64,000 nt of DNA, from assembly GCA_009695465.1 (NCBI GenBank), contig SIAW01000001.1, positions 7,092 to 71,091 of the forward strand. The letters are read 5' to 3'. The first letter of the stretch is position 1, and the number at the start of each line of letters is the position of its first letter. Positions 1 through 64,000 of the stretch are shown here, piece after piece. The position numbers and the translations under genes are program-made. This DNA comes from Pedosphaera sp. Its GTDB lineage: Bacteria; Verrucomicrobiota; Verrucomicrobiia; Limisphaerales; UBA1100. The notes beneath the pieces were generated by a model, which was not told the origin of the DNA, did not search any database, and saw only the letters and a list, made by a program, of their open reading frames with translations.

Positions 1-3000
1 CGCGCAAAGACGAGACCGCCAAGCGCGACCTGCTGAACAAGGCCATCGAGGCCGCCGCCAAAAAGGCCGCGCAGGATGCGTTGGATGCGGCGGTGAAAGT
101 GCGCGTGCTGGCAGAGCAAGCCGTGCCGCCGGCCATGGTGGTGTTGAACACCGCGCAGACGGTGCTCAACCAAGTGGCGACTGAGGCCGATCAAACGCTC
201 AACGCGGCCATCGCCCAGAACACCAATCCGCTGGACAAACTGGCCTGCCGCTACGCGCTCAGCCGCGGGCTGTGGTTGACGATGAAGAACGAGGTCAACT
301 CGCTGGCCCACGCTCGCGCGGCGGTGCTGGAATTCCGCGGGGAAGACGCCCGAGTGCAGACGCTCAGCCACGATCTGTTGTGGCGGCAGCCGATGGGCGC
401 GCAATTCCAGCAGGACGCAGCGATGTTGCTGCGACTGCGGCAGGAACTGTTCACGACGACTGGGCATCTGAATTATCTGCCCAACTGGGTGGCGGAGGCC
501 GCCGCCAACAAGGAGCATAAAGACAAGGCGCAGTTCGTGGGCGCGGAAGTGGCCAAGCAAAACAACACGCCGCTTTTCCAAGTCGTCATCCGGCATCCCG
601 CCTACACCTCTGCGCCCAACGCCGCCATTCCCCTGCGCGAGACGGCGATGGCCGCCTTCAATGAACTCAGCAAAGAAACGCTGATGACGTTGGTGGGCGT
701 GCAGCGCGATGCGTTGATCCACAGCTCGGCCAAGCCGGATCCCGCGCGCGCCTTGGCGTTGGCCACCAAGTTTTATCAGCGCTTCCCGCAGGAACACACG
801 GGCGCGTACTGGCTGCTCGCGCAAAATCTGACCGACAAAACCAAGGTCGAAGCCAAGACGCACGCGCAGCTTCTCATGGCGTTGCCGCCCAAGCGCAATC
901 AAGAATTCTATCGCAGCCTGATGTCGGCGGCTGAGCTTAATCAGGATCCGGTCTTGGCGGCGCAGGTTTATGATTGGGCGGTCAAAGGCGGCATCACCAC
1001 GGTGTACAGCGATTACATCGGCGACGTGCTGTGGAAGCTCAATCTGAAACCGCAGGCGTTGGATTGGTGGAAGCGCGTCGTGGAGGCGCCCACGGAAGGT
1101 CAGGTCGCTTCCGAGCGCAACTGCGCGGAGCGGTACTACCGCAATACGCCGGCGGGGCCCGAGCCGTTCAATGAATTGGTGACGTACCGCTGGCCGGAAC
1201 TGCGCGTGCGCCTGGCCGCGCTGCAGCTCACCGATGTGCTGCGTCTGCAAGGCAACGTGCCGGCCTTTACCGATGGGGTGTTGAAACTGGAACTGCAGGC
1301 GAAGGAGACGCCGTTTGCCAACCAGGACTGGCGCGAGATTGCCGGTGTGTGGTGGGATTTCTCCGTGCAGAACGCCGCTCATGTGGCGAACAACAAGGAC
1401 TATAAAAAGCTGGAGCCACCCGCGCAGCAGAAGGTGTACGCGGCGATGCAGGATGTGATGTGCCGCGATTTTTCGTCCTACGCCACGTGCGAGGTGATGC
1501 TGGGGCACAACGCCACGGCCGCGCCGCTGGAGCCGCCGATGACCACGCTGCTGCGCCTCTCGCGCGCCACGCGCCAGACCTACAATGATCACAGCCGCTG
1601 GAATAGCCTGCGCAGTTACGCGCAGAGGGCGTTCGAGCAAAAGCGGTTTGTCGAGAGCGCCACGCTGCTCAGCGGCATGCTGGTGTATGTCAACAATGTG
1701 CCCAAGGAAGTGTCGGAGGAAGGTCGCAAGGCGGTGTTGCGCGCCCACACGCGGATGGGCGCGGTGGGATTGACGATTGATGAGAGCAGCCCGATGGCGC
1801 CGCTCTTGCAGGCGACGCTCTACTTGCGCTTGGGCGACCGCGTGCGTGCGCTCGAACAGTTTCAGGCCAACGCAGCGCTCTTTGAAAAACATCGCACCGA
1901 TCTGCCGCCGGACTTCATCGAGTTCGCCTGCGAACATCTCATGGCCGGTGGCGGCGAAGAAAATCTGGCGCGCGTGGAGGACACGTTGCGCTCGTGGCTG
2001 GTGAAGTTTACCGACGCCGACAAACCTGAAAGCAAAGAGCAGACGGAGGACGCCAAGGCGCGCATCCAACTCATGCTCGCGCGCAGCTACATCCGCGGCC
2101 AGCGTTATGAGGTGGCCCGCGTGGAGTTCGCCACGGTGACCAATCGTTATGTGGGCACGCCGCACGTGATCGAGGCCAAGTTCGGCATCGGCGAGGCGTT
2201 CATGGCGCAGCGGATTTTCGATCAGGCAGCGCAGTCCTTCAAGGAGCTGGAAGAGAATCCGGATCTGAACATCTCCATCCGCGCGCAGTTCCTCATCGGT
2301 CTGCTCGCCTTTCGCCAGGAACAACGCGAAGAGGCGCGCGAGATTTTCCAGCGCATCTTGGAGCGCGTGCCCGATGTGGAACTGGCCAACCGCACGCTGT
2401 TCAGCCTGTCGGAGATTTACGGATTGGAGCAACGCTACTTGGAGCAGTTGAACCTGCTGCGCACCGTCGGCCGATTGGGCCAGCACAGCAAACGCCTGCA
2501 CACGCCGGGGCGCGCGCTGTCCTTCGTGGTGCACGACCGCGACCTGGGCGTGAGCCGCGGGCAAAATCGCATCCCAGTGATTGTCACCACCAAACCCGGC
2601 GGCGACAAAGAGACGGTGTTTCTGCAGAGCGCGGCGGGCGCGGGCAAAGGTTTGTTCCGCGGCGAGGTCGTGACGGTGCTGGGCGCGCCGGTGCCGGGCG
2701 ATGGGATTCTGCAACTCACCGGCAAGGACGTGATCGAGAGTGATTATCCAGCCGACTTCAAGGCGCAGTTCCGCACTGTGCCGCTTTCCGATGTGGAGAT
2801 TCGCATCGCTGACGATGGCGAATTCGCCGTGGCCAGCAGCGAGATCACCGACGAGGAAAAGGAGACGCTGACCCAGCGCTTGCGTCGCGAGCAGAAGCCC
2901 GATGATGACACCGACAAGCGCCGTTCGCAGGGGCGTCCGCAAAATCAGGTGAAGCCGGGCAACCGCATTTTCCTGCGCGTCAAAGACGCGGACCGCGACT

Positions 3001-6000
3001 TGAGCGATGACCTCGACAAGGTGTTGGTCAAGATGCAGTCCTCCAGTGGCGATCAGGTTCAGTTGGAATTAAAAGAGACCGGCCCGCACACGGGCATGTT
3101 CCTCGCGACCATCCCCACGGCGGAATTGCCGGCAGGCGCGTCCTCCACCGATTCGGCCATTGATCACAGCCCGTTGATGGCGATCGATCACAGCCGCGAC
3201 ACGTTTTGGCAAAGCCAACCCGACGGCGCCACGCCGAAATTCCTGACGGTGGACATGAAACATCTGCACGACGTTTCGCGCGTGCGCATCTCCACGCCCA
3301 ACCCCGCCGAGCACGCGCCCGTGCGCGGCACCTTGCAGGGCAGCCATGACGGCGTGTTTTGGTTCACACTGGCGGCGCAACCGGCGCAGCAAAGGGCGGA
3401 GTTGCCTGCCGCGCAGATCGGCGCGATGACCCAGCGCGTTTATACGGGCGATCATACCGCATATACAACGTGGGCGCAGATCGTGACGCTCGGCCGCACG
3501 GGCAAAGCGGTGAGCGAGAAAAACGCGACGGAGTTGGCGTGGCAAATCGAGCTGGGCCAGCCGGGGGCCAATCTGCCGCACGCTGTGTTGTGGCACGGCA
3601 AACTGGTGCAGCCGCAAGACGGCGCGATGCGATTGGAGATTGCGGGCGACAGAGTGGCGCTGGCGGTTGATGGAAAATTGGAACTGGCGCCGGCCGTCGG
3701 CCCCAAGTCGGCGGATGTGTGGTTGAAAGCGGGAGTGCACGACGTGGCCATCTTTGCGGCGTCCAAGACCGGACAGAAAGGCGGGAGCGCGTTGCGTGCG
3801 CGTTCCAATCTGAGCAACAGCCTGCCCAAGCCGGCGGCGTTCACGAAGGCGGACGTTGATCTGGTGGAGGCGGAGAAATTCTTTGCCACCGCCCCCGTGA
3901 AACCCGCACCCGCTGTAGTGGCGCCGGTCGTTGCCGATGTCCAAAAGCAACTGACCTTCACCAAGAAGACCGCCGCGTTTGGCCTCGTCGAGGGATCCAA
4001 CGCAACGGTGAAGTGGGTGGGCAACTGGTCTGATTTGGAGGACGCGGTGCAATGGAAATTTGCCGCAGCGCAGCCCGGTGTCTATGAGGTGTGGCTCAAT
4101 CTGGCGCACGCTGCGGGCGGTTCGCGGTTCCGTGCGCGCGTCGGCGATCAAGTGATTGAAGCGACGGCTCCCAGCACGGGCGCTTGGACGACTTTCCAAA
4201 GTCACAAGATTGGCGCGGTGCATGTGGAAGAGGCGGGCGAGAAAACGTTGGTGCTGTCGCCGGTGGATATGGCGGGCGGCCCGCTGATGGTTTTGGCGGG
4301 CATCGAACTGCGCCCGGCCATCGGCGCGACGGCGGTGCTGCGCGATCGCGCGTGGGAATTCTTTTTCGATCCGCTGACGCTGCGCTACGTGCGTTTGCAG
4401 GTGGACGAGTACGCGGGGGATTCGGTGGCCATCAATCATGTGGAAGTCCGCGGCCCGCTGTCGAGCGATGCGTTCATTCCCACCAAGGAAGATGTCAGCA
4501 AGCTGGCGAAGAACACTTCCTTGGAGATTGCGGGCGGCGACATCATCACCGCCAATTATACCGACGAGACGGCCGTGGCCACGCAAGGCGGCAGCCGCTT
4601 GCTGTCGGCGCAGCTCACCGCCACGTACAACAACGCGCAGGTGGTGCCGATCGGGTTTGATTTCAACCGCGACAACGCGGGCGCGGTGCAGCAGTCGCGC
4701 AAGGAATTGCTGCGCGTGGATCCGGGCGAGCGCGTGACCTTTGAGATCACGGATTACGATCTGGATCAGACCGATCAACGCGACACGGTGCCCGTCACCA
4801 TCTGGCTCAACGGCCAGAAGTGGGCAGACTTGAACGCGACGGAGACGGAGGAATTCTCCGGGATATTCCGCACCGAGGTCGATACCAGTGCCACGCCTGC
4901 GGCGGGCAAGATGATCGTGAAACTCGGTGACCGTATTTTCTGCCGCTACAGCGATGCGCAGAACACTTTCCCCGGACACACGGTGGATCGCGAAGGCATC
5001 GTGCTGGTGAACGAACCGACGGCCGCACGCATCCGCATCGTCGAGACGCGACTGCAGGCGCTGCCGCTCGGCGTGAAAGGAACGATGCCGCCGGTCTATC
5101 TGCCCGAGCTGGAGACACCGCCTGCGGATCTGATCGCTGCGGTGAATTATTTCGTGCCGCTCACCATCGAGGTGATTGATCCCGACGCGGCCAAGGACAG
5201 CCGCAGCGTGGTGAAGGTGCGACTGAACGCCGGGACGACCAACGTCGTCGATGTGCTTTGCGAACTCTCCACGCAGTTTGGCAAATTGCCGGACGCCGAG
5301 CCGGGGCAAGTCAATCCGGCGCTGTTGGCGGGCCGGTTCATCGGGCAAGTGCGCATGCAATTGGGCGGTGCGGATAGTCCGGCCAAATTGCCGCGCGCGT
5401 TGGGCGACACGCAGGCGATGATCGGTCGTGCTCGGACGCTCGATGAAAAAGAGGAAGGCTCCGATGAGAATGATCGGCTGCTGCTCACGGTACTTAACTT
5501 GACCGGCACGGCAATCGTCAGCGCAAGTTACACGGACGTTCGCCGTCCCGATGCCGCCACGGCGCAATTGGGTGCGCGCGCGCGACTGGCCACCGGCGGC
5601 ACGTTGGCAGTCACGGACGAAGGATACGACAAGGTCGTGGAGCTGCTGCATGTCGGCGAGAAGGTGTTTATTGTCGTCAACGATCCGGACCTCGACATCT
5701 CTGATGCGCGCGACAACGCGACGGTGGTGGTGCAGAGCGAGTCCGGCGAAAAGGAGACGGTGCAACTCGACGAAACGCTCAGTCACAGCGGCATGTTCAC
5801 GGCGGCGCTCACGTTGCGCGTGAAGGAAAAGCCGACGCCCGGCAATTTCAACGCGACCGCGAAAGAGGTGGAATGTTTCTTTGGCGACAAGCTGCAGATC
5901 CGTTACACCGACGTGGCCAGCGACAAGCCCGGCACCGAATCCATGATGGAACTGCCCGTGGCCATCGGCACCGATGGCATCGTGGCGGCGTTCAGCAAGG

Positions 6001-6812
6001 TGTTCGGCAATTCGCAACTGGCGGCACAGACGCAGTTTTTCGTCGCGGAAAGTTACTTCGAGATCTTCAAGAACAACCTGCGCTTGGAGCGCAAGGAGGA
6101 GTCGGAGAAGGCGTTGCTGGCCGGACGCCGCATCTTGAAGGAGATCATGGTGGATTATCCCGATCCCAAACATCTGCCGCGCATCGCGTATCTCTCCGGG
6201 CAGTTCTCGCAGGAGTTGAAGGACTGGAACGAGGCCGCCAATCACTACGCGCTCATCGTGCGGCAATATCCCACGCACACGCTGGCGGCCGATTCGCAGT
6301 ACAAGCTGGCGCAGTGTTACGAGGAGGCGGGCGATTTCGACCGTGCGCTGGAAGAGTACATCACGCTGGCGGCGACCTATCCCAAGAGTCCGCTGGTGCC
6401 CAACGTGATGATCCGCATCAACGAATATTTCTACAAGCGCAAGGAGTACACCATCGCCGCGAAGGTGGCGGAGAAATTCCTGGACCGTTTTGAGAGCCAC
6501 GAACACGCGCCGCGCATGGCCTTCCGCTGGGGGCAATGCCACTACAAGGACGATCAGTTCGCCAAGGCGGCGGCGGTGTTTGATCTCTTCGCCAAGAAAT
6601 TCCCCGATGACGCGCTGGCCTCGGAGTCGCTGTTCTGGGCGGGCGAAAGTTTCCGCATGTCCAACAACGTGCCGCTGGCCTTCCGCCGGTACAACCGTTG
6701 CCGCTGGGATTTCCCGGAGAGCGATGCCGCCAAGTATGCGCGTGGCCGTCTGGCCTTGCCGGAGTATATCGCGCAATTTGAGCGCGAAGCCGATTTGGAG
6801 AATAATAAATGA
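1..6812 (+). CDS. Giant (>2260 aa) envelope-associated TPR + beta-sandwich repeat protein with discoidin (F5/8 type C)-like and CBM-like modules and a CpoB/YbgF-like C-terminal TPR region. The 5' end is cut by the window edge.
   Basis: The frame of ORF 81..6812 stays open back to base 3 (RKDETAKRDLLNKAIEAAAKKAAQDA...), so the TTG at 81 is not the real start. Discoidin-like signatures: 'DTFWQSQPDGATPKFLTVDM..VSRVRISTPNP' and 'LRYVRLQVDEYAGDSVAINHVEVRG'. TPR-like helices occur at both ends, and the C-terminal ~250 aa resemble YbgF/CpoB TPRs. Codon usage matches the neighbouring genes. Confidence 0.85.
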   Translation, partial: RKDETAKRDLLNKAIEAAAKKAAQDALDAAVKVRVLAEQAVPPAMVVLNTAQTVLNQVATEADQTLNAAIAQNTNPLDKLACRYALSRGLWLTMKNEVNSLAHARAAVLEFRGEDARVQTLSHDLLWRQPMGAQFQQDAAMLLRLRQELFTTTGHLNYLPNWVAEAAANKEHKDKAQFVGAEVAKQNNTPLFQVVIRHPAYTSAPNAAIPLRETAMAAFNELSKETLMTLVGVQRDALIHSSAKPDPARALALATKFYQRFPQEHTGAYWLLAQNLTDKTKVEAKTHAQLLMALPPKRNQEFYRSLMSAAELNQDPVLAAQVYDWAVKGGITTVYSDYIGDVLWKLNLKPQALDWWKRVVEAPTEGQVASERNCAERYYRNTPAGPEPFNELVTYRWPELRVRLAALQLTDVLRLQGNVPAFTDGVLKLELQAKETPFANQDWREIAGVWWDFSVQNAAHVANNKDYKKLEPPAQQKVYAAMQDVMCRDFSSYATCEVMLGHNATAAPLEPPMTTLLRLSRATRQTYNDHSRWNSLRSYAQRAFEQKRFVESATLLSGMLVYVNNVPKEVSEEGRKAVLRAHTRMGAVGLTIDESSPMAPLLQATLYLRLGDRVRALEQFQANAALFEKHRTDLPPDFIEFACEHLMAGGGEENLARVEDTLRSWLVKFTDADKPESKEQTEDAKARIQLMLARSYIRGQRYEVARVEFATVTNRYVGTPHVIEAKFGIGEAFMAQRIFDQAAQSFKELEENPDLNISIRAQFLIGLLAFRQEQREEAREIFQRILERVPDVELANRTLFSLSEIYGLEQRYLEQLNLLRTVGRLGQHSKRLHTPGRALSFVVHDRDLGVSRGQNRIPVIVTTKPGGDKETVFLQSAAGAGKGLFRGEVVTVLGAPVPGDGILQLTGKDVIESDYPADFKAQFRTVPLSDVEIRIADDGEFAVASSEITDEEKETLTQRLRREQKPDDDTDKRRSQGRPQNQVKPGNRIFLRVKDADRDLSDDLDKVLVKMQSSSGDQVQLELKETGPHTGMFLATIPTAELPAGASSTDSAIDHSPLMAIDHSRDTFWQSQPDGATPKFLTVDMKHLHDVSRVRISTPNPAEHAPVRGTLQGSHDGVFWFTLAAQPAQQRAELPAAQIGAMTQRVYTGDHTAYTTWAQIVTLGRTGKAVSEKNATELAWQIELGQPGANLPHAVLWHGKLVQPQDGAMRLEIAGDRVALAVDGKLELAPAVGPKSADVWLKAGVHDVAIFAASKTGQKGGSALRARSNLSNSLPKPAAFTKADVDLVEAEKFFATAPVKPAPAVVAPVVADVQKQLTFTKKTAAFGLVEGSNATVKWVGNWSDLEDAVQWKFAAAQPGVYEVWLNLAHAAGGSRFRARVGDQVIEATAPSTGAWTTFQSHKIGAVHVEEAGEKTLVLSPVDMAGGPLMVLAGIELRPAIGATAVLRDRAWEFFFDPLTLRYVRLQVDEYAGDSVAINHVEVRGPLSSDAFIPTKEDVSKLAKNTSLEIAGGDIITANYTDETAVATQGGSRLLSAQLTATYNNAQVVPIGFDFNRDNAGAVQQSRKELLRVDPGERVTFEITDYDLDQTDQRDTVPVTIWLNGQKWADLNATETEEFSGIFRTEVDTSATPAAGKMIVKLGDRIFCRYSDAQNTFPGHTVDREGIVLVNEPTAARIRIVETRLQALPLGVKGTMPPVYLPELETPPADLIAAVNYFVPLTIEVIDPDAAKDSRSVVKVRLNAGTTNVVDVLCELSTQFGKLPDAEPGQVNPALLAGRFIGQVRMQLGGADSPAKLPRALGDTQAMIGRARTLDEKEEGSDENDRLLLTVLNLTGTAIVSASYTDVRRPDAATAQLGARARLATGGTLAVTDEGYDKVVELLHVGEKVFIVVNDPDLDISDARDNATVVVQSESGEKETVQLDETLSHSGMFTAALTLRVKEKPTPGNFNATAKEVECFFGDKLQIRYTDVASDKPGTESMMELPVAIGTDGIVAAFSKVFGNSQLAAQTQFFVAESYFEIFKNNLRLERKEESEKALLAGRRILKEIMVDYPDPKHLPRIAYLSGQFSQELKDWNEAANHYALIVRQYPTHTLAADSQYKLAQCYEEAGDFDRALEEYITLAATYPKSPLVPNVMIRINEYFYKRKEYTIAAKVAEKFLDRFESHEHAPRMAFRWGQCHYKDDQFAKAAAVFDLFAKKFPDDALASESLFWAGESFRMSNNVPLAFRRYNRCRWDFPESDAAKYARGRLALPEYIAQFEREADLENNK

Positions 6813-7807
6813 TTTCCACCCGCCGCGTTGCAACCAAACTGACATCGAACAAACCCATTCATCTGATGCGACTCTGTCTGCCGCTGGCCTGTCTCATTCT
6901 TAGCGGGCCGTTCCTCACGGCAGCGGTACCTGCCACCAAAGAAGTTCCGCCCGCGCCAGTGCCCGCAGCGGTGGGCAATGCGACGGGCAATGGAACAGGC
7001 AGCGCCACGACGCCATCCCCCGCCTCGCCTGCGACAGAAAAACCTGCGGAGGAAAAGGCCGCAGCGAAGGAGGAGAAGACATCGTGGGTCGGCGAGCTGA
7101 CCAATCGCGGGCTTCTGAAGTACATGTTTGACGGCGGCGAATTCATGTGGCCCATCCTCGTCTGCGGCATCCTCGCCATGGCGGTCATTCTCGAGCGCTG
7201 GCGCAGCCTGAAAATGTTGAACACCAACAACGACGCCCTGCGCCAGTCGGTGCTGGACGACCTGACGCACGACCGCTCGGAGCAGGCGCTGGAACGTTGC
7301 GACCGCGAGCGCGGGCCGGTCGCGGCCATCTTGGCCAATGGCCTGCGCAAGTACATCGTGCTGCGGCGGCTGGGTTACGATGCCGGGCGCATCGAGCAGC
7401 AGGTCGTGCAGAGCATGGAAAAATACGGCGTGCATGTGGTCGCCGCGATGGAACGGCACTTGCCGATCCTCGCCATCGTTTCCAGCGTGGCACCGATGAT
7501 CGGGTTTCTGGGAACCGTCGCGGGCATGATTGTTTCCTTCGACGACATCGTGCGGCTGGATCAAAGCGGCGGCGGCACGAACATCGTGACGGCGGCGGCC
7601 GCCGGCATCAAGATCGCCCTCTTGACGACGTGCTTCGGGCTGATCGTCGGCATCCCCGCATTCTCGGCGTACAACTATTTCACCAGCGTCATCAATGGCT
7701 TTGTGCTGGAAGTGGAGGAGACCGCATCGGAACTGATGGAGGCGGTCACCCTGCAACTCACGCTGCAAAAAGCGGAGACCGAGCCCACTCCCTCGCGCGA
7801 CCCATGA
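6809..7807 (+). CDS. exbB: MotA/TolQ/ExbB-family proton channel with an N-terminal signal peptide and a low-complexity periplasmic extension
   Basis: The C-terminal 230 aa show the typical ExbB/TolQ pattern (WPILVCGILAMAVILER..., PMIGFLGTVAGMI, GIKIALLTTCFGLIVGIPA). The ATG overlaps the upstream stop (ATGA at 6809-6812). An alternative start is M20 at 6866. Confidence 0.9.
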   Translation: MISTRRVATKLTSNKPIHLMRLCLPLACLILSGPFLTAAVPATKEVPPAPVPAAVGNATGNGTGSATTPSPASPATEKPAEEKAAAKEEKTSWVGELTNRGLLKYMFDGGEFMWPILVCGILAMAVILERWRSLKMLNTNNDALRQSVLDDLTHDRSEQALERCDRERGPVAAILANGLRKYIVLRRLGYDAGRIEQQVVQSMEKYGVHVVAAMERHLPILAIVSSVAPMIGFLGTVAGMIVSFDDIVRLDQSGGGTNIVTAAAAGIKIALLTTCFGLIVGIPAFSAYNYFTSVINGFVLEVEETASELMEAVTLQLTLQKAETEPTPSRDP

Positions 7808-8220
7808 AGCTGCGCCGACAAACCAAGTTGCTGATCGAGCCGCCGGCGGTCGCCACCGGCGACATCGCCTTCAATCTCATCGTGTTCTTTCTGGTCTGCG
7901 CCTCGATGGAACCCGATCAAGGCCGGCCGATGACCATTCCGCGGGCGGAGAAGGAAAGTCGCCAGCAGCAGACCAAACACATCGAGGTGGATCTCACGCG
8001 CACGGCTGTGTTCATGAACGGCAATCCGTTGACTGTGCCGCAGTTTGAAAAGCAGATCCGCACATCGCTCAGCGACAAGACGCGCGAGGAAGACCGCATC
8101 GTCGGTGTCAAATGCAAGCCCGACGTGGCGTATGCGCACTGGATGAACGTCAGCGCCGCCATCGAACAGGCCGGCGGCATCGTCACCCTCGTGCGCGAGG
8201 AACGCATCAACGTGCAATAA
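7804..8220 (+). CDS. exbD: ExbD/TolR-family protein (copy 1)
   Basis: 138 aa. N-terminal 'DIAFNLIVFFLV' TM helix and ExbD-like periplasmic domain. ATGA overlap with the exbB stop at 7804-7807. Only the downstream part of track ORF 7147..8220 is used. Confidence 0.88.
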   Translation: MKLRRQTKLLIEPPAVATGDIAFNLIVFFLVCASMEPDQGRPMTIPRAEKESRQQQTKHIEVDLTRTAVFMNGNPLTVPQFEKQIRTSLSDKTREEDRIVGVKCKPDVAYAHWMNVSAAIEQAGGIVTLVREERINVQ

Positions 8221-8222
8221 AC

Positions 8223-8651
8223 ATGGCGCTCCCCCGACGCAAACACATCGCCGAAGTGCCCTCCGTGGCGATGGGCGACATCGCGTTTCTCCTGCTGATC
8301 TTCTTCGTGATCCTGGCCCGTGCCCGCGACGACAGCCATATCCAGTGGGTGCCCGCGACTGGGGCCGACCTTTCCAAGCCCGCCACCATGCGCGTCAGCG
8401 TGTCGATTGACCGCGACAACGTCACCTATCTCAACGGGCAAAAGATTTCGCACGAACAACTCGGGCCAGCCCTCTGGAATCCTGAAGGGCTGAAGGACAA
8501 GGGGCTTCTCTACAACGTGCCGGCGGGCAAACGCACCGTGCTGCTGAAAATCCACAAGGATGCCACCGCGCTATTCTTCGAGCCGGTCATCGAAGCCGTC
8601 AGCGGCGCGGGCGGCGAACTCCATCACGTGTTGGAAGACACGAAGAAATGA
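8223..8651 (+). CDS. exbD: ExbD/TolR-family protein (copy 2)
   Basis: 142 aa. 'MGDIAFLLLIFFVIL' TM helix followed by an ExbD-like domain. It starts 2 nt after the previous stop. Confidence 0.88.
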   Translation: MALPRRKHIAEVPSVAMGDIAFLLLIFFVILARARDDSHIQWVPATGADLSKPATMRVSVSIDRDNVTYLNGQKISHEQLGPALWNPEGLKDKGLLYNVPAGKRTVLLKIHKDATALFFEPVIEAVSGAGGELHHVLEDTKK

Positions 8652-9319
8652 CCGGCCACAACCCATCCCATCCCATGCAACTCTACGTTCTGAAAAATGG
8701 CGAAACACTAGGCCCGCTCGAGATGGAGGAAGCGCGCCAACTGCTGGCCACCGGCAAGCTCCTGCCCACCGACTCCGCCTGCCATGAAGGCGCCAATGAA
8801 TGGGTGCCCCTATCCAGCCTCGCGGGCATTGCATCGTCACCAAAGAGCAAGCCGACCCTCACCCCGAAATTGAAGGACCCAGCGCCCGAAGTTGCGGGCA
8901 TGCCATCACTCATGAATTTCTCACGCGACATCAAACAGGTCAAAGGCAACACCGCCGTCACCGCCGCGCAGTTGCGGGAATTCCTGCGCGAGCTGCGCGG
9001 GCGGTCGCCGCGCGAAATGCTCGGCGCCATTGCGCAGAGCACGTTGGTCCATGGCACGCTGGTCTCCACCGCCTTTTTCGTCGTGGTCTTCGCGGTGTCG
9101 GCAGCGTTGACCAGCCCCACAGCGGCGCCCAAAAAAAAGGCCAAGCCCGCCGTTGAAAGCGCGACCACCGGCGCCGTGACACCGCCAGCGACGACGACAC
9201 AGGCACTGAAGAAAAAGGACATCACCGACGTGCTGGGTGTGGGCGATCAAAAAGCGGGCAAGCCCAAAGAGATCAACCCATTCGAGAGCAAGGAAGATTT
9301 GCTCAAGGGCACTCCCTAG
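8648..9319 (+). CDS. GYF_2 (DUF4339)-domain single-pass membrane protein with a Lys/Pro/Thr-rich periplasmic tail
   Basis: N-terminal 'YVLKNGETLGPLEMEEARQLLATGKLLPTDSACHEGANEWVPLSSL' fits the GYF_2 pattern. One TM helix (LVSTAFFVVVFAVSAALT). Tail 'AAPKKKAKPAVE..TPPATTTQALKKK'. ATGA overlap with the upstream stop at 8648-8651. Confidence 0.75.
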   Translation: MTGHNPSHPMQLYVLKNGETLGPLEMEEARQLLATGKLLPTDSACHEGANEWVPLSSLAGIASSPKSKPTLTPKLKDPAPEVAGMPSLMNFSRDIKQVKGNTAVTAAQLREFLRELRGRSPREMLGAIAQSTLVHGTLVSTAFFVVVFAVSAALTSPTAAPKKKAKPAVESATTGAVTPPATTTQALKKKDITDVLGVGDQKAGKPKEINPFESKEDLLKGTP

Positions 9320-9320
9320 T

Positions 9321-11333
9321 ATGCAGCAACGCCTCGGCCAATTTTTAGACTTCGGCTTGCGGCATTTCTATTGGGGTTGGGGAGCAGTGGTGCTGGCGTT
9401 CTGGGCGTGGCTTGCCGCCGATGCGTTGGGCAAAAAGCATCTGCCGGTTTGGCTGTCACAATGGCTGGGAGCCGCGTTGCTCGCGGCGCAGATCCTCCTC
9501 CTCGTGACGCTGCGCAGCAAAGTTTCTGCGCGCGGAGGATTCGCCGCCTTGCCCGTGCGCGCGCGCAACACATGGCTGGCACTGGCAGCGATGCCATTCA
9601 TTATGGCGTGCGGTGTCGCGTGGAGTTTCCTTTGGTACGCCAAGCAGACCAGTGGCGGCGATATTCCACCGCACATCTATTGGGGCAGTTTTATTTTTGG
9701 AGCGATCACGCCGCTCGCACTGTTGCTGGGCATTCGCTGGCTGCGCGATGAACTGCACTGGCCGCAGTGGTCGTCGTGGGCGCTGGCATCGGTGGCGCTA
9801 CTGCCGCTGTGGCAACTGCTGCTTCATGCGATGGAAGGGGGCGGGCCAAGTCCATTGCGCGCCACCGTGGGTTGGGGCGGCGGGCTGGTAATTTTTCTGG
9901 TGGGCATGCTGTGGACGATCTGGATTGTGGACATGCGAACGCGGTTGCGCGAGGAGCAGCAGCGCGGCATCGTCGCTGCACTGGGCGACGCGCCATCTTC
10001 GCGAAGCTTTGCGGTGACATTTACGTTGGCGCTGTGCCTGGGTTTCGCCGGTGCGGATCGCTTCTATGTGAGGCGATGGATTTTGGCGGCGCTCAAATGC
10101 CTCGCCGGCGTGGGCTCGGTGTTTGCGGCGCGGGAAATTCCAGCGCCGTGGGGCGGGGTGCTCATCGGCATCGGTGTCAGTTGGTGGCTGGCCGATCTCT
10201 TCCTGTTGACCGCTGGAAAATACGTCGGCGAAAATGGACGGCGCGTGCTGAGCCAATCTTGGAAACGGGAGCAGCGGTCGGCTATCAGCCCGTTGGCGGC
10301 GATGGATCATTCATCCATCCCAGCGGATAAACACGCGGCCAGCCCGTTTGATTTGAACGCGTGGTACTACGGCGCCCACAATCAGAAGCTCAAACAATCG
10401 TTCGGCGCGCTCTCCACCTACAGCCTGCTTTTCTTGGGCATCCTGATGGCGCTCTCCAATCTGACGGGATGCCAGCAGATCTATGAATTGCCGGCCGGCG
10501 GCGGGAAGGCGCAGATGCCGCAGAAGGTGCAGGTGATCAAGCAGATCATCCGCAAAAAATTTGTCGTCAATCCGTTCAGCTCAATCCTGTTCAATCCGCC
10601 GCCCATCGAGCAGGTGAAATTGCGGTTGGAACAGTTGACGCAGCATGTTTACAAGGCCGGCCAAGGCGAGGGACAGAACGCGGGTTTTGCCGGCGGCACG
10701 GGCCAGGGGATGGTGCGGTTCATCCGCCTGCGCTATGCCGATGGCGATTGGGACCAGGACTTGGAGCTGAACTCCGATCTCAACATGCTCATCTGGTACG
10801 CGGCCAACACCGGGCACAAGACCGCGCCGAAACCGGAGGTCATGAGCATCGCGCAGTTGCGCAGCTTCCCGGTCGGCAAAAGTCCGCCGCTGGTGTATAT
10901 CACCGGGCAGCGCAATCTCCCGTTGACCCCGCTGGAGATCGAGACGTTGCGCGACTATCTGCTGGAGAAACGCGGCATGCTCTTCGCCGACAACGGCGGC
11001 AGCAGCGGTTGGCACAGCCAATTCTTCAGCATGATGCACCAAGTGTTGCAGCGCGTGGAGCCGCGGCCGGTGCCGTTGGATCATCCCATCCACGCGGGGC
11101 TGGGTTCCATCCCCATTGTCGCGCCGCACGGCGGCAGCACCGCCTATGGATGGATGGTTGATGGCCGGCTGGTGGCGTATTATCATCCTGGCGATATCGG
11201 AGACGCTTGGGCCGATGGCCATGCGGGAGTGAATCTGGGAATTTGGGAAGCAAGCTACCGGCTCGGCGGCAACGTGATGCTTTACGCGCACGCCGAGTAT
11301 AGCAAGTGGCTGCAGGCACAAAGGAAAAAATGA
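9321..11333 (+). CDS. Polytopic membrane protein with a TM2-like segment and a C-terminal DUF4159 domain
   Basis: The ATG at 9321 lies 1 nt after the upstream stop. Several TM helices, including a TM2-like 'GADRFYVRRWILAALKCLAG'. The C-terminal 'IRLRYADGDWDQD...PPLVYITGQRNLPLTPLEIETLRDYLLEKRGMLFADNGG' matches my recollection of DUF4159. Confidence 0.8.
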   Translation: MQQRLGQFLDFGLRHFYWGWGAVVLAFWAWLAADALGKKHLPVWLSQWLGAALLAAQILLLVTLRSKVSARGGFAALPVRARNTWLALAAMPFIMACGVAWSFLWYAKQTSGGDIPPHIYWGSFIFGAITPLALLLGIRWLRDELHWPQWSSWALASVALLPLWQLLLHAMEGGGPSPLRATVGWGGGLVIFLVGMLWTIWIVDMRTRLREEQQRGIVAALGDAPSSRSFAVTFTLALCLGFAGADRFYVRRWILAALKCLAGVGSVFAAREIPAPWGGVLIGIGVSWWLADLFLLTAGKYVGENGRRVLSQSWKREQRSAISPLAAMDHSSIPADKHAASPFDLNAWYYGAHNQKLKQSFGALSTYSLLFLGILMALSNLTGCQQIYELPAGGGKAQMPQKVQVIKQIIRKKFVVNPFSSILFNPPPIEQVKLRLEQLTQHVYKAGQGEGQNAGFAGGTGQGMVRFIRLRYADGDWDQDLELNSDLNMLIWYAANTGHKTAPKPEVMSIAQLRSFPVGKSPPLVYITGQRNLPLTPLEIETLRDYLLEKRGMLFADNGGSSGWHSQFFSMMHQVLQRVEPRPVPLDHPIHAGLGSIPIVAPHGGSTAYGWMVDGRLVAYYHPGDIGDAWADGHAGVNLGIWEASYRLGGNVMLYAHAEYSKWLQAQRKK

Positions 11334-12934
11334 AACGCACTGGACTGGCGATCATCTTGGCGGCGGCAGGGACAGCGATGGCTGCGCCGCTGACTTATCT
11401 GGAGCAGATCCCTGTCGAGACCTTTGCCAAGATGCGCGAGGCCGAGCGCTACCAGTTGAAGGTCGCCGAGAAGTTTTTCATCACCGGCGAATACAAGGCT
11501 GCTGCCTCGGAGTACGAAAAGTTCATGACCTTGTACGACCGCAGCGTCGGCGCGCCCAACGCGCAGTTGATGTGGAGCCATTGCATGGTGCATCAACGCA
11601 AGGTGTACGGCGCCGTCAAAGACGGGTTCCAGTCCGTCATTGATTACTGGCCCGGCTCGCACGAGGCCATGCTCGCGTCCTATCTCATCGGCAAATCCTA
11701 CAACGACATTGGCGAGACGCAGAACGCGGAGAAGGCTTATGCGCGCGTCATCGCCGCGCATCCCACCCATCACGTGGCGGTGTTGGCCAAATGGGATTTG
11801 GCGGACATCTACCGCGTGCGCGCCGACGCGGCCAATCGCGCGAAGATGTGGGAGGACATCGCCTTCAACGCCAAGCGCGACACGCTCAATAATCATTACA
11901 CCCTCTACTCCAGCCGCTACTTGGCCGAGCATCATTTTATGGCGGGCAATTTTGCCGACGGATTGAAATCGCTGCAGACCACTTACAAGGACTTTGGGCT
12001 GGTCAACGCCGCGCACGAAATCGCAATCAGCCCCATCTACACGCTCTCGGGCAACAAGGAGAAAGCCGCGCTGGGATTGAAAGTAGCCGATGACGCCAAT
12101 CAATTTATCCGCTCGCAGGTGCCCGCCGCTACGGATGACGCCGCCATGCAACGCATCCGCGTCTGCTATTATCACATCGCCAGTCTGCACAGCCATGCGC
12201 GCCGCGATAAGGAGGGCTTGGACACCTACGAACAGTTGAGCAAGCTCATCGGCTTGGACGACGGCATCCGCAGCAAGATCGGTCTGTGGCATCAAGCCCG
12301 CGCCCGCTACGAGGAAGCGCGCAAGGTCTATGCCCAATTCAAGGATCCCATCGCCGGACTGCAGGCCACCGCCCTCTCCTTCCGCGAGGAACAGAAATAC
12401 GATCAAGCCGTTGCGGTGTATAACCAGCTCGTCGGCTCGGCAAAAGATCGCGAGGGCGAATGGCACGTGCAGATCGTCACCACATGGCGGCAGGCGCACA
12501 AATGGGACAACGCCGTCGTGGCCTATCAGGCGCTGCTGAAGTCCGTCCCGGAACGTTTCGGCGATTGGTACTGGGGCATGGCCGAATGCTACGAGGCCGC
12601 CGGCAAGCAGAACGAAGCCATCCAGACTTTCCGCCAGTCCGATAAATATCCCGGCGCGTACTTCCGCATGGCCCAGTGTCATCGCCGGCTTAAACAGCAC
12701 AGCGAGGCGCTCGTGCTCTACAACCAGGCGCGCACCGAACCCAGCACCGCGCCCGATGCCTCGTTGCAGATCGGCTACACTTACGAAGAGGCTGGCCAGA
12801 TGGAAAACGCCATCAAATGGTTTCAGCAGACCTGCAAGTTGCACCCCAAATCCAATCAGGCCAGCACGGCCCACGCCCATCTGCAGACCAAGTACAAGAT
12901 CAGCGTCACGCTCGGCGGCGCCGCTGATAAATAA
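11330..12934 (+). CDS. Secreted TPR-repeat protein
   Basis: Signal peptide MKRTGLAIILAAAGTAMAAP, followed by TPR-like helical repeats throughout. ATGA overlap with the upstream stop at 11330-11333. Confidence 0.85.
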   Translation: MKRTGLAIILAAAGTAMAAPLTYLEQIPVETFAKMREAERYQLKVAEKFFITGEYKAAASEYEKFMTLYDRSVGAPNAQLMWSHCMVHQRKVYGAVKDGFQSVIDYWPGSHEAMLASYLIGKSYNDIGETQNAEKAYARVIAAHPTHHVAVLAKWDLADIYRVRADAANRAKMWEDIAFNAKRDTLNNHYTLYSSRYLAEHHFMAGNFADGLKSLQTTYKDFGLVNAAHEIAISPIYTLSGNKEKAALGLKVADDANQFIRSQVPAATDDAAMQRIRVCYYHIASLHSHARRDKEGLDTYEQLSKLIGLDDGIRSKIGLWHQARARYEEARKVYAQFKDPIAGLQATALSFREEQKYDQAVAVYNQLVGSAKDREGEWHVQIVTTWRQAHKWDNAVVAYQALLKSVPERFGDWYWGMAECYEAAGKQNEAIQTFRQSDKYPGAYFRMAQCHRRLKQHSEALVLYNQARTEPSTAPDASLQIGYTYEEAGQMENAIKWFQQTCKLHPKSNQASTAHAHLQTKYKISVTLGGAADK

Positions 12935-12986
12935 CGCAGCCGCGCTGTAGTGCCGCCCCGCCTGCGGCGCACACGGATTCATTCGC

Positions 12987-13886
12987 ATGGAAATTCTGGT
13001 CAGCGGATCGCGCGGATTAGTGGGCGCAGCACTCGTGCCCGCACTGGAATCGGGCGGGCACCGCGTGCGGCGGCTCGTGCGAGAAGGCGGCGAGGGCAAC
13101 GATTGCATTGTGTGGCAGCCGGAGGCCGGCCGCATCGAGCGCGAGAAACTCGCAGGCATTGATGCCGTCATCCATCTCGCGGGCGAACCCATCACCGGCC
13201 GCTGGACCGCCGCCAAAAAACAGCGCATCCGGCAAAGCCGCATCGCGGGCACGCGTTTGCTTGCGGAGACTCTCGCGCAGCTTTCGCCCCGGCCGCGTGT
13301 GTTCCTCTGCGCTTCTGCGATCGGCTACTACGGCGACCGCGCCGACACGTGGCTGGATGAGGACAGCGCGCTGGGCACAGGCTTTCTCGCCGAGGTCTGC
13401 CGCGACTGGGAAGCGGCGGCCGATCCGGCGCGCGTCGCTGGGATCCGCGTGGCAACGATGCGCTTGGGCGTCGTCCTCAGTCGCCACGGTGGTGCGTTGG
13501 GCGCGATGCTGTTGCCCTTTCGGCTGGGGTTTGGCGGACGTGTCGGCACTGGCCAGCAGTGGTGGAGTTGGATTTCCATCGAGGATGTTGTCGGGGGAAT
13601 CCAGCATGCGCTCACTGCGGAAACTTTGAGCGGGCCAGTGAATCTCGTCGCGCCGCAGCCGGTGACAAACACCGAATTCACGCACGCGCTGGGACGTGTA
13701 CTGCGCCGCCCCGCGATCCTGCCAGCACCGGCGGCGTTGCTGCGGTTGGCGCTCGGGGAAATGGCCGATGGACTTCTGCTATCGAGCGCGCGAGTGCGAC
13801 CGGCGCGGCTGCTGGCATCGGGCTACCAATTCCGCCAGTCCGAACTGACACCGGCACTGCGCGTGCTGCTGGAGATTCAGGATTGA
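12987..13886 (+). CDS. YfcH/TIGR01777-type NAD-dependent epimerase-family protein (SDR fold with DUF1731 C-terminus)
   Basis: 'ILVSGSRGLVGAAL' Rossmann motif, 'YYGDRAD..DEDS', 'GTGQQWWSWISIEDVV'. Full-length similarity to the YfcH family from memory. Confidence 0.85.
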   Translation: MEILVSGSRGLVGAALVPALESGGHRVRRLVREGGEGNDCIVWQPEAGRIEREKLAGIDAVIHLAGEPITGRWTAAKKQRIRQSRIAGTRLLAETLAQLSPRPRVFLCASAIGYYGDRADTWLDEDSALGTGFLAEVCRDWEAAADPARVAGIRVATMRLGVVLSRHGGALGAMLLPFRLGFGGRVGTGQQWWSWISIEDVVGGIQHALTAETLSGPVNLVAPQPVTNTEFTHALGRVLRRPAILPAPAALLRLALGEMADGLLLSSARVRPARLLASGYQFRQSELTPALRVLLEIQD

Positions 13887-15043
13887 TGGCGCAGCTCGCC
13901 GTCCAGCCAAACACCGCGTACACGGAACTGGTCATCGAACCAGACCAGATCGGCGCGCTTGCCGGCGGTGATGGAACCAAATTCGCCGTCGCGCCCGAGT
14001 TGGCGCGCGGGGTTGTACGAAGCCATGCGCACGGCGTCCACCAATGTTTGCCCACCCTGCTGCACAGCCGTCTGCACCGCGCGCATCATCGTGAGCGTGC
14101 TCCCGGCCAGTCCCGATCCGTCCACCAACTCAGCCGTGTGCGCAGTGGAGCGCGCGCGCATGCCGAAGAGTTCAAACTCCGTGCCCGGCTTCAGGCCCGC
14201 GCCTTTGGTGGCGTCGGTGATGAGGCAGACGCCGTCGCGGCCCTTCGCGTTGAAGAGCATCTTCATGATGATGGGCGGCACGTGTTTTCCGTCCGCGATG
14301 AGCTCGCAAAGAATTTCGTCGTGCGCCAATGAAAACTCGATCATCCCCGCCCAGCGATACGGCCCGCGCTTGGTGATGGTGCTCATCTGATTAAACGTGT
14401 GCGTGGCGTGATTCAGCCCGGCGCGCATCGCGGGGATGAGCTGCTCGTGATTGGCGTCCGTGTGTCCGCCGCTGGCGATGCTGCCGTTGCGCCGCAGCGC
14501 GCGGATGAGCGCCATCGCGCCCTTCTCCTCCGGCGCGAGCGTCATCTGCGTCACCAACTTGCCGTAACGCAGCAACTCCCGCCATTCCGCGGGCTGACTG
14601 GGCGGGCGCACGTACTGCGGGTTCTGCGCGCCGACGCGCAACGGCGAGATGTACGGCCCCTCCACATGCACGCCGACGATGCGCGAGCCGCCCAGCGATT
14701 GATTGTGCAGCGGCTTTAACGCGGCCAGCACTCGCAGGATGTCCGCGTGCGGCGCGGTGAGCGTCGTGAGCGTCAACGAAGTCGTGCCGCCGCGCAGATG
14801 GAAATCGGTGATGGTGCGGAACGCCTCCGTCGTGGCTTCCATCATGTCGTGGCCCAGCGCGCCGTGGATGTGCAGATCCACAAAACCCGGTGCCAGAAAT
14901 CCACCGCGCAGATCGAGCGCACCGGCAGATTTCTTTGCGCGACCAGCGGTGTGGGTGACGCGATGGATGCGACCGTCACGAATGGAAAGGCTGCCGCGCC
15001 GGATTTCGTCGGGCAGGATGAGCTGCGCGTTGAGAATGTCCAC
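13877..15043 (-). CDS. nagA: N-acetylglucosamine-6-phosphate deacetylase
   Basis: 'GFVDLHIHGALGHDMM' metal-binding motif and amidohydrolase fold along the whole length. GTG start. Confidence 0.9.
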   Translation of the reverse strand: MDILNAQLILPDEIRRGSLSIRDGRIHRVTHTAGRAKKSAGALDLRGGFLAPGFVDLHIHGALGHDMMEATTEAFRTITDFHLRGGTTSLTLTTLTAPHADILRVLAALKPLHNQSLGGSRIVGVHVEGPYISPLRVGAQNPQYVRPPSQPAEWRELLRYGKLVTQMTLAPEEKGAMALIRALRRNGSIASGGHTDANHEQLIPAMRAGLNHATHTFNQMSTITKRGPYRWAGMIEFSLAHDEILCELIADGKHVPPIIMKMLFNAKGRDGVCLITDATKGAGLKPGTEFELFGMRARSTAHTAELVDGSGLAGSTLTMMRAVQTAVQQGGQTLVDAVRMASYNPARQLGRDGEFGSITAGKRADLVWFDDQFRVRGVWLDGELRHQS

Positions 15044-15084
15044 GGCGCGATGATGCGAGGCGCGGCGGCGACAGGCAAACGGAA

Positions 15085-16533
15085 TCAGCCGCGGGCGAAG
15101 ACTTCGCGCACGGCGCGGCCTTTGCCGTCTTCGGTGGCGTAGAAGGGCCGGCGCTCAACATCGAACGCCGTCTTCGGGCTGATGCCCATCGCGGTGAAAA
15201 TGGTCGCGTGCAGATCGGCCACGCTCACGGGATTTTTCACGGCCACGAGCGGGCGCTCGTCCGCGGTGGCGCCGTACACAAAGCCGCGCTTCATTCCGCC
15301 GCCGAACATCACAACACTCGTGCCGCCGGTCCAATGCCGGTGCAGGCCGTAGTGTTTGGCTTCCTGCAACGTCTCGCTCGGCGCAGTGGCTTGATCGCGG
15401 GCGTTGGAGCCGGGGATGCCTTCAATCATCGCGTCACGGCTGAACTCGCTGGCGATGATGACGAGCGTGCGATCGAGCAACCCGCGCGCTTCGAGGTCGA
15501 GCACGAGTTGCGCGATGGGCGCGTCCATCTGTTTGTGCATGCCCGCGACGGTGTCGTGGCCGCTGGCGTGCGTGTCCCAGTGCAGGAACGGCACGTACTC
15601 GGTGGTGACCTCCACAAACCGCGCGCCGTTCTCCACCAATCGCCGCGCGAGCAAACAGCCTTGCCCAAAGCGCCCCGTGTTATACTTGTCAAAACTTTCT
15701 TTCGGCTCCAGCGCGAGGTCGAACGCCGTGCGTTCCTTCGAGCTGATCAGCCGATGCGCATTCTCCATCGAGCGCAGCAACGATTCCTGCTGGTGATCGC
15801 TCATGAATTCGCGATGCGGATTTTTGTCCACGAGCGCACGGAAAAGTTTCTGGCGATTGGCAAAACGGCCCGGCTCCATCCCTTTGGGCGGGCGCACCGA
15901 CTGCGCCGCGTCCTCCGGATACGGCAGGTTCATCGGGCCGAATTCATTCCCAAAAAATCCAGCCGTGGTGAACGCCTTCAACTCCTCCTGCTCGCCCACG
16001 CCTTCCAGCCGCTGGCCGACGTTGATGAACGCGGGCATCACCGCGTTGCGCGGCCCGAGCACGCGCGACATCCACGCGCCCAAGTGCGGCGCGGCCACCG
16101 TCTGCGGCGGCACGTAGCCCGTGTGCCAATGATATTGGTGGCGCGAATGAAGGATGTTCCCGAGATCCGGCTGCACCGCGCTGCGGATGAGCGTCGCGCG
16201 ATCCATCACCTTGGCGATGCGCTCGAGCCCCTGACAAATCTTCACGCCATCCACCGCCGTCGGGATCGCCGGGAATGTGCTGAGAATATTTTTCACCAGC
16301 GCGCCCTTTTCGAAAGGCTGATACCGCTTCGGATCGAACGTCTCCGGCGCCGCCATGCCGCCGCCCATCCACAGCAGGATGCACGCGTCCGCCGTGGGTT
16401 TGGGTTGGACGAACTTTTCGTCGGCGAAAAGTCGCGGCGCGCTCATCGACATCGTGGCCGTCGTGGCGGCGGCGAGCTGCTGCAAGAATTCGCGCCGGGT
16501 GTTTTGAGGATCGAGGGGCGACATGTTCATCAT
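15085..16533 (-). CDS. DUF1501-domain protein (sulfatase-like fold) with a Tat-type signal
   Basis: 'TRREFLQQLAAATTA' twin-arginine-like N-terminus. DUF1501 pattern throughout. It starts 1 nt after the stop of the upstream DUF1553 gene. Confidence 0.9.
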   Translation of the reverse strand: MMNMSPLDPQNTRREFLQQLAAATTATMSMSAPRLFADEKFVQPKPTADACILLWMGGGMAAPETFDPKRYQPFEKGALVKNILSTFPAIPTAVDGVKICQGLERIAKVMDRATLIRSAVQPDLGNILHSRHQYHWHTGYVPPQTVAAPHLGAWMSRVLGPRNAVMPAFINVGQRLEGVGEQEELKAFTTAGFFGNEFGPMNLPYPEDAAQSVRPPKGMEPGRFANRQKLFRALVDKNPHREFMSDHQQESLLRSMENAHRLISSKERTAFDLALEPKESFDKYNTGRFGQGCLLARRLVENGARFVEVTTEYVPFLHWDTHASGHDTVAGMHKQMDAPIAQLVLDLEARGLLDRTLVIIASEFSRDAMIEGIPGSNARDQATAPSETLQEAKHYGLHRHWTGGTSVVMFGGGMKRGFVYGATADERPLVAVKNPVSVADLHATIFTAMGISPKTAFDVERRPFYATEDGKGRAVREVFARG

Positions 16534-16534
16534 A

Positions 16535-18958
16535 TTATCTGACGAGTTGAAACTCCGGTTGCATCATCACCGCCCAGAGCAGGTCTTGTAGTCCTTGGCT
16601 CGTGGGTTGTTCGCCGAGGATTTCGCGCGCGAGCGACATCTCTGCGGCGGTGGGGGTGCGGGACAAGGCAAAGTGATAAAGCCACGTCGCCAACGCATCG
16701 CTGCTCGGCCATTGCTTCGCGAGAATCCGCGCCGCCCCCTGCTCCAATCGCGTGGCGAGAATCTGGCCGTTGTTCAAATCAATCGCCTCCAGCGTGGTCA
16801 ACTCACTGGGACGGACGCTGACGATTTGCTCGCGGTGCGGACGCCCCAATGCGCGCATGAAGAAATCATTTTTCATCAGCGCCGCGCGGACCATCGGCTG
16901 CGTGGCCGTGGCCGCCTGCGCCAGTTGCATGGCCAGTTGTTTGCCCACGCGCGCATTCCACAATGCCGAGTTGGGCACCTCCACGGCTGCTTGCCAGTCG
17001 GCCGGCTCCACCTTGAACTTGCCCTTCGCGTCGGGCTGCGACTGCGTGGATTGCCACGAGGCATCCGTCGCAATCGTGACGACCGTGCCGTCGGCCAGTT
17101 GGATGCGCGCCTCGAAAATGACACCGGCGGGATTCGGGCCAGCGCCGCCATTTTTGGCCACGAGCACAATCTCGTTCGCGCCCGCTTTAAGCCGCGATTC
17201 CAGCGGGATGGCCTCTGGGTTTTCCCAGTTGTCGCCCGCCGCCGCGCGCGTGCCGTTGATGTAGAGGATAAAACTATTGTCCGCCGCGGCCACGGCTCCG
17301 GCGCGGACGGGCGCCGAGGCGAGCGTGAACTTTTTCTGCGCAACCAACGTCTCGCCGGCCTTTGCGTTGCCCGCATCGGCATGCGACCAGATCCAGCGCG
17401 CCGCGAGTTTCATTTCGCTCACGGTTTGGGTGCTGACCTTGCCGCGCACGACTTGCGCATCAAACCGCGTCGGCGCAGTGCCCGTGACTTGCCACACCGC
17501 ATCCACGAATTGCTCGGCGGTCAACCGCTTGGCGCGCGGCCCGGCGTAAAAGTAGCCGCGCTCGTCCGCGTCGCGGCCCAGCACCTGCGCGCGCGATTGA
17601 TACGCCGCAGAGGTGGCGATGAGTTCCAATGTTTTCTTCAGGTCAAATTGATTGTCCGCCAAATGCACGGCGAGATAGTCCAGCAAGTCGTGGCTCCACG
17701 GCTCGGTCTGCATCGCGTCGGTGGGATGCACAATGCCGCGGCCCATGAGCCGATGCCAAAATCGGTTGACGATCGTGCGCGTGAACCGCCCATTCTCCGG
17801 ATGCGTCATCAGCGCGGCGAGCTGCTTGAGCCGCTCCGGCTGCGGCGCAGTCGCGTTCACCTCGCCCAATTCCGGGAAAAGCCAGCCCGCCTTTGCGGTC
17901 TTGCCGAGCGGCTTGTCGCAACGGTGCAGCTCCAACTTGCCCGTCGCATAAATCGCCGCCAACCCGAACGATTCCTCGAGCTTCCAACGGTCAATGAAAC
18001 TGTCGTGGCACGAGGCGCACTTGAGGTTGATGCCCAGAAAACTCTGCCCCACCGACTGTGCGAATTGAATCTCCGGCGTCGCGCCCGCGCTCACATCGCC
18101 GCGCCAGCGGATGCCCGCCGCGAAACCCTCGCTCTCCGGCGTGTACGCGATCAACTCGCGCGCGAACTGGTCGTAGGTTTTGTTTTCCACCAACGCGCGG
18201 TAAAGCCAGCCGGTGATCTGCTTGCGACCACCCGTGATGAAGCCCGTGCCGGAATAATCGTTTCGCAACAGGTCATTCCAGAACGTCAGCCAATGCTCCG
18301 CGTAGGCCGTGTTGTTGGCGAGCAGCTCGCGCACGAGGCGCGCGCGTTTGTCGGCGGATTTGTCAGCGAGGAATTTCTCCAGCGCCACCGGCTCCGGCAA
18401 CAGGCCGACGAGATCCAAGTGCGCGCGGCGCGCGAACGTCCCGTCGTCAATCGGCGCGGGCCGCGGTGATTTGTGCTGCGCGAGATGCGCGTCGAGAATG
18501 CGATCCACGGCGTTCGTGCGCCCCGCGACTGCGGGCGGCAACACTGGGCGGCGCGGCCGCAGCGGCGGCTCGTATCCCGCTTTTTTGAACGCGAACCCCT
18601 CGTCCCACGGCAGGCCCGCATCAATCCACCCGCGCAGCAACGCCACCTTTTCCGGCGAAAGCCGCGCGCCCTTCGGCGGCATCTGCTTCTCTGCATCCTT
18701 CGAAGTAATGGCCGCGATGAGCTTGGATTTCGCGCTATCGCCGGCGATGACCACCTTGCCGTTCTCGCCACCCGCGAGCAGATCGGCGCGCGTGTTCATC
18801 GAAAGCCCACCCTTCTTTTTGTCCCCCGTGTGACACTCCGCGCAATGCTCGCGCAGCACGGGCACGATCTGATGCGCAAAATCCAACGGCGCCGCTCCAG
18901 CGTGGATTGCGCCGAGCGTGAGGAGTAATGCAAACGCCAATCGAAAGCAGTTGGCCAT
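16535..18958 (-). CDS. PSCyt1/DUF1549/DUF1553 (planctomycete cytochrome-c-domain) protein with an inserted beta-sandwich module
   Basis: Signal peptide MANCFRLAFALLLTLGAIHA. 'CAECHTGDKKKGGLSM' heme-binding-like motif. DUF1549 and DUF1553 regions. Start taken at ATG 18958 rather than the track start at 19087. Confidence 0.88.
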   Translation of the reverse strand: MANCFRLAFALLLTLGAIHAGAAPLDFAHQIVPVLREHCAECHTGDKKKGGLSMNTRADLLAGGENGKVVIAGDSAKSKLIAAITSKDAEKQMPPKGARLSPEKVALLRGWIDAGLPWDEGFAFKKAGYEPPLRPRRPVLPPAVAGRTNAVDRILDAHLAQHKSPRPAPIDDGTFARRAHLDLVGLLPEPVALEKFLADKSADKRARLVRELLANNTAYAEHWLTFWNDLLRNDYSGTGFITGGRKQITGWLYRALVENKTYDQFARELIAYTPESEGFAAGIRWRGDVSAGATPEIQFAQSVGQSFLGINLKCASCHDSFIDRWKLEESFGLAAIYATGKLELHRCDKPLGKTAKAGWLFPELGEVNATAPQPERLKQLAALMTHPENGRFTRTIVNRFWHRLMGRGIVHPTDAMQTEPWSHDLLDYLAVHLADNQFDLKKTLELIATSAAYQSRAQVLGRDADERGYFYAGPRAKRLTAEQFVDAVWQVTGTAPTRFDAQVVRGKVSTQTVSEMKLAARWIWSHADAGNAKAGETLVAQKKFTLASAPVRAGAVAAADNSFILYINGTRAAAGDNWENPEAIPLESRLKAGANEIVLVAKNGGAGPNPAGVIFEARIQLADGTVVTIATDASWQSTQSQPDAKGKFKVEPADWQAAVEVPNSALWNARVGKQLAMQLAQAATATQPMVRAALMKNDFFMRALGRPHREQIVSVRPSELTTLEAIDLNNGQILATRLEQGAARILAKQWPSSDALATWLYHFALSRTPTAAEMSLAREILGEQPTSQGLQDLLWAVMMQPEFQLVR

Positions 18959-19061
18959 GCGCGCAGGATGACTTGGGCGCGGGATGCAGACCAGCACTCT
19001 TTGACAGACGTGCGCCGGCGCCGGCGGGGTTTGACAGGATGCGGGCGAGGGCGGCACTGTG

Positions 19062-21152
19062 ATGGGGATGACAGCCACGATATACATTTTGCGGACGGCG
19101 TGTGTCGTCGCAGTTTGCCTTGCACAGATTTCCCGCGCAGCAGAATTGGACGTGTGCGTTTATGGCGGCACCTCCGGCGGCGTGGCAGCAGCGGTGCAAG
19201 CCCGGCGGATGGGCCGCACGGTCGTGCTGATCGAACCGACGAAGCGCTTGGGTGGATTGACCACTGGCGGACTCGGGCAGACGGACATCGGCAACAAGGC
19301 GGCCATCGGCGGCATCGCGCGCGAATTTTATCAGCGCATCCACGCGCATTATCAGAAGGGCACCGCGTGGAAGTGGCAGGCGCGCGAGACGTACCGCGAT
19401 GGGGGTCAGACGCAGACCGGCACGGGCGAAGACACGATGTGGACCTTCGAGCCGAGTGCGGCGTTGAAGGTGATGAACGACCTCGTGCGCGAAGCCGGCG
19501 TGGAGGTCGTGTACGGCGAGCGGCTCAATCGCAAGGATGGCGTGAAGAAAGACGGCGCGCGCATCGTGTCCATCGCGATGGAATCGGGCCGCGTGTTCGA
19601 GGCGAAGATGTTCATCGATGCCACGTACGAAGGCGACCTGCTGGCGGCGACGGGCGCCAGCTACACGGTCGGGCGCGAGGCGAATAGTCAGTACAACGAG
19701 ACGCTCAACGGCGTGCAGACGAAGAACGCGCGGCATCATCAGTTTGTCACGGGCGTGGATCCGCATGTGAAGAAGGGCGATGCGGCGAGCGGCCTGCTGC
19801 CGTTCATCGAATCTAAAAGTCCCGACGCGGACGGCGCGGGTGATCGGCGTGTGCAGGCGTACAATTTCCGCATGTGCCTCACCGATCATCCGGAGAATCG
19901 CATCCCGTTCGCCAAGCCCGATGGCTACGACGAGCAGTGGTACGAGCTGCTCTTCCGCAATTACGAGGCCGGCTACACGGGGATTCCGTGGAACAACGCC
20001 GCGATGCCCAATCGCAAGACTGACGTGAACAACAACCACGGTTTCTCCACCGACTTCATCGGGCAGAACTACGCCTACCCCGAGGCCAGCGACGCCGAGC
20101 GCGAGAAGATTGTCGCGCGCCATCGGTTCTATCAGATCGGGCTGATGTGGACGCTCGGCAACCATCCGCGCGTGCCGGTGGCCGTGCGCAAGGAGGTGTC
20201 GCGCTGGGGCAAATGCAAAGATGAGTTCGCCGACACGGATCATTGGCAGGAACAAATCTATGTGCGCGAGGCGCGGCGCATGGTCGGCGAGCAGGTGATG
20301 ACGCAGCACCATTGTCAGGGCCGTGTCGTGGCGGAAGATGCCGTGGGCATGGCCGCGTACACGATGGACTCGCACAACATCCAGCGCCATGTGGATGCCC
20401 GCGGCCACGTCCGCAACGAGGGCGACGTGCAGGTCGGCGGCTTCCCGCCGTATCCCATCAGTTATCGCTCGCTCGTGCCCAAGTCTGCGGAATGCCCCAA
20501 CCTGCTCGTGCCCGTTTGCCTTTCAGCCACGCACATCGCCTACGGTTCCATCCGCATGGAGCCGGTCTTCATGGTGCTGGGCCAGTCTGCGGCGACGGCG
20601 GCGCTGCATGCGATTGACGAGAAGGTCGCTGTGCAGAAGGTGGATTACACCAAGCTGCGCGCGCGGTTGCTGGCGGACAAACAGGCGCTCGAATGGAAAG
20701 GCCCGAAGGCCGGGCCGCCGCCGGTGAGGCTGGATGTGAAGCTCGACGGCATCGTGATGGATGAGGCCGATGCGAAAGGCGCGGGGGATTGGACCGGCTC
20801 CAATTCGCAGCCGTGGAAAGTGGGCGCGGGTTACGTGCACGATGGCAACAGTCGCAAAGGCGAGATGTCGCTCGCCTTCACGCCGCAGATCAAGGAGGCC
20901 GGTGAATACGAGATCATCCTGCTGTGGCCGCCATTTGCCAACCGCGCCACCAACGTGCCCGTGACGGTTGCGCTCGCGGGCGCTGCGCCGCGCACGGTGA
21001 AAGTGAATCAGCGCGACACACGCAGCGGCGGCGTGTTGTCGCTCGGCAAATATCCGCTCGCTGCTGGCATGCCGGTGACGGTCACGGTGTCCAACAAAGA
21101 CACCGACGCCCACGTGGTCTGCGACGCGGTGCAGTTCCGCAAAGCGAAGTAG
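19062..21152 (+). CDS. FAD-dependent oxidoreductase (FAD_oxidored family, often annotated as xanthan-lyase-like) with a C-terminal beta-sandwich
   Basis: 'DVCVYGGTSGGVAAAVQARRMGRTVVLIEP..LGGLTTGG' dinucleotide-binding motif follows a signal-like N-terminus. Alternative starts at 19059 (GTG) and 19068 (ATG). Confidence 0.85.
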   Translation: MGMTATIYILRTACVVAVCLAQISRAAELDVCVYGGTSGGVAAAVQARRMGRTVVLIEPTKRLGGLTTGGLGQTDIGNKAAIGGIAREFYQRIHAHYQKGTAWKWQARETYRDGGQTQTGTGEDTMWTFEPSAALKVMNDLVREAGVEVVYGERLNRKDGVKKDGARIVSIAMESGRVFEAKMFIDATYEGDLLAATGASYTVGREANSQYNETLNGVQTKNARHHQFVTGVDPHVKKGDAASGLLPFIESKSPDADGAGDRRVQAYNFRMCLTDHPENRIPFAKPDGYDEQWYELLFRNYEAGYTGIPWNNAAMPNRKTDVNNNHGFSTDFIGQNYAYPEASDAEREKIVARHRFYQIGLMWTLGNHPRVPVAVRKEVSRWGKCKDEFADTDHWQEQIYVREARRMVGEQVMTQHHCQGRVVAEDAVGMAAYTMDSHNIQRHVDARGHVRNEGDVQVGGFPPYPISYRSLVPKSAECPNLLVPVCLSATHIAYGSIRMEPVFMVLGQSAATAALHAIDEKVAVQKVDYTKLRARLLADKQALEWKGPKAGPPPVRLDVKLDGIVMDEADAKGAGDWTGSNSQPWKVGAGYVHDGNSRKGEMSLAFTPQIKEAGEYEIILLWPPFANRATNVPVTVALAGAAPRTVKVNQRDTRSGGVLSLGKYPLAAGMPVTVTVSNKDTDAHVVCDAVQFRKAK

Positions 21153-21160
21153 GCGTGGCT

Positions 21161-22501
21161 TCAGTCTGCCTTGCGACAGAGCAGCGGTTTCAGCAACAGC
21201 AGCAGCACGATGGTGACGGCGGAGGCGAGTGCGGCGGCTCGATTTTCGCGCACGGAAGAAATCACCATCCACAACGAGAGCGCGCCGAAGAGCAGCGGCG
21301 GCAGCGGATAGAGCGGCACGCGGAATGGTCGCACGCGGCTGGGATCGCGTCGGCGCAGGATGATGACACCCAATACTGCTGCGCCCATCACCACCGTCAG
21401 CGGCATGCCGATGTACTGCAGGAGCGTGTCGGCGTTGCGGAAATCCCGCGCCACCGCGATGAACAACAGCGTCACTGCGCCCTGCACCAGCAACGCGCGG
21501 GCTGGGACAGCGCGCGTGTTGAGCTGCGTCAAACCCGCCGGCAGTTGCCCGGCCTGCGACATAGCCAAGAGCACGCGCGCGCCCACCATGGTCACCGTGC
21601 TGATGGTGGAGAGCAGCACGACGAGAATCATCACGTTGAACCACGTGCTGACATCGCCCGTGAAGAGTCGCTGCGCCGCGCGCAGGCCCACGTCGTAGAT
21701 GCCCGTCTGGACGCCCTCGACGGTGCGCGACATCTCCTGCGGAGCCAGCGCGCGCAGGTACACAAAATTGATCAGCAGATACGTGGCCGTCACGATGAGC
21801 GTGCCCGCCAGCAACGACAGCGGCACATTGCGTTCGGGCCGGCGCACCTCGCTGCTGATGAACGTCGTGGTCTCCCAGCCCATGTAGGCAAAACTGGCGG
21901 AGACCATCGCTGCCGCAAAGGTCGATGAGAACACGCCCGGCCAGCCCGCTGCGGGCGCAACAATCGGCGCGGCTGCAGGCGTCGCACACAGTCCCGCGAT
22001 GATGAAGGCCACGAGCACGCCAAGCTTGAAGATCGTGAAGGTGTTATTCACCCGCGTGCCCCACGCGAGGCCCATGCAGTGGATGAGGCTGAATGTGGCT
22101 ATCGCCACCGCTGCTGTCGCCGCCGGCGGAATCTCCGGCGCGAACACCGCGACGTGATGCCCGAGCAACAGCGCGATGAATGCCAGTGCTCCCACGAATG
22201 CCAGCAGCATGCTCAACACGCCGCTGAGATAGCCCGCCGTGCGCCCGTAGATTTCGCGGTTGAAAACGTAACACCCACCGGCTTGCGGCATCATGCCGGC
22301 CAGTTCACCCAGTGAGAGCGCGCCCGCCAACGCCAGTCCGCCGCAGAAAAACCACACCAGCAACACATCGGTGCCGCTGCCGAGCTTGTAGGCAAAACCG
22401 CCCGTGGCCCCGAACACGCCCGCGCCAATCATGGAGGCGATGACCGTGGCCGTCGCGGAACCAAAGCCGATCTGGCGCGGGGTTGGTGGAATGCTGCTCA
22501 C
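21161..22501 (-). CDS. APC-superfamily amino acid/polyamine permease
   Basis: About 12 TM helices. 'SMIGAGVFGATGGFA' and 'GELAGMMPQAGGCYVF' motifs typical of APC transporters. Confidence 0.88.
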   Translation of the reverse strand: MSSIPPTPRQIGFGSATATVIASMIGAGVFGATGGFAYKLGSGTDVLLVWFFCGGLALAGALSLGELAGMMPQAGGCYVFNREIYGRTAGYLSGVLSMLLAFVGALAFIALLLGHHVAVFAPEIPPAATAAVAIATFSLIHCMGLAWGTRVNNTFTIFKLGVLVAFIIAGLCATPAAAPIVAPAAGWPGVFSSTFAAAMVSASFAYMGWETTTFISSEVRRPERNVPLSLLAGTLIVTATYLLINFVYLRALAPQEMSRTVEGVQTGIYDVGLRAAQRLFTGDVSTWFNVMILVVLLSTISTVTMVGARVLLAMSQAGQLPAGLTQLNTRAVPARALLVQGAVTLLFIAVARDFRNADTLLQYIGMPLTVVMGAAVLGVIILRRRDPSRVRPFRVPLYPLPPLLFGALSLWMVISSVRENRAAALASAVTIVLLLLLKPLLCRKAD

Positions 22502-22613
22502 AGTTGGAATGCGTGCGGCCCATTAAAGGCAGTGCTTATCGAGCAGGCAATCCAATTGCCCGCGCGGCCCGCGCATTTATTGGTTCGCCCGCGCGGCGGC
22601 ATTAGCCTATCCT

Positions 22614-24776
22614 GTGCCGGCGATGAACCTGTGGGCCAACCGGTTTTTTCTGGCGCTGATGCGTTGTGTCTTGCGGGTGCTCTTCCGTTGGAGCTCGTTC
22701 AACGCGCAGGCCACGCGCGCGCCTGGGCCGCTCTTGCTGGTGCCCAACCATCTGTCATGGATTGATTGGCTGTTCGTCGGGTTGTGTCTGGAACCGGACT
22801 GGAAATTTGTCGCCGCCAGCGTGAACACGCGCGTGAGCCGACTGCACGCGTGGATCCTTTCCAACCCGCGCCTCATTCTCATCGACAACGAATCGCCCTA
22901 CGCGGCCAAGCACATGGCCGAGCATCTGGAGGCGGGCGGCAAGCTCGTCCTCTTCGCTGAGGGGCGCATGTCGCGCACGGGCACATTGCAGAGGCTCTTT
23001 GAGGGCACCGGATTTCTGCTGCACAAAACCCAGGCCAAAGTGATCTTTTGTCACCTGCGCGGCGCGCAGCGCGTGCATAAATCACCGCACCCGGGTTGGA
23101 CGCAGTGGTTCCCCAAAGTCACGACGCACTTCAGCGAACCCATCGCGCCGCCGCAATTTCCCGATGCGGACTCTGGCGAAGCCCGCAGGCGACTGACCCA
23201 GTGGGTGCGCGACCAAATGGTGCGTCAACAATTCGATGTGGCGATGGAGCAAGGCCCGACCACGGTGCTGACAGCCGTGGCCGAAATTGCCCGGCACATT
23301 CCCCATCACGTCGTGCTGGACGACGCCGCCGGGCAAGCGTTGAGCTACCGTCGGCTGCTCATCGGCACCGACTTGCTTGCCGCGCACTGGAGGGATTTGC
23401 CTGGCGAGAGCGGTGAGAGCGGCGCGCGCGTGGGCGTGTTGCTGCCCAATGTCACCGGCCACGTCGTGACGCTGTGCAGTCTGTGGGCCGCTGGCAAAGT
23501 GCCCGCGCTTCTGAATTATTCCGCAGGCCCGGCGACCATGGTGCGATGCGCCAAGCTCGCGCAGTTGCGGCACATCATCACCTCGCGTGCGTTCATCGAG
23601 AAGGCGCGATTGGATGTCGCGCCCTTGCAACAGGCCGGGCTGGAGTTGGTGTATTTAGAGGATGTGCGGGCCAAGATTTCCGGCGCCGCCAAATTGGCGT
23701 GTGCGTTGAATCATCGCTTCAGTCCGTGGGCGGGGCAGTATTCGCCGTTCGCCGACACGGCGGTGGTGCTTTTCACCAGTGGCTCCGAAGGACATCCCAA
23801 GGCGGTGGAACTGACGCATCGCAATCTCTTGGCCAACGTCCGCCAATGCGCGGCGGTGATTGATTTGCAGGACACCGATCGGGTGTTCAACTGCCTGCCG
23901 CTCTTCCATTCCTTCGGGCTGACGGTGGGCTTGCTGCTGCCGTTGGTGCGCGGCATGTTCGTCTATCTGTTCCCGTCGCCGCTGTTGTACCGCGTGATTC
24001 CCGCCACGTTCTACGAGCGCGACTGCACGGTGATGCTGGGCACGAACACCTTCATCAACGGCTACGCGCGCGCGGCGCAGGCGGCGGATTTCGCCAAGCT
24101 GCGCTACCTCATCTGCGGCGCGGAAAAAGTGCAGGAGGCCACGCGCGAGCAATGGGCGCGCGACTTCGGCGTGCGCCTCTACGAAGGCTACGGCGCCACC
24201 GAGACCAGTCCCGTGGCGAGCGTCAACACGGTGTTTGAATCCCGCAAAGGCGCGGTGGGCCGGCTTTTCCCCGCGATGGATTACAAGATCGAACCGGTGG
24301 ACGGCGTGGCGGAGGGCGGGCGGCTTTTTCTGCGCGGGCCTAACATCATGAAGGGCTATCTCAACGGCGACGCCAACGCCGCGTTCCAAGCGCACGGCGG
24401 TTGGTACGACACGGGCGACATCGTGCGCGTGGATGAAGATCGCTACATCTACATCCAAGGCCGCGCGAAACGTTTCGCAAAGATCGGCGGCGAGATGGTC
24501 AGCCTGACCGCCGTGGAAGATGCGTTGGCGGGCGCGTTCCCGCAGCATGGCGAAGCGTTTCAAGTGGCCGTCATTGCTCGTGCCGATGCGGAAAAGGGCG
24601 AGGCGCTGATCGCCGTCACCAACGCTGCCAAGCTCGATGTGGATGAACTGCGCCGCGTGCTGCAAACCAAGGGGCTGCCCAACTACGCCATCCCGCGCGA
24701 GATTCGTGTGGTGGATGAGATGCCCATGCTCGGTTCCGGCAAGGTGGATTATCGCAAGCTCGCCGAGACGGCGTGA
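22614..24776 (+). CDS. Bifunctional Aas-like protein: PlsC-type acyltransferase fused to an AMP-dependent acyl-ACP/acyl-CoA synthetase
   Basis: 'VPNHLSWIDW' (HX4D-type acyltransferase motif) at the N-terminus. 'LFTSGSEGHPKAV' AMP-binding motif and 'YDTGDI' in the C-terminal half. GTG at 22614; alternative ATG at 22623. Confidence 0.85.
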   Translation: MPAMNLWANRFFLALMRCVLRVLFRWSSFNAQATRAPGPLLLVPNHLSWIDWLFVGLCLEPDWKFVAASVNTRVSRLHAWILSNPRLILIDNESPYAAKHMAEHLEAGGKLVLFAEGRMSRTGTLQRLFEGTGFLLHKTQAKVIFCHLRGAQRVHKSPHPGWTQWFPKVTTHFSEPIAPPQFPDADSGEARRRLTQWVRDQMVRQQFDVAMEQGPTTVLTAVAEIARHIPHHVVLDDAAGQALSYRRLLIGTDLLAAHWRDLPGESGESGARVGVLLPNVTGHVVTLCSLWAAGKVPALLNYSAGPATMVRCAKLAQLRHIITSRAFIEKARLDVAPLQQAGLELVYLEDVRAKISGAAKLACALNHRFSPWAGQYSPFADTAVVLFTSGSEGHPKAVELTHRNLLANVRQCAAVIDLQDTDRVFNCLPLFHSFGLTVGLLLPLVRGMFVYLFPSPLLYRVIPATFYERDCTVMLGTNTFINGYARAAQAADFAKLRYLICGAEKVQEATREQWARDFGVRLYEGYGATETSPVASVNTVFESRKGAVGRLFPAMDYKIEPVDGVAEGGRLFLRGPNIMKGYLNGDANAAFQAHGGWYDTGDIVRVDEDRYIYIQGRAKRFAKIGGEMVSLTAVEDALAGAFPQHGEAFQVAVIARADAEKGEALIAVTNAAKLDVDELRRVLQTKGLPNYAIPREIRVVDEMPMLGSGKVDYRKLAETA

Positions 24777-24791
24777 TGCAGCAGCGGGGCG

Positions 24792-26612
24792 CTAACTCGA
24801 CTCCAACTTCTCAAAGCTCTCTTCGATGAAGGAAGTATTTTGGATGCGCGCGAGCTTGGCGTACAGCCCGCCGGTCTCCAGCAATTCCTCGTGCGTGCCG
24901 CGCTCCACAATCTGCCCGTGGTGCAGCACAAGAATCTGGTCGGCCTTGCGAATCGTGGAGAGCCGGTGCGCGATGACAAACGCGGTGCGCCCGGTCATCA
25001 ACCGTTCCAGCGCTTCTTGGATGAGCCGTTCGGTGCCGGTGTCCACACTGGCCGTGGCCTCGTCGAGGATCAGGATGGGAGCGTTGCGCAGCAGGGCGCG
25101 CGCGATGCTGACGCGTTGCTTTTCGCCGACGCTCAATTTGACACCGCGCTCGCCGACACGGCTGTCGTAGGTTTCGGGCAACCGCATGATGAACTCGTGG
25201 CAGTTGGCCGCGCGACAAGCCTGCATCATCTCCGCCTCGGTGGCGTCGAGGCGGCCGTACAAAATGTTTTCGCGCAGCGTGCCGTTGAACAGAAACGGCT
25301 CCTGACTGACGACCGCGATGGCGCCGCGCAGCGAGGCCAGCGACATCGTGCGCGTGTCACAGCCGTCAATCGTGATCCGCCCCTCGCTGGCTTCGTACAA
25401 CGCCGGCAGCAGATTGAGCAGCGTGGACTTGCCCGCGCCGGTGGGCCCCACCAACGCGATCGTCTCGCCGGGACGCGCGTGCAGCGTGATGTCCTGCAGG
25501 ACGCGCCGGCCCGATTCATACGCAAAAGACACGCGCTCGTAGTGCACTTCGCCCCGTAGCGGCGACGGCAGAATTTCGGTGCGGCCGCTCTCGCGTTCGG
25601 GATCGTGGTCGAGGATGTCAAAGACGCGTTCGCCCGCCGCGCGCGCCGCTTGCAAAATCTGGTTGAGCGAATGCAGGCGGGCCAACGGCTCGTAAAACAG
25701 CGCGAGATAAAACAGGAAGCCGACCAGCTCGCCGATGGTCATTGTGCCGGCCAGCACGTGCCGACCACCCACCCACAGCACCAACACCGAACCCAGTGCG
25801 GCAATGAGGCTCATGGCCGGATTGTAATTCGCCCACGCGCGCATGATGCCCAGTGTGCCTTGCCGCAACTCCTCGGCATGCGCGGCGAATCGCGCGTCCT
25901 CATGCGGCTGCCGTGCGAATGCTTTGATCTGCCGGATGCCTTGCAGGCAGTCCATCAAGTGCGCGTTGAGCGCGCTGGCGGCTTCGCGCTGGCGGCGATA
26001 ACGGCGGTGCGCCGTGAGGGTGTACCACAACGCGCCCCCCGCCAGCAGTGGCAGCGGCGCGATGGCCACGGCGGCCAAGATCGGGTTGGAATAAAACAAG
26101 ATGAAGGTGACGCCCACGATTCCCAGCACGGCCACCACGCCTTGCTCGGCGCCGTCAATCAAGACGCGCTCGACACTGTTGACGTCTTCGGTCACGCGCG
26201 TCATGAGATCGCCCGAGGCGCGCTGATCAAAATAACTGGCGGGCAACCGCTGCAGGCGCGCGAAGAGATCGCGGCGCATGTCGAAGATGACGTGCTGTTC
26301 CAGATGGTTGTTGAGCCGGATGCGCAGGCTGTTGAAGAGATCGCGCAGCACGAACGCCACAGCCAACGCCAGCGCGGCTTTGCCCAGCCATTCCACGCGC
26401 TGCCCCTTGACGATCTCATCAATGATCATCTGTGTGAGCTTCGGGAAAGCGAAGGACGCCGCGAGCGAGAGCACCGCGCAACCCACCGTGGCCAGCGCCA
26501 GCCACGGGTACGGGCGCAGATAAATCCACACGCGCTGGACAATCTCCAGCGTGGAACGTTTGCGCGCGGTGAACGTGGGATCGGCTGCTGCGGTGTGTCC
26601 GTGATGCGACAT
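24792..26612 (-). CDS. ABC exporter, fused permease/ATPase (MsbA/multidrug type)
   Basis: Six-TM domain followed by Walker A 'GPTGAGKST', signature 'LSVGEKQR' and Walker B 'ILILDEATS'. Confidence 0.92.
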   Translation of the reverse strand: MSHHGHTAAADPTFTARKRSTLEIVQRVWIYLRPYPWLALATVGCAVLSLAASFAFPKLTQMIIDEIVKGQRVEWLGKAALALAVAFVLRDLFNSLRIRLNNHLEQHVIFDMRRDLFARLQRLPASYFDQRASGDLMTRVTEDVNSVERVLIDGAEQGVVAVLGIVGVTFILFYSNPILAAVAIAPLPLLAGGALWYTLTAHRRYRRQREAASALNAHLMDCLQGIRQIKAFARQPHEDARFAAHAEELRQGTLGIMRAWANYNPAMSLIAALGSVLVLWVGGRHVLAGTMTIGELVGFLFYLALFYEPLARLHSLNQILQAARAAGERVFDILDHDPERESGRTEILPSPLRGEVHYERVSFAYESGRRVLQDITLHARPGETIALVGPTGAGKSTLLNLLPALYEASEGRITIDGCDTRTMSLASLRGAIAVVSQEPFLFNGTLRENILYGRLDATEAEMMQACRAANCHEFIMRLPETYDSRVGERGVKLSVGEKQRVSIARALLRNAPILILDEATASVDTGTERLIQEALERLMTGRTAFVIAHRLSTIRKADQILVLHHGQIVERGTHEELLETGGLYAKLARIQNTSFIEESFEKLESS

Positions 26613-26734
26613 GAAAAGCGAGCGAGCTTAACGGCGCGGACGCGGGCTGTCCAATTCCCAAAATCACGGCCCACAACGCGCGCCGGCGACAAAGGCTTTG
26701 CGGGCGCTGCGCTGCGCGTTACCGTGGCGGCGCG

Positions 26735-28744
26735 ATGGCGCGTGATTATGTGCTCCAGTCTGTGCGGCCCGCCGTGGATCTGCGCATTGACTACGCGGCG
26801 GAACTGAACCCCGCGCAGCTTGCGGCCGTCACGGCGCCGCCCGGTCCGGCGTTGGTGATTGCGGGCGCTGGCTCCGGCAAGACGCGCACGTTGACCTATC
26901 GCGTGGCGTACTTGCTGGAACAGGGCGTCGCGGCCGATCGCATCTTGCTACTCACCTTCACCAACAAGGCCGCCGGCGAAATGATGCGTCGTGTTGCCGA
27001 GTTGTTGGGGCACGACACCGGAGCACTGTGGGGAGGCACGTTCCATTCGATCGGGTGCCGAACTTTGCGGCAGCACGCGTCGGTGCTGGGTCTGCCATCG
27101 GGGTTCACCATCCAAGATCGGGATGACGCCAAGGAATTGATCAAGGCCTGCGTGGCCGATGCGGGCGTGGACACGAAGGCGGGCAAGTTTCCCAAGCCGG
27201 AGGTACTGGGAGAGATCTTTTCTTTGGCAGCCAACAAATGCGTGCCGGTGCGCGAGGTGATTGACACCCAATACCCGTGGCTCTTGGAACTGGCCGATAC
27301 CGTGGCGGCCATCCAAGAGCGGTACACCGCGCGCAAGCGCACCAACGGCATGACGGATTTCGACGATCTCCTCGTGCTGTGGCTGCGGTTGCTGCGCGAA
27401 CAGGAGGACGTCTGCGAGCTGTACCAGCGGCGGTTCCAGTTCGTGCTCGTGGACGAATATCAGGACACGAACCCGCTGCAGGCGCAGATCATTGACCTGT
27501 TGGGCGCGCGGCATCGCAACGTGATGGTGGTGGGCGATGATTCGCAGAGCATCTACTCGTGGCGCGGCGCGGACTTCCGGAACATCCTCGACTTCGGGCG
27601 GCGTTATCCGGGCGCGCAGATTTACAAGGTCGAGACCAACTACCGCAGCACGCCGGAGATTCTCGCGCTGGCCAACGCGGCAATCGCCGCCAACACGCAG
27701 CAGTTGCCCAAGGCGCTGATCCCCGCACGCGGCTCGGGTGATAAACCGGTGCTGGTGACTTGCGCCGCCGCTGATGAACAGTCGGCCTTCGTGGCGCAGC
27801 GCGCGCTGGAGTTGCGGGAGGAGGGCGTGCCACTGCGCGAGATGGCGGTACTGTACCGCTCGCATTTCCACGCGCTGGAACTGCAACTGGAACTGACGCG
27901 GCGCAACATTCCCTTCAGCATCACCAGCGGCATCCGTTTTTTTGAGCAGGCGCATGTGAAGGACGTGACGGCGTACCTGCGTTGGGTGGGCAACCCGCGC
28001 GATGAACTGGCGTTCAAGCGGCTGGCGTTGATGCTCCCGGGCATTGGCCCCAAAGGCGCGCACGCATTATGGGGCGCGATGGTAAGCAGCGCAGTTGCGG
28101 GACAGTCGCTGGAGGCAGCGTTGATGCGGTGTGCTAGAATTCCCAAACGAGCGCAGGCGGCATGGGCGCAATTGGCCGCGACGATTTCCCAACTGGAAGC
28201 CGAGCCGGTGCGGCACGACGCGGGGCAGATGATCCAGATCATCATCGAGGCGGGCTACGAGGAGTATGTCGCCGCGAATTACGATCGCCCGCAGATGCGG
28301 CTGGATGATCTGGAACAACTGGCGGTGTTCGCGCGCAAGTACGATAGCTTGGAGCTGTTCCTCGCGGAGCTGGCGCTGCTGACGAATATCGAGACGGAGG
28401 AAGCGCGGCCCGCCAACGATGAAGATGATCGGCTGCGGCTCTCCACGATCCATCAAGCCAAGGGACTGGAGTTCAAGGTGGTGTTTGTCATCATGCTGTG
28501 TGACGGACTTTTTCCATCGAGCCGCTCGCTCAACTCGGTCGAGGGCGAGGAAGAGGAGCGCCGGCTTTTTTATGTCGCCGTCACGCGCGCGAAAGATTGG
28601 CTGCACCTGAGCTATCCGCTGATGCGAACGGTGGCTGCAGCCTCGGCTGGAGACGCGATGCAAACGCCCTCGCGGTTCCTGCGCGAATTGCCCGAGGAAC
28701 TGCTCGACCAATGGGCACTGCGCTCTTCGCTGCCTTACGGTTGA
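26735..28744 (+). CDS. UvrD/PcrA/Rep-family ATP-dependent DNA helicase
   Basis: 'AGAGSGKTRTLTYR' motif I, 'VDEYQDTN' motif II, 'TIHQAKGLEF' and 'LFYVAVTRAK'. Confidence 0.93.
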   Translation: MARDYVLQSVRPAVDLRIDYAAELNPAQLAAVTAPPGPALVIAGAGSGKTRTLTYRVAYLLEQGVAADRILLLTFTNKAAGEMMRRVAELLGHDTGALWGGTFHSIGCRTLRQHASVLGLPSGFTIQDRDDAKELIKACVADAGVDTKAGKFPKPEVLGEIFSLAANKCVPVREVIDTQYPWLLELADTVAAIQERYTARKRTNGMTDFDDLLVLWLRLLREQEDVCELYQRRFQFVLVDEYQDTNPLQAQIIDLLGARHRNVMVVGDDSQSIYSWRGADFRNILDFGRRYPGAQIYKVETNYRSTPEILALANAAIAANTQQLPKALIPARGSGDKPVLVTCAAADEQSAFVAQRALELREEGVPLREMAVLYRSHFHALELQLELTRRNIPFSITSGIRFFEQAHVKDVTAYLRWVGNPRDELAFKRLALMLPGIGPKGAHALWGAMVSSAVAGQSLEAALMRCARIPKRAQAAWAQLAATISQLEAEPVRHDAGQMIQIIIEAGYEEYVAANYDRPQMRLDDLEQLAVFARKYDSLELFLAELALLTNIETEEARPANDEDDRLRLSTIHQAKGLEFKVVFVIMLCDGLFPSSRSLNSVEGEEEERRLFYVAVTRAKDWLHLSYPLMRTVAAASAGDAMQTPSRFLRELPEELLDQWALRSSLPYG

Positions 28745-29313
28745 GGCGGGCCGCTCTTGTCGCCCTTGGGATTGGGAATGGGATTGGCGAAAGGCCCGAT
28801 GGTCTGCACGCGAAACGCGACTCCCAATTCCACGATGAATTGGTGGAACGATGTCGGTTCCGTTCCCGAGATGTGCGTGATGCGGAAGACATCGGGCGCG
28901 TTGTCTCCAGTGATGTCCTCAGCCGTGGCGTTCTGGAAACGGTGCCCGCGCGCGGCGAAAAGGCGCGCGCCATCCTTGAGGACTTCCATGGAAGCGGGCA
29001 CGGCGGGCTTGGCCTCCAAGTTGCCATCGTACACGCGCAGCACATAGCCGACGGGGGCTTTCAATTCCTTCGCCAGTGCGCCGGACGGCACAAACTTTTC
29101 CAACTGCGCCGCCTGTGTGGAGAAAATGCCGCGAGCAAAAGGCCGCGCTGGTGATTTCGCATCCACGGCATTGGTCACCCACGCGGGAATGGGCGGCACG
29201 GCTTTGGGCGCGATTGCAGGCGCAGGCGCGGGCACTTTGGGAGGTTCAGCAAATGCCAGCGACAACAGCAGCAGGCAAACAAGGGAGGCAAGGATGGCAA
29301 GGCGAGGTGTCAT
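28735..29313 (-). CDS. Secreted hypothetical protein
   Basis: Signal peptide MTPRLAILASLVCLLLLSLAFA. The ATG at 29313 overlaps the apbE stop (ATGA). I recognise no family. Confidence 0.65.
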   Translation of the reverse strand: MTPRLAILASLVCLLLLSLAFAEPPKVPAPAPAIAPKAVPPIPAWVTNAVDAKSPARPFARGIFSTQAAQLEKFVPSGALAKELKAPVGYVLRVYDGNLEAKPAVPASMEVLKDGARLFAARGHRFQNATAEDITGDNAPDVFRITHISGTEPTSFHQFIVELGVAFRVQTIGPFANPIPNPKGDKSGPPQP

Positions 29314-30245
29314 AAACCTACGGAGTTGATGTTCCATTTCTGGTGCTGGATGGACGCGGCCAGTGCGCGGATATTCGGACGCGCTGCGCACAGTCGAGGC
29401 AGCGCCACCGGGCCATCCACCAACAGCGCGGTGGAAAAGGCGTCGCTCTCCGTGGCGTCGGGCAACCACACCGCCGCTAGTTGCGCCGCCTGCGTCGGGC
29501 GGCCCGTGCGCGGATCAATGACATGACCCTGCGTCCGCCCTTCGATGTCGATGAAAGATTTTCCCTTCACGCCGGAGACAGAGAGCGAGCCGTCCAGCAG
29601 ATCCACGACGGACAGCGGGGGCAAGGGCACCGCCGCCGTGGAATCCGGATGTTCGATGGCGATGCGCCACGGACGGCCGTCGGGTTGCACGCCGAATGCG
29701 CAGGCGGTGCTGGTGCCGCCGTGGATGAGCGCGTGCGACATGCCCAGTTCGCGCAGGCGCTGGGCGGCGATTTCCAGCGCGTAGCCTTTGCCGATCGCGC
29801 CGAGGTCAAGCTGCACGCCGCTCCGCCGGAAGCGCACGGTGCTGGCGGCTTCGTCCAGTTCAACATGCCGCCAGCCGGTGCAGTCCAGTGCGGCAGCGAT
29901 GTCCGCGTCGGTGGGTGTGGCCCCAGTTGCGCCGATAAATTTCCAGCAGCGCAGCAACGGCGCGAGGGTGATGTCAAAGGCGCCGCCGGTTTCCGCAGTG
30001 AGTTGGCCGCAGCGTTGCAGCAGTGCAAACACCTCAGCAGAGACCGGCACAGGCGCGCGGGCGGCGCGGGCGTTGACTTGCGCGATCTGACTGGAGGGCA
30101 GATGAAAACTCAGCGCGGCATCCAGCCGGTCAATCTCATCAAGCGCCTCTTCGGCAGCAGCGCGCAGGCGCACGGGATTGTCGCCGTGCAGGACCACCTC
30201 GAAGCGGGTGGCCATTGCGTTGCGGGCGACGGCGAGCGGTTGCAT
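29310..30245 (-). CDS. apbE: FAD:protein FMN transferase (ApbE family)
   Basis: 'MATRFEVVLHG', 'GAFDIT', 'LDLGAIGKGYALE' and 'GGTS' motifs typical of ApbE. ATG at 30245; the track start at 30251 is a TTG. Confidence 0.88.
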   Translation of the reverse strand: MQPLAVARNAMATRFEVVLHGDNPVRLRAAAEEALDEIDRLDAALSFHLPSSQIAQVNARAARAPVPVSAEVFALLQRCGQLTAETGGAFDITLAPLLRCWKFIGATGATPTDADIAAALDCTGWRHVELDEAASTVRFRRSGVQLDLGAIGKGYALEIAAQRLRELGMSHALIHGGTSTACAFGVQPDGRPWRIAIEHPDSTAAVPLPPLSVVDLLDGSLSVSGVKGKSFIDIEGRTQGHVIDPRTGRPTQAAQLAAVWLPDATESDAFSTALLVDGPVALPRLCAARPNIRALAASIQHQKWNINSVGL

Positions 30246-30304
30246 GCACAAAAAACCGGGGCTTCGCAGTCGCGAAACCCCGGTTTGTAAAACAGTGCGG
30301 CGAC

Positions 30305-31675
30305 CTACGAGAGGTCGGTGCTGCCGTAGGTGATGGGCTTAATCTCGCGGCCGGTGCCGTCGGTGACTTTGCGCGTCTTCGGGTCGAAGAGGCACATCAC
30401 GCTCAAGCGCTCGCTCATCTCCGCCAGCGAGATCACGGTCTGAACCTTCAAGGCCAGGTCAATGCCGGCGTTGGGTTCTTTGCCGTTGCGGATGCAATCA
30501 AACCAGTTGCGCTCGTGCACCTGGACGCTTTCGCCGGGCAGGAGGTTTTCCCACACCTGCGGGTCGATCTCCTCGGCGAAGGGCCGCTCGGGCTTGAGCT
30601 CCACGCGGTTGCCGGCGAAGTAGAGCGTGCCTTTGTGGCCGCGGATCATGTCGGGCAATCCCTGCTCGTTCACCGTGGCGCTGGCCACCATGAGGTTCAG
30701 GCCACTGGGGAATTCAGCAATGAGCTGCACGGTCTCCGGCACGTCGCGCTCGTAGGAGCTGGGCGTGTTTTTGTCCGTGCGGATTTTCTTGCTGCCCAGC
30801 GACACCACGCGCGTGGGGAACTCCGGGTTGCCCGTGGCGAGCATCAGCGGGTGCAGGCGGTGCGGGAAGAGGTCGCCCAACAGACCCGCGCAGTACGGGT
30901 AATATTTCCGCCAGCGGAAATAATGATCAGCGTTGAAGTCCACCTGCTTCTTCACCGGACCCAGCCACGATTTCCAACTGATGTCCGTAGCGCTGGCCCA
31001 CGGCTGGATGGTGTAATTCCATTCGCCCTTGGGACTGTTGCGCATGTAGGAACCCTGGCCCAACACCATCGCGCCGATGGCCCCGGACTTGATGATCTCG
31101 GCGGTCTTGTGCCACTTGGCATCGGAGCAGCCCTGCGCACCGACCTGCAGTTTCTTGCCGGTCTTCTTGACGGCGTCCGCGATCTCGAACGCCTCACCGA
31201 GGTAGCGCGTCATCGGCTTCTCCACATAGACGTGCTTGCCGGCGTTGAGGGCGTCCACAGCAATCTTCGTGTGCCAGTGATCCACCGTGGTGACAAACAC
31301 CGCGTCAATGTCGCTGCGATCGAGCACCTTTTTGTAATCGTCGTAGCCCTGCACCTTCGCGCTGGCGTTGTCTTTCTCGATGAACGCCTTGGCCTCCGCA
31401 GTACGATGCTTGGAGACATCGCACGTGGCGGCCTGCACAATGTTCGCGTCCGCGGCCTGGCCTTTGGCGGTGCGCACGTGGGCCATGCCTTGGCCGCCCA
31501 CACCGATGTGGCCGACAACGATTTTGTTGTTTGCGCCGATCACATTGGCGCTGGGCGCCTTGTTCTGGCCGTACACAGGCGTCTTGAAAAGATTGACCGT
31601 GGCGACGACAGCCGTGGCCGTGGCCGCGTGTTTGATGAAGTCCCGGCGAGTCGGGGTAGGTTGATGTTGGCTCAT
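30305..31675 (-). CDS. Gfo/Idh/MocA-family oxidoreductase with a twin-arginine (Tat) signal
   Basis: 'TRRDFIKHAATATAVVATV' Tat signal. 'VGHIGVGGQG' Rossmann motif. 'EKPM' motif. Start set at ATG 31675. Confidence 0.88.
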   Translation of the reverse strand: MSQHQPTPTRRDFIKHAATATAVVATVNLFKTPVYGQNKAPSANVIGANNKIVVGHIGVGGQGMAHVRTAKGQAADANIVQAATCDVSKHRTAEAKAFIEKDNASAKVQGYDDYKKVLDRSDIDAVFVTTVDHWHTKIAVDALNAGKHVYVEKPMTRYLGEAFEIADAVKKTGKKLQVGAQGCSDAKWHKTAEIIKSGAIGAMVLGQGSYMRNSPKGEWNYTIQPWASATDISWKSWLGPVKKQVDFNADHYFRWRKYYPYCAGLLGDLFPHRLHPLMLATGNPEFPTRVVSLGSKKIRTDKNTPSSYERDVPETVQLIAEFPSGLNLMVASATVNEQGLPDMIRGHKGTLYFAGNRVELKPERPFAEEIDPQVWENLLPGESVQVHERNWFDCIRNGKEPNAGIDLALKVQTVISLAEMSERLSVMCLFDPKTRKVTDGTGREIKPITYGSTDLS

Positions 31676-31814
31676 AAACGCTCGTTGGTTATTGGTGTTT
31701 GTGTAATGAGGCGGCAACACTAGCCCGCCCGTCGGCACGGTCAATGCCGAACATTGCGCGGGTGTGCATGCAAAGCGGTTGTCACCCCGCGGGCTTTGCC
31801 GTTCAATCGCGCGC

Positions 31815-33290
31815 ATGACGCCCGCAGTCATCTTGGCCTGCGTGGGCGCGTACTTCGCGCTGCTGTTGGCCATCGCGTGGCGCACGGGGCGAGGCGCGGA
31901 CACGGCCGGCTACTATCTCGGCAACAAAGCATCGCCGTGGTACATCGTCGCCTTCGGGATGATCAGCGACACGCTCTCGGGCGTCACCTTCATCTCCGTG
32001 CCCGGCTCGGTGGGCGCCAACCAGTTCTCCTACTTGCAAATGGTCTTCGGCTATGTGCTGGGCTACGTCGCCATCGCGCTGGTGTTGTTGCCGCTGTATT
32101 ACCGGCTGGAACTCACTTCCATCTACGGTTACCTCGGCCAACGCTTTGGTCCGCGCGCGCAAAAAACCGGCGCGGCGTTCTTCCTGATTTCCCGCACGCT
32201 CGGCGCAGCGGCGCGACTGTACTTGGCGGCGGGCGTATTCCAGACCTTCGTGTTTGATCAATGGCACGTGCCTTTCGCGCTCACCGTCGCAGTGATGATC
32301 CTGCTGATGCTCGCCTACACCTATCGCGGCGGCATCAAGACGTTGGTGTGGACGGACACGCTGCAGTCGGCGTTCCTGCTGCTGGGCGTGGGGCTTTCGC
32401 TGGTCGCGCTGTGGCGCGGGCTGGGACTGGACTGGGACGGGCTGGTCTCGACTTTGCAGGACAGCCCGCACGCGCAGATCTTTTTCTGGGACTGGAAAGA
32501 TCCCAAATTCTTTTGGAAACAATTCCTCTCCGGCGCCTTCATCGCCGTGGTGATGACCGGGCTGGACCAGAACTCGATGCAGAAAAGCCTCTCGTGCCGC
32601 ACGCTGGGCGAGGCGCAGAAAAACATCTTCTGGTTCAGCGGCGTGATCGTGCTGGTGAACTTCCTCTTCCTCGCGCTGGGCGCGCTGCTCTACGCCTACG
32701 CGCAGTCCCAAGGCGTCGCCGTGCCGGAGAAAACCGACCAGTTCTTTCCGCTACTCGCCTTTCAACACCTCGGCACCTTCGCCGCCGTCGTCTTCGTGCT
32801 CGGCCTCACCGCTGCCACATTTTCCAGCGCGGACTCCGTGCTCACCACACTCACCACCAGTTTCTGCCTCGACATCGCGCACGACAATCGCCGCAGCGAA
32901 GCCGAGCGGACGCGCTTGCGCCATCGCGCGCACATCGGGTTTGCCGTGTTGTTGCTGCTGGTGATTTTGGTTTTCCAAGCGGTGAGCAGCCGCGCCGTCA
33001 TTGATCTGGTGCTCAAGCTCGCCACCTTCACCTACGGCCCGTTGCTGGGCCTCTTCGCGCTGGGCCTTTTCACGCGATGCCCGGTGAATGACCGGCTGGC
33101 GCCGCTAGCCTGTGTGTTGGCGCCGGTGATCTGCTGGGTGGTGGAACGCAACGCCGCTGCGTGGTTTGGCGGCTACAAATTTGGCTACGAGTTGCTGCTG
33201 GTGAACGGCGCGCTCACCGCCGCGCTCCTTTACGGATTCACACGGTTGACCGGCACAGCATCAGAGACTGAGATGGCCCAGCGCCAGTAA
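31815..33290 (+). CDS. Sodium:solute symporter (SSS) family transporter
   Basis: About 13 TM helices with SSS-like motifs ('GGIKTLVWTDTLQ', 'GLDQNSMQK'). ATG at 31815. Confidence 0.85.
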   Translation: MTPAVILACVGAYFALLLAIAWRTGRGADTAGYYLGNKASPWYIVAFGMISDTLSGVTFISVPGSVGANQFSYLQMVFGYVLGYVAIALVLLPLYYRLELTSIYGYLGQRFGPRAQKTGAAFFLISRTLGAAARLYLAAGVFQTFVFDQWHVPFALTVAVMILLMLAYTYRGGIKTLVWTDTLQSAFLLLGVGLSLVALWRGLGLDWDGLVSTLQDSPHAQIFFWDWKDPKFFWKQFLSGAFIAVVMTGLDQNSMQKSLSCRTLGEAQKNIFWFSGVIVLVNFLFLALGALLYAYAQSQGVAVPEKTDQFFPLLAFQHLGTFAAVVFVLGLTAATFSSADSVLTTLTTSFCLDIAHDNRRSEAERTRLRHRAHIGFAVLLLLVILVFQAVSSRAVIDLVLKLATFTYGPLLGLFALGLFTRCPVNDRLAPLACVLAPVICWVVERNAAAWFGGYKFGYELLLVNGALTAALLYGFTRLTGTASETEMAQRQ

Positions 33291-34148
33291 GCCGTAGTAC
33301 GTGTATTCCGCGTCCACATGCTCATCGGCCCAGTGACCGTGAAAGCCCCCTTCATTGGTCCAGAGCGTGTCGATGAAATCCAGGCAGCGTTCGTGGATCA
33401 CGTTGGGCAAACGCCGTTCCATCGCAGCGAGTGCATGCAGCGTCGTCGCGGTGGAAAGCAGATCGGGCATGGGCGCGCCGGGCACGGCGACAAATCCACC
33501 CTGCTCATGCGACTGCGCCAGCAGCCAGTCCCCCACGGCGTTGTTCACGGGAAAACCAAGATGGCGGATGAGCGTCACCGCGCCGGCGGTGGCATTGGTC
33601 GCGCCGATGGGCGTGCCGGGGAAATTGCTCCACGCATGATCCGGGGTTTCAAGGCGCTTGAGGCTTTGGATCAACTTCAGCGGCGAGGGCGGATTGCGAT
33701 CCAGATCTTGGTAAGCGCCCAGCGCCACGAACGCCCCGTAGGCCGTGCCGTGCGCCAACTTTGTATCGCCCTCGTAACCGCTATCGGGTTTGCGGAAAGA
33801 TTCGATGCGCGCGAGCAGTGCGTCGGCCAGTCCAGCGGGCATGCGCTTGGTGCCGATGGCGGCCCAACAACGGGCCAGCGCGGAGAGGTGTACAAAGTCC
33901 AGCGCTGCGCCATCGCCATGCGAGCGCAGGTACGCCTCCACTTTGTCGGCCGGCACCTCGGCGTCCAACGCCTGCAGGCCCGCGAGCGCGAAGATGGTGT
34001 AATACAGATCGGGGCGGCCCGCGCGATCCAGTCCCGCGCCGTCCGCGTTGAGTCGGCTGCGAAAGAAATCGCGCACCAATCCGGCGGAGTCGCCCAAGAG
34101 GCGCGGTGAAAGCCGGGCCACCTGCAGCAGTTGAAGGCGCAGGCTCAT
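33261..34148 (-). CDS. Prenyltransferase/squalene-oxidase-repeat (alpha/alpha-barrel) protein, resembling the beta subunit of protein prenyltransferases
   Basis: Repeated 'GGF..........D..YTYY.L.AL' units, for example 'EGGFHGHWADEHVDAEYTYYGLLALGHL', 'QGGFVAVPGAPMPDLLSTATTLHALA' and 'DSGYEGDTKLAHGTAYGAFVALGA'. The ATG at 34148 was chosen because the rest of track ORF 33261..34670 overlaps the upstream gene. Confidence 0.75.
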   Translation of the reverse strand: MSLRLQLLQVARLSPRLLGDSAGLVRDFFRSRLNADGAGLDRAGRPDLYYTIFALAGLQALDAEVPADKVEAYLRSHGDGAALDFVHLSALARCWAAIGTKRMPAGLADALLARIESFRKPDSGYEGDTKLAHGTAYGAFVALGAYQDLDRNPPSPLKLIQSLKRLETPDHAWSNFPGTPIGATNATAGAVTLIRHLGFPVNNAVGDWLLAQSHEQGGFVAVPGAPMPDLLSTATTLHALAAMERRLPNVIHERCLDFIDTLWTNEGGFHGHWADEHVDAEYTYYGLLALGHLSL

Positions 34149-34167
34149 CGAGACGCGCGCGGTGCCG

Positions 34168-35922
34168 TCAGGCGACGACCGGCTGGCGGGCCTCGTGGGT
34201 TTCGTGAACCTTGTGGGCCTTGTGCAACTCCGACTCCTGCACTTCGCTGCACCAGCCCTTGATTTCAGCCTCGTTGAAAATCTTGCCAATGACGCGGCGC
34301 AGCAGCCCTTTGAGATTTGGATTCTCCAGCTCGCGCAACGCGTGCACGGCCTCTTCCTTGTACGTGGCCAGCAACGTCTCCGCGCGCTCATCGGCCTTGA
34401 GCTTGCGATAAAGCGCCTCCACTTGTCCGGCGCCGCATCCGGCCGGGGGCTGACGACGCCACAGCGCGCCGAGCAATTCGCGCTCGCTGTCTTTCGCGCG
34501 TTCATGCGCCACGGCCAGCAGCAAGCTCGGGCGCAGGCCGGCGATGTCGTTGGTCTCGCCCGTGTCGCCCAGATCGCTGAGGTCGTCGCGGATCTGATAC
34601 GCAATGCCCAGCGCCTCGCTGTATTTGCCCAACACCCCGGAGACAGCGGCGTGCTCGGCCACGCCCGCATGGAGCGCGCCCAATTGCAGGGCGACCTCGA
34701 AGGCCGGCGCAGTTTTTTTGCGGAAGATGTCGAGCACTTGCAGCGTGGAGAGCGGCTGCGGACGTTGTTGCCAGCACAGCTCCGCGCCTTGGCCGCGGCA
34801 CAGTTCGCGCTGTCCAGCGGCGGCCACGTTCAACATCGCCGCGCGTTGTTCAGCGCTGATGTTGCACTTGCCGATGAGCCGGTAGCCTTCGCCGATGAGC
34901 AGGTCGCCCACGTTGAGCGCCACCGCCACGCCGTGTTCTTCGTGCAACGTTTTCTCGCCGTACCGTTGGGCGTCGTTGTCCTCGATGTCGTCGTGGATGA
35001 GCGATGCTTTGTGGAAGCACTCCACCGCCACGGCGATGTTTTTCAAATCTTCGGGCAACGACCCTTCGGGATGTTCGCGCAGTGCCTGACAAGCAGCAGC
35101 GGCGAGGAACGGACGCCAGCGTTTGCCCGCGCGCGCCAGCCATTCGTGGGCGATGACTTCCGTTTCGCCGTCAGGCTGACCCAGCAGCGCGGAGAGCGAG
35201 GCGGGCGTGAACCACGTGGCCACTTCATCGCGCAGCCGGCCCAAGTCCAGTCGCCGCGTGCGGTCATCGCTGGTGAGATGGATGTAATCCCAGACCCATT
35301 CCTCGTCCACGGTGGTGTTGATGCAATCATCCTGCAACAACGGGATGGCCACACCGGGCACGGCTGCGGCTTCCATGTACGGGAACGCGCGCTCCAAAAC
35401 CGAGAGGCAACTCACGCCGACGATGGCCTCGATCTTGCCGGTCTGGATGAGCGACATGACGATGGCGCTGCCTTCGGCGACGAGCACCGCGTAGCCGAGA
35501 CGCTCGGCCTCCGCTTGCAAATCTTGGATGGTGCAGAGGCCGCATTGTTTGCACAGCAGACCAAACTCGTCGAAGGGCGCCGGGCAACGGCTTTCCACGC
35601 GCAGACATTTGGGCAGCAGCAGCAGGCGCCGCTCGAACGGCACGGAGGCCAGTTGTTCGCGCCAGCTTTCGTTGTTGATCAGCACGCCCACGTAATCGCG
35701 GTAGATCGCCGGCCATCGCAGATTCGCCAGCACGCGATCGGCGTGGATCTTCAAATCCTCCACCGGCAGCGGCGGCACGGGGTTGAACTCCGCCACGTAG
35801 GCGCGCACGGCGGCCAAGGCGCGTTCGCGCTCGGGGCGCGTCTGCGGCACGTTGTCTTTCGGTTTGCGCGACAGAGGACGCGGAACCGGGCGCGGGATGA
35901 CGAGTGAGGCGGTAGTGGACAT
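34168..35922 (-). CDS. Fusion protein: N-terminal DUF116-like Cys-rich domain + C-terminal trans-polyprenyl diphosphate synthase
   Basis: N-terminal half: 'RRLLLLPKCLRVESRCPAPFDEFGLLCKQCGLC', DUF116-like. C-terminal half: 'GKRWRP', first Asp-rich motif DDIED (verified at nt 34978-34992) and second motif DDLSD (34573-34587). ATG at 35922; alternative TTG at 35940. Confidence 0.82.
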   Translation of the reverse strand: MSTTASLVIPRPVPRPLSRKPKDNVPQTRPERERALAAVRAYVAEFNPVPPLPVEDLKIHADRVLANLRWPAIYRDYVGVLINNESWREQLASVPFERRLLLLPKCLRVESRCPAPFDEFGLLCKQCGLCTIQDLQAEAERLGYAVLVAEGSAIVMSLIQTGKIEAIVGVSCLSVLERAFPYMEAAAVPGVAIPLLQDDCINTTVDEEWVWDYIHLTSDDRTRRLDLGRLRDEVATWFTPASLSALLGQPDGETEVIAHEWLARAGKRWRPFLAAAACQALREHPEGSLPEDLKNIAVAVECFHKASLIHDDIEDNDAQRYGEKTLHEEHGVAVALNVGDLLIGEGYRLIGKCNISAEQRAAMLNVAAAGQRELCRGQGAELCWQQRPQPLSTLQVLDIFRKKTAPAFEVALQLGALHAGVAEHAAVSGVLGKYSEALGIAYQIRDDLSDLGDTGETNDIAGLRPSLLLAVAHERAKDSERELLGALWRRQPPAGCGAGQVEALYRKLKADERAETLLATYKEEAVHALRELENPNLKGLLRRVIGKIFNEAEIKGWCSEVQESELHKAHKVHETHEARQPVVA

Positions 35923-36044
35923 GTAGCTATGGCTTTTCAACGGCCAACATGCGGCCGATGTTTGCTGTCTGTGTAACGGCCGCAGATTGTGCGGTGGCCG
36001 AACCGGAGTGTCGAACCCAAAAGCGGGCCAGCCTCATCGCGGGT

Positions 36045-36572
36045 TCACCACGAATTATTGTGGCGCAACCAATGCTCGGCCCCCGTGTCAATTTTCCGGA
36101 TGACATCCGCTATCTGACGCAGGTTGCAGGAGCAGCCTTCGAAAATGAACTGCATGGATTCCGGATCGAGGTTGCGATGGAAGTTGTCAGAGGCAAATCC
36201 AACCAGCGGCCCCACGGGCATCAGGTTCATCGGCTGCGCCGAGTGGTGGGCCTCGTTGCCGTACCAAGCGATGAGGTGCGCGTCGAACTGATCCAGCGTC
36301 GCGCCAAGCGCCGCCCAATCTGCCGGGGCACGTTCGGGCGCCGCCGTCGCCTCGCACAACATCTTGCCGCGTTCCGCCGCGGTGGGATTGGCCGGCCAGA
36401 GCACCTTGCCCAGATCCGCCGCGTGGCGCACGAAGGCGTGCGTATAGAAAAAGACGTTCTCGGGAACGTTCAATTGCAGGTGCCCGTGGATCTGCCCGTA
36501 GGCGTACAGCGCGAAACGGCACTGGCAGCGCACCTCTTCCAACAAGCGGAATCGGAAAGCGTTGTTGTTCAT
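36045..36572 (-). CDS. Hypothetical protein (175 aa), no recognisable family
   Basis: Diverse, non-low-complexity sequence. Its ATG overlaps the upstream ferredoxin stop (ATGA at 36569-36572). The antisense ORF 35949..36578 looks like a shadow. Confidence 0.6.
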   Translation of the reverse strand: MNNNAFRFRLLEEVRCQCRFALYAYGQIHGHLQLNVPENVFFYTHAFVRHAADLGKVLWPANPTAAERGKMLCEATAAPERAPADWAALGATLDQFDAHLIAWYGNEAHHSAQPMNLMPVGPLVGFASDNFHRNLDPESMQFIFEGCSCNLRQIADVIRKIDTGAEHWLRHNNSW

Positions 36573-37429
36573 GATTGAGTTTGATGATTCATCGCCAGCG
36601 CGGCGGCGGCCTTGGCTTTCGCCTCCCCTGCGCGACGCAAAATCTCATCGGGCGCGGGCAGGCTCATCAGCACCTCCACAGGAATGTCGCCCGCCGTGGC
36701 GAGTTTGGTCAGACATTTCTGCCGTTCAGCCAGCGCCTTCTTATCATCCCGCTCTTTGCTGAAGCGCACCTTGGCGTCATCACTGCGCTGCCGCAACGAG
36801 GCGTACACATCGCCGCCCAACAGCGCGGAGATGTCCACCTTCATCCGTTCCCGCCCAAGATCGGCGGCCGTGACGGCGTCGCCATTGATCGGACCAGCTT
36901 TGTATTTGGGGAACATGATGGCCGCCTCGGGACAGACACGACTGCAGGCCGGGCAATTGGTTTTGCAATTGTCGTTGGTCTGCACCTCGATGCGCCCAGT
37001 CGCATCCGCGCCGTACACGCCGAAGAGACAGAAGGAAAGGCACTGCATGCAGTTGGTGCAACGGTCGTAGTCAATGACCGGGAACCACGGCTTCCACTCG
37101 CCGTGCCGCGCGGCGCCGCGCTGTTCGCGGTGCCACTCCACGCGCCCGGCGATGGCCGCGGTGTCCTGTCCGGAGATGTCCTCAAAATGCACGGCGACCT
37201 GCCCCTCCGCATCTTCCGCCTGCGGCACGCGACCTTCATCGAAGCGTCCCAAAACAAGCAGCGTACTGCGATCGGCCGGCGCCACAGTGCCCGTGCCGGT
37301 GCGGGTGACGGTGTAGCCGCGCTCCAGCAATTCGGTGAGCGCCGCAAACCGATCCGCAGCGCCCAGCGGCTGCGCGCCCGCGCCCTCGTAAAGAACGACG
37401 CGCAGTGTGGTTTGGTCTTTGATGGCCAT
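36569..37429 (-). CDS. 2x[4Fe-4S] ferredoxin-domain protein with unassigned N- and C-terminal regions
   Basis: 'CTNCMQCLSFC' and 'CKTNCPACSRVCP' cluster motifs (about nt 36932-37060), flanked by ~115 aa (N-terminal) and ~110 aa (C-terminal, helical, Lys/Ala-rich) of unknown function. Confidence 0.8.
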   Translation of the reverse strand: MAIKDQTTLRVVLYEGAGAQPLGAADRFAALTELLERGYTVTRTGTGTVAPADRSTLLVLGRFDEGRVPQAEDAEGQVAVHFEDISGQDTAAIAGRVEWHREQRGAARHGEWKPWFPVIDYDRCTNCMQCLSFCLFGVYGADATGRIEVQTNDNCKTNCPACSRVCPEAAIMFPKYKAGPINGDAVTAADLGRERMKVDISALLGGDVYASLRQRSDDAKVRFSKERDDKKALAERQKCLTKLATAGDIPVEVLMSLPAPDEILRRAGEAKAKAAAALAMNHQTQS

Positions 37430-37437
37430 AAATCAGT

Positions 37438-37836
37438 TCACGTTTTCCGCGCCGCCGCCGCCGCGGCGGCCGCCTCGGTCTTGCCTTGCGGCAGATTGAG
37501 ATTCATGTCCGCGCTGGCGAGTGCGGCGCTGACTTCTTCCGCGCTTTGCGTGCGCATGTTAATCACCTCGGTGCGCTCGGCGGCAAGATCAGCACCCGCC
37601 TGATGGAACAAGCCTTTCACCGCGCGCGGGAAACAGGCGGCAATCTTCACCGCGCCACCTTCGGCCAGCCGTTTCAACGCAGGATCGCGCCGCGCCGCCA
37701 TCTCGCACAGATCCGCCACGGCATCGAAGGCCGCGCCACTCTCGCACAGCCGACGCAGCACGGCAGCCTTCACGTCCGGCGGCACCACCTGCGCGTAGGC
37801 GCAGTGGCAATACAGGATGCGCGGGGCGTCAGGCAT
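37438..37836 (-). CDS. Small Cys-containing hypothetical protein
   Basis: 'RILYCHCAYAQVVP' plus three more Cys residues. ATG at 37836; the track start at 37896 is a TTG and would overlap the upstream gene by 14 nt. No family recognised. Confidence 0.55.
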   Translation of the reverse strand: MPDAPRILYCHCAYAQVVPPDVKAAVLRRLCESGAAFDAVADLCEMAARRDPALKRLAEGGAVKIAACFPRAVKGLFHQAGADLAAERTEVINMRTQSAEEVSAALASADMNLNLPQGKTEAAAAAAAARKT

Positions 37837-37882
37837 GCGCGGGAAGTCTAGCGTGAGGATGCACGGGACGGCAACTGCGGTT

Positions 37883-39088
37883 TCAGAGTGACTCAATGCT
37901 CTCGACGCGGTGAGTGGGCACCGGTTTGCCGGGGCGGAAATATTCGAGATGCTCCAGCGCGGCCGTCAATCCGGTGAACCGCGGCGGCACCGTGGCAAGC
38001 GCGGCGCGCACGGCATCGGCCAGTGTCTGCGGCGCGGCCTCGGCGCGAAGGTTCATGATGAGTTGGCCGCTCGTCACAGGATCTTCGAGGCTCTGAGAAA
38101 GTTCGGGCACAAAGTCGCTGCGCACCAGATTGATCACCGCCACCGCGCCGCCAAACGTGTTGTCGGGATTCAAGGTCATCTTGAAATGCGCCACTTCGGC
38201 TCCCGCCGCGCGCAGTCGGGACTGCACGTCGGCAGCAAGCGCAGCGAGCACCGCATCGGAGTCAAAACCTGCGGGCGCGGCCAGCAATGCTGTGGCGTTG
38301 AGCCAGCCCAAGAGCGCCTCGCCCTCGGCGTACGTCTGATAATCCACGGTCATCACGGCGCGCGCGGTTTGTTCCGAATCGTTGACGCGCGCAAACCACG
38401 GAGCCAATCCCTCACCCGTGCGCGCGGAGATTTCCAGCAACTCCGCCTTCGGAAATTCCCGCGCCAACGCAGCGCGCAACGCAGTTCTGCGCCCGGCATC
38501 CAACGTGTCGCATTTGTTGATGACGATGAGGTCGGCCTCCTCGAGTTGCTTGAGATAAATGTAGCGAACCTTCTCGGAGAATTGGCCGCCCGTTTCCAAG
38601 CCGAGCACGCGCGCCGCGCGGACGGGATCCACCAGCACGCTCAAGGGTGCGATGGCAAAGCGATCGCCGTACATGCGGCGCAGCGGATAGGTCACTGTCG
38701 CGACGAGATCGGTGCAACTGCCCACCGGTTCGGCGATGAATACCTCCGGGCGCGCGCCTTGCGCGAGCTTGTCCGCCGCCTCGACGAGTGAATTGAAGCG
38801 GCAACAGAAACAGCCGCCGGCGATTTCCTCTGTGGCAAATCCGTGCGACCGCAGCATCGCCGTGTCCACCAACTCGCTGCCCTGATCATTGGTGATCAGC
38901 CCCACGCGCAGTCCTTGATCAGTGAGATGCCGCGCCAGTCGCGCGACGGCGGTAGTCTTTCCCGCGCCGAGAAATCCGCCCACCATGATGTAGCGCGCCT
39001 TCGATGTCGGCGCGGGATGCTGGGTTTGAGCGGCGGTCACGAAGGGAGTCTGAATCTGTTCGCGGCCAAAATCAATTGGCAAGGGCAA
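37883..39088 (-). CDS. G3E-family P-loop GTPase (CobW/HypB/UreG-like metallochaperone family) with a ~170-aa C-terminal extension
   Basis: 'GGFLGAGKTT' P-loop, 'GGCFCC' metal-binding-type motif, 'EPVGSCTD' and 'INKCD' (NKxD). Start uncertain: 39088 is a TTG. Confidence 0.8.
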   Translation of the reverse strand: MPLPIDFGREQIQTPFVTAAQTQHPAPTSKARYIMVGGFLGAGKTTAVARLARHLTDQGLRVGLITNDQGSELVDTAMLRSHGFATEEIAGGCFCCRFNSLVEAADKLAQGARPEVFIAEPVGSCTDLVATVTYPLRRMYGDRFAIAPLSVLVDPVRAARVLGLETGGQFSEKVRYIYLKQLEEADLIVINKCDTLDAGRRTALRAALAREFPKAELLEISARTGEGLAPWFARVNDSEQTARAVMTVDYQTYAEGEALLGWLNATALLAAPAGFDSDAVLAALAADVQSRLRAAGAEVAHFKMTLNPDNTFGGAVAVINLVRSDFVPELSQSLEDPVTSGQLIMNLRAEAAPQTLADAVRAALATVPPRFTGLTAALEHLEYFRPGKPVPTHRVESIESL

Positions 39089-39112
39089 CGCAGCAAAACA
39101 AGGCCGCCGCGC

Positions 39113-39592
39113 TCACTGGATCTCCGTCCCCTTTTGCTGCTCCAAAATCTTGTCGATGGTTTTGTCCAACAACGCGCGATAGGCCGGCATGTCCAGACAC
39201 TGCGGGCCGGGCTCGCCACGCACCGCATATAACCAACCCGCGCCGTGACAATCTTTGTTGATGAGGGAAATCTTCTCGCGCAGCGCTGGGTTGACGCCGG
39301 CGAAACTGCCGCGCGCGATGCAGTACACGTCCGAGATGGCCTTGAAGCCTTCCACCCAGCCGAGGGTTTGGCCCGGCTCCACCGGCGCATCGGGCGCGGG
39401 GTCGAGACCCAAGTCCACCATCTCACCCAGCATGCGACTGGCGAATTTCGTGAGGCCCACGCGCCAGAGGCCGGGCTTATCCGGCACGGGCGCAATCCAG
39501 AAATGCGAAGGGCTGAAGAGATAATTCACCGGCAGATGCGTCACAAAATGTGAACGCCTGTAAAGCTGTGTGGCGGGTTTGCCGGTATCCAT
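39113..39592 (-). CDS. Glycine-cleavage H-protein-like (lipoyl/biotinyl-domain) protein, orphan
   Basis: 'WRVGLTKFASRMLGEMVDL...GWVEGFKAISDVYCIARGSFAGVNPAL...GAGWLY' aligns by eye with GcvH ('VGIT..A...LGD.V.V.LP...ESVKAASD.Y.P.SG....N..L'). The modifiable Lys position is conserved. ATG at 39592. Confidence 0.78.
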   Translation of the reverse strand: MDTGKPATQLYRRSHFVTHLPVNYLFSPSHFWIAPVPDKPGLWRVGLTKFASRMLGEMVDLGLDPAPDAPVEPGQTLGWVEGFKAISDVYCIARGSFAGVNPALREKISLINKDCHGAGWLYAVRGEPGPQCLDMPAYRALLDKTIDKILEQQKGTEIQ

Positions 39593-39677
39593 CTCGGGCC
39601 ACCAGCAAATCACACCCAAGCAAAGCGGGAAAGCGGGATGTGTGCGTTGCGGCTGCCTTCTGCAACAGTCAGGTTGC

Positions 39678-40019
39678 TCAGCAAGTCTTTGTCCGGCTCA
39701 ATTTCCCGTCTGAAAAATGGCGGGTGTCGTGCAACGTGCCATCCGCGCGATCACGTTTCCAGAGTCCCGCCTGCTTGCCATCCTTGAACCCGCCGGTCTG
39801 CTGCAGTTCGCCCTGTTCGCGGAACCATTTCCACGGGCCGATAAGCTCGTCCCCCGCATACTTGCCGCTGGCCCGCAGTGGCCCGCTGCGGAAATAATAT
39901 TTCCAGGCGCCCACTTTCTTGCCGTTCATGTACCGGCCCGTGGCGGATAGTTTTCCGTCGGTAAAGGTCTCCCTGCAGGCACCGTGCTTCGGGGTTTTAT
40001 CACTGCGGCTTGGGTTCAT
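39678..40019 (-). CDS. MORN-repeat-variant (YwqK-like) small protein
   Basis: Repeats of 'G.K.G.W..Y..(N/S)G.L' type: 'NGKKVGAWKYYFRSGPL', 'DELIGPWKWFREQGEL', 'DGKQAGLWKRDRADGTL'. ATG at 40019. Confidence 0.65.
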   Translation of the reverse strand: MNPSRSDKTPKHGACRETFTDGKLSATGRYMNGKKVGAWKYYFRSGPLRASGKYAGDELIGPWKWFREQGELQQTGGFKDGKQAGLWKRDRADGTLHDTRHFSDGKLSRTKTC

Positions 40020-40120
40020 GATTCGCGGATAGTGAGCTGCAATTACTCTATCAGCATGATGGCTGAGAAGATGGCGCGGGCCAATCTTGTTTCTCCACGC
40101 GGCGTGCGCTAGAAACGGGC

Positions 40121-41263
40121 GTGCGTTATTTCGACCACAACGCCACGGCGCCACTGCATCCCGCGGCGCGAGTGGCGTGGCTGGAGGCGGCGGAACAATT
40201 CCCCGGCAATCCTTCCAGTCCGCATCGCGTGGGGCAGCGTGCCGATGCGGCGCTGGCTCAAGCGCGACAGCAATTGGCGACCGCGCTTGGCTGTGACGCA
40301 CTGGACATCGTGTGGACTAGCGGCGCCACTGAATCGGCTAACGCCGTCTTTCATCACACGGCGCGCACGGCTGCGTCGGGCGCGCAGGTGTGGCTTTCCG
40401 CTGTCGAACATCCGTGTGTCATCGAAGCAGCGCGGCGTTATTTTTCCGGCGCGCACCGCTTCATCCCTGTCTCTCACGCCGGCGTGGCGGACTTGAATTG
40501 GCTGGAGCAGGAGTTGAAGAAAGGCTCACCAGCATTGGTCGCGTTGATGGCTGCGAACAACGAGACGGGCGTGTTGCAACCGTGGCGCGAGGCGCAGGCG
40601 CTGTGCCGCACGGCGGGCACGCCGTTCTTTTGCGATGCGGTGCAATGGCTGGGCCGGTTGCCGGCGGCGGGACTGGGCGCGTGCGATTTTGTGAGCGGCA
40701 GCGCGCACAAATTTGGCGGGCCACGCGGGATGGGTTTGCTGAAAGTGCCGGCGCAGGGACGTTTTGAACCGCTGCTGGCGGGCGGCGCGCAAGAGGAAGG
40801 TCGGCGCGCGGGGACGGAAAATGTTGCAGGTGCGTTGGCGCTGGTGGCGGCGTTGGTAGCACGTGAACGCGAGATGGACAGTGGAGAGCGCGAGCAGTGG
40901 CGCGCGGAATTTGAGACGTGCTTGGTTGCTGAATTGCCCGGCGCAGCGATTGTCGGCGCGGACACGGCGCGACTTTGGAACACCGTGAGCGCGCTGATGC
41001 CGGAGGCGGATTGTCGGCAGCGTTGGGTGGTGAAGTTGGACAAGGCGGGATTCGCTGTTTCCACCGGCAGCGCCTGTGCCAGCGGCAAGGAAACTCCCAG
41101 TCACGTGCTCACGGCGATGGGCTACAGCGCAGCCGATGCCGGGCGGGCGCTGCGTTTTAGCAGCGGACCGGCGACCACGCGCGCAGATTGGGCGGCGTTG
41201 CTGGAGGCGTTAAAACAAGTGGCTGCGCAGGCGGAGAACTCCGCGACAGCCGCGCGCGATTAA
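40121..41263 (+). CDS. Cysteine desulfurase (class V aminotransferase, NifS/IscS-like)
   Basis: 'FDHNATAPL', 'TSGATESAN', the PLP lysine in 'SGSAHKFGGPRG' and the catalytic Cys in 'STGSACASG'. GTG start. Confidence 0.88.
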   Translation: MRYFDHNATAPLHPAARVAWLEAAEQFPGNPSSPHRVGQRADAALAQARQQLATALGCDALDIVWTSGATESANAVFHHTARTAASGAQVWLSAVEHPCVIEAARRYFSGAHRFIPVSHAGVADLNWLEQELKKGSPALVALMAANNETGVLQPWREAQALCRTAGTPFFCDAVQWLGRLPAAGLGACDFVSGSAHKFGGPRGMGLLKVPAQGRFEPLLAGGAQEEGRRAGTENVAGALALVAALVAREREMDSGEREQWRAEFETCLVAELPGAAIVGADTARLWNTVSALMPEADCRQRWVVKLDKAGFAVSTGSACASGKETPSHVLTAMGYSAADAGRALRFSSGPATTRADWAALLEALKQVAAQAENSATAARD

Positions 41264-42015
41264 GGCGCGAGCTTGCCGGGCGGCAAATCCGGCGTGCCCG
41301 GCAGCAGTGCGCCCGGCAGTGCTGGCATCTCTGGCGGCGCTTTTGAGGGAGGCGGTTTTCGCGCCTGGCCAATCCACAGAAAAACAATGGGCACCAACAT
41401 GCCCAGCACCAGTGCCGCCCACACGGGCCAGCGCGGTTGGACGGAGCGGAAGGCCAGCACCACGCCCAGTCCCATGGTGGCCAGTGCGCCGATGGCCATC
41501 GCCAGCGCGAGGTATTTGAAGAGGGTGCGATCGTACGCGGCGCGATCGCGCGAGGGCAACTGTGGGTTCAGATGAAAGCTCACTGCGCCGGTGTGATTGA
41601 GATCCAACGCGGCGCGGCCCGACTTGGCGTCGGCCTCGGTGAGGTGCAGCGTGAGGCTGCGCTCGCCCGTTGGTCGCGCGAAACAATCCAGATTGGATTC
41701 CAGTCCGCCGGGCAGATCGTTGCCGATGACGCGCACGGGCAACCCGACAGGGAAGCGATGAGGCTGGGTGGTGGTGAGCGTGTCGGTGTCGGCGGCGGAT
41801 TGGATGGCCTCGGAAATTTCAGGCGCGACGGCGTGGGCGGGATAGAACTGCGCGGTGTGAACCCAATAGAGTTTCTGAAGCAGGGAGCGCGCCTCGTCGG
41901 GCGTCTTCTGCCGCTCCTCATCGCGCGTGAGAAAGAAGCCCGAGAAGAGATAGAGCGCCAATACCGGCGTAAAAAAACAGCCGAGGTATAGGTGCGCGCG
42001 ACGCAGCTTTTTCAT
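41260..42015 (-). CDS. Membrane protein, PepSY-associated-TM-like
   Basis: N-terminal 'RRAHLYLGCFFTPVLALYLFSG' and two C-terminal TM helices. ATG verified at 42015. Confidence 0.65.
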   Translation of the reverse strand: MKKLRRAHLYLGCFFTPVLALYLFSGFFLTRDEERQKTPDEARSLLQKLYWVHTAQFYPAHAVAPEISEAIQSAADTDTLTTTQPHRFPVGLPVRVIGNDLPGGLESNLDCFARPTGERSLTLHLTEADAKSGRAALDLNHTGAVSFHLNPQLPSRDRAAYDRTLFKYLALAMAIGALATMGLGVVLAFRSVQPRWPVWAALVLGMLVPIVFLWIGQARKPPPSKAPPEMPALPGALLPGTPDLPPGKLAP

Positions 42016-42030
42016 CGGCCGCGGTGCAGG

Positions 42031-43002
42031 TCAGTCATTGGAGTCGTGCAGCGGGATGAAAATCATCTGCCCCACGAGAACGCGTTCGGGCTTCAAGTTG
42101 GGGTTGGCATCGAGCACCTGCTGCATGGTGATCGCCTTTTTGCCCTGCTTCTTGAACTCCGTGTTGTACGCAACGATGATGGTGGAGAGGAATTCGCCTT
42201 TGGCCACGCGGTGTTCAACACCTTTGCCGCCGGGCGCGGGCTTGGTGGTGTGCTGGGGCGGGGGCAGCGCTGCGGCCGCCGTGATCTTCTGCATCATCTT
42301 GCTGAACTCAGCCAAGATCAGCTCGCGGTCGGCCAGCCGTTTGCGGTCCAGCTCCAGCAGTTTTTCGGTGAGCATCTTGATGTCCTCCTGCGAGGCGTAG
42401 GTTTGCGAGGCGCGCGCGGATGTCTTGCGGTTGTCTTCGCGCAACGCCTTGATCTCGGAGGTCAGGTCGCTGGTCTTTTGCAGTTGCAAGGCGTAGGCGG
42501 ACTTCAAATCCTCCATCTCGCCGCGCACTTGCTGGAAGCGTTCCTCCATGTACTGCGCGCGCGCGTCCTCGGGCGTGGGCTTGCTGGGCGCGGGCTTGTC
42601 GCCAGCAGGCTTGTCGGTGGTAGGTTTATCACCCGCCGGTTTGTCGCCGATTGGTACAGTGGGTTTGGAGGGATCGGGTTTGGACGGTTCTGTCTTCGCC
42701 GGTTCCGTTTTTGCAGGATCTGTTTTTGTGGGAGCAGGCTCAGTGGTCTTGGGTTTTTCCGGATCGGTTGTCTTGGCCGGCTCCGTCTTAGGCGCGGGCT
42801 TGGGCGGCGTCGTGGGATCGGGAATATCAGGCAGGCCGGGGACAGGCTTGGCGGGCGCGGTTTTCTCCACGGGCTTATCGGCGGGTTTTGTTTCCGCAGG
42901 CGCCTGTGGAGCGACAGGCTTGTCCTTTTCTTGTGCGAAGATAAACGGGGCAGCGGCCAAAAGCACCGCGACGAATCCGGATGGAAAACACACTCTCCTC
43001 AT
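42031..43002 (-). CDS. Secreted LysM-domain protein with a Pro/Lys/Thr-rich repeat region and a coiled-coil segment
   Basis: Signal peptide MRRVCFPSGFVAVLLAAAPFIFA. 'PAKTEPAKTEPSKPDPSKP' and 'GDKPAGDKPTTDKPAGDKP' repeats. C-terminal 'HRVAKGEFLSTIIVAY....QVLDANPNLKPERVLVGQMIFIP' is LysM-like. An alternative start exists at 43038. Confidence 0.78.
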   Translation of the reverse strand: MRRVCFPSGFVAVLLAAAPFIFAQEKDKPVAPQAPAETKPADKPVEKTAPAKPVPGLPDIPDPTTPPKPAPKTEPAKTTDPEKPKTTEPAPTKTDPAKTEPAKTEPSKPDPSKPTVPIGDKPAGDKPTTDKPAGDKPAPSKPTPEDARAQYMEERFQQVRGEMEDLKSAYALQLQKTSDLTSEIKALREDNRKTSARASQTYASQEDIKMLTEKLLELDRKRLADRELILAEFSKMMQKITAAAALPPPQHTTKPAPGGKGVEHRVAKGEFLSTIIVAYNTEFKKQGKKAITMQQVLDANPNLKPERVLVGQMIFIPLHDSND

Positions 43003-43098
43003 GCCGCAGAGAATAGTCGGGAGCGCAGCCCTGTTCAAGTTTCAATGTGAGCGGAATTTGGTTTGAGCCGCAGCAACGGGCCACCAAGCTGCAGGCGC

Positions 43099-43956
43099 AT
43101 GACCGTGCGCGAAGCCATCCAGCGCCACACCGCCCGACTCGAACGGGTGGGCGTGCCCTCGGCGCGGCTGGATGCGGAGTGGCTGCTCGCGCATGTGCTG
43201 GATGTGCCGCGGCTGGAAATGGGGTTGACGCCGCAGCGACCGTTGACGGCGCAGCAAGCCAAGCGATTCCACGCACTGGCCGCGCGCCGCGCCCGGCGTG
43301 TGCCTTTGCAGCATCTCGTGGGCACCGTTTCTTTTTGCGGGATTGAGTTGGCGGTGAACCGGCGAGTGCTCATCCCACGGCCGGAGACGGAACTGCTGGC
43401 GGAGTTGGCCACCAAATTCCTGCAACAACAAACTGGCTCGCTGCGAGCATTGGATTTTGGCACGGGCAGCGGTTGTCTGGCGATTGCACTGGCGTTGACC
43501 GTGCCCGCCACCCGCGTGGATGCGCTGGATATTTCGGCCGCTGCGTTGCGCGTGGCGCGCGCCAACGCCCGCCGGCATGGAGTGGCTTCGCGCATCCGGT
43601 TTTGTTTGGGAGACGGCCGGCGTGGTCTGCCCGGGCGCGCGGACTATCATCTCATCGTGTCGAACCCTCCATATATCTCCTCTGCGGAAATCGCCGCGTT
43701 ACAGCCGGAGGTGCGCGACCATGATCCGCGCCGCGCATTGGATGGCGGCAACGATGGGCTGGATTTTTATCGCGCGCTGGCCACGCACGCGCATCGGCGG
43801 ATGTACTCGCAGGGTTGTCTGATGCTGGAGATTGGTGATGGCCAAGCCGCAGCGGTGCGAGATCTTTTCTCCGGCAACGGCTGGCGAGTGCGTGCAGTGC
43901 ATCCGGATTTGAATGGCACGGACAGAATCGTGGTTGCCACCCGCGACGATTCATGA
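43099..43956 (+). CDS. prmC: Peptide chain release factor N5-glutamine methyltransferase
   Basis: 'LDFGTGSGCLAIAL' SAM motif and the 'VSNPPYI' catalytic motif. 'PRPETE' motif. Confidence 0.9.
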   Translation: MTVREAIQRHTARLERVGVPSARLDAEWLLAHVLDVPRLEMGLTPQRPLTAQQAKRFHALAARRARRVPLQHLVGTVSFCGIELAVNRRVLIPRPETELLAELATKFLQQQTGSLRALDFGTGSGCLAIALALTVPATRVDALDISAAALRVARANARRHGVASRIRFCLGDGRRGLPGRADYHLIVSNPPYISSAEIAALQPEVRDHDPRRALDGGNDGLDFYRALATHAHRRMYSQGCLMLEIGDGQAAAVRDLFSGNGWRVRAVHPDLNGTDRIVVATRDDS

Positions 43957-43990
43957 ACAATCAGCGGCGGCCAAGGGAGGTGCGGATTTC

Positions 43991-45253
43991 ATGGACAGCT
44001 TATTGATCAAAGGCGGCAAGCCACTTCACGGCGTTGTGGACATCAGCGGCGCCAAAAACGCGGTGCTGCCCATCATGGCGGCGACGTTGCTGACGCCGGA
44101 GCGTTGCGTGATTCGTAATGTGCCCGACCTGGCCGACGTGGGCATGATGGAGCGCATCCTCACTTCGATGGGCGCCTCCGTACAGCGCGACGGCGGCACG
44201 TTGACAGTGCAGGCCAGCCGCATCTCCGACAAGGCCGACTACGATTTGGTGCGCAAGATGCGCGGCTCCATCTGCGTGCTAGGCCCGCTGTTGGGGCGGC
44301 TGCATCGCGCGACGGTGTCGATGCCCGGCGGTTGCGTGATTGGCGTGCGGCCCATCGATCTTCATTTGAAAGGCATGCGCGCACTGGGCGCGGAGGTGAA
44401 GACGATGGCCGGTTATGTGCGCGTCAAAAGCCGCAGACTCGTCGGCGCGCCGGTGTTTCTGGGTGGCCGCGCAGGCCCCACGGTGTTGGGCACGGCTAAT
44501 GTGATGATGGCTGCGGTGTTGGCGGAGGGGCAGACGATTATCGAAAGCGCGGCGTGCGAACCGGAGGTGACAGACCTCGCCAAATTTCTTAACGCCATGG
44601 GCGCAAAAATCGCCGGGGCGGGCGGCCCGACCATCACCATCACGGGTGTCAAACAGTTGCACGGCGCGGAGCACGAGGTGATCCCCGACCGCATCGAAGC
44701 CGCGACTTACGCCATCGCCGGCGTGGCCACGCGCGGCGAGGTGACGCTGCGCGGCGCGCGGATAGAGCATCTGACGGCCGTCATCGACAAGCTGCGCGAC
44801 ATGGGCGTGAAGGTGGAGGGCCACGCGGGCGGGATCACTTTCAAGCGCGGGCGCAGCCTGCGGCCGGTGGACATCACCACGCTGCCGTATCCGGGTTTCC
44901 CCACCGATGTGCAGGCGCAGATGATGACGCTGCTGACGTTGATCCCCGGCATCAGCATCATCACCGAGCGCATTTTCGAGGCGCGGTTCTCGCACGCGGC
45001 GGAGCTGTTGCGGTTGGGCGCGGATTTGGCCATCGAAGGCCCCAGCGCCATCATCAAGGGCGGCAGTCCGCTCAGCGGCGCGCCGGTGATGGCCAGCGAC
45101 CTGCGCGCATCGGCGGCGTTGGTGATCGCGGGGTTGGTGGCCAAGGGCATCACGCAGGTCAACCGTATTTATCACTTGGATCGCGGGTACGAAAAAATTG
45201 ATGCGAAGCTCCACGGGCTGGGGGCCAGTGTCAGTCGCGTCGCTGGGAGTTAA
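43991..45253 (+). CDS. murA: UDP-N-acetylglucosamine 1-carboxyvinyltransferase
   Basis: 'ISGAKNAVLPIMAATLL' and 'MPGGCVIGVRPIDLH' (active-site Cys present). Full-length MurA pattern. Confidence 0.95.
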   Translation: MDSLLIKGGKPLHGVVDISGAKNAVLPIMAATLLTPERCVIRNVPDLADVGMMERILTSMGASVQRDGGTLTVQASRISDKADYDLVRKMRGSICVLGPLLGRLHRATVSMPGGCVIGVRPIDLHLKGMRALGAEVKTMAGYVRVKSRRLVGAPVFLGGRAGPTVLGTANVMMAAVLAEGQTIIESAACEPEVTDLAKFLNAMGAKIAGAGGPTITITGVKQLHGAEHEVIPDRIEAATYAIAGVATRGEVTLRGARIEHLTAVIDKLRDMGVKVEGHAGGITFKRGRSLRPVDITTLPYPGFPTDVQAQMMTLLTLIPGISIITERIFEARFSHAAELLRLGADLAIEGPSAIIKGGSPLSGAPVMASDLRASAALVIAGLVAKGITQVNRIYHLDRGYEKIDAKLHGLGASVSRVAGS

Positions 45254-45314
45254 GCCATTTTGGGCTGGATTCCCGGGCGCATCCCGCCTTTCATGAGGTC
45301 GCCAATCCACCCCG

Positions 45315-45980
45315 ATGAAATGCGCCAATGCCAGGATTGAGGAAGGTCAGGTCGCCTTTGACTGCGCCCAATGCGGTGCCAGCGTGAGTGCCGATGCGGC
45401 GCAGGTGCAGCAGATCTGGGAAGCCTATGAGGGGAGTTGGCCGTGCGGCGTCTGCAGCCAGCCGGTCATCGTGCCCACGATGGAGGAATTGGCGGCGCTG
45501 GGGTTGATGCCGACACTGGTCGCGGAGGAGACCGTCGCGGAATTACCACCGGACTTGCCTCCCGACGAACGGGTGACCGAAGAGTTTGCCGCCCCCGCAG
45601 CTATCGTTACCGCTGTGGCCAAGCCTCCGCCCGTTGCCAGTGCGCGCCCCGGTGCGGCACCGGCACCGCGCCCTCAGCCGGTGGATCCCGATGCGGCTGT
45701 CTTGAAGACCGGCGCGCAAGAGGGCGACATCAAGCTGGGATTTGGCGGGCGCAAGTTGGTGACGCTGGAGCAGGAACAGCGCGGCGAAAAACAGATCACG
45801 CTCAAGACCATTCGCCACGGCGATTGTGTGAAGGACGGGAAGGACAAGTTCGATGAGGCCGTGACCCATTTTCTGCGGGAGCAAGGCAACGAGAACATCA
45901 TCAGCGTCACCCCCGTGCAGTGTCGCGCTGATGACAAGGGCGGCTTGGATTACGGGGTCGTCATTCTGTACAAAGCCTGA
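45315..45980 (+). CDS. Hypothetical protein with an N-terminal zinc-ribbon-like CxxC...CxxC and a Pro/Ala-rich linker
   Basis: 'CAQCG...CGVCS' pair, a low-complexity linker, and a ~90-aa C-terminal domain of unknown family. Confidence 0.6.
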   Translation: MKCANARIEEGQVAFDCAQCGASVSADAAQVQQIWEAYEGSWPCGVCSQPVIVPTMEELAALGLMPTLVAEETVAELPPDLPPDERVTEEFAAPAAIVTAVAKPPPVASARPGAAPAPRPQPVDPDAAVLKTGAQEGDIKLGFGGRKLVTLEQEQRGEKQITLKTIRHGDCVKDGKDKFDEAVTHFLREQGNENIISVTPVQCRADDKGGLDYGVVILYKA

Positions 45981-45997
45981 GCCGCAGGCTGAGGGGC

Positions 45998-48541
45998 TCA
46001 ACCGAAGAGATCCAGTTGCGGTGGTGGTGGCAGTGTTTGCAGTTTGCGCCGTTCGGCACGCGCGGTGCGAGCAGGCCCGGCACCACCGGCAGGCGTGAGT
46101 GCGGTCTCCTCCAAGTTCCCCAAAATTTCCCGGGCGCGCTCCAGCACCGGCGCAGGGACGCCCGCCAGCCGCGCGACTTGGATGCCGTAACTCTGATCGG
46201 CAGCGCCATCGGCGATGGTGCGCAGGAACACGATCTGGTCGTTCCACTCGCGCACCACGGCATTGAGGTTAAACACCCGAGGCAGGCGCGTGGCCAGTTC
46301 TGAAAGCTCGTGGTAGTGGGTGGCAAACAACGTGCGCGCGCCCACCTGATTGTGCAGATGCTCCACGATGGCCCACGCCAAACTCAGGCCGTCGAAGGTG
46401 CTGGTGCCCCGGCCGATCTCGTCGAGGATCACCAAGCTGCGGCGCGTGGCGTGGTGCAGCAGGTTGGCCGTCTCGCTCATCTCCACCATGAAAGTGGACT
46501 GCCCGCGCGCGAGATCGTCACTGGCGCCGATGCGCGTGAAGATGCGGTCGGTCAAATCAATCCGCGCCGAGGCGGCCGGCACGAACGATCCGGTGTGCGC
46601 GAGCAACACGAGCAACGCCACCTGCCGGATGTACGTGCTTTTGCCGGCCATGTTGGGACCGGTGATGAGGGCGATCTGGCGCGTGTCGCCGTCGAGCAGC
46701 GCGTCGTTGGGCACGAAGCGTTCGGTGCGCAACGCCTGTTCCAACACCGGATGGCGACCACCTTTGATGTCGAGCCGGCCTTCATCGCGCACATCGGGGC
46801 GGCAGTACCGGCCCGCGCGCGCCGTCTCCGAGAAGGAGCAGAGGACATCCACCGCCGCCAGCGCCGACGCGGTGCGCTGGATGGCCGCCAAGTTTGACAC
46901 CACACCTTCGCGCAGGCGCAGAAAGAGATCGTACTCCAACTTCACGCAGCGTTCCTCGGCGCCCAGCACTTTGCCTTCCATCTCCTTGAGTTCGGCGGTG
47001 GTGTAGCGTTCGCCGTTGGAGACCGTCTGCTTGCGGTGATAATCCTGCGGCACCTTGTCGAGGTGCGATTTGGTGATCTCGATGTAGTAACCAAAGACGT
47101 TGTTGAAGCGCACCTTCAACGAGGGGATCCCCGTGCGCTCACTTTCGCGCTGTTGCAACTGTACGATCCACGCCTTGCCATCGCGTGCGCCGGTGCGCAG
47201 CTCATCCAGTTGCGCATCGAACCCGTCGCGGATCAGTCCGCCTTCTTTCACCGGGATGGGCGGTTCCTCCACGATGCCGCGCTGCAACAGATCCACCAAC
47301 TCCGGCAACGGAACCAATTCCGATTCGAGCTGTGAAAGCAGATTGCCGGAGCGGCCGGAAGGTTCTTCGGACAGCACCCCGTCGTGTGCAGCCTCGGCGA
47401 GCAATTCCTTCAGCGCCGGCAGACAAGCGAGCGCTAGTTGCAATTGCCGCAAGTCGCGTGCATTGCCGCCGCCAGCGCAGAGGCGCGAGGCAGTGCGCTC
47501 CACGTCGCGCACCTGCCGCAGTTGGCCGCGAAGGGACGCGTGCAGGCTGGGGTTGTCGAGCAGCGCCTGCACAGCGCGTTGCCGCCGGGCGATGTTGCGC
47601 GTGTTGGCCAGCGGCCGCGCCAACCATTCGCGCAGCAATCGTGCGCCCATCGGCGTGGAGGTTTGGTTGAGAATGCCAAAGAGCGAAGTCTCGCGCGGCG
47701 CCGTGTGTTGCAGCGGCTCCAGGATTTCCAGATGGCGCAGCGCGGCGGCGTCCAGTTGCAGGAAACTGTCCTGAGTGTAGAACTGCAACCGGCGCAGATG
47801 CGACACGTTGCGCCGCAGATGCTGGTTCAGGTAATGCAGCGCCGCGCCCGCCGCACCGATGGCGGCGGGACGATCTTTCAGACCAAAGCCATCGAGTGTC
47901 TGCACTCCAAAATGTGCGCACAACGTGTGCGTCGCGGTCTCGGGCGCGAACACCCAGTCCTCGAAGTCACTCCACACGCCCGCGCCTTGTTGGAAAGACT
48001 GCCGCAGACTCACTGCCTTGACGGGGTGAATGACTTCCGCCGGGCACAATCGCTCCAACTCCGTGCGCAGCGCGTCGACGTCGGCCAGTTCGGTGGTTTT
48101 GAATTCGCCGGTGGTGAGATCCACTACCGCCACGCCGATGGCGCGCGCGCTGGGACAGATCGCTGCCAGATAATTGTTGCGCTCAGCGGGCAGAATCTTT
48201 TCATCCAGATGCGTGCCGGGACTGAGGATCTGCGTGACCTCGCGCTCCACCAATTTTCCCGGGCGCGGCTCGCTGATCTGTTCGCAGAGAGCGACTTTGC
48301 GCCCGGCCTGCAGCAGTTTTCCGATATACGCTTCGGCGGCATGATGCGGGATGCCGCACATGGGCTGACCGGCGCGATGCGTCAACGCGATGTCCAACAA
48401 CGGAGCGCCAACCTTGGCGTCGTCAAAAAACATTTCGTAGAAATCGCCCAGCCGGAAGAGCAGCAACGCGTCGGGAGGCAGCCCGCTTTTAATGCGCTGG
48501 TACTGTGCCATCATGGGCGTGAGCGGCGCGTCGGCGGACAT
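45998..48541 (-). CDS. mutS: DNA mismatch repair protein MutS
   Basis: 'TPMMAQY..IK' N-terminus, 'GPNMAGKST' Walker A, 'DEIGRGTST', 'THYHEL'. ATG at 48541 verified. Confidence 0.95.
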   Translation of the reverse strand: MSADAPLTPMMAQYQRIKSGLPPDALLLFRLGDFYEMFFDDAKVGAPLLDIALTHRAGQPMCGIPHHAAEAYIGKLLQAGRKVALCEQISEPRPGKLVEREVTQILSPGTHLDEKILPAERNNYLAAICPSARAIGVAVVDLTTGEFKTTELADVDALRTELERLCPAEVIHPVKAVSLRQSFQQGAGVWSDFEDWVFAPETATHTLCAHFGVQTLDGFGLKDRPAAIGAAGAALHYLNQHLRRNVSHLRRLQFYTQDSFLQLDAAALRHLEILEPLQHTAPRETSLFGILNQTSTPMGARLLREWLARPLANTRNIARRQRAVQALLDNPSLHASLRGQLRQVRDVERTASRLCAGGGNARDLRQLQLALACLPALKELLAEAAHDGVLSEEPSGRSGNLLSQLESELVPLPELVDLLQRGIVEEPPIPVKEGGLIRDGFDAQLDELRTGARDGKAWIVQLQQRESERTGIPSLKVRFNNVFGYYIEITKSHLDKVPQDYHRKQTVSNGERYTTAELKEMEGKVLGAEERCVKLEYDLFLRLREGVVSNLAAIQRTASALAAVDVLCSFSETARAGRYCRPDVRDEGRLDIKGGRHPVLEQALRTERFVPNDALLDGDTRQIALITGPNMAGKSTYIRQVALLVLLAHTGSFVPAASARIDLTDRIFTRIGASDDLARGQSTFMVEMSETANLLHHATRRSLVILDEIGRGTSTFDGLSLAWAIVEHLHNQVGARTLFATHYHELSELATRLPRVFNLNAVVREWNDQIVFLRTIADGAADQSYGIQVARLAGVPAPVLERAREILGNLEETALTPAGGAGPARTARAERRKLQTLPPPPQLDLFG

Positions 48542-48714
48542 CGTGGGTGACGCTAATGCGGTTTGTCGGAACGGTCGAAATGAAAAGCGCGGTGGAAAAC
48601 TTTTTTGCTCGGCGATGAAGAAAAGCCTATGCACGCACTGGGTTGTCGAGTAGAAACTCCCTAGCGCTATTCAGAGCGCGTCAGCTTGTAAATTGGAAGG
48701 GGGTGAATTCTACC

Positions 48715-48780
48715 ATGTCCACAAAGAAGAAAGCGGCTCCTAAAGCAGCTCCTAAGAAGAAGGCAGCTAAGAAGCACTAG
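48715..48780 (+). CDS. Candidate 21-aa, highly basic micro-protein (MSTKKKAAPKAAPKKKAAKKH)
   Basis: The ATG is preceded by the purine-rich 'GGAAGGGGGTG' ending 8 nt upstream. A perfect terminator hairpin follows. It lies in a locally AT-richer stretch, and its A/T-ending codons are atypical for the window. Confidence 0.45.
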   Translation: MSTKKKAAPKAAPKKKAAKKH

Positions 48781-48805
48781 ATTGCTTCATAGCCCGATTT
48801 AAATC

Positions 48806-48845
48806 AGATGGCAGGATTTATCCCCTGCCATCTTTTTTCTTTTCA
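48806..48845 (+). terminator. Rho-independent terminator
   Basis: Perfect 10-bp stem AGATGGCAGG (48806-48815) / CCTGCCATCT (48824-48833), 8-nt loop, then the T-rich run TTTTTCTTTTC. Confidence 0.8.
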
Positions 48846-48873
48846 CCCCGCGAGCATCTGACACGTTGAGCGC

Positions 48874-49587
48874 ATGGCCTGTTTGGTTTTTGACATCGAG
48901 ACTTCCGCGTTGCCCGCGAGCCAGTTTGATGAGGCGCAGTTGGAGTACCTCTTTCGCCCCGCAGAAAAGCTGGCCGACGCGGATGCCAAAGTTGCGCGCC
49001 GCGCCGAGATCCAGCGGCAGTTCAGTCTCTGGCCGTTCACGGCGCAGGTGTTGTGCATCGCGATGCTCAATGCCGACACCGCGCGCGGGCAGGTGCTGTA
49101 TGTCGCCGAGGATTTTGAGGAGCACCCCGAAGGCCCCGTGCAGTTTGTGCCGTGCATGGATGAGGCGGAGATGCTCACCAGCTTTTGGGAAATCGCCAAA
49201 CGCTACGACAAGATTGTCACCTTCAACGGGCGCGGCTTCGATGTGCCGTTCCTGTACCTGCGCTCGGCGCTGCTCAACATTCCCGTCACGCGCAAGGATT
49301 GGTTGGGCTATCGTTACCAGACCGAGCCGCACTGTGATCTGGCCGATCAACTCACATTTTACGGCGTGAGCGGTCACGAAGGAGCGTCGCGCCGTTTCAA
49401 TCTGGATTTTTACTGCAAGGCTTTTGGCATTGAATCGCCCAAAGGCCACGGCGTGACGGGCGCGGATATGAACGAGCTTGTGGCCGCCGGGCGGTTCCGT
49501 GAAATTGCCGAGTACTGCGTGCGCGATGTGTGCGCAACGGTGCTGCTGTACAAAATCTGGCGCGAACGCTTGGCCGGCCTCAAGTAG
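48874..49587 (+). CDS. DEDDy-type 3'-5' exonuclease, RNase H-like fold (PolB-exonuclease-domain-like, stand-alone)
   Basis: ExoI 'FDIETS', ExoII 'FNGRGFDVPFL' and ExoIII 'YCVRDV' motifs in the canonical order. Confidence 0.75.
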   Translation: MACLVFDIETSALPASQFDEAQLEYLFRPAEKLADADAKVARRAEIQRQFSLWPFTAQVLCIAMLNADTARGQVLYVAEDFEEHPEGPVQFVPCMDEAEMLTSFWEIAKRYDKIVTFNGRGFDVPFLYLRSALLNIPVTRKDWLGYRYQTEPHCDLADQLTFYGVSGHEGASRRFNLDFYCKAFGIESPKGHGVTGADMNELVAAGRFREIAEYCVRDVCATVLLYKIWRERLAGLK

Positions 49588-49723
49588 CAAGCTGCCGGGC
49601 AGTTGCTCCTTGCGACACTCGGCGTTCCGTGGTACCCGTGAATGCACACCGGATGTTTTACTCGTGGTGACCTGCGCCAATCCGATTGCGGCAATGATGT
49701 GACAACCCGGCAACATCGCTGAC

Positions 49724-50686
49724 ATGTCCAACCGCCATTCCACTCTCACCAGCGCAGCAGCCAGCCAGCCGGGCGTGCTGGGCTTTGTGTCGCGCCTGCA
49801 GCCGATGCCGCACGAGATTGTGTTTGGCGTGTTCCTTTCCGTGTGCTGGCTGAGGCTGGTCTTCGTGTCGGGCGTGCTGCATCCGATGAGCCTCTTGTAC
49901 CTCGGCATGATGATGGTGGGATTGGGTGTGATGCTGTGGGAACGCCGCCAGCCCACGCCGCTGCGCGCACGACTGCGCGTCCTTTTTTGCGCGGGGATCT
50001 CCGCGATCTCCTACATGTCGGTGAAGACCGCGATCCCGGCGATGAACGCCCGCGGTTTTCAGCCGAAGGACGGCCTGCTCGAATCACTGGATCGCGCTCT
50101 CATTGGCGACGCAGTGGCGTGGTTGCAACAGGCCGGCACTCCGCTGCTCACCGAGGTCATGATGGCGTGCTACCTCTTCTTCTTTTATTACCTCATCGTC
50201 GGCCCCGGCTATTATTACTTCACCGACCACCACCGGTTCATAGCTGGCGGCGTCGGCTTTTTCACCGTGTACGGGCTGGGTTACATCGGCTACATGCTGG
50301 TGCCTGCGGCCGGCCCATGCGAGGCGATGGGACTGCGCACCGCCGGGATCATCAGCGAGATCGGCGGCGGCTTCGTGGGCAATCACACCAACGGCTTTGA
50401 CGCCTTCCCCAGCATCCATTTTGCCGCGACGTTCTTTTTGCTGGGCTTCGATTGGTGTCATCATCGCCGCCGTTTCTGGCAACTGCTCTTGCCCGTGTTG
50501 GGCCTGTGGGTTTCCACAATCTATCTGCGCTACCATTACTTGGTGGACTTGATTGCCGGACTGGTAGTCGCGCTGTTCGCGTTGTGGATTGCCGATCGCT
50601 TCGCTCGCGCCAGCCAATCCGAAGCGGCGGACAATGCGTCGCTGGAAGCCGAGCAAGCGCACGTTCCCGCCGGCACCGCCCGTTGA
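49724..50686 (+). CDS. PAP2-superfamily integral membrane protein (lipid phosphatase/phosphotransferase-like)
   Basis: Six TM helices. 'FPSIHFA' and 'RYHYLVDLIAG' resemble PAP2 C2/C3 motifs. Confidence 0.72.
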   Translation: MSNRHSTLTSAAASQPGVLGFVSRLQPMPHEIVFGVFLSVCWLRLVFVSGVLHPMSLLYLGMMMVGLGVMLWERRQPTPLRARLRVLFCAGISAISYMSVKTAIPAMNARGFQPKDGLLESLDRALIGDAVAWLQQAGTPLLTEVMMACYLFFFYYLIVGPGYYYFTDHHRFIAGGVGFFTVYGLGYIGYMLVPAAGPCEAMGLRTAGIISEIGGGFVGNHTNGFDAFPSIHFAATFFLLGFDWCHHRRRFWQLLLPVLGLWVSTIYLRYHYLVDLIAGLVVALFALWIADRFARASQSEAADNASLEAEQAHVPAGTAR

Positions 50687-50738
50687 TGCCGTCGCGCCCC
50701 GTGTTGCATGCGGGCTGGTTCCGCATTACAACCTCGCC

Positions 50739-51839
50739 ATGATCATCGGCATTCCGCGGGAGATTAAAACCGACGAACACCGCGTGGGGCTGCTGCCTTC
50801 CGGCGCGTATCAATTGCGCCAGCGCGGCCACGAAGTATTGGTGCAGCACGGCGCGGGCGCGGGCGCAGGTTTTCCGGATGCGGACTACGCGACAGCCGGC
50901 GCGACGTTGGTGGACAATGCCGCTGCGATATTCGCGCGCGCCGATCTCATCGTGAAAGTGAAGGAGCCGCAGCCCGCCGAATATCCGCTGCTGCGCCCCG
51001 CGCAAATCCTTTTCACCTATCTGCACCTGGCGCCCAATCGCGCGTTGACCGACGCGTTAATCACCTCCGGCGTCACCGCCATCGCCTACGAGACCATCAG
51101 CGAGAACGGCCGCCTGCCGTTGCTGGAGCCGATGAGCGAGATTGCCGGGCGCATGTCCGTCATTGTCGGCGGCCATTATCTGGCCAAACACAATGGCGGC
51201 AGCGGCACGTTGCTGGGCGGTGTGCCCGGCGTGTTGCCGGGGCGCGTCGTGGTGTTGGGCGGCGGCGTGGCCGGCATCAACGCCGCGCGCATGGCCACCG
51301 GGTTGGGTGCCGATGTCACCATTCTGGAAGTGGATGTCGAGCGCATGCGTTTTCTGGACATCACCCTGCACACCGCGCACACACTTTATTCCAGCCCCGC
51401 GCATCTGCTGGAGCTGTTGCCCAATGTGGATCTGCTCATCGGCGCGGTGTTGGTGCCCGGCGCCAAGGCGCCCAAACTCATCTCGCGCCAAATGCTGCGC
51501 CGCATGCGGCCGGGCAGTGTGTTGGTGGACATCGCCATTGATCAAGGCGGCTGCGCGGAGACGGCGCGCCCCACCACCCACCGCGATCCGGTGTATGAAG
51601 AGGAAGGCGTCGTGCATTATTGCGTGGCCAACATGCCCGGCGCTTACGCGCGCACCGCCACGCAGGCGCTGGTGAACGTGACGCATCCCTTTGTGGAGTT
51701 GATCGCCGATCGCGGACTGGCCGGTGCCTGCGCCGCGCGCGCCTCATTGCGCGGGGGCATCAACGTCCACGCCGGCAAGATTGCTTGTCCTGCGGTGGCC
51801 GCCGCGCATGGGTTGGACTGCGCGGCGTTCACTGGGTGA
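50739..51839 (+). CDS. ald: Alanine dehydrogenase
   Basis: '[18 protein letters not shown]', '[12 protein letters not shown]', 'DIAIDQGG'. ATG at 50739, inside track ORF 50589..51839. Confidence 0.93.
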
Positions 51840-51938
51840 TGGGAGCAACGCTAGTTTGGGGATTGAACCCTCGCCTTGTTTTGCCTAATTTCACCGCACG
51901 ATGCTGTGCGCCGCCACTGGGTGCGCCAGCGACTGCAC

Positions 51939-53111
51939 ATGATCTCATCCCCCTCCAAATTATTTCGCGCTACGCCCGCCGCGTGCTGCCTGTTGCTGGG
52001 CGTGTCCGCACTGCTGCTTTCCTGCAAGCCCGCGCCGGGCGGTGCTGCGGGCGACATCATCAAGATCGGCGAGTACGCCTCGCTCACGGGCAAGGAAGCC
52101 ACCTTCGGCATCTCCTCGCATGAAGGCACGCTGCTGGCCATCGAGGAGGCCAATGCTGCGGGCGGTGTGCTCGGCAAAAAACTGGAGCTGCTCACCGAGG
52201 ACACGCAGTCCAAACCCGGCGAGCCAGCCACCGTGACGACCAAGCTCATCGCGCGCGAAAATGTCGTGGCGGTGCTGGGCGAAGTGGCCAGCAGCCGTTC
52301 GCTGGAAGCCGCGCCCATCTGTCAGCAGAACAAAATCCCGATGGTCTCGCCCGCCTCCACCAACCCGAAGGTCACGCAGGCTGGCGACTACATCTTCCGC
52401 GTCTGCTTCATTGATCCCTTTCAAGGCACGGTGATGGCCGACTTCGCCAGCCGCACACTCAAGATCAAAAAAGTGGCCGTGTTCACCGATGTGAAGAGTG
52501 ATTACAGCAAGGGACTGGCGAAATATTTCAAGGAACGCTTTCTCGCCAGCGGCGGCACCATTGTCGCCGAGCTGGACTACAACGGCGGCGACAAGGATTT
52601 CAAGGCGCAGCTCACCACCATCAAAGGCGCCGAGCCGGATGGAATTTTCGTGCCGGGCTATTACACCGACGCCGCGTTGATCTGCATCCAAGCCAAGCAA
52701 CTGGGGCTGACCGTCCCGCTCTTTGGCGGCGACGGTTGGGAATCGGAGAAGCTCACCGAGATCGGCAAGGACGCGGTGGAGGGCCATTACTTTTCCACGC
52801 ACTATCATCCCGATGTGGGCACCGACATCAGCCGCCGTTTTGTCGCGAGCTACAAGAAGCGGTTCAACGGCAAGATGCCCGACGCGCTGGCCGCCTGCGG
52901 TTATGATTCCGCGCTGGTGTTGCTCGACGCCATCAAACGCGCCGGCTCCACCGACGGCGCGAAGATCCGCGACGCCCTCGCCGCCACGAAGGACATGGAG
53001 GCGGTCACAGGCCGCATCACCATCAACGCGCAGCGCGACGCCATCAAGTCCGCCGTCATCCTGCAGGTCAAGGATGGGAAGTTCAAATTCCTGGAGACCG
53101 TCCAGCCCTGA
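51939..53111 (+). CDS. Branched-chain amino acid ABC transporter substrate-binding lipoprotein (LivK/LivJ type)
   Basis: Lipobox 'LLLSC'. 'IKIGEYASLTGKEATFG', 'VAVLGEVASS' and a type-I periplasmic binding fold pattern. Confidence 0.9.
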   Translation: MISSPSKLFRATPAACCLLLGVSALLLSCKPAPGGAAGDIIKIGEYASLTGKEATFGISSHEGTLLAIEEANAAGGVLGKKLELLTEDTQSKPGEPATVTTKLIARENVVAVLGEVASSRSLEAAPICQQNKIPMVSPASTNPKVTQAGDYIFRVCFIDPFQGTVMADFASRTLKIKKVAVFTDVKSDYSKGLAKYFKERFLASGGTIVAELDYNGGDKDFKAQLTTIKGAEPDGIFVPGYYTDAALICIQAKQLGLTVPLFGGDGWESEKLTEIGKDAVEGHYFSTHYHPDVGTDISRRFVASYKKRFNGKMPDALAACGYDSALVLLDAIKRAGSTDGAKIRDALAATKDMEAVTGRITINAQRDAIKSAVILQVKDGKFKFLETVQP

Positions 53112-53114
53112 GGC

Positions 53115-54026
53115 ATGACCGAGTTCGCGCAGCAGCTTCTCAACGGCTTGGCGCTCGGCTCCATCTACGCTCTCATCGCGCTGGGGTACACGATGGTGTA
53201 CGGCGTGTTGCGCTTTATTAATTTCGCGCACAGCGACGTGCTGATGCTCGGCGCGTTCGCCGCATTTTATCTGGCAGCGATCGCGCAGCCCTTGATGGCA
53301 GTCGCGCCATTGGCCGGGGCCGTGCTCATCGTCATTTGCGCCGCGCTGATCTGCGCGGTCATCGGCGTGCTCATTGAACGGCTGGCCTACCGCCCGTTGC
53401 GCGACCGGCCCAAGCTCACCGTGCTCATCACCGCCATCGGCGTCTCGTTGTTCATCGAATACACCTGCCAACACAAAGCCGTGTTCGGCGCCGCGACACG
53501 CGCCTTCCCGCAACTCCTCCCGCAGCACGACCTCCACCTCGGCGGACTGGCCATCAACAGCAACGACCTCGTCATACTGGCGCTCACCGGCCTCTTGCTG
53601 CTGGGGCTGTGGTTCGTGGTGCAGAAAACAAAGATGGGCACGGCGATGCGCGCCGTGGCTTTTAACCAACAGGCGGCGGCGTTGATGGGCGTGAATGTCG
53701 GGCGCGTGATCAGCTTCACCTTCGCGCTCGGCTCGGCACTGGCGGCCGTGGCGGGCATCGCCTACGCACTGCGCGCGCCGGGCATTGAACCGCTCATGGG
53801 CGTGCAGCCGGGGATCAAGGCGTTCATCGCTGCGGTGCTCGGCGGCATCGGCAATCTGCCCGGTGCCGTGCTCGGCGGATTGCTCCTCGGGCTGATCGAG
53901 ACATTTGCCGGTGGACTCAAACACCTCTCCAATTACCGCGACGGCATCGCCTTCGCCCTGCTCATCCTCATCCTGATTGTCCGCCCCGCTGGCCTGCTCG
54001 GTCGCGAGCAGCCCGAGAAAGTATGA
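53115..54026 (+). CDS. livH: Branched-chain amino acid ABC transporter permease
   Basis: 'LNGLALGSIYALIALGYTMVYG' N-terminus and 'NFAHSD'. Typical LivH. Confidence 0.92.
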   Translation: MTEFAQQLLNGLALGSIYALIALGYTMVYGVLRFINFAHSDVLMLGAFAAFYLAAIAQPLMAVAPLAGAVLIVICAALICAVIGVLIERLAYRPLRDRPKLTVLITAIGVSLFIEYTCQHKAVFGAATRAFPQLLPQHDLHLGGLAINSNDLVILALTGLLLLGLWFVVQKTKMGTAMRAVAFNQQAAALMGVNVGRVISFTFALGSALAAVAGIAYALRAPGIEPLMGVQPGIKAFIAAVLGGIGNLPGAVLGGLLLGLIETFAGGLKHLSNYRDGIAFALLILILIVRPAGLLGREQPEKV

Positions 54027-54958
54027 ACAGCACCGGCGCCAAACGCTGGCTGCTGGTCGCGCTGGCCGCAGCGGTGGCGCTGCATTTGTGCGCGGTGCAT
54101 TTTGGATTTAATCGTTACTACCTCGGCGTGGCGGTGGATGTCGGCATCAGCATCATCCTCGCCGTCAGCTTGAATCTCATCAACGGTCACACGGGCCAGT
54201 TCAGCCTCGGCCACGCGGGCTTCATGGCCGTGGGCGGTTACACGGCCGCCAAGCTCACGCTGGTGTTTGGCACCGGCTGCCCGACGTGGGCGCAACCGCT
54301 GCTCTTCATCGGCGCACTCACTGCGGGCGGCGCGCTGGCCGCGCTGACGGGACTGGCCGTCGGTCTGCCCACGCTGCGGTTGCGCGGGGATTATCTAGCC
54401 ATCGTCACGCTAGGCTTTGGCGAGATCATCCGTGTCATCTTTCAGAACAGCGAATTCTTCGGCGCGGCCACCGGGCTGACGGGCATCGCCAACTGGACGC
54501 AGCTCGCGTGGGCGTTTGGCATCGCGGCCGTGTCGGTGTACGCCGTCGCGGCACTCGTCAATTCCACTTACGGCCGCGGCTTCATTGCCGTACACGATGA
54601 CGAGGTGGCCGCCGCCGCTTCGGGGATCAACCCGGTGCGGTACAAGGTGACGGCGTTTGTGGTGGGCGCATTTTTTGCCGGCGTGGCGGGCGGGCTGTAC
54701 GCGCATCACAAGCAGGTGCTCAATCCCGCCGGCTTTGATTTTCTCAAGAGCATCGACATCGTGGTGATGGTGATCTTGGGCGGGATGGGCCGCACGGCGG
54801 GCGTGGTCGCTGCGGCAGTCGTGCTGACGGTGCTGCCGGAATTGCTGCGCGGCATCGCGGAGTACCGCATGATTCTCTACGCCCTGCTCATCATCGTGCT
54901 GATGATGGTTCGTCCGCAGGGACTGTTTGCCGGCAAAGGGGCCGCCGCCAAGTCATGA
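54023..54958 (+). CDS. livM: Branched-chain amino acid ABC transporter permease
   Basis: 'SLNLINGHTGQFSLGHAGFMAVGGY' LivM signature. ATGA overlap with livH. Confidence 0.92.
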   Translation: MNSTGAKRWLLVALAAAVALHLCAVHFGFNRYYLGVAVDVGISIILAVSLNLINGHTGQFSLGHAGFMAVGGYTAAKLTLVFGTGCPTWAQPLLFIGALTAGGALAALTGLAVGLPTLRLRGDYLAIVTLGFGEIIRVIFQNSEFFGAATGLTGIANWTQLAWAFGIAAVSVYAVAALVNSTYGRGFIAVHDDEVAAAASGINPVRYKVTAFVVGAFFAGVAGGLYAHHKQVLNPAGFDFLKSIDIVVMVILGGMGRTAGVVAAAVVLTVLPELLRGIAEYRMILYALLIIVLMMVRPQGLFAGKGAAAKS

Positions 54959-55734
54959 GCGCCCCCTTGCTCCAGTTGAATCGCGTGAGCATCCGCTTCG
55001 GCGGACTGCTGGCCGTTGCGGAATTGGATTTGCGCGTGGGCGAACGCGAGCTGCTGGGACTGATCGGCCCCAATGGCGCGGGAAAGACGACCGCCTTCAA
55101 TCTGGTCACGGGTGTTTATCAGGCGACGGAGGGCACCATCCGTTTTGCCGGCCAGCCCACCGCCGGACTCAAGGTGCATGAACTGACGCGGCTGGGCATC
55201 GCGCGCACATTCCAGAACATCCGCCTCTTCGGCAGCCTGAGTGTGCTGGACAATGTGCGCGCCGCGTTGCAGTCGCATCAGCGCGGCGGCTTCTGGCAGG
55301 CGCTGTGGCGCGGCCGTGCTTTTCATGCCGGTGAGCGCGCGGTGGAGGCGGAGGCGATGGAGTTGCTCGGCATCTTCAAGCTCGATCGGCATCGCGATGC
55401 GCCCGCCAAGAGTTTGCCTTACGGCGATCAGCGGCGTCTGGAAATTGTCCGTGCGCTGGCAACGAAACCCAAGTTGCTGTTGCTCGACGAACCCGCTGCG
55501 GGAATGAACCCGACGGAGAAGGTGGAGCTGGCGGCGCTGATCCGTTTCGTGCGCGACAAATTCCAGATCTCCATTCTGCTTGTCGAACATGACATGCGCG
55601 TCGTGATGGAATTGTGCGAGCGCATCGTGGTGCTCGATTACGGAATCAAGATCGCCGAGGGCACGCCTGCCGAGGTGCGCGCGCATCCGAAGGTCATCGA
55701 GGCTTATCTGGGCGAGGCCCCTGCGCATGCTTGA
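54955..55734 (+). CDS. livG: Branched-chain amino acid ABC transporter ATP-binding protein
   Basis: Walker A 'GPNGAGKTT', signature 'LPYGDQRRLE', Walker B 'LLLLDEPAAG'. Confidence 0.93.
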   Translation: MSAPLLQLNRVSIRFGGLLAVAELDLRVGERELLGLIGPNGAGKTTAFNLVTGVYQATEGTIRFAGQPTAGLKVHELTRLGIARTFQNIRLFGSLSVLDNVRAALQSHQRGGFWQALWRGRAFHAGERAVEAEAMELLGIFKLDRHRDAPAKSLPYGDQRRLEIVRALATKPKLLLLDEPAAGMNPTEKVELAALIRFVRDKFQISILLVEHDMRVVMELCERIVVLDYGIKIAEGTPAEVRAHPKVIEAYLGEAPAHA

Positions 55735-56434
55735 GATTCACAATCTCACCGTCCGCTACGGCGCCATCACGGCGCTGCACGGTGTTTCGTTGCGCGTGAA
55801 CGCCGGCGAGATCGTCACGCTCATCGGCGCCAATGGCGCGGGCAAGACCACGACGCTCAAGACCCTCTCCGCGCTGCATCCCGCTGCAGAAGGGAAGATT
55901 GTTTTCGAGGGTCACGACATCACACGCCTGCCGCCGCACGAGATTGTCCGGCTGGGCCTCTCGCAGGTTCCCGAGGGCCGGATGATTTTTGCCAATCTCA
56001 CCGTGCATGAAAATCTGCAGATGGGCGCCTATCTCCAGCGCGATGCGGCGGTCATCGAGCAGCAACGCGAATTTGTCTTCGCCACATTTCCGCGATTGAA
56101 AGAGCGGTTGAAACAAGTGGCCGGCACGCTCTCGGGCGGTGAGCAGCAGATGCTGGCCATTGGCCGTGCGCTGATGGGGCGGCCGAAATTCCTGATGCTC
56201 GACGAACCGTCGTTGGGCATCGCGCCGCTGTTGGTGCGGACCATCTTTGAGAAGATCGTGGAGATCAATCGCGTCCACGGCATCACCATCTTGCTCGTGG
56301 AACAGAACGCCAATCTCGCGCTGGAAATTGCGCATCGCGGCTACGTGCTGGAGACCGGCCGCGTGATCTTGACCGATGATGCAAAAGCGCTGCGCGCCAA
56401 TCCGCAGGTGAAGACCGCCTATCTCGGCGGCTGA
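55727..56434 (+). CDS. livF: Branched-chain amino acid ABC transporter ATP-binding protein
   Basis: Walker A 'GANGAGKTT', signature 'LSGGEQQML', Walker B 'FLMLDEPS'. Confidence 0.93.
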   Translation: MLEIHNLTVRYGAITALHGVSLRVNAGEIVTLIGANGAGKTTTLKTLSALHPAAEGKIVFEGHDITRLPPHEIVRLGLSQVPEGRMIFANLTVHENLQMGAYLQRDAAVIEQQREFVFATFPRLKERLKQVAGTLSGGEQQMLAIGRALMGRPKFLMLDEPSLGIAPLLVRTIFEKIVEINRVHGITILLVEQNANLALEIAHRGYVLETGRVILTDDAKALRANPQVKTAYLGG

Positions 56435-56437
56435 CGT

Positions 56438-57964
56438 TCACGTCCAGATCTGGCGGTCGAGAGAGCGGTATTGAACAGCCTCCGCCACGTGCTCGGCGGT
56501 GAGGTTGGGCGCGTCGGCCAGATCAGCAATGGTGCGCGCGACTTTGAGGATGCGATCGTGTGCGCGCGCGCTGAGATTCAACTCCGTCATGGCCGCGCCC
56601 AATAATTCGTGCGCGATGTCATCGAGTTTGCACCAAGTCTTCAACTCGCGCGGGCCCATGTGCGCGTTGCACTGGACGGTGGGCGAGTCATGGAACCGCG
56701 CCAGTTGCCGTGTGCGCGCGGCGACGACACGCTGGCGGATGACCTCCGAGGTTTCGCCGGGCAACCCCTCGGAGAGGTCGCGGAATTTCACCGGCGCCAT
56801 TTCCAAGTGCAGATCAATGCGGTCCAGCAACGGGCCAGAAATGCGGCCGAGATAATTCTGGATTTCGCGCGGCGAACTGGAGGACTCGGCGGGCATCTTC
56901 CCGTCGGGCGTGGGGTTCATGGCGGCCACGAGCATGAAGCGCGCGGGGAACGTCATCGTGCCCGCCGCGCGCGAGATGGTGACGCGCCCGTCCTCCAACG
57001 GTTGGCGCAACGTCTCGAGCACGCTGCGCCGGAACTCCGGCAACTCGTCCAGAAAAAGCACGCCGTTGTGTGCCAGCGAGATTTCGCCGGGCGACGGCTG
57101 CGCGTTGCCGCCCAGCAAACCCGCATCGCTGGAGGTGTGATGGGGCGAGCGGAACGGGCGACGCGTGACCAGTGCCTCGCCGGGTTCCAAATGGCCGGCG
57201 ACGCTGTGGATTTTGGTGGTCTCCAACGCTTCGGCCAACGTCAAGGGCGGCAGGATGGCCGGCAGCCGTTTTGCCAACATGGATTTGCCCGTGCCCGGTG
57301 GGCCGATGAGCAAAAGATTGTGTCCCCCCGCCGCGGCGATCTCGATGGCGCGCTTGGCCGATTCCTGTCCCTTGACCTCAGCCATGTCGGGCGCGCCGCT
57401 GTGGTCGTGCTCGAAGAGGCTGTGCGTGTCCACGTGATGCGGCGCGATCTGGATTTTGCCGGACAGAAAATCCACCGCCTCCCGCAGATTGCTCACGGGA
57501 TAAACGCTGACATCGCGCACCACGGCGGCCTCGGCGGCGTTGCCGATGGGGACGATGAGGCCGCGCCGGTGGTTGGCCGCCGCCTGCAGCGCGACTGCCA
57601 GCACGCCGCGCACCGGACGCAGCGCGCCGTTGAGGGCCAGTTCGCCCACGAGCACAAAATCCTGCAGCGATGTTGACGCGAGCTGGTTGCTCGCCGAGAG
57701 CAAGCCGATGGCGATGGGCAGATCGAAACTCGGACCTTCCTTCTTGATGTCGGCGGGCGCGAGGTTGACGGTGGTGTGGCCCATCGAAGTTTGAAAACCG
57801 GAATTGGCCAGCGCCGCGCGCACGCGATCCTGCGATTCGCGCACCGCGGCGTCGGGCAGACCCACGATGACAAAGCGCAGGTCGCCGTTGCCGATGTGGA
57901 CCTCCACTTCCACCGGATGGGCTTCAATGCCATGCAAAGCCGCGGAATGGACTTTGGCGAGCAT
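56438..57964 (-). CDS. YifB/ComM-family Mg-chelatase-like AAA+ ATPase
   Basis: N-terminal Lon-protease-like domain ('VGLPDAAVRESQDRV'), Walker A 'GPPGTGKSM' and 'LFLDELPEF'. Confidence 0.92.
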   Translation of the reverse strand: MLAKVHSAALHGIEAHPVEVEVHIGNGDLRFVIVGLPDAAVRESQDRVRAALANSGFQTSMGHTTVNLAPADIKKEGPSFDLPIAIGLLSASNQLASTSLQDFVLVGELALNGALRPVRGVLAVALQAAANHRRGLIVPIGNAAEAAVVRDVSVYPVSNLREAVDFLSGKIQIAPHHVDTHSLFEHDHSGAPDMAEVKGQESAKRAIEIAAAGGHNLLLIGPPGTGKSMLAKRLPAILPPLTLAEALETTKIHSVAGHLEPGEALVTRRPFRSPHHTSSDAGLLGGNAQPSPGEISLAHNGVLFLDELPEFRRSVLETLRQPLEDGRVTISRAAGTMTFPARFMLVAAMNPTPDGKMPAESSSSPREIQNYLGRISGPLLDRIDLHLEMAPVKFRDLSEGLPGETSEVIRQRVVAARTRQLARFHDSPTVQCNAHMGPRELKTWCKLDDIAHELLGAAMTELNLSARAHDRILKVARTIADLADAPNLTAEHVAEAVQYRSLDRQIWT

Positions 57965-58038
57965 GCCCGCTTATCGCCTGCGCCGCGGAGACACGCAAAC
58001 TGAAATTAAAACGGGGAGGGGAACGCGCGCGAGGCAAT

Positions 58039-58128
58039 TGGCGGAGAGGGAGGGATTCGAACCCCCGGTAGGTTTTAGCCTACCCACGCTTTCCAAGCGC
58101 GTGCCTTAAACCACTCAGCCACCTCTCC
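58039..58128 (-). tRNA. tRNA-Ser (anticodon GGA), genomically encoded CCA
   Basis: Hand-folded. Acceptor GGAGAGG/CCTCTCC, anticodon stem CGCGC/GCGTG with loop TTGGAAA, long variable arm, T-arm GGGGG-TTCGAAT-CCCTC, discriminator G + CCA. Confidence 0.9.
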
Positions 58129-58240
58129 GTTGCGGAAAGTCTGGCGCAGCACCGCGATGGGGGCAACGATTTTCGCGCGACAGTTGGGCCTTGAAACTGG
58201 TGCAGGGCTGAGGTTGATTGCTTCAGACACGCGTGCGCTG

Positions 58241-59005
58241 ATGAATGACAATCTGGAAATGAAGGGAGCTTGTGGCCACTGCGGTGGGCACATTGTTTTC
58301 CCGGCGGAGATGCAAGGCCAGATGGCCGGCTGCCCGCATTGTGAGCGCGCAACGATGCTCAAACCGATGCGGGCGCGCCCAGCACAGCCGGTGTCAAAAA
58401 AAGCGGCGGCCGCTTCGGTGTCGTGCCCGCAATGCCGCAAGCCGATGGGCGTTGAGGATGTGATTTGTGTCGCGTGCGGCTTCCGCATGCCTAGTCCGAT
58501 TCCGTGGCTGCGTGTGGCGGTCGTGGCGGTGATGGTGTTGGAGTTGGGCTACCTTGCGCTGCGCTGGACTGGATTGGATTCGACCACGCGCGCGGCCTTG
58601 GCGGGGAAGTTGGGCATCCGCACGGCGGCGGTTGTCAGCACGGGCGGGCCGACGGTGGTTGTTCCAAAAGATTCCAACCAGACCGTCAATGCCGCTCCGC
58701 CGCAGCCAGTGGAGCCAGCCGGACCGGATCAAGGCACGCTGACGCTCGCCGGCACTCCTGCGTTGAAAGAGGACGGCGACTTTCACTACATACAAGGCAC
58801 GGTAAAAAACAACTCCAAGCGCGATGTCTTCTATGAGGTGAAAGTGAAATTCCGCCTGATGGACAAGAACGGCGCGGCGCTGGGCGAGGTGCAGGATTAT
58901 GCGCCGTTCATCGAGCCGGGCAAATCGTGGGATTTCCGCGTGCTGGTGGTGGACATCGACGCGACGAAGTACGAATTCATCGAGCCCATCGGCGGGCGTC
59001 GGTGA
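58241..59005 (+). CDS. Zinc-ribbon + TM + FxLYD-like domain protein
   Basis: 'CGHCGG...CPHCE' and 'CPQC...CVAC' pairs, one TM helix, and a C-terminal 'GDFHYIQGTVKNNSKRDVFYEVKVKFRLMDKNG..GKSWDFRV' resembling FxLYD domains. ATG at 58241 avoids overlap with tRNA-Ser. Confidence 0.65.
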   Translation: MNDNLEMKGACGHCGGHIVFPAEMQGQMAGCPHCERATMLKPMRARPAQPVSKKAAAASVSCPQCRKPMGVEDVICVACGFRMPSPIPWLRVAVVAVMVLELGYLALRWTGLDSTTRAALAGKLGIRTAAVVSTGGPTVVVPKDSNQTVNAAPPQPVEPAGPDQGTLTLAGTPALKEDGDFHYIQGTVKNNSKRDVFYEVKVKFRLMDKNGAALGEVQDYAPFIEPGKSWDFRVLVVDIDATKYEFIEPIGGRR

Positions 59006-59010
59006 AAGGC

Positions 59011-59086
59011 TGGTGGAGCCATGGGGATTCGAACCCCAGACCTTCTCATTGCGAACGAGACGCTCTACCAACTGAGCTATGACCCC
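59011..59086 (-). tRNA. tRNA-Ala (anticodon CGC), genomically encoded CCA
   Basis: Hand-folded. Acceptor GGGGTCA/TGGCTCC with the G3:U70 Ala identity pair, anticodon loop TTCGCAA, T-arm TGGGG-TTCGAAT-CCCCA. Confidence 0.9.
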
Positions 59087-59139
59087 AACGCGAGGCCCTG
59101 TCTTACGGCCAGCCTGTGACCGTGGCAAGGGCAAACAAA

Positions 59140-59226
59140 TGGTGCGCCTAAGAGGACTCGAACCTCTACCTCTTTCGAGACTACCACCTCAAGGTAGCGC
59201 GTCTACCAATTCCGCCATAGGCGCAC
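59140..59226 (-). tRNA. tRNA-Leu (anticodon GAG), genomically encoded CCA
   Basis: Hand-folded. Acceptor GTGCGCC/GGCGCAC, anticodon stem CTACC/GGTAG with loop TTGAGGT, long variable arm, T-arm AGAGG-TTCGAGT-CCTCT. Confidence 0.9.
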
Positions 59227-59296
59227 GAAAAGGCGCGGGGACGATAACAAAACGCCGCTCCACCGCAAGCTCCGGCTTGCGCGAACGCGAATGAGG

Positions 59297-62200
59297 CTAC
59301 TTGGCCGGGCGTTTGAAGCGGTAAAGTTTGCCCTCGCGATTGTGATAGATCAGCTCGAAACGCTGGTCGTCGTGCAGTCCCATCAAGAGCATCTGCGCGA
59401 TGTTGGAGTGGAAGATGTCGCGGTGCATCAGATACGCCACGCCCAGATCGTGGGCGATGACCAGATTCAAATCCGACGCGGCACTGCCGGGTGTTAAACC
59501 AGTCTGCCGTTGGCGCACCAACTCGCCTTCCACCGTGGCTCCCGAGGGCAGCTTGGCGGGTGTCGGCCCCTGCGACACGATGAAGAGCTGGTTGAGCCAA
59601 CTGCTCGGCCGATAGATTGTTTGGATTGCACGCCACGGGATTTCCACCGGCACGGCGGCGCGCGTGAATTCGTTGGGCTTGTTGGGTACCGGCGTGGCTT
59701 TTTCGCCCACGAGAACAAGGTGATCCAGCGTCACCTCCTGCACCGCGCCGATGACCACGCGCCCGTCGTGCAGCAGCGCGCCGTGGCGTTTGTCGGTGCC
59801 ATCAAACCAATGTGTCATCGCTTGCCGCGCGAAGTCCTCCAGCACCGCCGGCTCGCGCCGATCCAGTGGCGCTTGAATGACCTGCGGCGTGATGTTCACG
59901 GCAGGATGAATCATCCGCATCGCGGCGGCGACTTGTTGTCCCAACGCCTCGTTGTTGACGTTCCGGCCTGGCCCGGCCAATCCCTGCGCCACGCTTCGGA
60001 TTATCGCGATGCCTTCGGCGGCGCGGGCAGGTTCCAGCCCGGGCATGCCTCCCTGCCCTCGCGTGGTTTCATAGAGGCGCAGGTCGGCGCGATCGACCAG
60101 AAAACGGTCGCCCATGAAAATCGCCTCGGTCTGCGCGGGCAACGCCAGCGTCAGGCGAATGGGCGTCGGATAAAATGTGGGGATGGAATACTCCGCGTCG
60201 CGCGGGATAAACTGCTCGGCATCGGCGCGCAGTGCCCGCGCCAGTTCGATGGGCAGGAATTGGTAGATCTGTTCGCGCAACGCCTCGGCCATCTTTTGGA
60301 TCTTCGCCGGATCTTGCGCCGCAAATTCATCGCCCGCCTTGCCCGACGTTGGCCGCGTGAACGCCGACGGCGACGCAATGGCCGCGCGGCACGCCCAGCG
60401 ATAAGCGTTCTCGATGTCCTGTCCCTGCCCGCGCTGCTTTTGGCTCTCGTGAATCTTGGCCAGTTGCTCGCGTCCTGCGGCCCCTTTCTTGAGGGCCTCA
60501 TTGACGGCGGCAACCAGCGGCGGCGGCAACGACTTCACGTATTCATCGCGCAACAATCCCGCCAGCCGGAACTGCGCCTCGGCATGGCCCTTCTCCGCTG
60601 CCACACCAAACCAGTCGATGGCGATGCGCGGATCGGGTTTGCTGTCGGGCACACTCGCGCCAGTTTGGTGATTCAAGCCCATCTGGAATTCGCGCTCCAC
60701 CGGCCAGAGATCGCGCTCACTGAACTGGCGCATCACCTGCAGGATGGGCAGCAGTTTTTTGGGCAGATAAAAATAGATGTCGCGCGTGGGCGCGGGCGGT
60801 TGGTACTGCGCGCTGCCCAGCTCGCGCGCAATGCCGCGCGGGCCGATTTGGCCAACGGTCGGCAAGCCCGTCCAGTCATCGCGTCCGTCGCGATTGAAAT
60901 CATCCTTCTCACCCAACTCGCTCTTCATCACATGATGCACCGCCAGCGGGCCTTTCTGTGAGTACGCCTCCACTGCGAGTCGGCCGAGATTTGACACCTC
61001 CACCTTGTTGGTGGCGCTGAAAAGGCGCGCAAGAATGTAGATGTCCTCGGTCTGATTGCCGGGGTGACAGATCACGTTGCAGCCGGCGTGATACCACGTG
61101 GCGCCGCCGTAATCCCACCACGTCAACACGTAGTCGCCGGGCTTGGCATGGGCGCGCAGGGCGTCGAGGATTTCCACCGACGGCGTTTCCAGCACCGGCG
61201 GGATGCCACGGCTTTGGTCGCGCGCATGCAGCAGGTTGGGTGTCAAAAACAACACCGTCCCCGCCGTGCCCAGCGCGAAGGCGATGCGTGTCTGCCGCGT
61301 GCCCTGTTGCAATAATCCGGGCAACACACCCGCTGTCAACGCGGCCACGGCCGCCATGAGCGCCAGTGCCAGTGGCGCGTGCTTGGGCGGAACGGCCGCG
61401 TCTTCGCCGGCGAACAGGGTGGCTGTCGTGGCGTCGAGGTATTGGCCCAATACATACACGCCCACGGCCAACCCGATTAGCGCCGTCACGGCGGCGGTGA
61501 TGGCGCGCGGCCAGCCCGAGGTGGCCTCTGCGCCAGATGGCGCACGAGCGACCCATGCCACGGCGAGACCCGTCACGAGGCCGATGGCCCACGGGCCGAA
61601 GGTCAACGGCTCCGGCAACGGTCTGAAGTTGAGTGGATCATACGGCAACGGCTCGTGCAGGGCGCGTGCCAGACAAGCCCACGCGACGCCCATCACCACG
61701 GCGACGCCCAGTCCCACCAGTGCGGGCAGAGCCGGGCGCACGTGCGAAAAGAAATCGGGCTGCGAAACTGGGATGGCTGCCGGTGATGGTTGCGGACGAG
61801 CGTTTCCTCGCATGGCGAAATACACCGCGCCTCCGGCGATGAGAACCAGCAACAGGACGCTGCCGACTTTTATCGACTGCAGAACGATAGGTAGTTCATC
61901 CCAGCCCACTCCGGTGAGGTGGTCGGGGGCCAGTCCGCGCAGCACCAACAGCGACCAGACACCCAAAGCGATGGCGCCCGAACCCAGTAAAACGCGCAGG
62001 GCCAAAAGCACCGGCGGGGTGGCTTTGCCGCGAGTGACAACGGCGGTGATGGCCGCCGTGGCCGCAGCGAGCAGGGCCGCGCCGGACAGAGGCTGCTGGA
62101 ACAGCGCCGTGAAGCGGTCGCCCCAAATCCCGCCGTGCCGTGTCTCGAATTCCGAGCGCAGCAAACAACCCAGCAGCACCATCGCTAGTCCGGTGAAAGC

Positions 62201-64000
62201 GGCGATGAACGTGGGCCATTGCGCGTCGTCTTCATCGGCGGATCGCGCGAGGGTCCATCCCGCCAGCGCCGCCAGCGGCAGGAACGCCCACGGCAGAGGC
62301 GCGCCCGTGATGTTCACCAGCCAACTCCACGTCATGCCGCCCACCGCGGCCACCAACACGGCACGCACGCAGGTGCGCGCGACGGCGTGTGCGCTTTGCC
62401 AAACAAAAAGGTAAGTGAAGGACAGCCCCGCAATTGCAGCGGCGTGGATGGTGAATCGCAGCCCGCCCCACAGTGTGAACACACCGATGCCGACCAAGGG
62501 TGCCGCGATTAAAAATTCCGGATGGCGCCCCGACAGGAGCGCGTAGCCAAACAGCGCCATGATACAGCCCACCACCGTGCCGCCGATGCGCGAGCCAACA
62601 TCGCGTCCGGGAATTTCGCGCGCCTCCTGAATGGTGCTGATGACGTTCTTGAACTGTAAATCCTGTCCAGCGGCCACGACGGAGGTGCGCTCGGAGGACG
62701 GCAGGTATTGTTTGATTTTGAACGCGACCAACGAGAAGGGCGATGAGAAGAGGACCATGCCCAAAAGCGCGATCGCGCAGGCCCAGCGCAGGGAAACCAG
62801 TGGCGATGCCGGTGTGGCCTGCGGCGCGGTGGCAGCGAACAGGCGCGGGATGTATTGCACCAACACGGCGGATCCGGCCACGGCTAGAATCTTCAACAAA
62901 CATATCAGCGCTGGAATCGTGCGCGAGCCTGTCGCGTCCATGACAGGAAACATGGCGTCAACAAACAGGATGCCCAAGGCCACCGGCACGATGGATTGCC
63001 ACGCGGATGGTTGGCGGAAGCGGAACACGACTTGGTGCGCAATGAAGGCCAACCCCAGCGCGGCGGCGATGGACATGCCGGAACGATAACAGAATGGATA
63101 CATCATGATGACCCACGCGCCAGCGACGGCAGACCACAGGCAGTCGCGGCGGACGGCGCGCAGCAGGCAGTACACGATAGCCATCGGGATGGGGACGGAG
63201 AGCATGTCCGTGTCGAAATAGCCGGCCATGCTGCGGTTGTAATAGCTGTTGGCCGTCACCGCCATGAGGGCCGCGAGGAATCCCCAATACGTGAGGCCGT
63301 ACAGGCGGCCGATGAAAATCAGCGGCACCACCAAGAGGCTGCCGATGAATGCGGGCGAATAGGCCATGATTTCCTCGACCGAAATCAGGGAACCTTTGCT
63401 GGCCTTGACGGCGGTTTTTTCTGCGAGCACCAGCGCGTCGGTGACAGCGGCGTTGTTCGTTGGAATTTGCTGTGCGACTTGGCGCGCGGTCTCTGCGGCT
63501 TGTTCTGCGGTTTTGCGCAACATCTTGGGAACCAGAAACGGGCCCGCCAACGATTGTCGCGCTGCGTGGATGGCTAGGGCGGCTGCGGTTGTGGCAGTGG
63601 CGTTGTCGGCAGGCGCGGATTCTAACGCCTGGCCCGCAGCCAAAAGATGGGCGCGCGCCAAGCGCAGGTCGCGATGAACCGGGGCATTGTAAATGTCCAG
63701 CAGCTTGCTGGGGAGCAGCGTGACAGGCCCGTACTTGTAGGCGTCAGGGATTTCCGCATTGTGCTGGTGCAGCCCCAAGTGCGCCTTTTGCACGATGGCC
63801 CCGAAGAAATAGCTGTCGTGCGTGTTGGGCAATAGCTCGCCCTGCCAGTGATAGTCGGCGCGTTTCTCGGGCAGGTTGGCCTCCTCAATCCAGTACAGTC
63901 GGATGAAGGATCCCAAGCTCCACGCGATGAGGATGAGCGCCCACACGCCCCAGATGGACGGTTCGGAATGGCCAGCGGCGGGTTCGGCTGGTGGTGATGT
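59297..64000 (-). CDS. PglB/STT3-family oligosaccharyltransferase, giant variant (>=1549 aa). The N-terminus may extend past the window edge.
   Basis: WWDYG verified at nt 61106-61120. 'NTHDSYFFG', 'ANSYYNRSMAGYFDTDML', 'STIQEAREI' (TIxE) and 'GGLRFTI' (62447-62467) are present. The C-terminal 'IAQMLLMGLHDDQRFELIYHNREGKLYRFK' resembles the PglB C-terminus. The track start at 63946 is a GTG, and the frame stays open to base 64000. Confidence 0.88.
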   Translation of the reverse strand, partial: TSPPAEPAAGHSEPSIWGVWALILIAWSLGSFIRLYWIEEANLPEKRADYHWQGELLPNTHDSYFFGAIVQKAHLGLHQHNAEIPDAYKYGPVTLLPSKLLDIYNAPVHRDLRLARAHLLAAGQALESAPADNATATTAAALAIHAARQSLAGPFLVPKMLRKTAEQAAETARQVAQQIPTNNAAVTDALVLAEKTAVKASKGSLISVEEIMAYSPAFIGSLLVVPLIFIGRLYGLTYWGFLAALMAVTANSYYNRSMAGYFDTDMLSVPIPMAIVYCLLRAVRRDCLWSAVAGAWVIMMYPFCYRSGMSIAAALGLAFIAHQVVFRFRQPSAWQSIVPVALGILFVDAMFPVMDATGSRTIPALICLLKILAVAGSAVLVQYIPRLFAATAPQATPASPLVSLRWACAIALLGMVLFSSPFSLVAFKIKQYLPSSERTSVVAAGQDLQFKNVISTIQEAREIPGRDVGSRIGGTVVGCIMALFGYALLSGRHPEFLIAAPLVGIGVFTLWGGLRFTIHAAAIAGLSFTYLFVWQSAHAVARTCVRAVLVAAVGGMTWSWLVNITGAPLPWAFLPLAALAGWTLARSADEDDAQWPTFIAAFTGLAMVLLGCLLRSEFETRHGGIWGDRFTALFQQPLSGAALLAAATAAITAVVTRGKATPPVLLALRVLLGSGAIALGVWSLLVLRGLAPDHLTGVGWDELPIVLQSIKVGSVLLLVLIAGGAVYFAMRGNARPQPSPAAIPVSQPDFFSHVRPALPALVGLGVAVVMGVAWACLARALHEPLPYDPLNFRPLPEPLTFGPWAIGLVTGLAVAWVARAPSGAEATSGWPRAITAAVTALIGLAVGVYVLGQYLDATTATLFAGEDAAVPPKHAPLALALMAAVAALTAGVLPGLLQQGTRQTRIAFALGTAGTVLFLTPNLLHARDQSRGIPPVLETPSVEILDALRAHAKPGDYVLTWWDYGGATWYHAGCNVICHPGNQTEDIYILARLFSATNKVEVSNLGRLAVEAYSQKGPLAVHHVMKSELGEKDDFNRDGRDDWTGLPTVGQIGPRGIARELGSAQYQPPAPTRDIYFYLPKKLLPILQVMRQFSERDLWPVEREFQMGLNHQTGASVPDSKPDPRIAIDWFGVAAEKGHAEAQFRLAGLLRDEYVKSLPPPLVAAVNEALKKGAAGREQLAKIHESQKQRGQGQDIENAYRWACRAAIASPSAFTRPTSGKAGDEFAAQDPAKIQKMAEALREQIYQFLPIELARALRADAEQFIPRDAEYSIPTFYPTPIRLTLALPAQTEAIFMGDRFLVDRADLRLYETTRGQGGMPGLEPARAAEGIAIIRSVAQGLAGPGRNVNNEALGQQVAAAMRMIHPAVNITPQVIQAPLDRREPAVLEDFARQAMTHWFDGTDKRHGALLHDGRVVIGAVQEVTLDHLVLVGEKATPVPNKPNEFTRAAVPVEIPWRAIQTIYRPSSWLNQLFIVSQGPTPAKLPSGATVEGELVRQRQTGLTPGSAASDLNLVIAHDLGVAYLMHRDIFHSNIAQMLLMGLHDDQRFELIYHNREGKLYRFKRPAK

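What the first reader, a model, noticed from the sequence alone, without database searches (positions are those of the whole stretch)
59297..64000. Bona fide PglB/STT3-type oligosaccharyltransferase in a PVC-like genome
The protein carries, in order, the motifs I recall from Campylobacter PglB. EL1 acidic motif: 'LPNTHDSYFFG' (compare 'ISNDGYAFAEG'). 'ANSYYNRSMAGYFDTDML' (compare 'ANSYYNRTMSGYYDTDML'). EL5 'STIQEAREI' (TIxE; compare 'QTIQEVENV'). 'GGLRFTI' (identical). 'DYVLTWWDYGG' (the WWDYG catalytic motif, verified at 61106-61120). 'TRDIYFYLP' (compare 'TRDIYLYMP'). C-terminus 'IAQMLLMGLHDDQRFELIYHNREGKLYRFK' (compare 'YVQMFFLGNYDKNLFDLVINSRDAKVFKLK'). To my knowledge, characterised bacterial N-oligosaccharyltransferases come from Campylobacterota and a few Desulfobacterota. 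An intact homologue here predicts N-linked (or free-oligosaccharide) glycosylation in this lineage. The gene runs to the window edge, so associated pgl-type glycosyltransferase genes may lie just beyond base 64000.
Basis: partly seen in the sequence, partly recalled or inferred. Interest (0 to 1): 0.75.

Follow-up and report, generated by a model that had tools for sequence, protein, structure and literature searches.

The report
Giant PglB-type oligosaccharyltransferase of Verrucomicrobia
This gene encodes a complete bacterial N-glycosylation enzyme (PglB type) in a Verrucomicrobial genome, more than twice the usual size because of three lineage-specific insertions, and it lies next to a glycan-synthesis operon, so this little-studied lineage probably attaches sugars to proteins as Campylobacter does.

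Summary
Every quoted motif is in one minus-strand ORF (59297..63946, continuing past base 64000; 1603 aa from the ATG seen on identical contigs). It matches both STT3/PglB Pfam domains and C. lari PglB (E=3e-39). The equivalents of D56, R147, D154/D156, E319, R331, R375, WWDYG and I572 are conserved in it and invariant in its nine closest relatives.

The protein is 2.2 times the length of PglB because of three insertions:
- about 100 aa of helices in EL1;
- about 370 aa, or 10 extra predicted transmembrane helices, between TM12 and the last TM;
- about 340 aa (Sel1-like helices plus a small beta-barrel) in the periplasmic domain.

Relatives reach 2412 aa. These giants are a rare clade, monophyletic in 100/100 bootstraps, inside a broader PVC clade of PglB-like genes. 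Sources call them "hypothetical protein" or the generic OST orthologue K07151.

Just beyond base 64000 lies a conserved divergent operon. It encodes a NusG-like antiterminator, four WbpA/B/D/E-like sugar-nucleotide enzymes and an ABC transporter whose counterpart in a relative best matches the PglK flippase. Glycosyltransferases and a priming enzyme were not seen. Activity, glycan and targets are untested.

Verdict: a real, probably active N-OST, and a new variant of a known kind.

The parts
59297..64000 (-). Giant PglB-type OST gene. 1549 codons from GTG 63946 plus 18 more open codons up to the window edge. The likely true start is an ATG 108 nt beyond base 64000 (1603 aa). The stop codon is at 59297-59299.
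   Evidence: Pfam STT3 + STT3-PglB_core; PDB PglB E=3e-39
63758..63946 (-). TM1 and the start of EL1, with the catalytic Asp (D44 = C. lari D56, codon 63815-63817) in LPNTHDSYFFG.
   Evidence: D in 139/140 aligned homologues
63383..63757 (-). Insertion 1 (residues 64-188): about 100 extra residues in external loop 1, predicted as a four-helix periplasmic module. The AET/ARQ.AQ motif is invariant among the giants.
   Evidence: The D56-to-D154 equivalent distance is 201 aa against a median of 100 in 140 homologues. AF2 helices have pLDDT 70-86. dN/dS 0.24.
62399..63382 (-). Conserved TM2-TM12 core (residues 189-516). Contains R238 (=R147), D245/D247 (=D154/D156, 63206-63214), TIQE E441 (=E319, 62624-62635), R453 (=R331) and GGLRFTI R497 (=R375, 62447-62467).
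   Evidence: dN/dS 0.16
61286..62398 (-). Insertion 2 (residues 517-887): about 370 aa of hydrophobic sequence, 10 extra predicted TM helices, inserted where PglB has only the loop before TM13. Includes one strong copy of a family-specific TM-hairpin repeat (residues 530-577, 62216-62359).
   Evidence: Hydropathy; AF2 secondary structure shows 11 long helices after TM12; R375-to-WWD distance 446 aa against a median of 89; repeat HMM; dN/dS 0.33.
60701..61285 (-). Last TM helix plus the periplasmic catalytic core (residues 888-1082). Contains WWDYG (61106-61120) and the MI-type motif LxxIxxxM (I1068 = I572).
   Evidence: dN/dS 0.15
59456..60700 (-). Insertion 3 (residues 1083-1497): about 340 extra periplasmic residues. 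It comprises a Sel1/TPR-like helical repeat (about 1085-1195), a further helical region and a small beta-barrel (about 1387-1448).
   Evidence: Sel1 is weak (21.8 bits, below the cutoff of 30.7). AF2 pLDDT is 80-92 for the helical repeat. Foldseek gives weak Sel1-protein and Hfq/Sm-like hits. The I572-to-end distance is 481 aa against a median of 141. dN/dS 0.23.
59297..59455 (-). Conserved C-terminal beta-strand segment of the PglB periplasmic domain (residues 1498-1549) and the stop codon.
   Evidence: aligns to PglB 664-712

Best explanation
The gene encodes a catalytically competent single-subunit N-oligosaccharyltransferase of the bacterial PglB type in a Pedosphaera-like member of the Verrucomicrobiota.

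Inferred mechanism, by homology with C. lari PglB:
- A polyprenyl-diphosphate-linked oligosaccharide is assembled on the cytoplasmic face. The sugars made by the adjacent operon are probably a 2,3-diacetamido-uronic acid and, in relatives, a nonulosonic acid.
- The neighbouring ABC transporter, which is PglK-like where its sequence could be read in relatives, flips the lipid-linked oligosaccharide to the periplasmic face.
- The OST then transfers the glycan en bloc to the Asn of N-x-S/T sequons. These are probably D/E-x-N-x-S/T, because the R331 equivalent is kept.
- Catalysis uses the metal site formed by D44, D245/D247 and E441. R497 holds the pyrophosphate. WWDYG and I1068 hold the +2 Ser/Thr.

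Shown here: homology, residue conservation, insertion architecture, synteny and purifying selection. Inferred: activity, donor, sequon and targets.

The three lineage-specific insertions (an EL1 helical module, 10 extra TM helices, and a Sel1-like plus beta-barrel periplasmic module) keep the membrane topology parity. They are most plausibly accessory modules for docking partners or substrates, or for assembling the pathway, rather than part of the chemistry.
For: - Domains: Pfam STT3 and STT3-PglB_core both score above cutoff.
- Homology: collinear match to the C. lari PglB structures, E=3e-39. The best Foldseek hit of the C-terminal model is PglB 6gxc.
- Residues: the equivalents of D56, R147, D154, D156, E319, R331, R375, WWDYG and I572 are invariant in the 9 giants and conserved in 108-140 of 140 aligned homologues.
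- Real gene: the identical protein occurs on 10 contigs from several independent samples.
- Selection: dN/dS against a 66%-identical orthologue is 0.10-0.16 in the core and 0.23-0.33 in the insertions.
- Topology: 11 hydrophobic helices follow TM12 where PglB has 1, so the parity that keeps the catalytic domain periplasmic is preserved.
- Synteny: a divergent operon is conserved at all giant loci examined and at two mid-size Verrucomicrobial OST loci. It encodes a NusG/UpxY-like antiterminator, an NDP-sugar dehydrogenase, a 3-dehydrogenase-like GFO enzyme, a hexapeptide acetyltransferase and a DegT aminotransferase.
- Flippase: the operon's ABC transporter in a relative has C. jejuni PglK as its best PDB hit over the full length, E=5e-86, against 181 bits for MsbA.
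Against: - There are no experimental data on activity, glycan or acceptor.
- The NCBIfam PglB equivalog model scores 203 bits against a cutoff of 1300, so this is not an orthologue-level PglB.
- No glycosyltransferase or priming phosphoglycosyltransferase was seen in the 6-10 kb readable next to any giant OST.
- In the window's own genome the ABC transporter is known only from a Pfam listing, with no DNA available. In P0002/L005 the matching position holds a Wzx-type flippase instead.
- The AF2 models are of low confidence (mean pLDDT 47 and 62). The placement of the insertions around the active site is therefore unknown, and they could occlude or alter it.
- The R331 equivalent does not reliably predict the -2 rule (PMC4894442).
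Confidence: 0.8

Rival explanations
1. The enzyme is active, but its main physiological product is free periplasmic oligosaccharide made by hydrolysis of the lipid-linked donor, as C. jejuni PglB also does, rather than glycoproteins.
For: It has the same catalytic apparatus as PglB. No acceptor proteins could be identified here. That PglB releases free oligosaccharide is established knowledge, not tested here.
Against: The peptide-binding elements are conserved under purifying selection: WWDYG, the I572 equivalent and the R331 equivalent. That would not be needed for hydrolysis alone. An added periplasmic Sel1-like protein-interaction module points to protein partners.
Confidence: 0.1
2. It is a dedicated glycosyltransferase of the STT3 fold that modifies one specific partner, or a non-protein acceptor in a cell-envelope polysaccharide pathway. 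The extra TM and Sel1 modules recruit that partner. It is not a general N-glycosylation enzyme.
For: The flanking operon looks like an O-antigen or capsule locus: a NusG/UpxY-type antiterminator, WbpABDE-like genes, Wzx in L005, and NeuB and CMP-transferase genes in relatives. The large lineage-specific insertions have no known family.
Against: All sequon-binding residues of PglB are retained. Known O-antigen ligases and O-OSTs belong to a different family (Wzy_C), which is established knowledge. Mid-size orthologues at the same locus lack the large insertions, so the locus works with an ordinary-looking OST.
Confidence: 0.08
3. It is an assembly chimera, a fused gene or a decaying pseudogene with no function.
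For: The length is unusual, and the Ala/Gly/Leu-rich inserted sequence is of low complexity.
Against: The identical 1549/1603-aa ORF occurs on 10 contigs from independent runs. Collinear orthologues of 1624-2412 aa occur in other MAGs and metagenomes. dN/dS is below 0.35 in every segment. The insertions add an even number of TM helices.
Confidence: 0.02

Closest known systems
Campylobacter lari / C. jejuni PglB (single-subunit bacterial N-OST; PDB 3RCE, 5OGL, 6GXC)
   Same: The order and identity of all functional motifs match: EL1 Asp, R147, DxD, TIxE, R331, GLRFTI Arg, WWDYG, the MI-type motif and the C-terminal beta segment. The catalytic domain is periplasmic. A PglK-type ABC flippase is encoded nearby in relatives.
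   Different: - Length: 1603 aa against 713 aa.
- TM helices: 23 predicted against 13.
- Three insertions, of about +100, +370 and +340 aa.
- Only about 30-35% identity in the alignable blocks, and the NCBIfam equivalog cutoff is not met.
- MI motif: M569 is Leu and V576 is Met.
- Different flanking sugar genes (WbpABDE-like rather than bacillosamine PglDEF), a NusG-like antiterminator, and no pglA/C/H/I/J seen.
Standard and mid-size PglB-like proteins of Verrucomicrobiota, Opitutia and Planctomycetota MAGs (718-1117 aa; for example MSR65836.1 Pedosphaera sp. and MBL62650.1 Opitutae)
   Same: They fall in the same PVC clade in the NJ tree (73% bootstrap). The nearest are 37-40% identical. L013 (889 aa) and L017 (956 aa) share the same divergent operon of NusG-like, WbpBDE-like and, in L013, PglK-like genes.
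   Different: They lack the EL1 insertion and the TM-hairpin insertion: EL1 is 100-103 aa, R375-to-WWD is 91-116 aa, and there are no repeat-HMM hits. Their periplasmic insertion is shorter (210-340 aa after I572, against 481).
Desulfobacterota PglB homologues (D. gigas, D. alaskensis, D. marinus), which are characterised OSTs with a relaxed sequon
   Same: They are bacterial single-subunit OSTs outside the Campylobacterota with the same catalytic motifs (PMC4894442, PMC12229607).
   Different: They were not recovered among the closest relatives here. They are of ordinary size. Some lack the R331 equivalent, which this protein keeps.
Archaeal AglB and eukaryotic STT3
   Same: Same Pfam families and WWDxG catalytic core.
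   Different: The match is far weaker: archaeal loci match only an 80-200-aa stretch. This protein carries the bacterial MI-type motif rather than the DK motif (own knowledge of Kohda-lab motif definitions).

Membership tests
STT3/PglB/AglB oligosaccharyltransferase superfamily (Pfam PF02516 + PF21436) | Both Pfam domains score above their gathering cutoffs | tested here: met
   PF02516 scores 55.5 bits (cutoff 24.5) over residues 188-518. PF21436 scores 69.5 bits (cutoff 23) over residues 937-1080.
STT3/PglB/AglB oligosaccharyltransferase superfamily | WWDxG motif in the periplasmic or lumenal domain | tested here: met
   WWDYG at residues 943-947 (61106-61120). W, W, D and G are present in 140/140 homologues.
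Bacterial PglB-type N-OST | Metal and catalytic acidic residues: EL1 Asp (D56), DxD (D154/D156) and the TIxE Glu (E319) | tested here: met
   D44, D245/D247 and E441 align to these residues. They are invariant in the 9 giants and present in 137-139 of 140 homologues.
Bacterial PglB-type N-OST | Arg residues that contact the donor and acceptor (R147, R375) and the -2 specificity Arg (R331) | tested here: met
   R238, R497 and R453 align to these residues. They are conserved in 138, 140 and 131 of 140 homologues. Presence of the R331 equivalent does not prove the minus-two rule.
Bacterial PglB-type N-OST | MI motif MxxIxxx(I/V/W), which binds the +2 Ser/Thr | tested here: inconclusive
   The motif here is LxxIxxxM: I1068 is conserved, M569 is replaced by L and V576 by M. 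L occurs at the first position in 25/140 homologues and M at the last position in 7/140.
Bacterial PglB-type N-OST | 13-TM topology with a C-terminal periplasmic domain | tested here: not met
   About 23 TM helices are predicted, 10 more than PglB, inserted after TM12. The parity that keeps the C-terminal domain periplasmic is preserved. This is variant architecture, not loss of the fold.
PglB equivalog (NCBIfam NF050801, Campylobacter-type undecaprenyl-diphosphooligosaccharide--protein glycotransferase) | Whole-protein score above the curated cutoff | tested here: not met
   202.6 bits against a cutoff of 1300. It is a homologue, not an equivalog.
pgl-type N-glycosylation locus | The OST is clustered with an LLO flippase, sugar-nucleotide enzymes, a priming phosphoglycosyltransferase and glycosyltransferases | tested here: inconclusive
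   The flippase (PglK-like, E=5e-86 to 5C73/6HRC, measured in a relative) and four sugar-nucleotide enzymes are adjacent. No glycosyltransferase or PglC/WecA-type gene lies within the 6-10 kb readable.
Bacterial PglB-type N-OST | Demonstrated transfer of glycan from a lipid carrier to Asn | not testable with these tools
   Needs heterologous complementation or glycoproteomics.

The most novel reading that the evidence does not exclude
The giant OSTs are more than enlarged PglBs. The inserted 10 to roughly 26 TM helices (a repeated hairpin module) and the Sel1/beta-barrel periplasmic module could form a built-in scaffold. Such a scaffold would couple LLO delivery from the PglK-type flippase, or acceptor recruitment, directly to catalysis. 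That would be a bacterial single-chain analogue of the accessory subunits of the eukaryotic OST complex. It would operate in a previously unrecognised general N-glycosylation system of free-living Verrucomicrobiota that uses diacetamido-uronic and nonulosonic acid glycans.
Probability: 0.2. Interest if true: 0.8.

Novelty: new variant of a known kind. Interest (0 to 1): 0.6.

Why it matters
Characterised bacterial N-OSTs come from the Campylobacterota, a few Desulfobacterota and one member of the Aquificae (PMC4894442, PMC12229607).

An intact, selected PglB-type enzyme with a conserved flippase and sugar operon in the Verrucomicrobiota would extend Asn-linked protein glycosylation to abundant soil, freshwater and marine PVC bacteria. 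It would also supply new enzymes for glycoengineering.

To my knowledge the giant forms (1549-2412 aa, about 23 or more TM helices) are far larger than any described single-subunit OST. They offer a natural experiment in how accessory membrane and periplasmic modules can be grafted onto the STT3 core without disturbing its catalytic residues.

Tried and rejected
- **Second word-index protein search.** The search with the conserved TM core (residues 185-520) returned only one 377-aa fragment and was useless.
- **AlphaFold2 on two overlapping fragments, with only 9 aligned sequences.** The N-terminal fragment had mean pLDDT 47, so it was used only for secondary structure and helix counting and was not fold-searched. 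The C-terminal fragment had pLDDT 62. Only its PglB hit and the weak Sel1 and Sm-like hits are reported, as tentative.
- **Looking further up the flanking operon for glycosyltransferases.** I scanned the metagenome collection with a DegT protein from L087. The target contig was not among the 80 loci returned. The related locus L092 showed more sugar-modification genes (NeuB, AsnB-type amidotransferase, methyl- and sulfotransferase) but no glycosyltransferase, and it is not demonstrably linked to a giant OST.
- **A strict regular expression for the TM-hairpin repeat.** It missed most copies and was replaced by an HMM.
- **Pfam on the inserted regions and on larger relatives.** No additional family was found.
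- **Sequon-enrichment analysis of the window's roughly 50 genes.** Considered and not run, because it would have too little power.
- **Chimera or pseudogene reading.** Rejected.
Full report
**1. Observation**

The region holds one long ORF on the minus strand, 59297..63946 (GTG start, 1549 aa). WWDYG is residues 943-947, which maps exactly to 61106-61120.

The frame stays open for the 18 codons up to base 64000. On contigs that encode the identical protein, the ORF begins at an ATG 162 nt upstream of the GTG, one codon after an in-frame TAA. That gives 1603 aa, which is the length of the GenBank cluster member MSU40386.1. The nearest orthologue conserves the residues just upstream of the GTG. 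The gene therefore does run off the window edge, and it is the 5' end that does so.

The identical protein was found on 10 contigs from several independent runs. It is not an assembly artefact.

**2. Identity**

- Pfam gives STT3 (55.5 bits) and STT3-PglB_core (69.5 bits), both above cutoff, plus a sub-threshold Sel1 repeat.
- phmmer against PDB puts the C. lari PglB structures first (3RCE E=3.3e-39, also 5OGL and 6GXC). The match is in collinear pieces: query 4-63 to PglB 19-75, 189-514 to 98-392, 918-1082 to 438-586, and 1498-1546 to 664-712.
- From these alignments the functional residues map as follows: D44=D56, R238=R147, D245/D247=D154/D156, E441=E319, R453=R331, R497=R375, W943-G947=WWDYG, I1068=I572.
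- All of these are invariant in the nine closest relatives. They are conserved in 108-140 of 140 aligned PglB-like sequences.
- The MI motif reads LxxIxxxM. These substitutions also occur in other family members.
- The NCBIfam PglB equivalog model scores only 203 bits against a cutoff of 1300. This is a homologue, not an orthologue-level PglB.

**3.

The protein is 2.2 times the length of PglB. The table compares segment lengths between conserved anchors with the medians of the 140-sequence alignment.

| Segment (C. lari numbering) | This protein | Median of 140 | Other giants |
|---|---|---|---|
| D56 to D154 (EL1) | 201 aa | 100 aa | 205-222 aa |
| R375 to WWDYG | 446 aa | 89 aa | 486-1255 aa |
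| I572 to C-terminus | 481 aa | 141 aa | 443-514 aa |

*Insertion 1* (residues 64-188) lies in EL1. It is predicted as four long helices with pLDDT 70-86.

*Insertion 2* (residues 517-887) is hydrophobic.
- Hydropathy and AF2 secondary structure both give 11 long helices after TM12 (residues 498-516), where PglB has only TM13.
- That is 10 extra TM helices, about 23 in all. The number added is even, so the catalytic domain stays periplasmic.
- In my reading of the loop sequences, most predicted cytoplasmic loops are Arg/Lys-rich, which agrees with this topology. One of them (RSADEDDAQW) is acidic.
- The insertion contains a TM-hairpin repeat, roughly GGLxWxWLA...G.P...LWPLGALAG.AVAR. An HMM built from it finds 1 strong copy here and 5 copies in most of the roughly 2200-aa relatives. 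It finds none in the standard-size PglB-like proteins screened; the only other hit was P0166, a 342-aa fragment.

*Insertion 3* (residues 1083-1497) is periplasmic.
- It holds a helical repeat that AF2 models confidently (pLDDT 80-92, about residues 1085-1195). This overlaps the weak Sel1 hit.
- More helices and a small beta-barrel follow (about residues 1387-1448).
- Foldseek of the C-terminal model puts PglB first (6GXC, E=4.7e-4). Sel1-repeat proteins and Hfq/Sm-like barrels follow only weakly.

Both AF2 models have low overall confidence (mean pLDDT 47 and 62). I use them only for secondary structure and for these local statements.

All segments are under purifying selection against the 66%-identical orthologue. 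dN/dS is 0.10-0.16 in the core and 0.23-0.33 in the insertions. dS is about 1.2 and therefore saturated, so the values are rough.

**4. Organism and distribution**

- A cluster member at 90% identity or more is named 'MAG: hypothetical protein [Pedosphaera sp.]'. Other giants come from Verrucomicrobiales MAGs and Tara Oceans assemblies.
- The window also carries the PVC-typical DUF1501 and PSCyt1/PSCyt2/PSD1 genes.
- An exhaustive HMMER search of 1.84 billion cluster representatives found 522 relatives at E<=1e-3. The giants collapse to three representatives of 1549, 2213 and 2188 aa. The score then drops from 658 to 351 bits for proteins of 700-1117 aa.
- The nearest of those smaller proteins that carry a source name come from Pedosphaera, Verrucomicrobiales/Limisphaerales and Opitutae MAGs. 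NCBI calls them 'hypothetical protein'. JGI calls them dolichyl-diphosphooligosaccharide--protein glycosyltransferase, and Tara assigns K07151.
- Among 185,579 GTDB species representatives, giant forms appeared in only two Verrucomicrobial MAGs. Ordinary-size homologues appeared in Verrucomicrobiota, Opitutia, Planctomycetota and Phycisphaerae, in one Gammaproteobacteria MAG and in many Campylobacterota. The scan was pattern-limited and capped.
- In an NJ tree (140 sequences, 654 columns) the giants fall inside a PVC clade that is separate from the Campylobacterota. On a 61-sequence subset, bootstrap support is 100% for monophyly of the giants, 70% for their grouping with P0035, P0036 and L010, and 73% for the PVC clade.

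**5. Genomic context**

Downstream, at lower window coordinates, lie three tRNA genes, a zinc-ribbon membrane protein, a ComM/Mg-chelatase-like gene and an amino-acid ABC transporter. None is related to glycosylation.

Upstream, just beyond base 64000 and transcribed divergently, is a conserved operon:
- a small basic protein;
- a NusG paralogue, best matched by the UpxY, LoaP and RfaH antiterminator models, all below cutoff;
- a 151-aa regulator-like protein;
- an NDP-sugar dehydrogenase (TIGR03026, above cutoff);
- a GFO/IDH/MocA oxidoreductase, best matched by UDP-GlcNAc 3-dehydrogenase;
- a hexapeptide N-acetyltransferase;
- a DegT aminotransferase;
- an ABC_membrane+ABC_tran transporter.

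From established knowledge of the P. aeruginosa pathway, the four enzymes are the WbpA/B/E/D set that makes UDP-2,3-diacetamido-2,3-dideoxy-glucuronic acid. That assignment is an inference and was not tested here.

The arrangement is conserved at all the other giant loci examined (L005, L006, L007, L008, L087, L088). It is also conserved next to two mid-size Verrucomicrobial OSTs, L013 (889 aa) and L017 (956 aa). The giants are therefore expanded orthologues at an older Verrucomicrobial locus.

The ABC transporter from L087 has C. jejuni PglK/WlaB as its best PDB match over the full length (E=5e-86, 293 bits, against 181 bits for MsbA). In L005 a Wzx-type flippase occupies the corresponding position. 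Relatives continue with genes for nonulosonic-acid synthesis: PseB/PseC-like genes, a CMP-transferase, a GNAT acetyltransferase and NeuB.

No glycosyltransferase or priming phosphoglycosyltransferase lies in the 6-10 kb that could be read at any locus. An attempt to read further failed.

**6. Mechanism**

The best-supported reading is a functional PglB-type N-OST (confidence about 0.8).
- A polyprenyl-PP-linked oligosaccharide, containing sugars made by the adjacent operon, is flipped by the PglK-like (or Wzx) transporter.
- The glycan is then transferred to Asn in N-x-S/T sequons.
- Catalysis uses the D44/D245/D247/E441 metal site, R497 on the pyrophosphate, and WWDYG and I1068 on the +2 hydroxy-amino acid.
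- The conserved R331 equivalent suggests a D/E at position -2. Ollis et al. (PMC4894442) show that this residue is not a sufficient predictor.

Homology, residue conservation, topology parity, selection and synteny are shown here. Activity, donor, sequon and acceptors are inferred. The insertions have no detectable homologues outside this clade. Their role as a scaffold, partner dock or substrate recruiter is speculation.

Rival readings:
- Mainly free-oligosaccharide release: about 0.1.
- A dedicated envelope-polysaccharide or single-substrate transferase: about 0.08.
- Artefact or pseudogene: about 0.02, effectively excluded.

**7. Novelty**

Full-text searches found no report of PglB or STT3 function in Verrucomicrobia. 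Surveys list Epsilonproteobacteria, a few Deltaproteobacteria and Aquificae (PMC4894442), and recent bioprospecting stays within the Desulfobacterota (PMC12229607).

The enzyme class is well known, and uncharacterised PVC homologues already sit in databases, so the taxonomic extension alone is a new member of a known kind. The giant architecture has no counterpart among the 140 aligned homologues or, to my knowledge, among described OSTs. That architecture is an enlarged EL1, 10 extra TM helices here and proportionally longer inserts in relatives, built from a repeated hairpin, and a periplasmic domain more than twice the usual length. I rate it a new variant of a known kind, with interest 0.6.

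Noticed in passing
beyond window base 64000; L001:4798-5301 (-) and the equivalent genes in L005, L006, L087, L088, L013, L017: A NusG paralogue (167 aa) is the second gene of the divergent glycan operon at every locus. It best matches the UpxY, LoaP and RfaH specialised antiterminator models, all below cutoff. A conserved small basic protein precedes it and a 150-190-aa regulator-like protein follows. This suggests processive antitermination control of a Verrucomicrobial glycan operon.
   Followed up: partly
P0003, P0004, P0005, P0006, P0007, P0008, P0009 (relatives, about 2200-2400 aa): The larger relatives carry up to 5 copies of the TM-hairpin repeat. They also have a roughly 150-aa polar, helix-rich segment in the middle of the TM insertion (conserved ...LTQFQ..AF..L.K.Y..QR..WR...). 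P0005 has a further roughly 90-aa Lys/Glu/Gln-rich (KEQ-rich), coiled-coil-like insert. The function and the membrane side of these segments are unknown.
   Followed up: partly
window 58039-59224 (-): Three tRNA genes, Ser(GGA), Ala(CGC) and Leu(GAG), lie between the ComM-like gene and the 3' end of the OST gene. A 291-aa ORF on the opposite strand (58130-59005), with CxxC zinc-ribbon-like motifs and a TM segment, lies among them.
   Followed up: no
window 81-6812 (+) and 6809-7807 (+): A 2243-aa TPR-rich protein with an F5/8 type C (discoidin) domain is followed, with overlapping stop and start codons, by a MotA/TolQ/ExbB-family protein.
   Followed up: no
window 15085-19087 (-): A PVC-hallmark gene pair: a DUF1501 protein (482 aa) downstream of a PSCyt1/PSCyt2/PSD1 'Planctomycete cytochrome C' protein (850 aa). 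It supports the PVC assignment of the window.
   Followed up: partly
window 19059-21152 (+): An FAD-dependent oxidoreductase (PF12831) fused to a C-terminal Golvesin_C domain.
   Followed up: no
L010 (contig CAMDOH010000006.1): A MAG titled 'Akkermansia muciniphila isolate TrH-03may19-259' carries a 718-aa PglB-like gene that groups in the tree with P0036, a Pedosphaera sp. MAG protein. Either the MAG's species label is doubtful or the contig is mis-binned. Its flanks lack the NusG-like/WbpBDE operon.
   Followed up: partly
L054 (OZ245880.1, 2.68-Mb chromosome of a Gammaproteobacteria MAG): A 733-aa PglB-like gene in a gammaproteobacterial genome, identical or nearly identical to representative P0135 in the tree. 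This is another lineage outside the classical PglB hosts.
   Followed up: no
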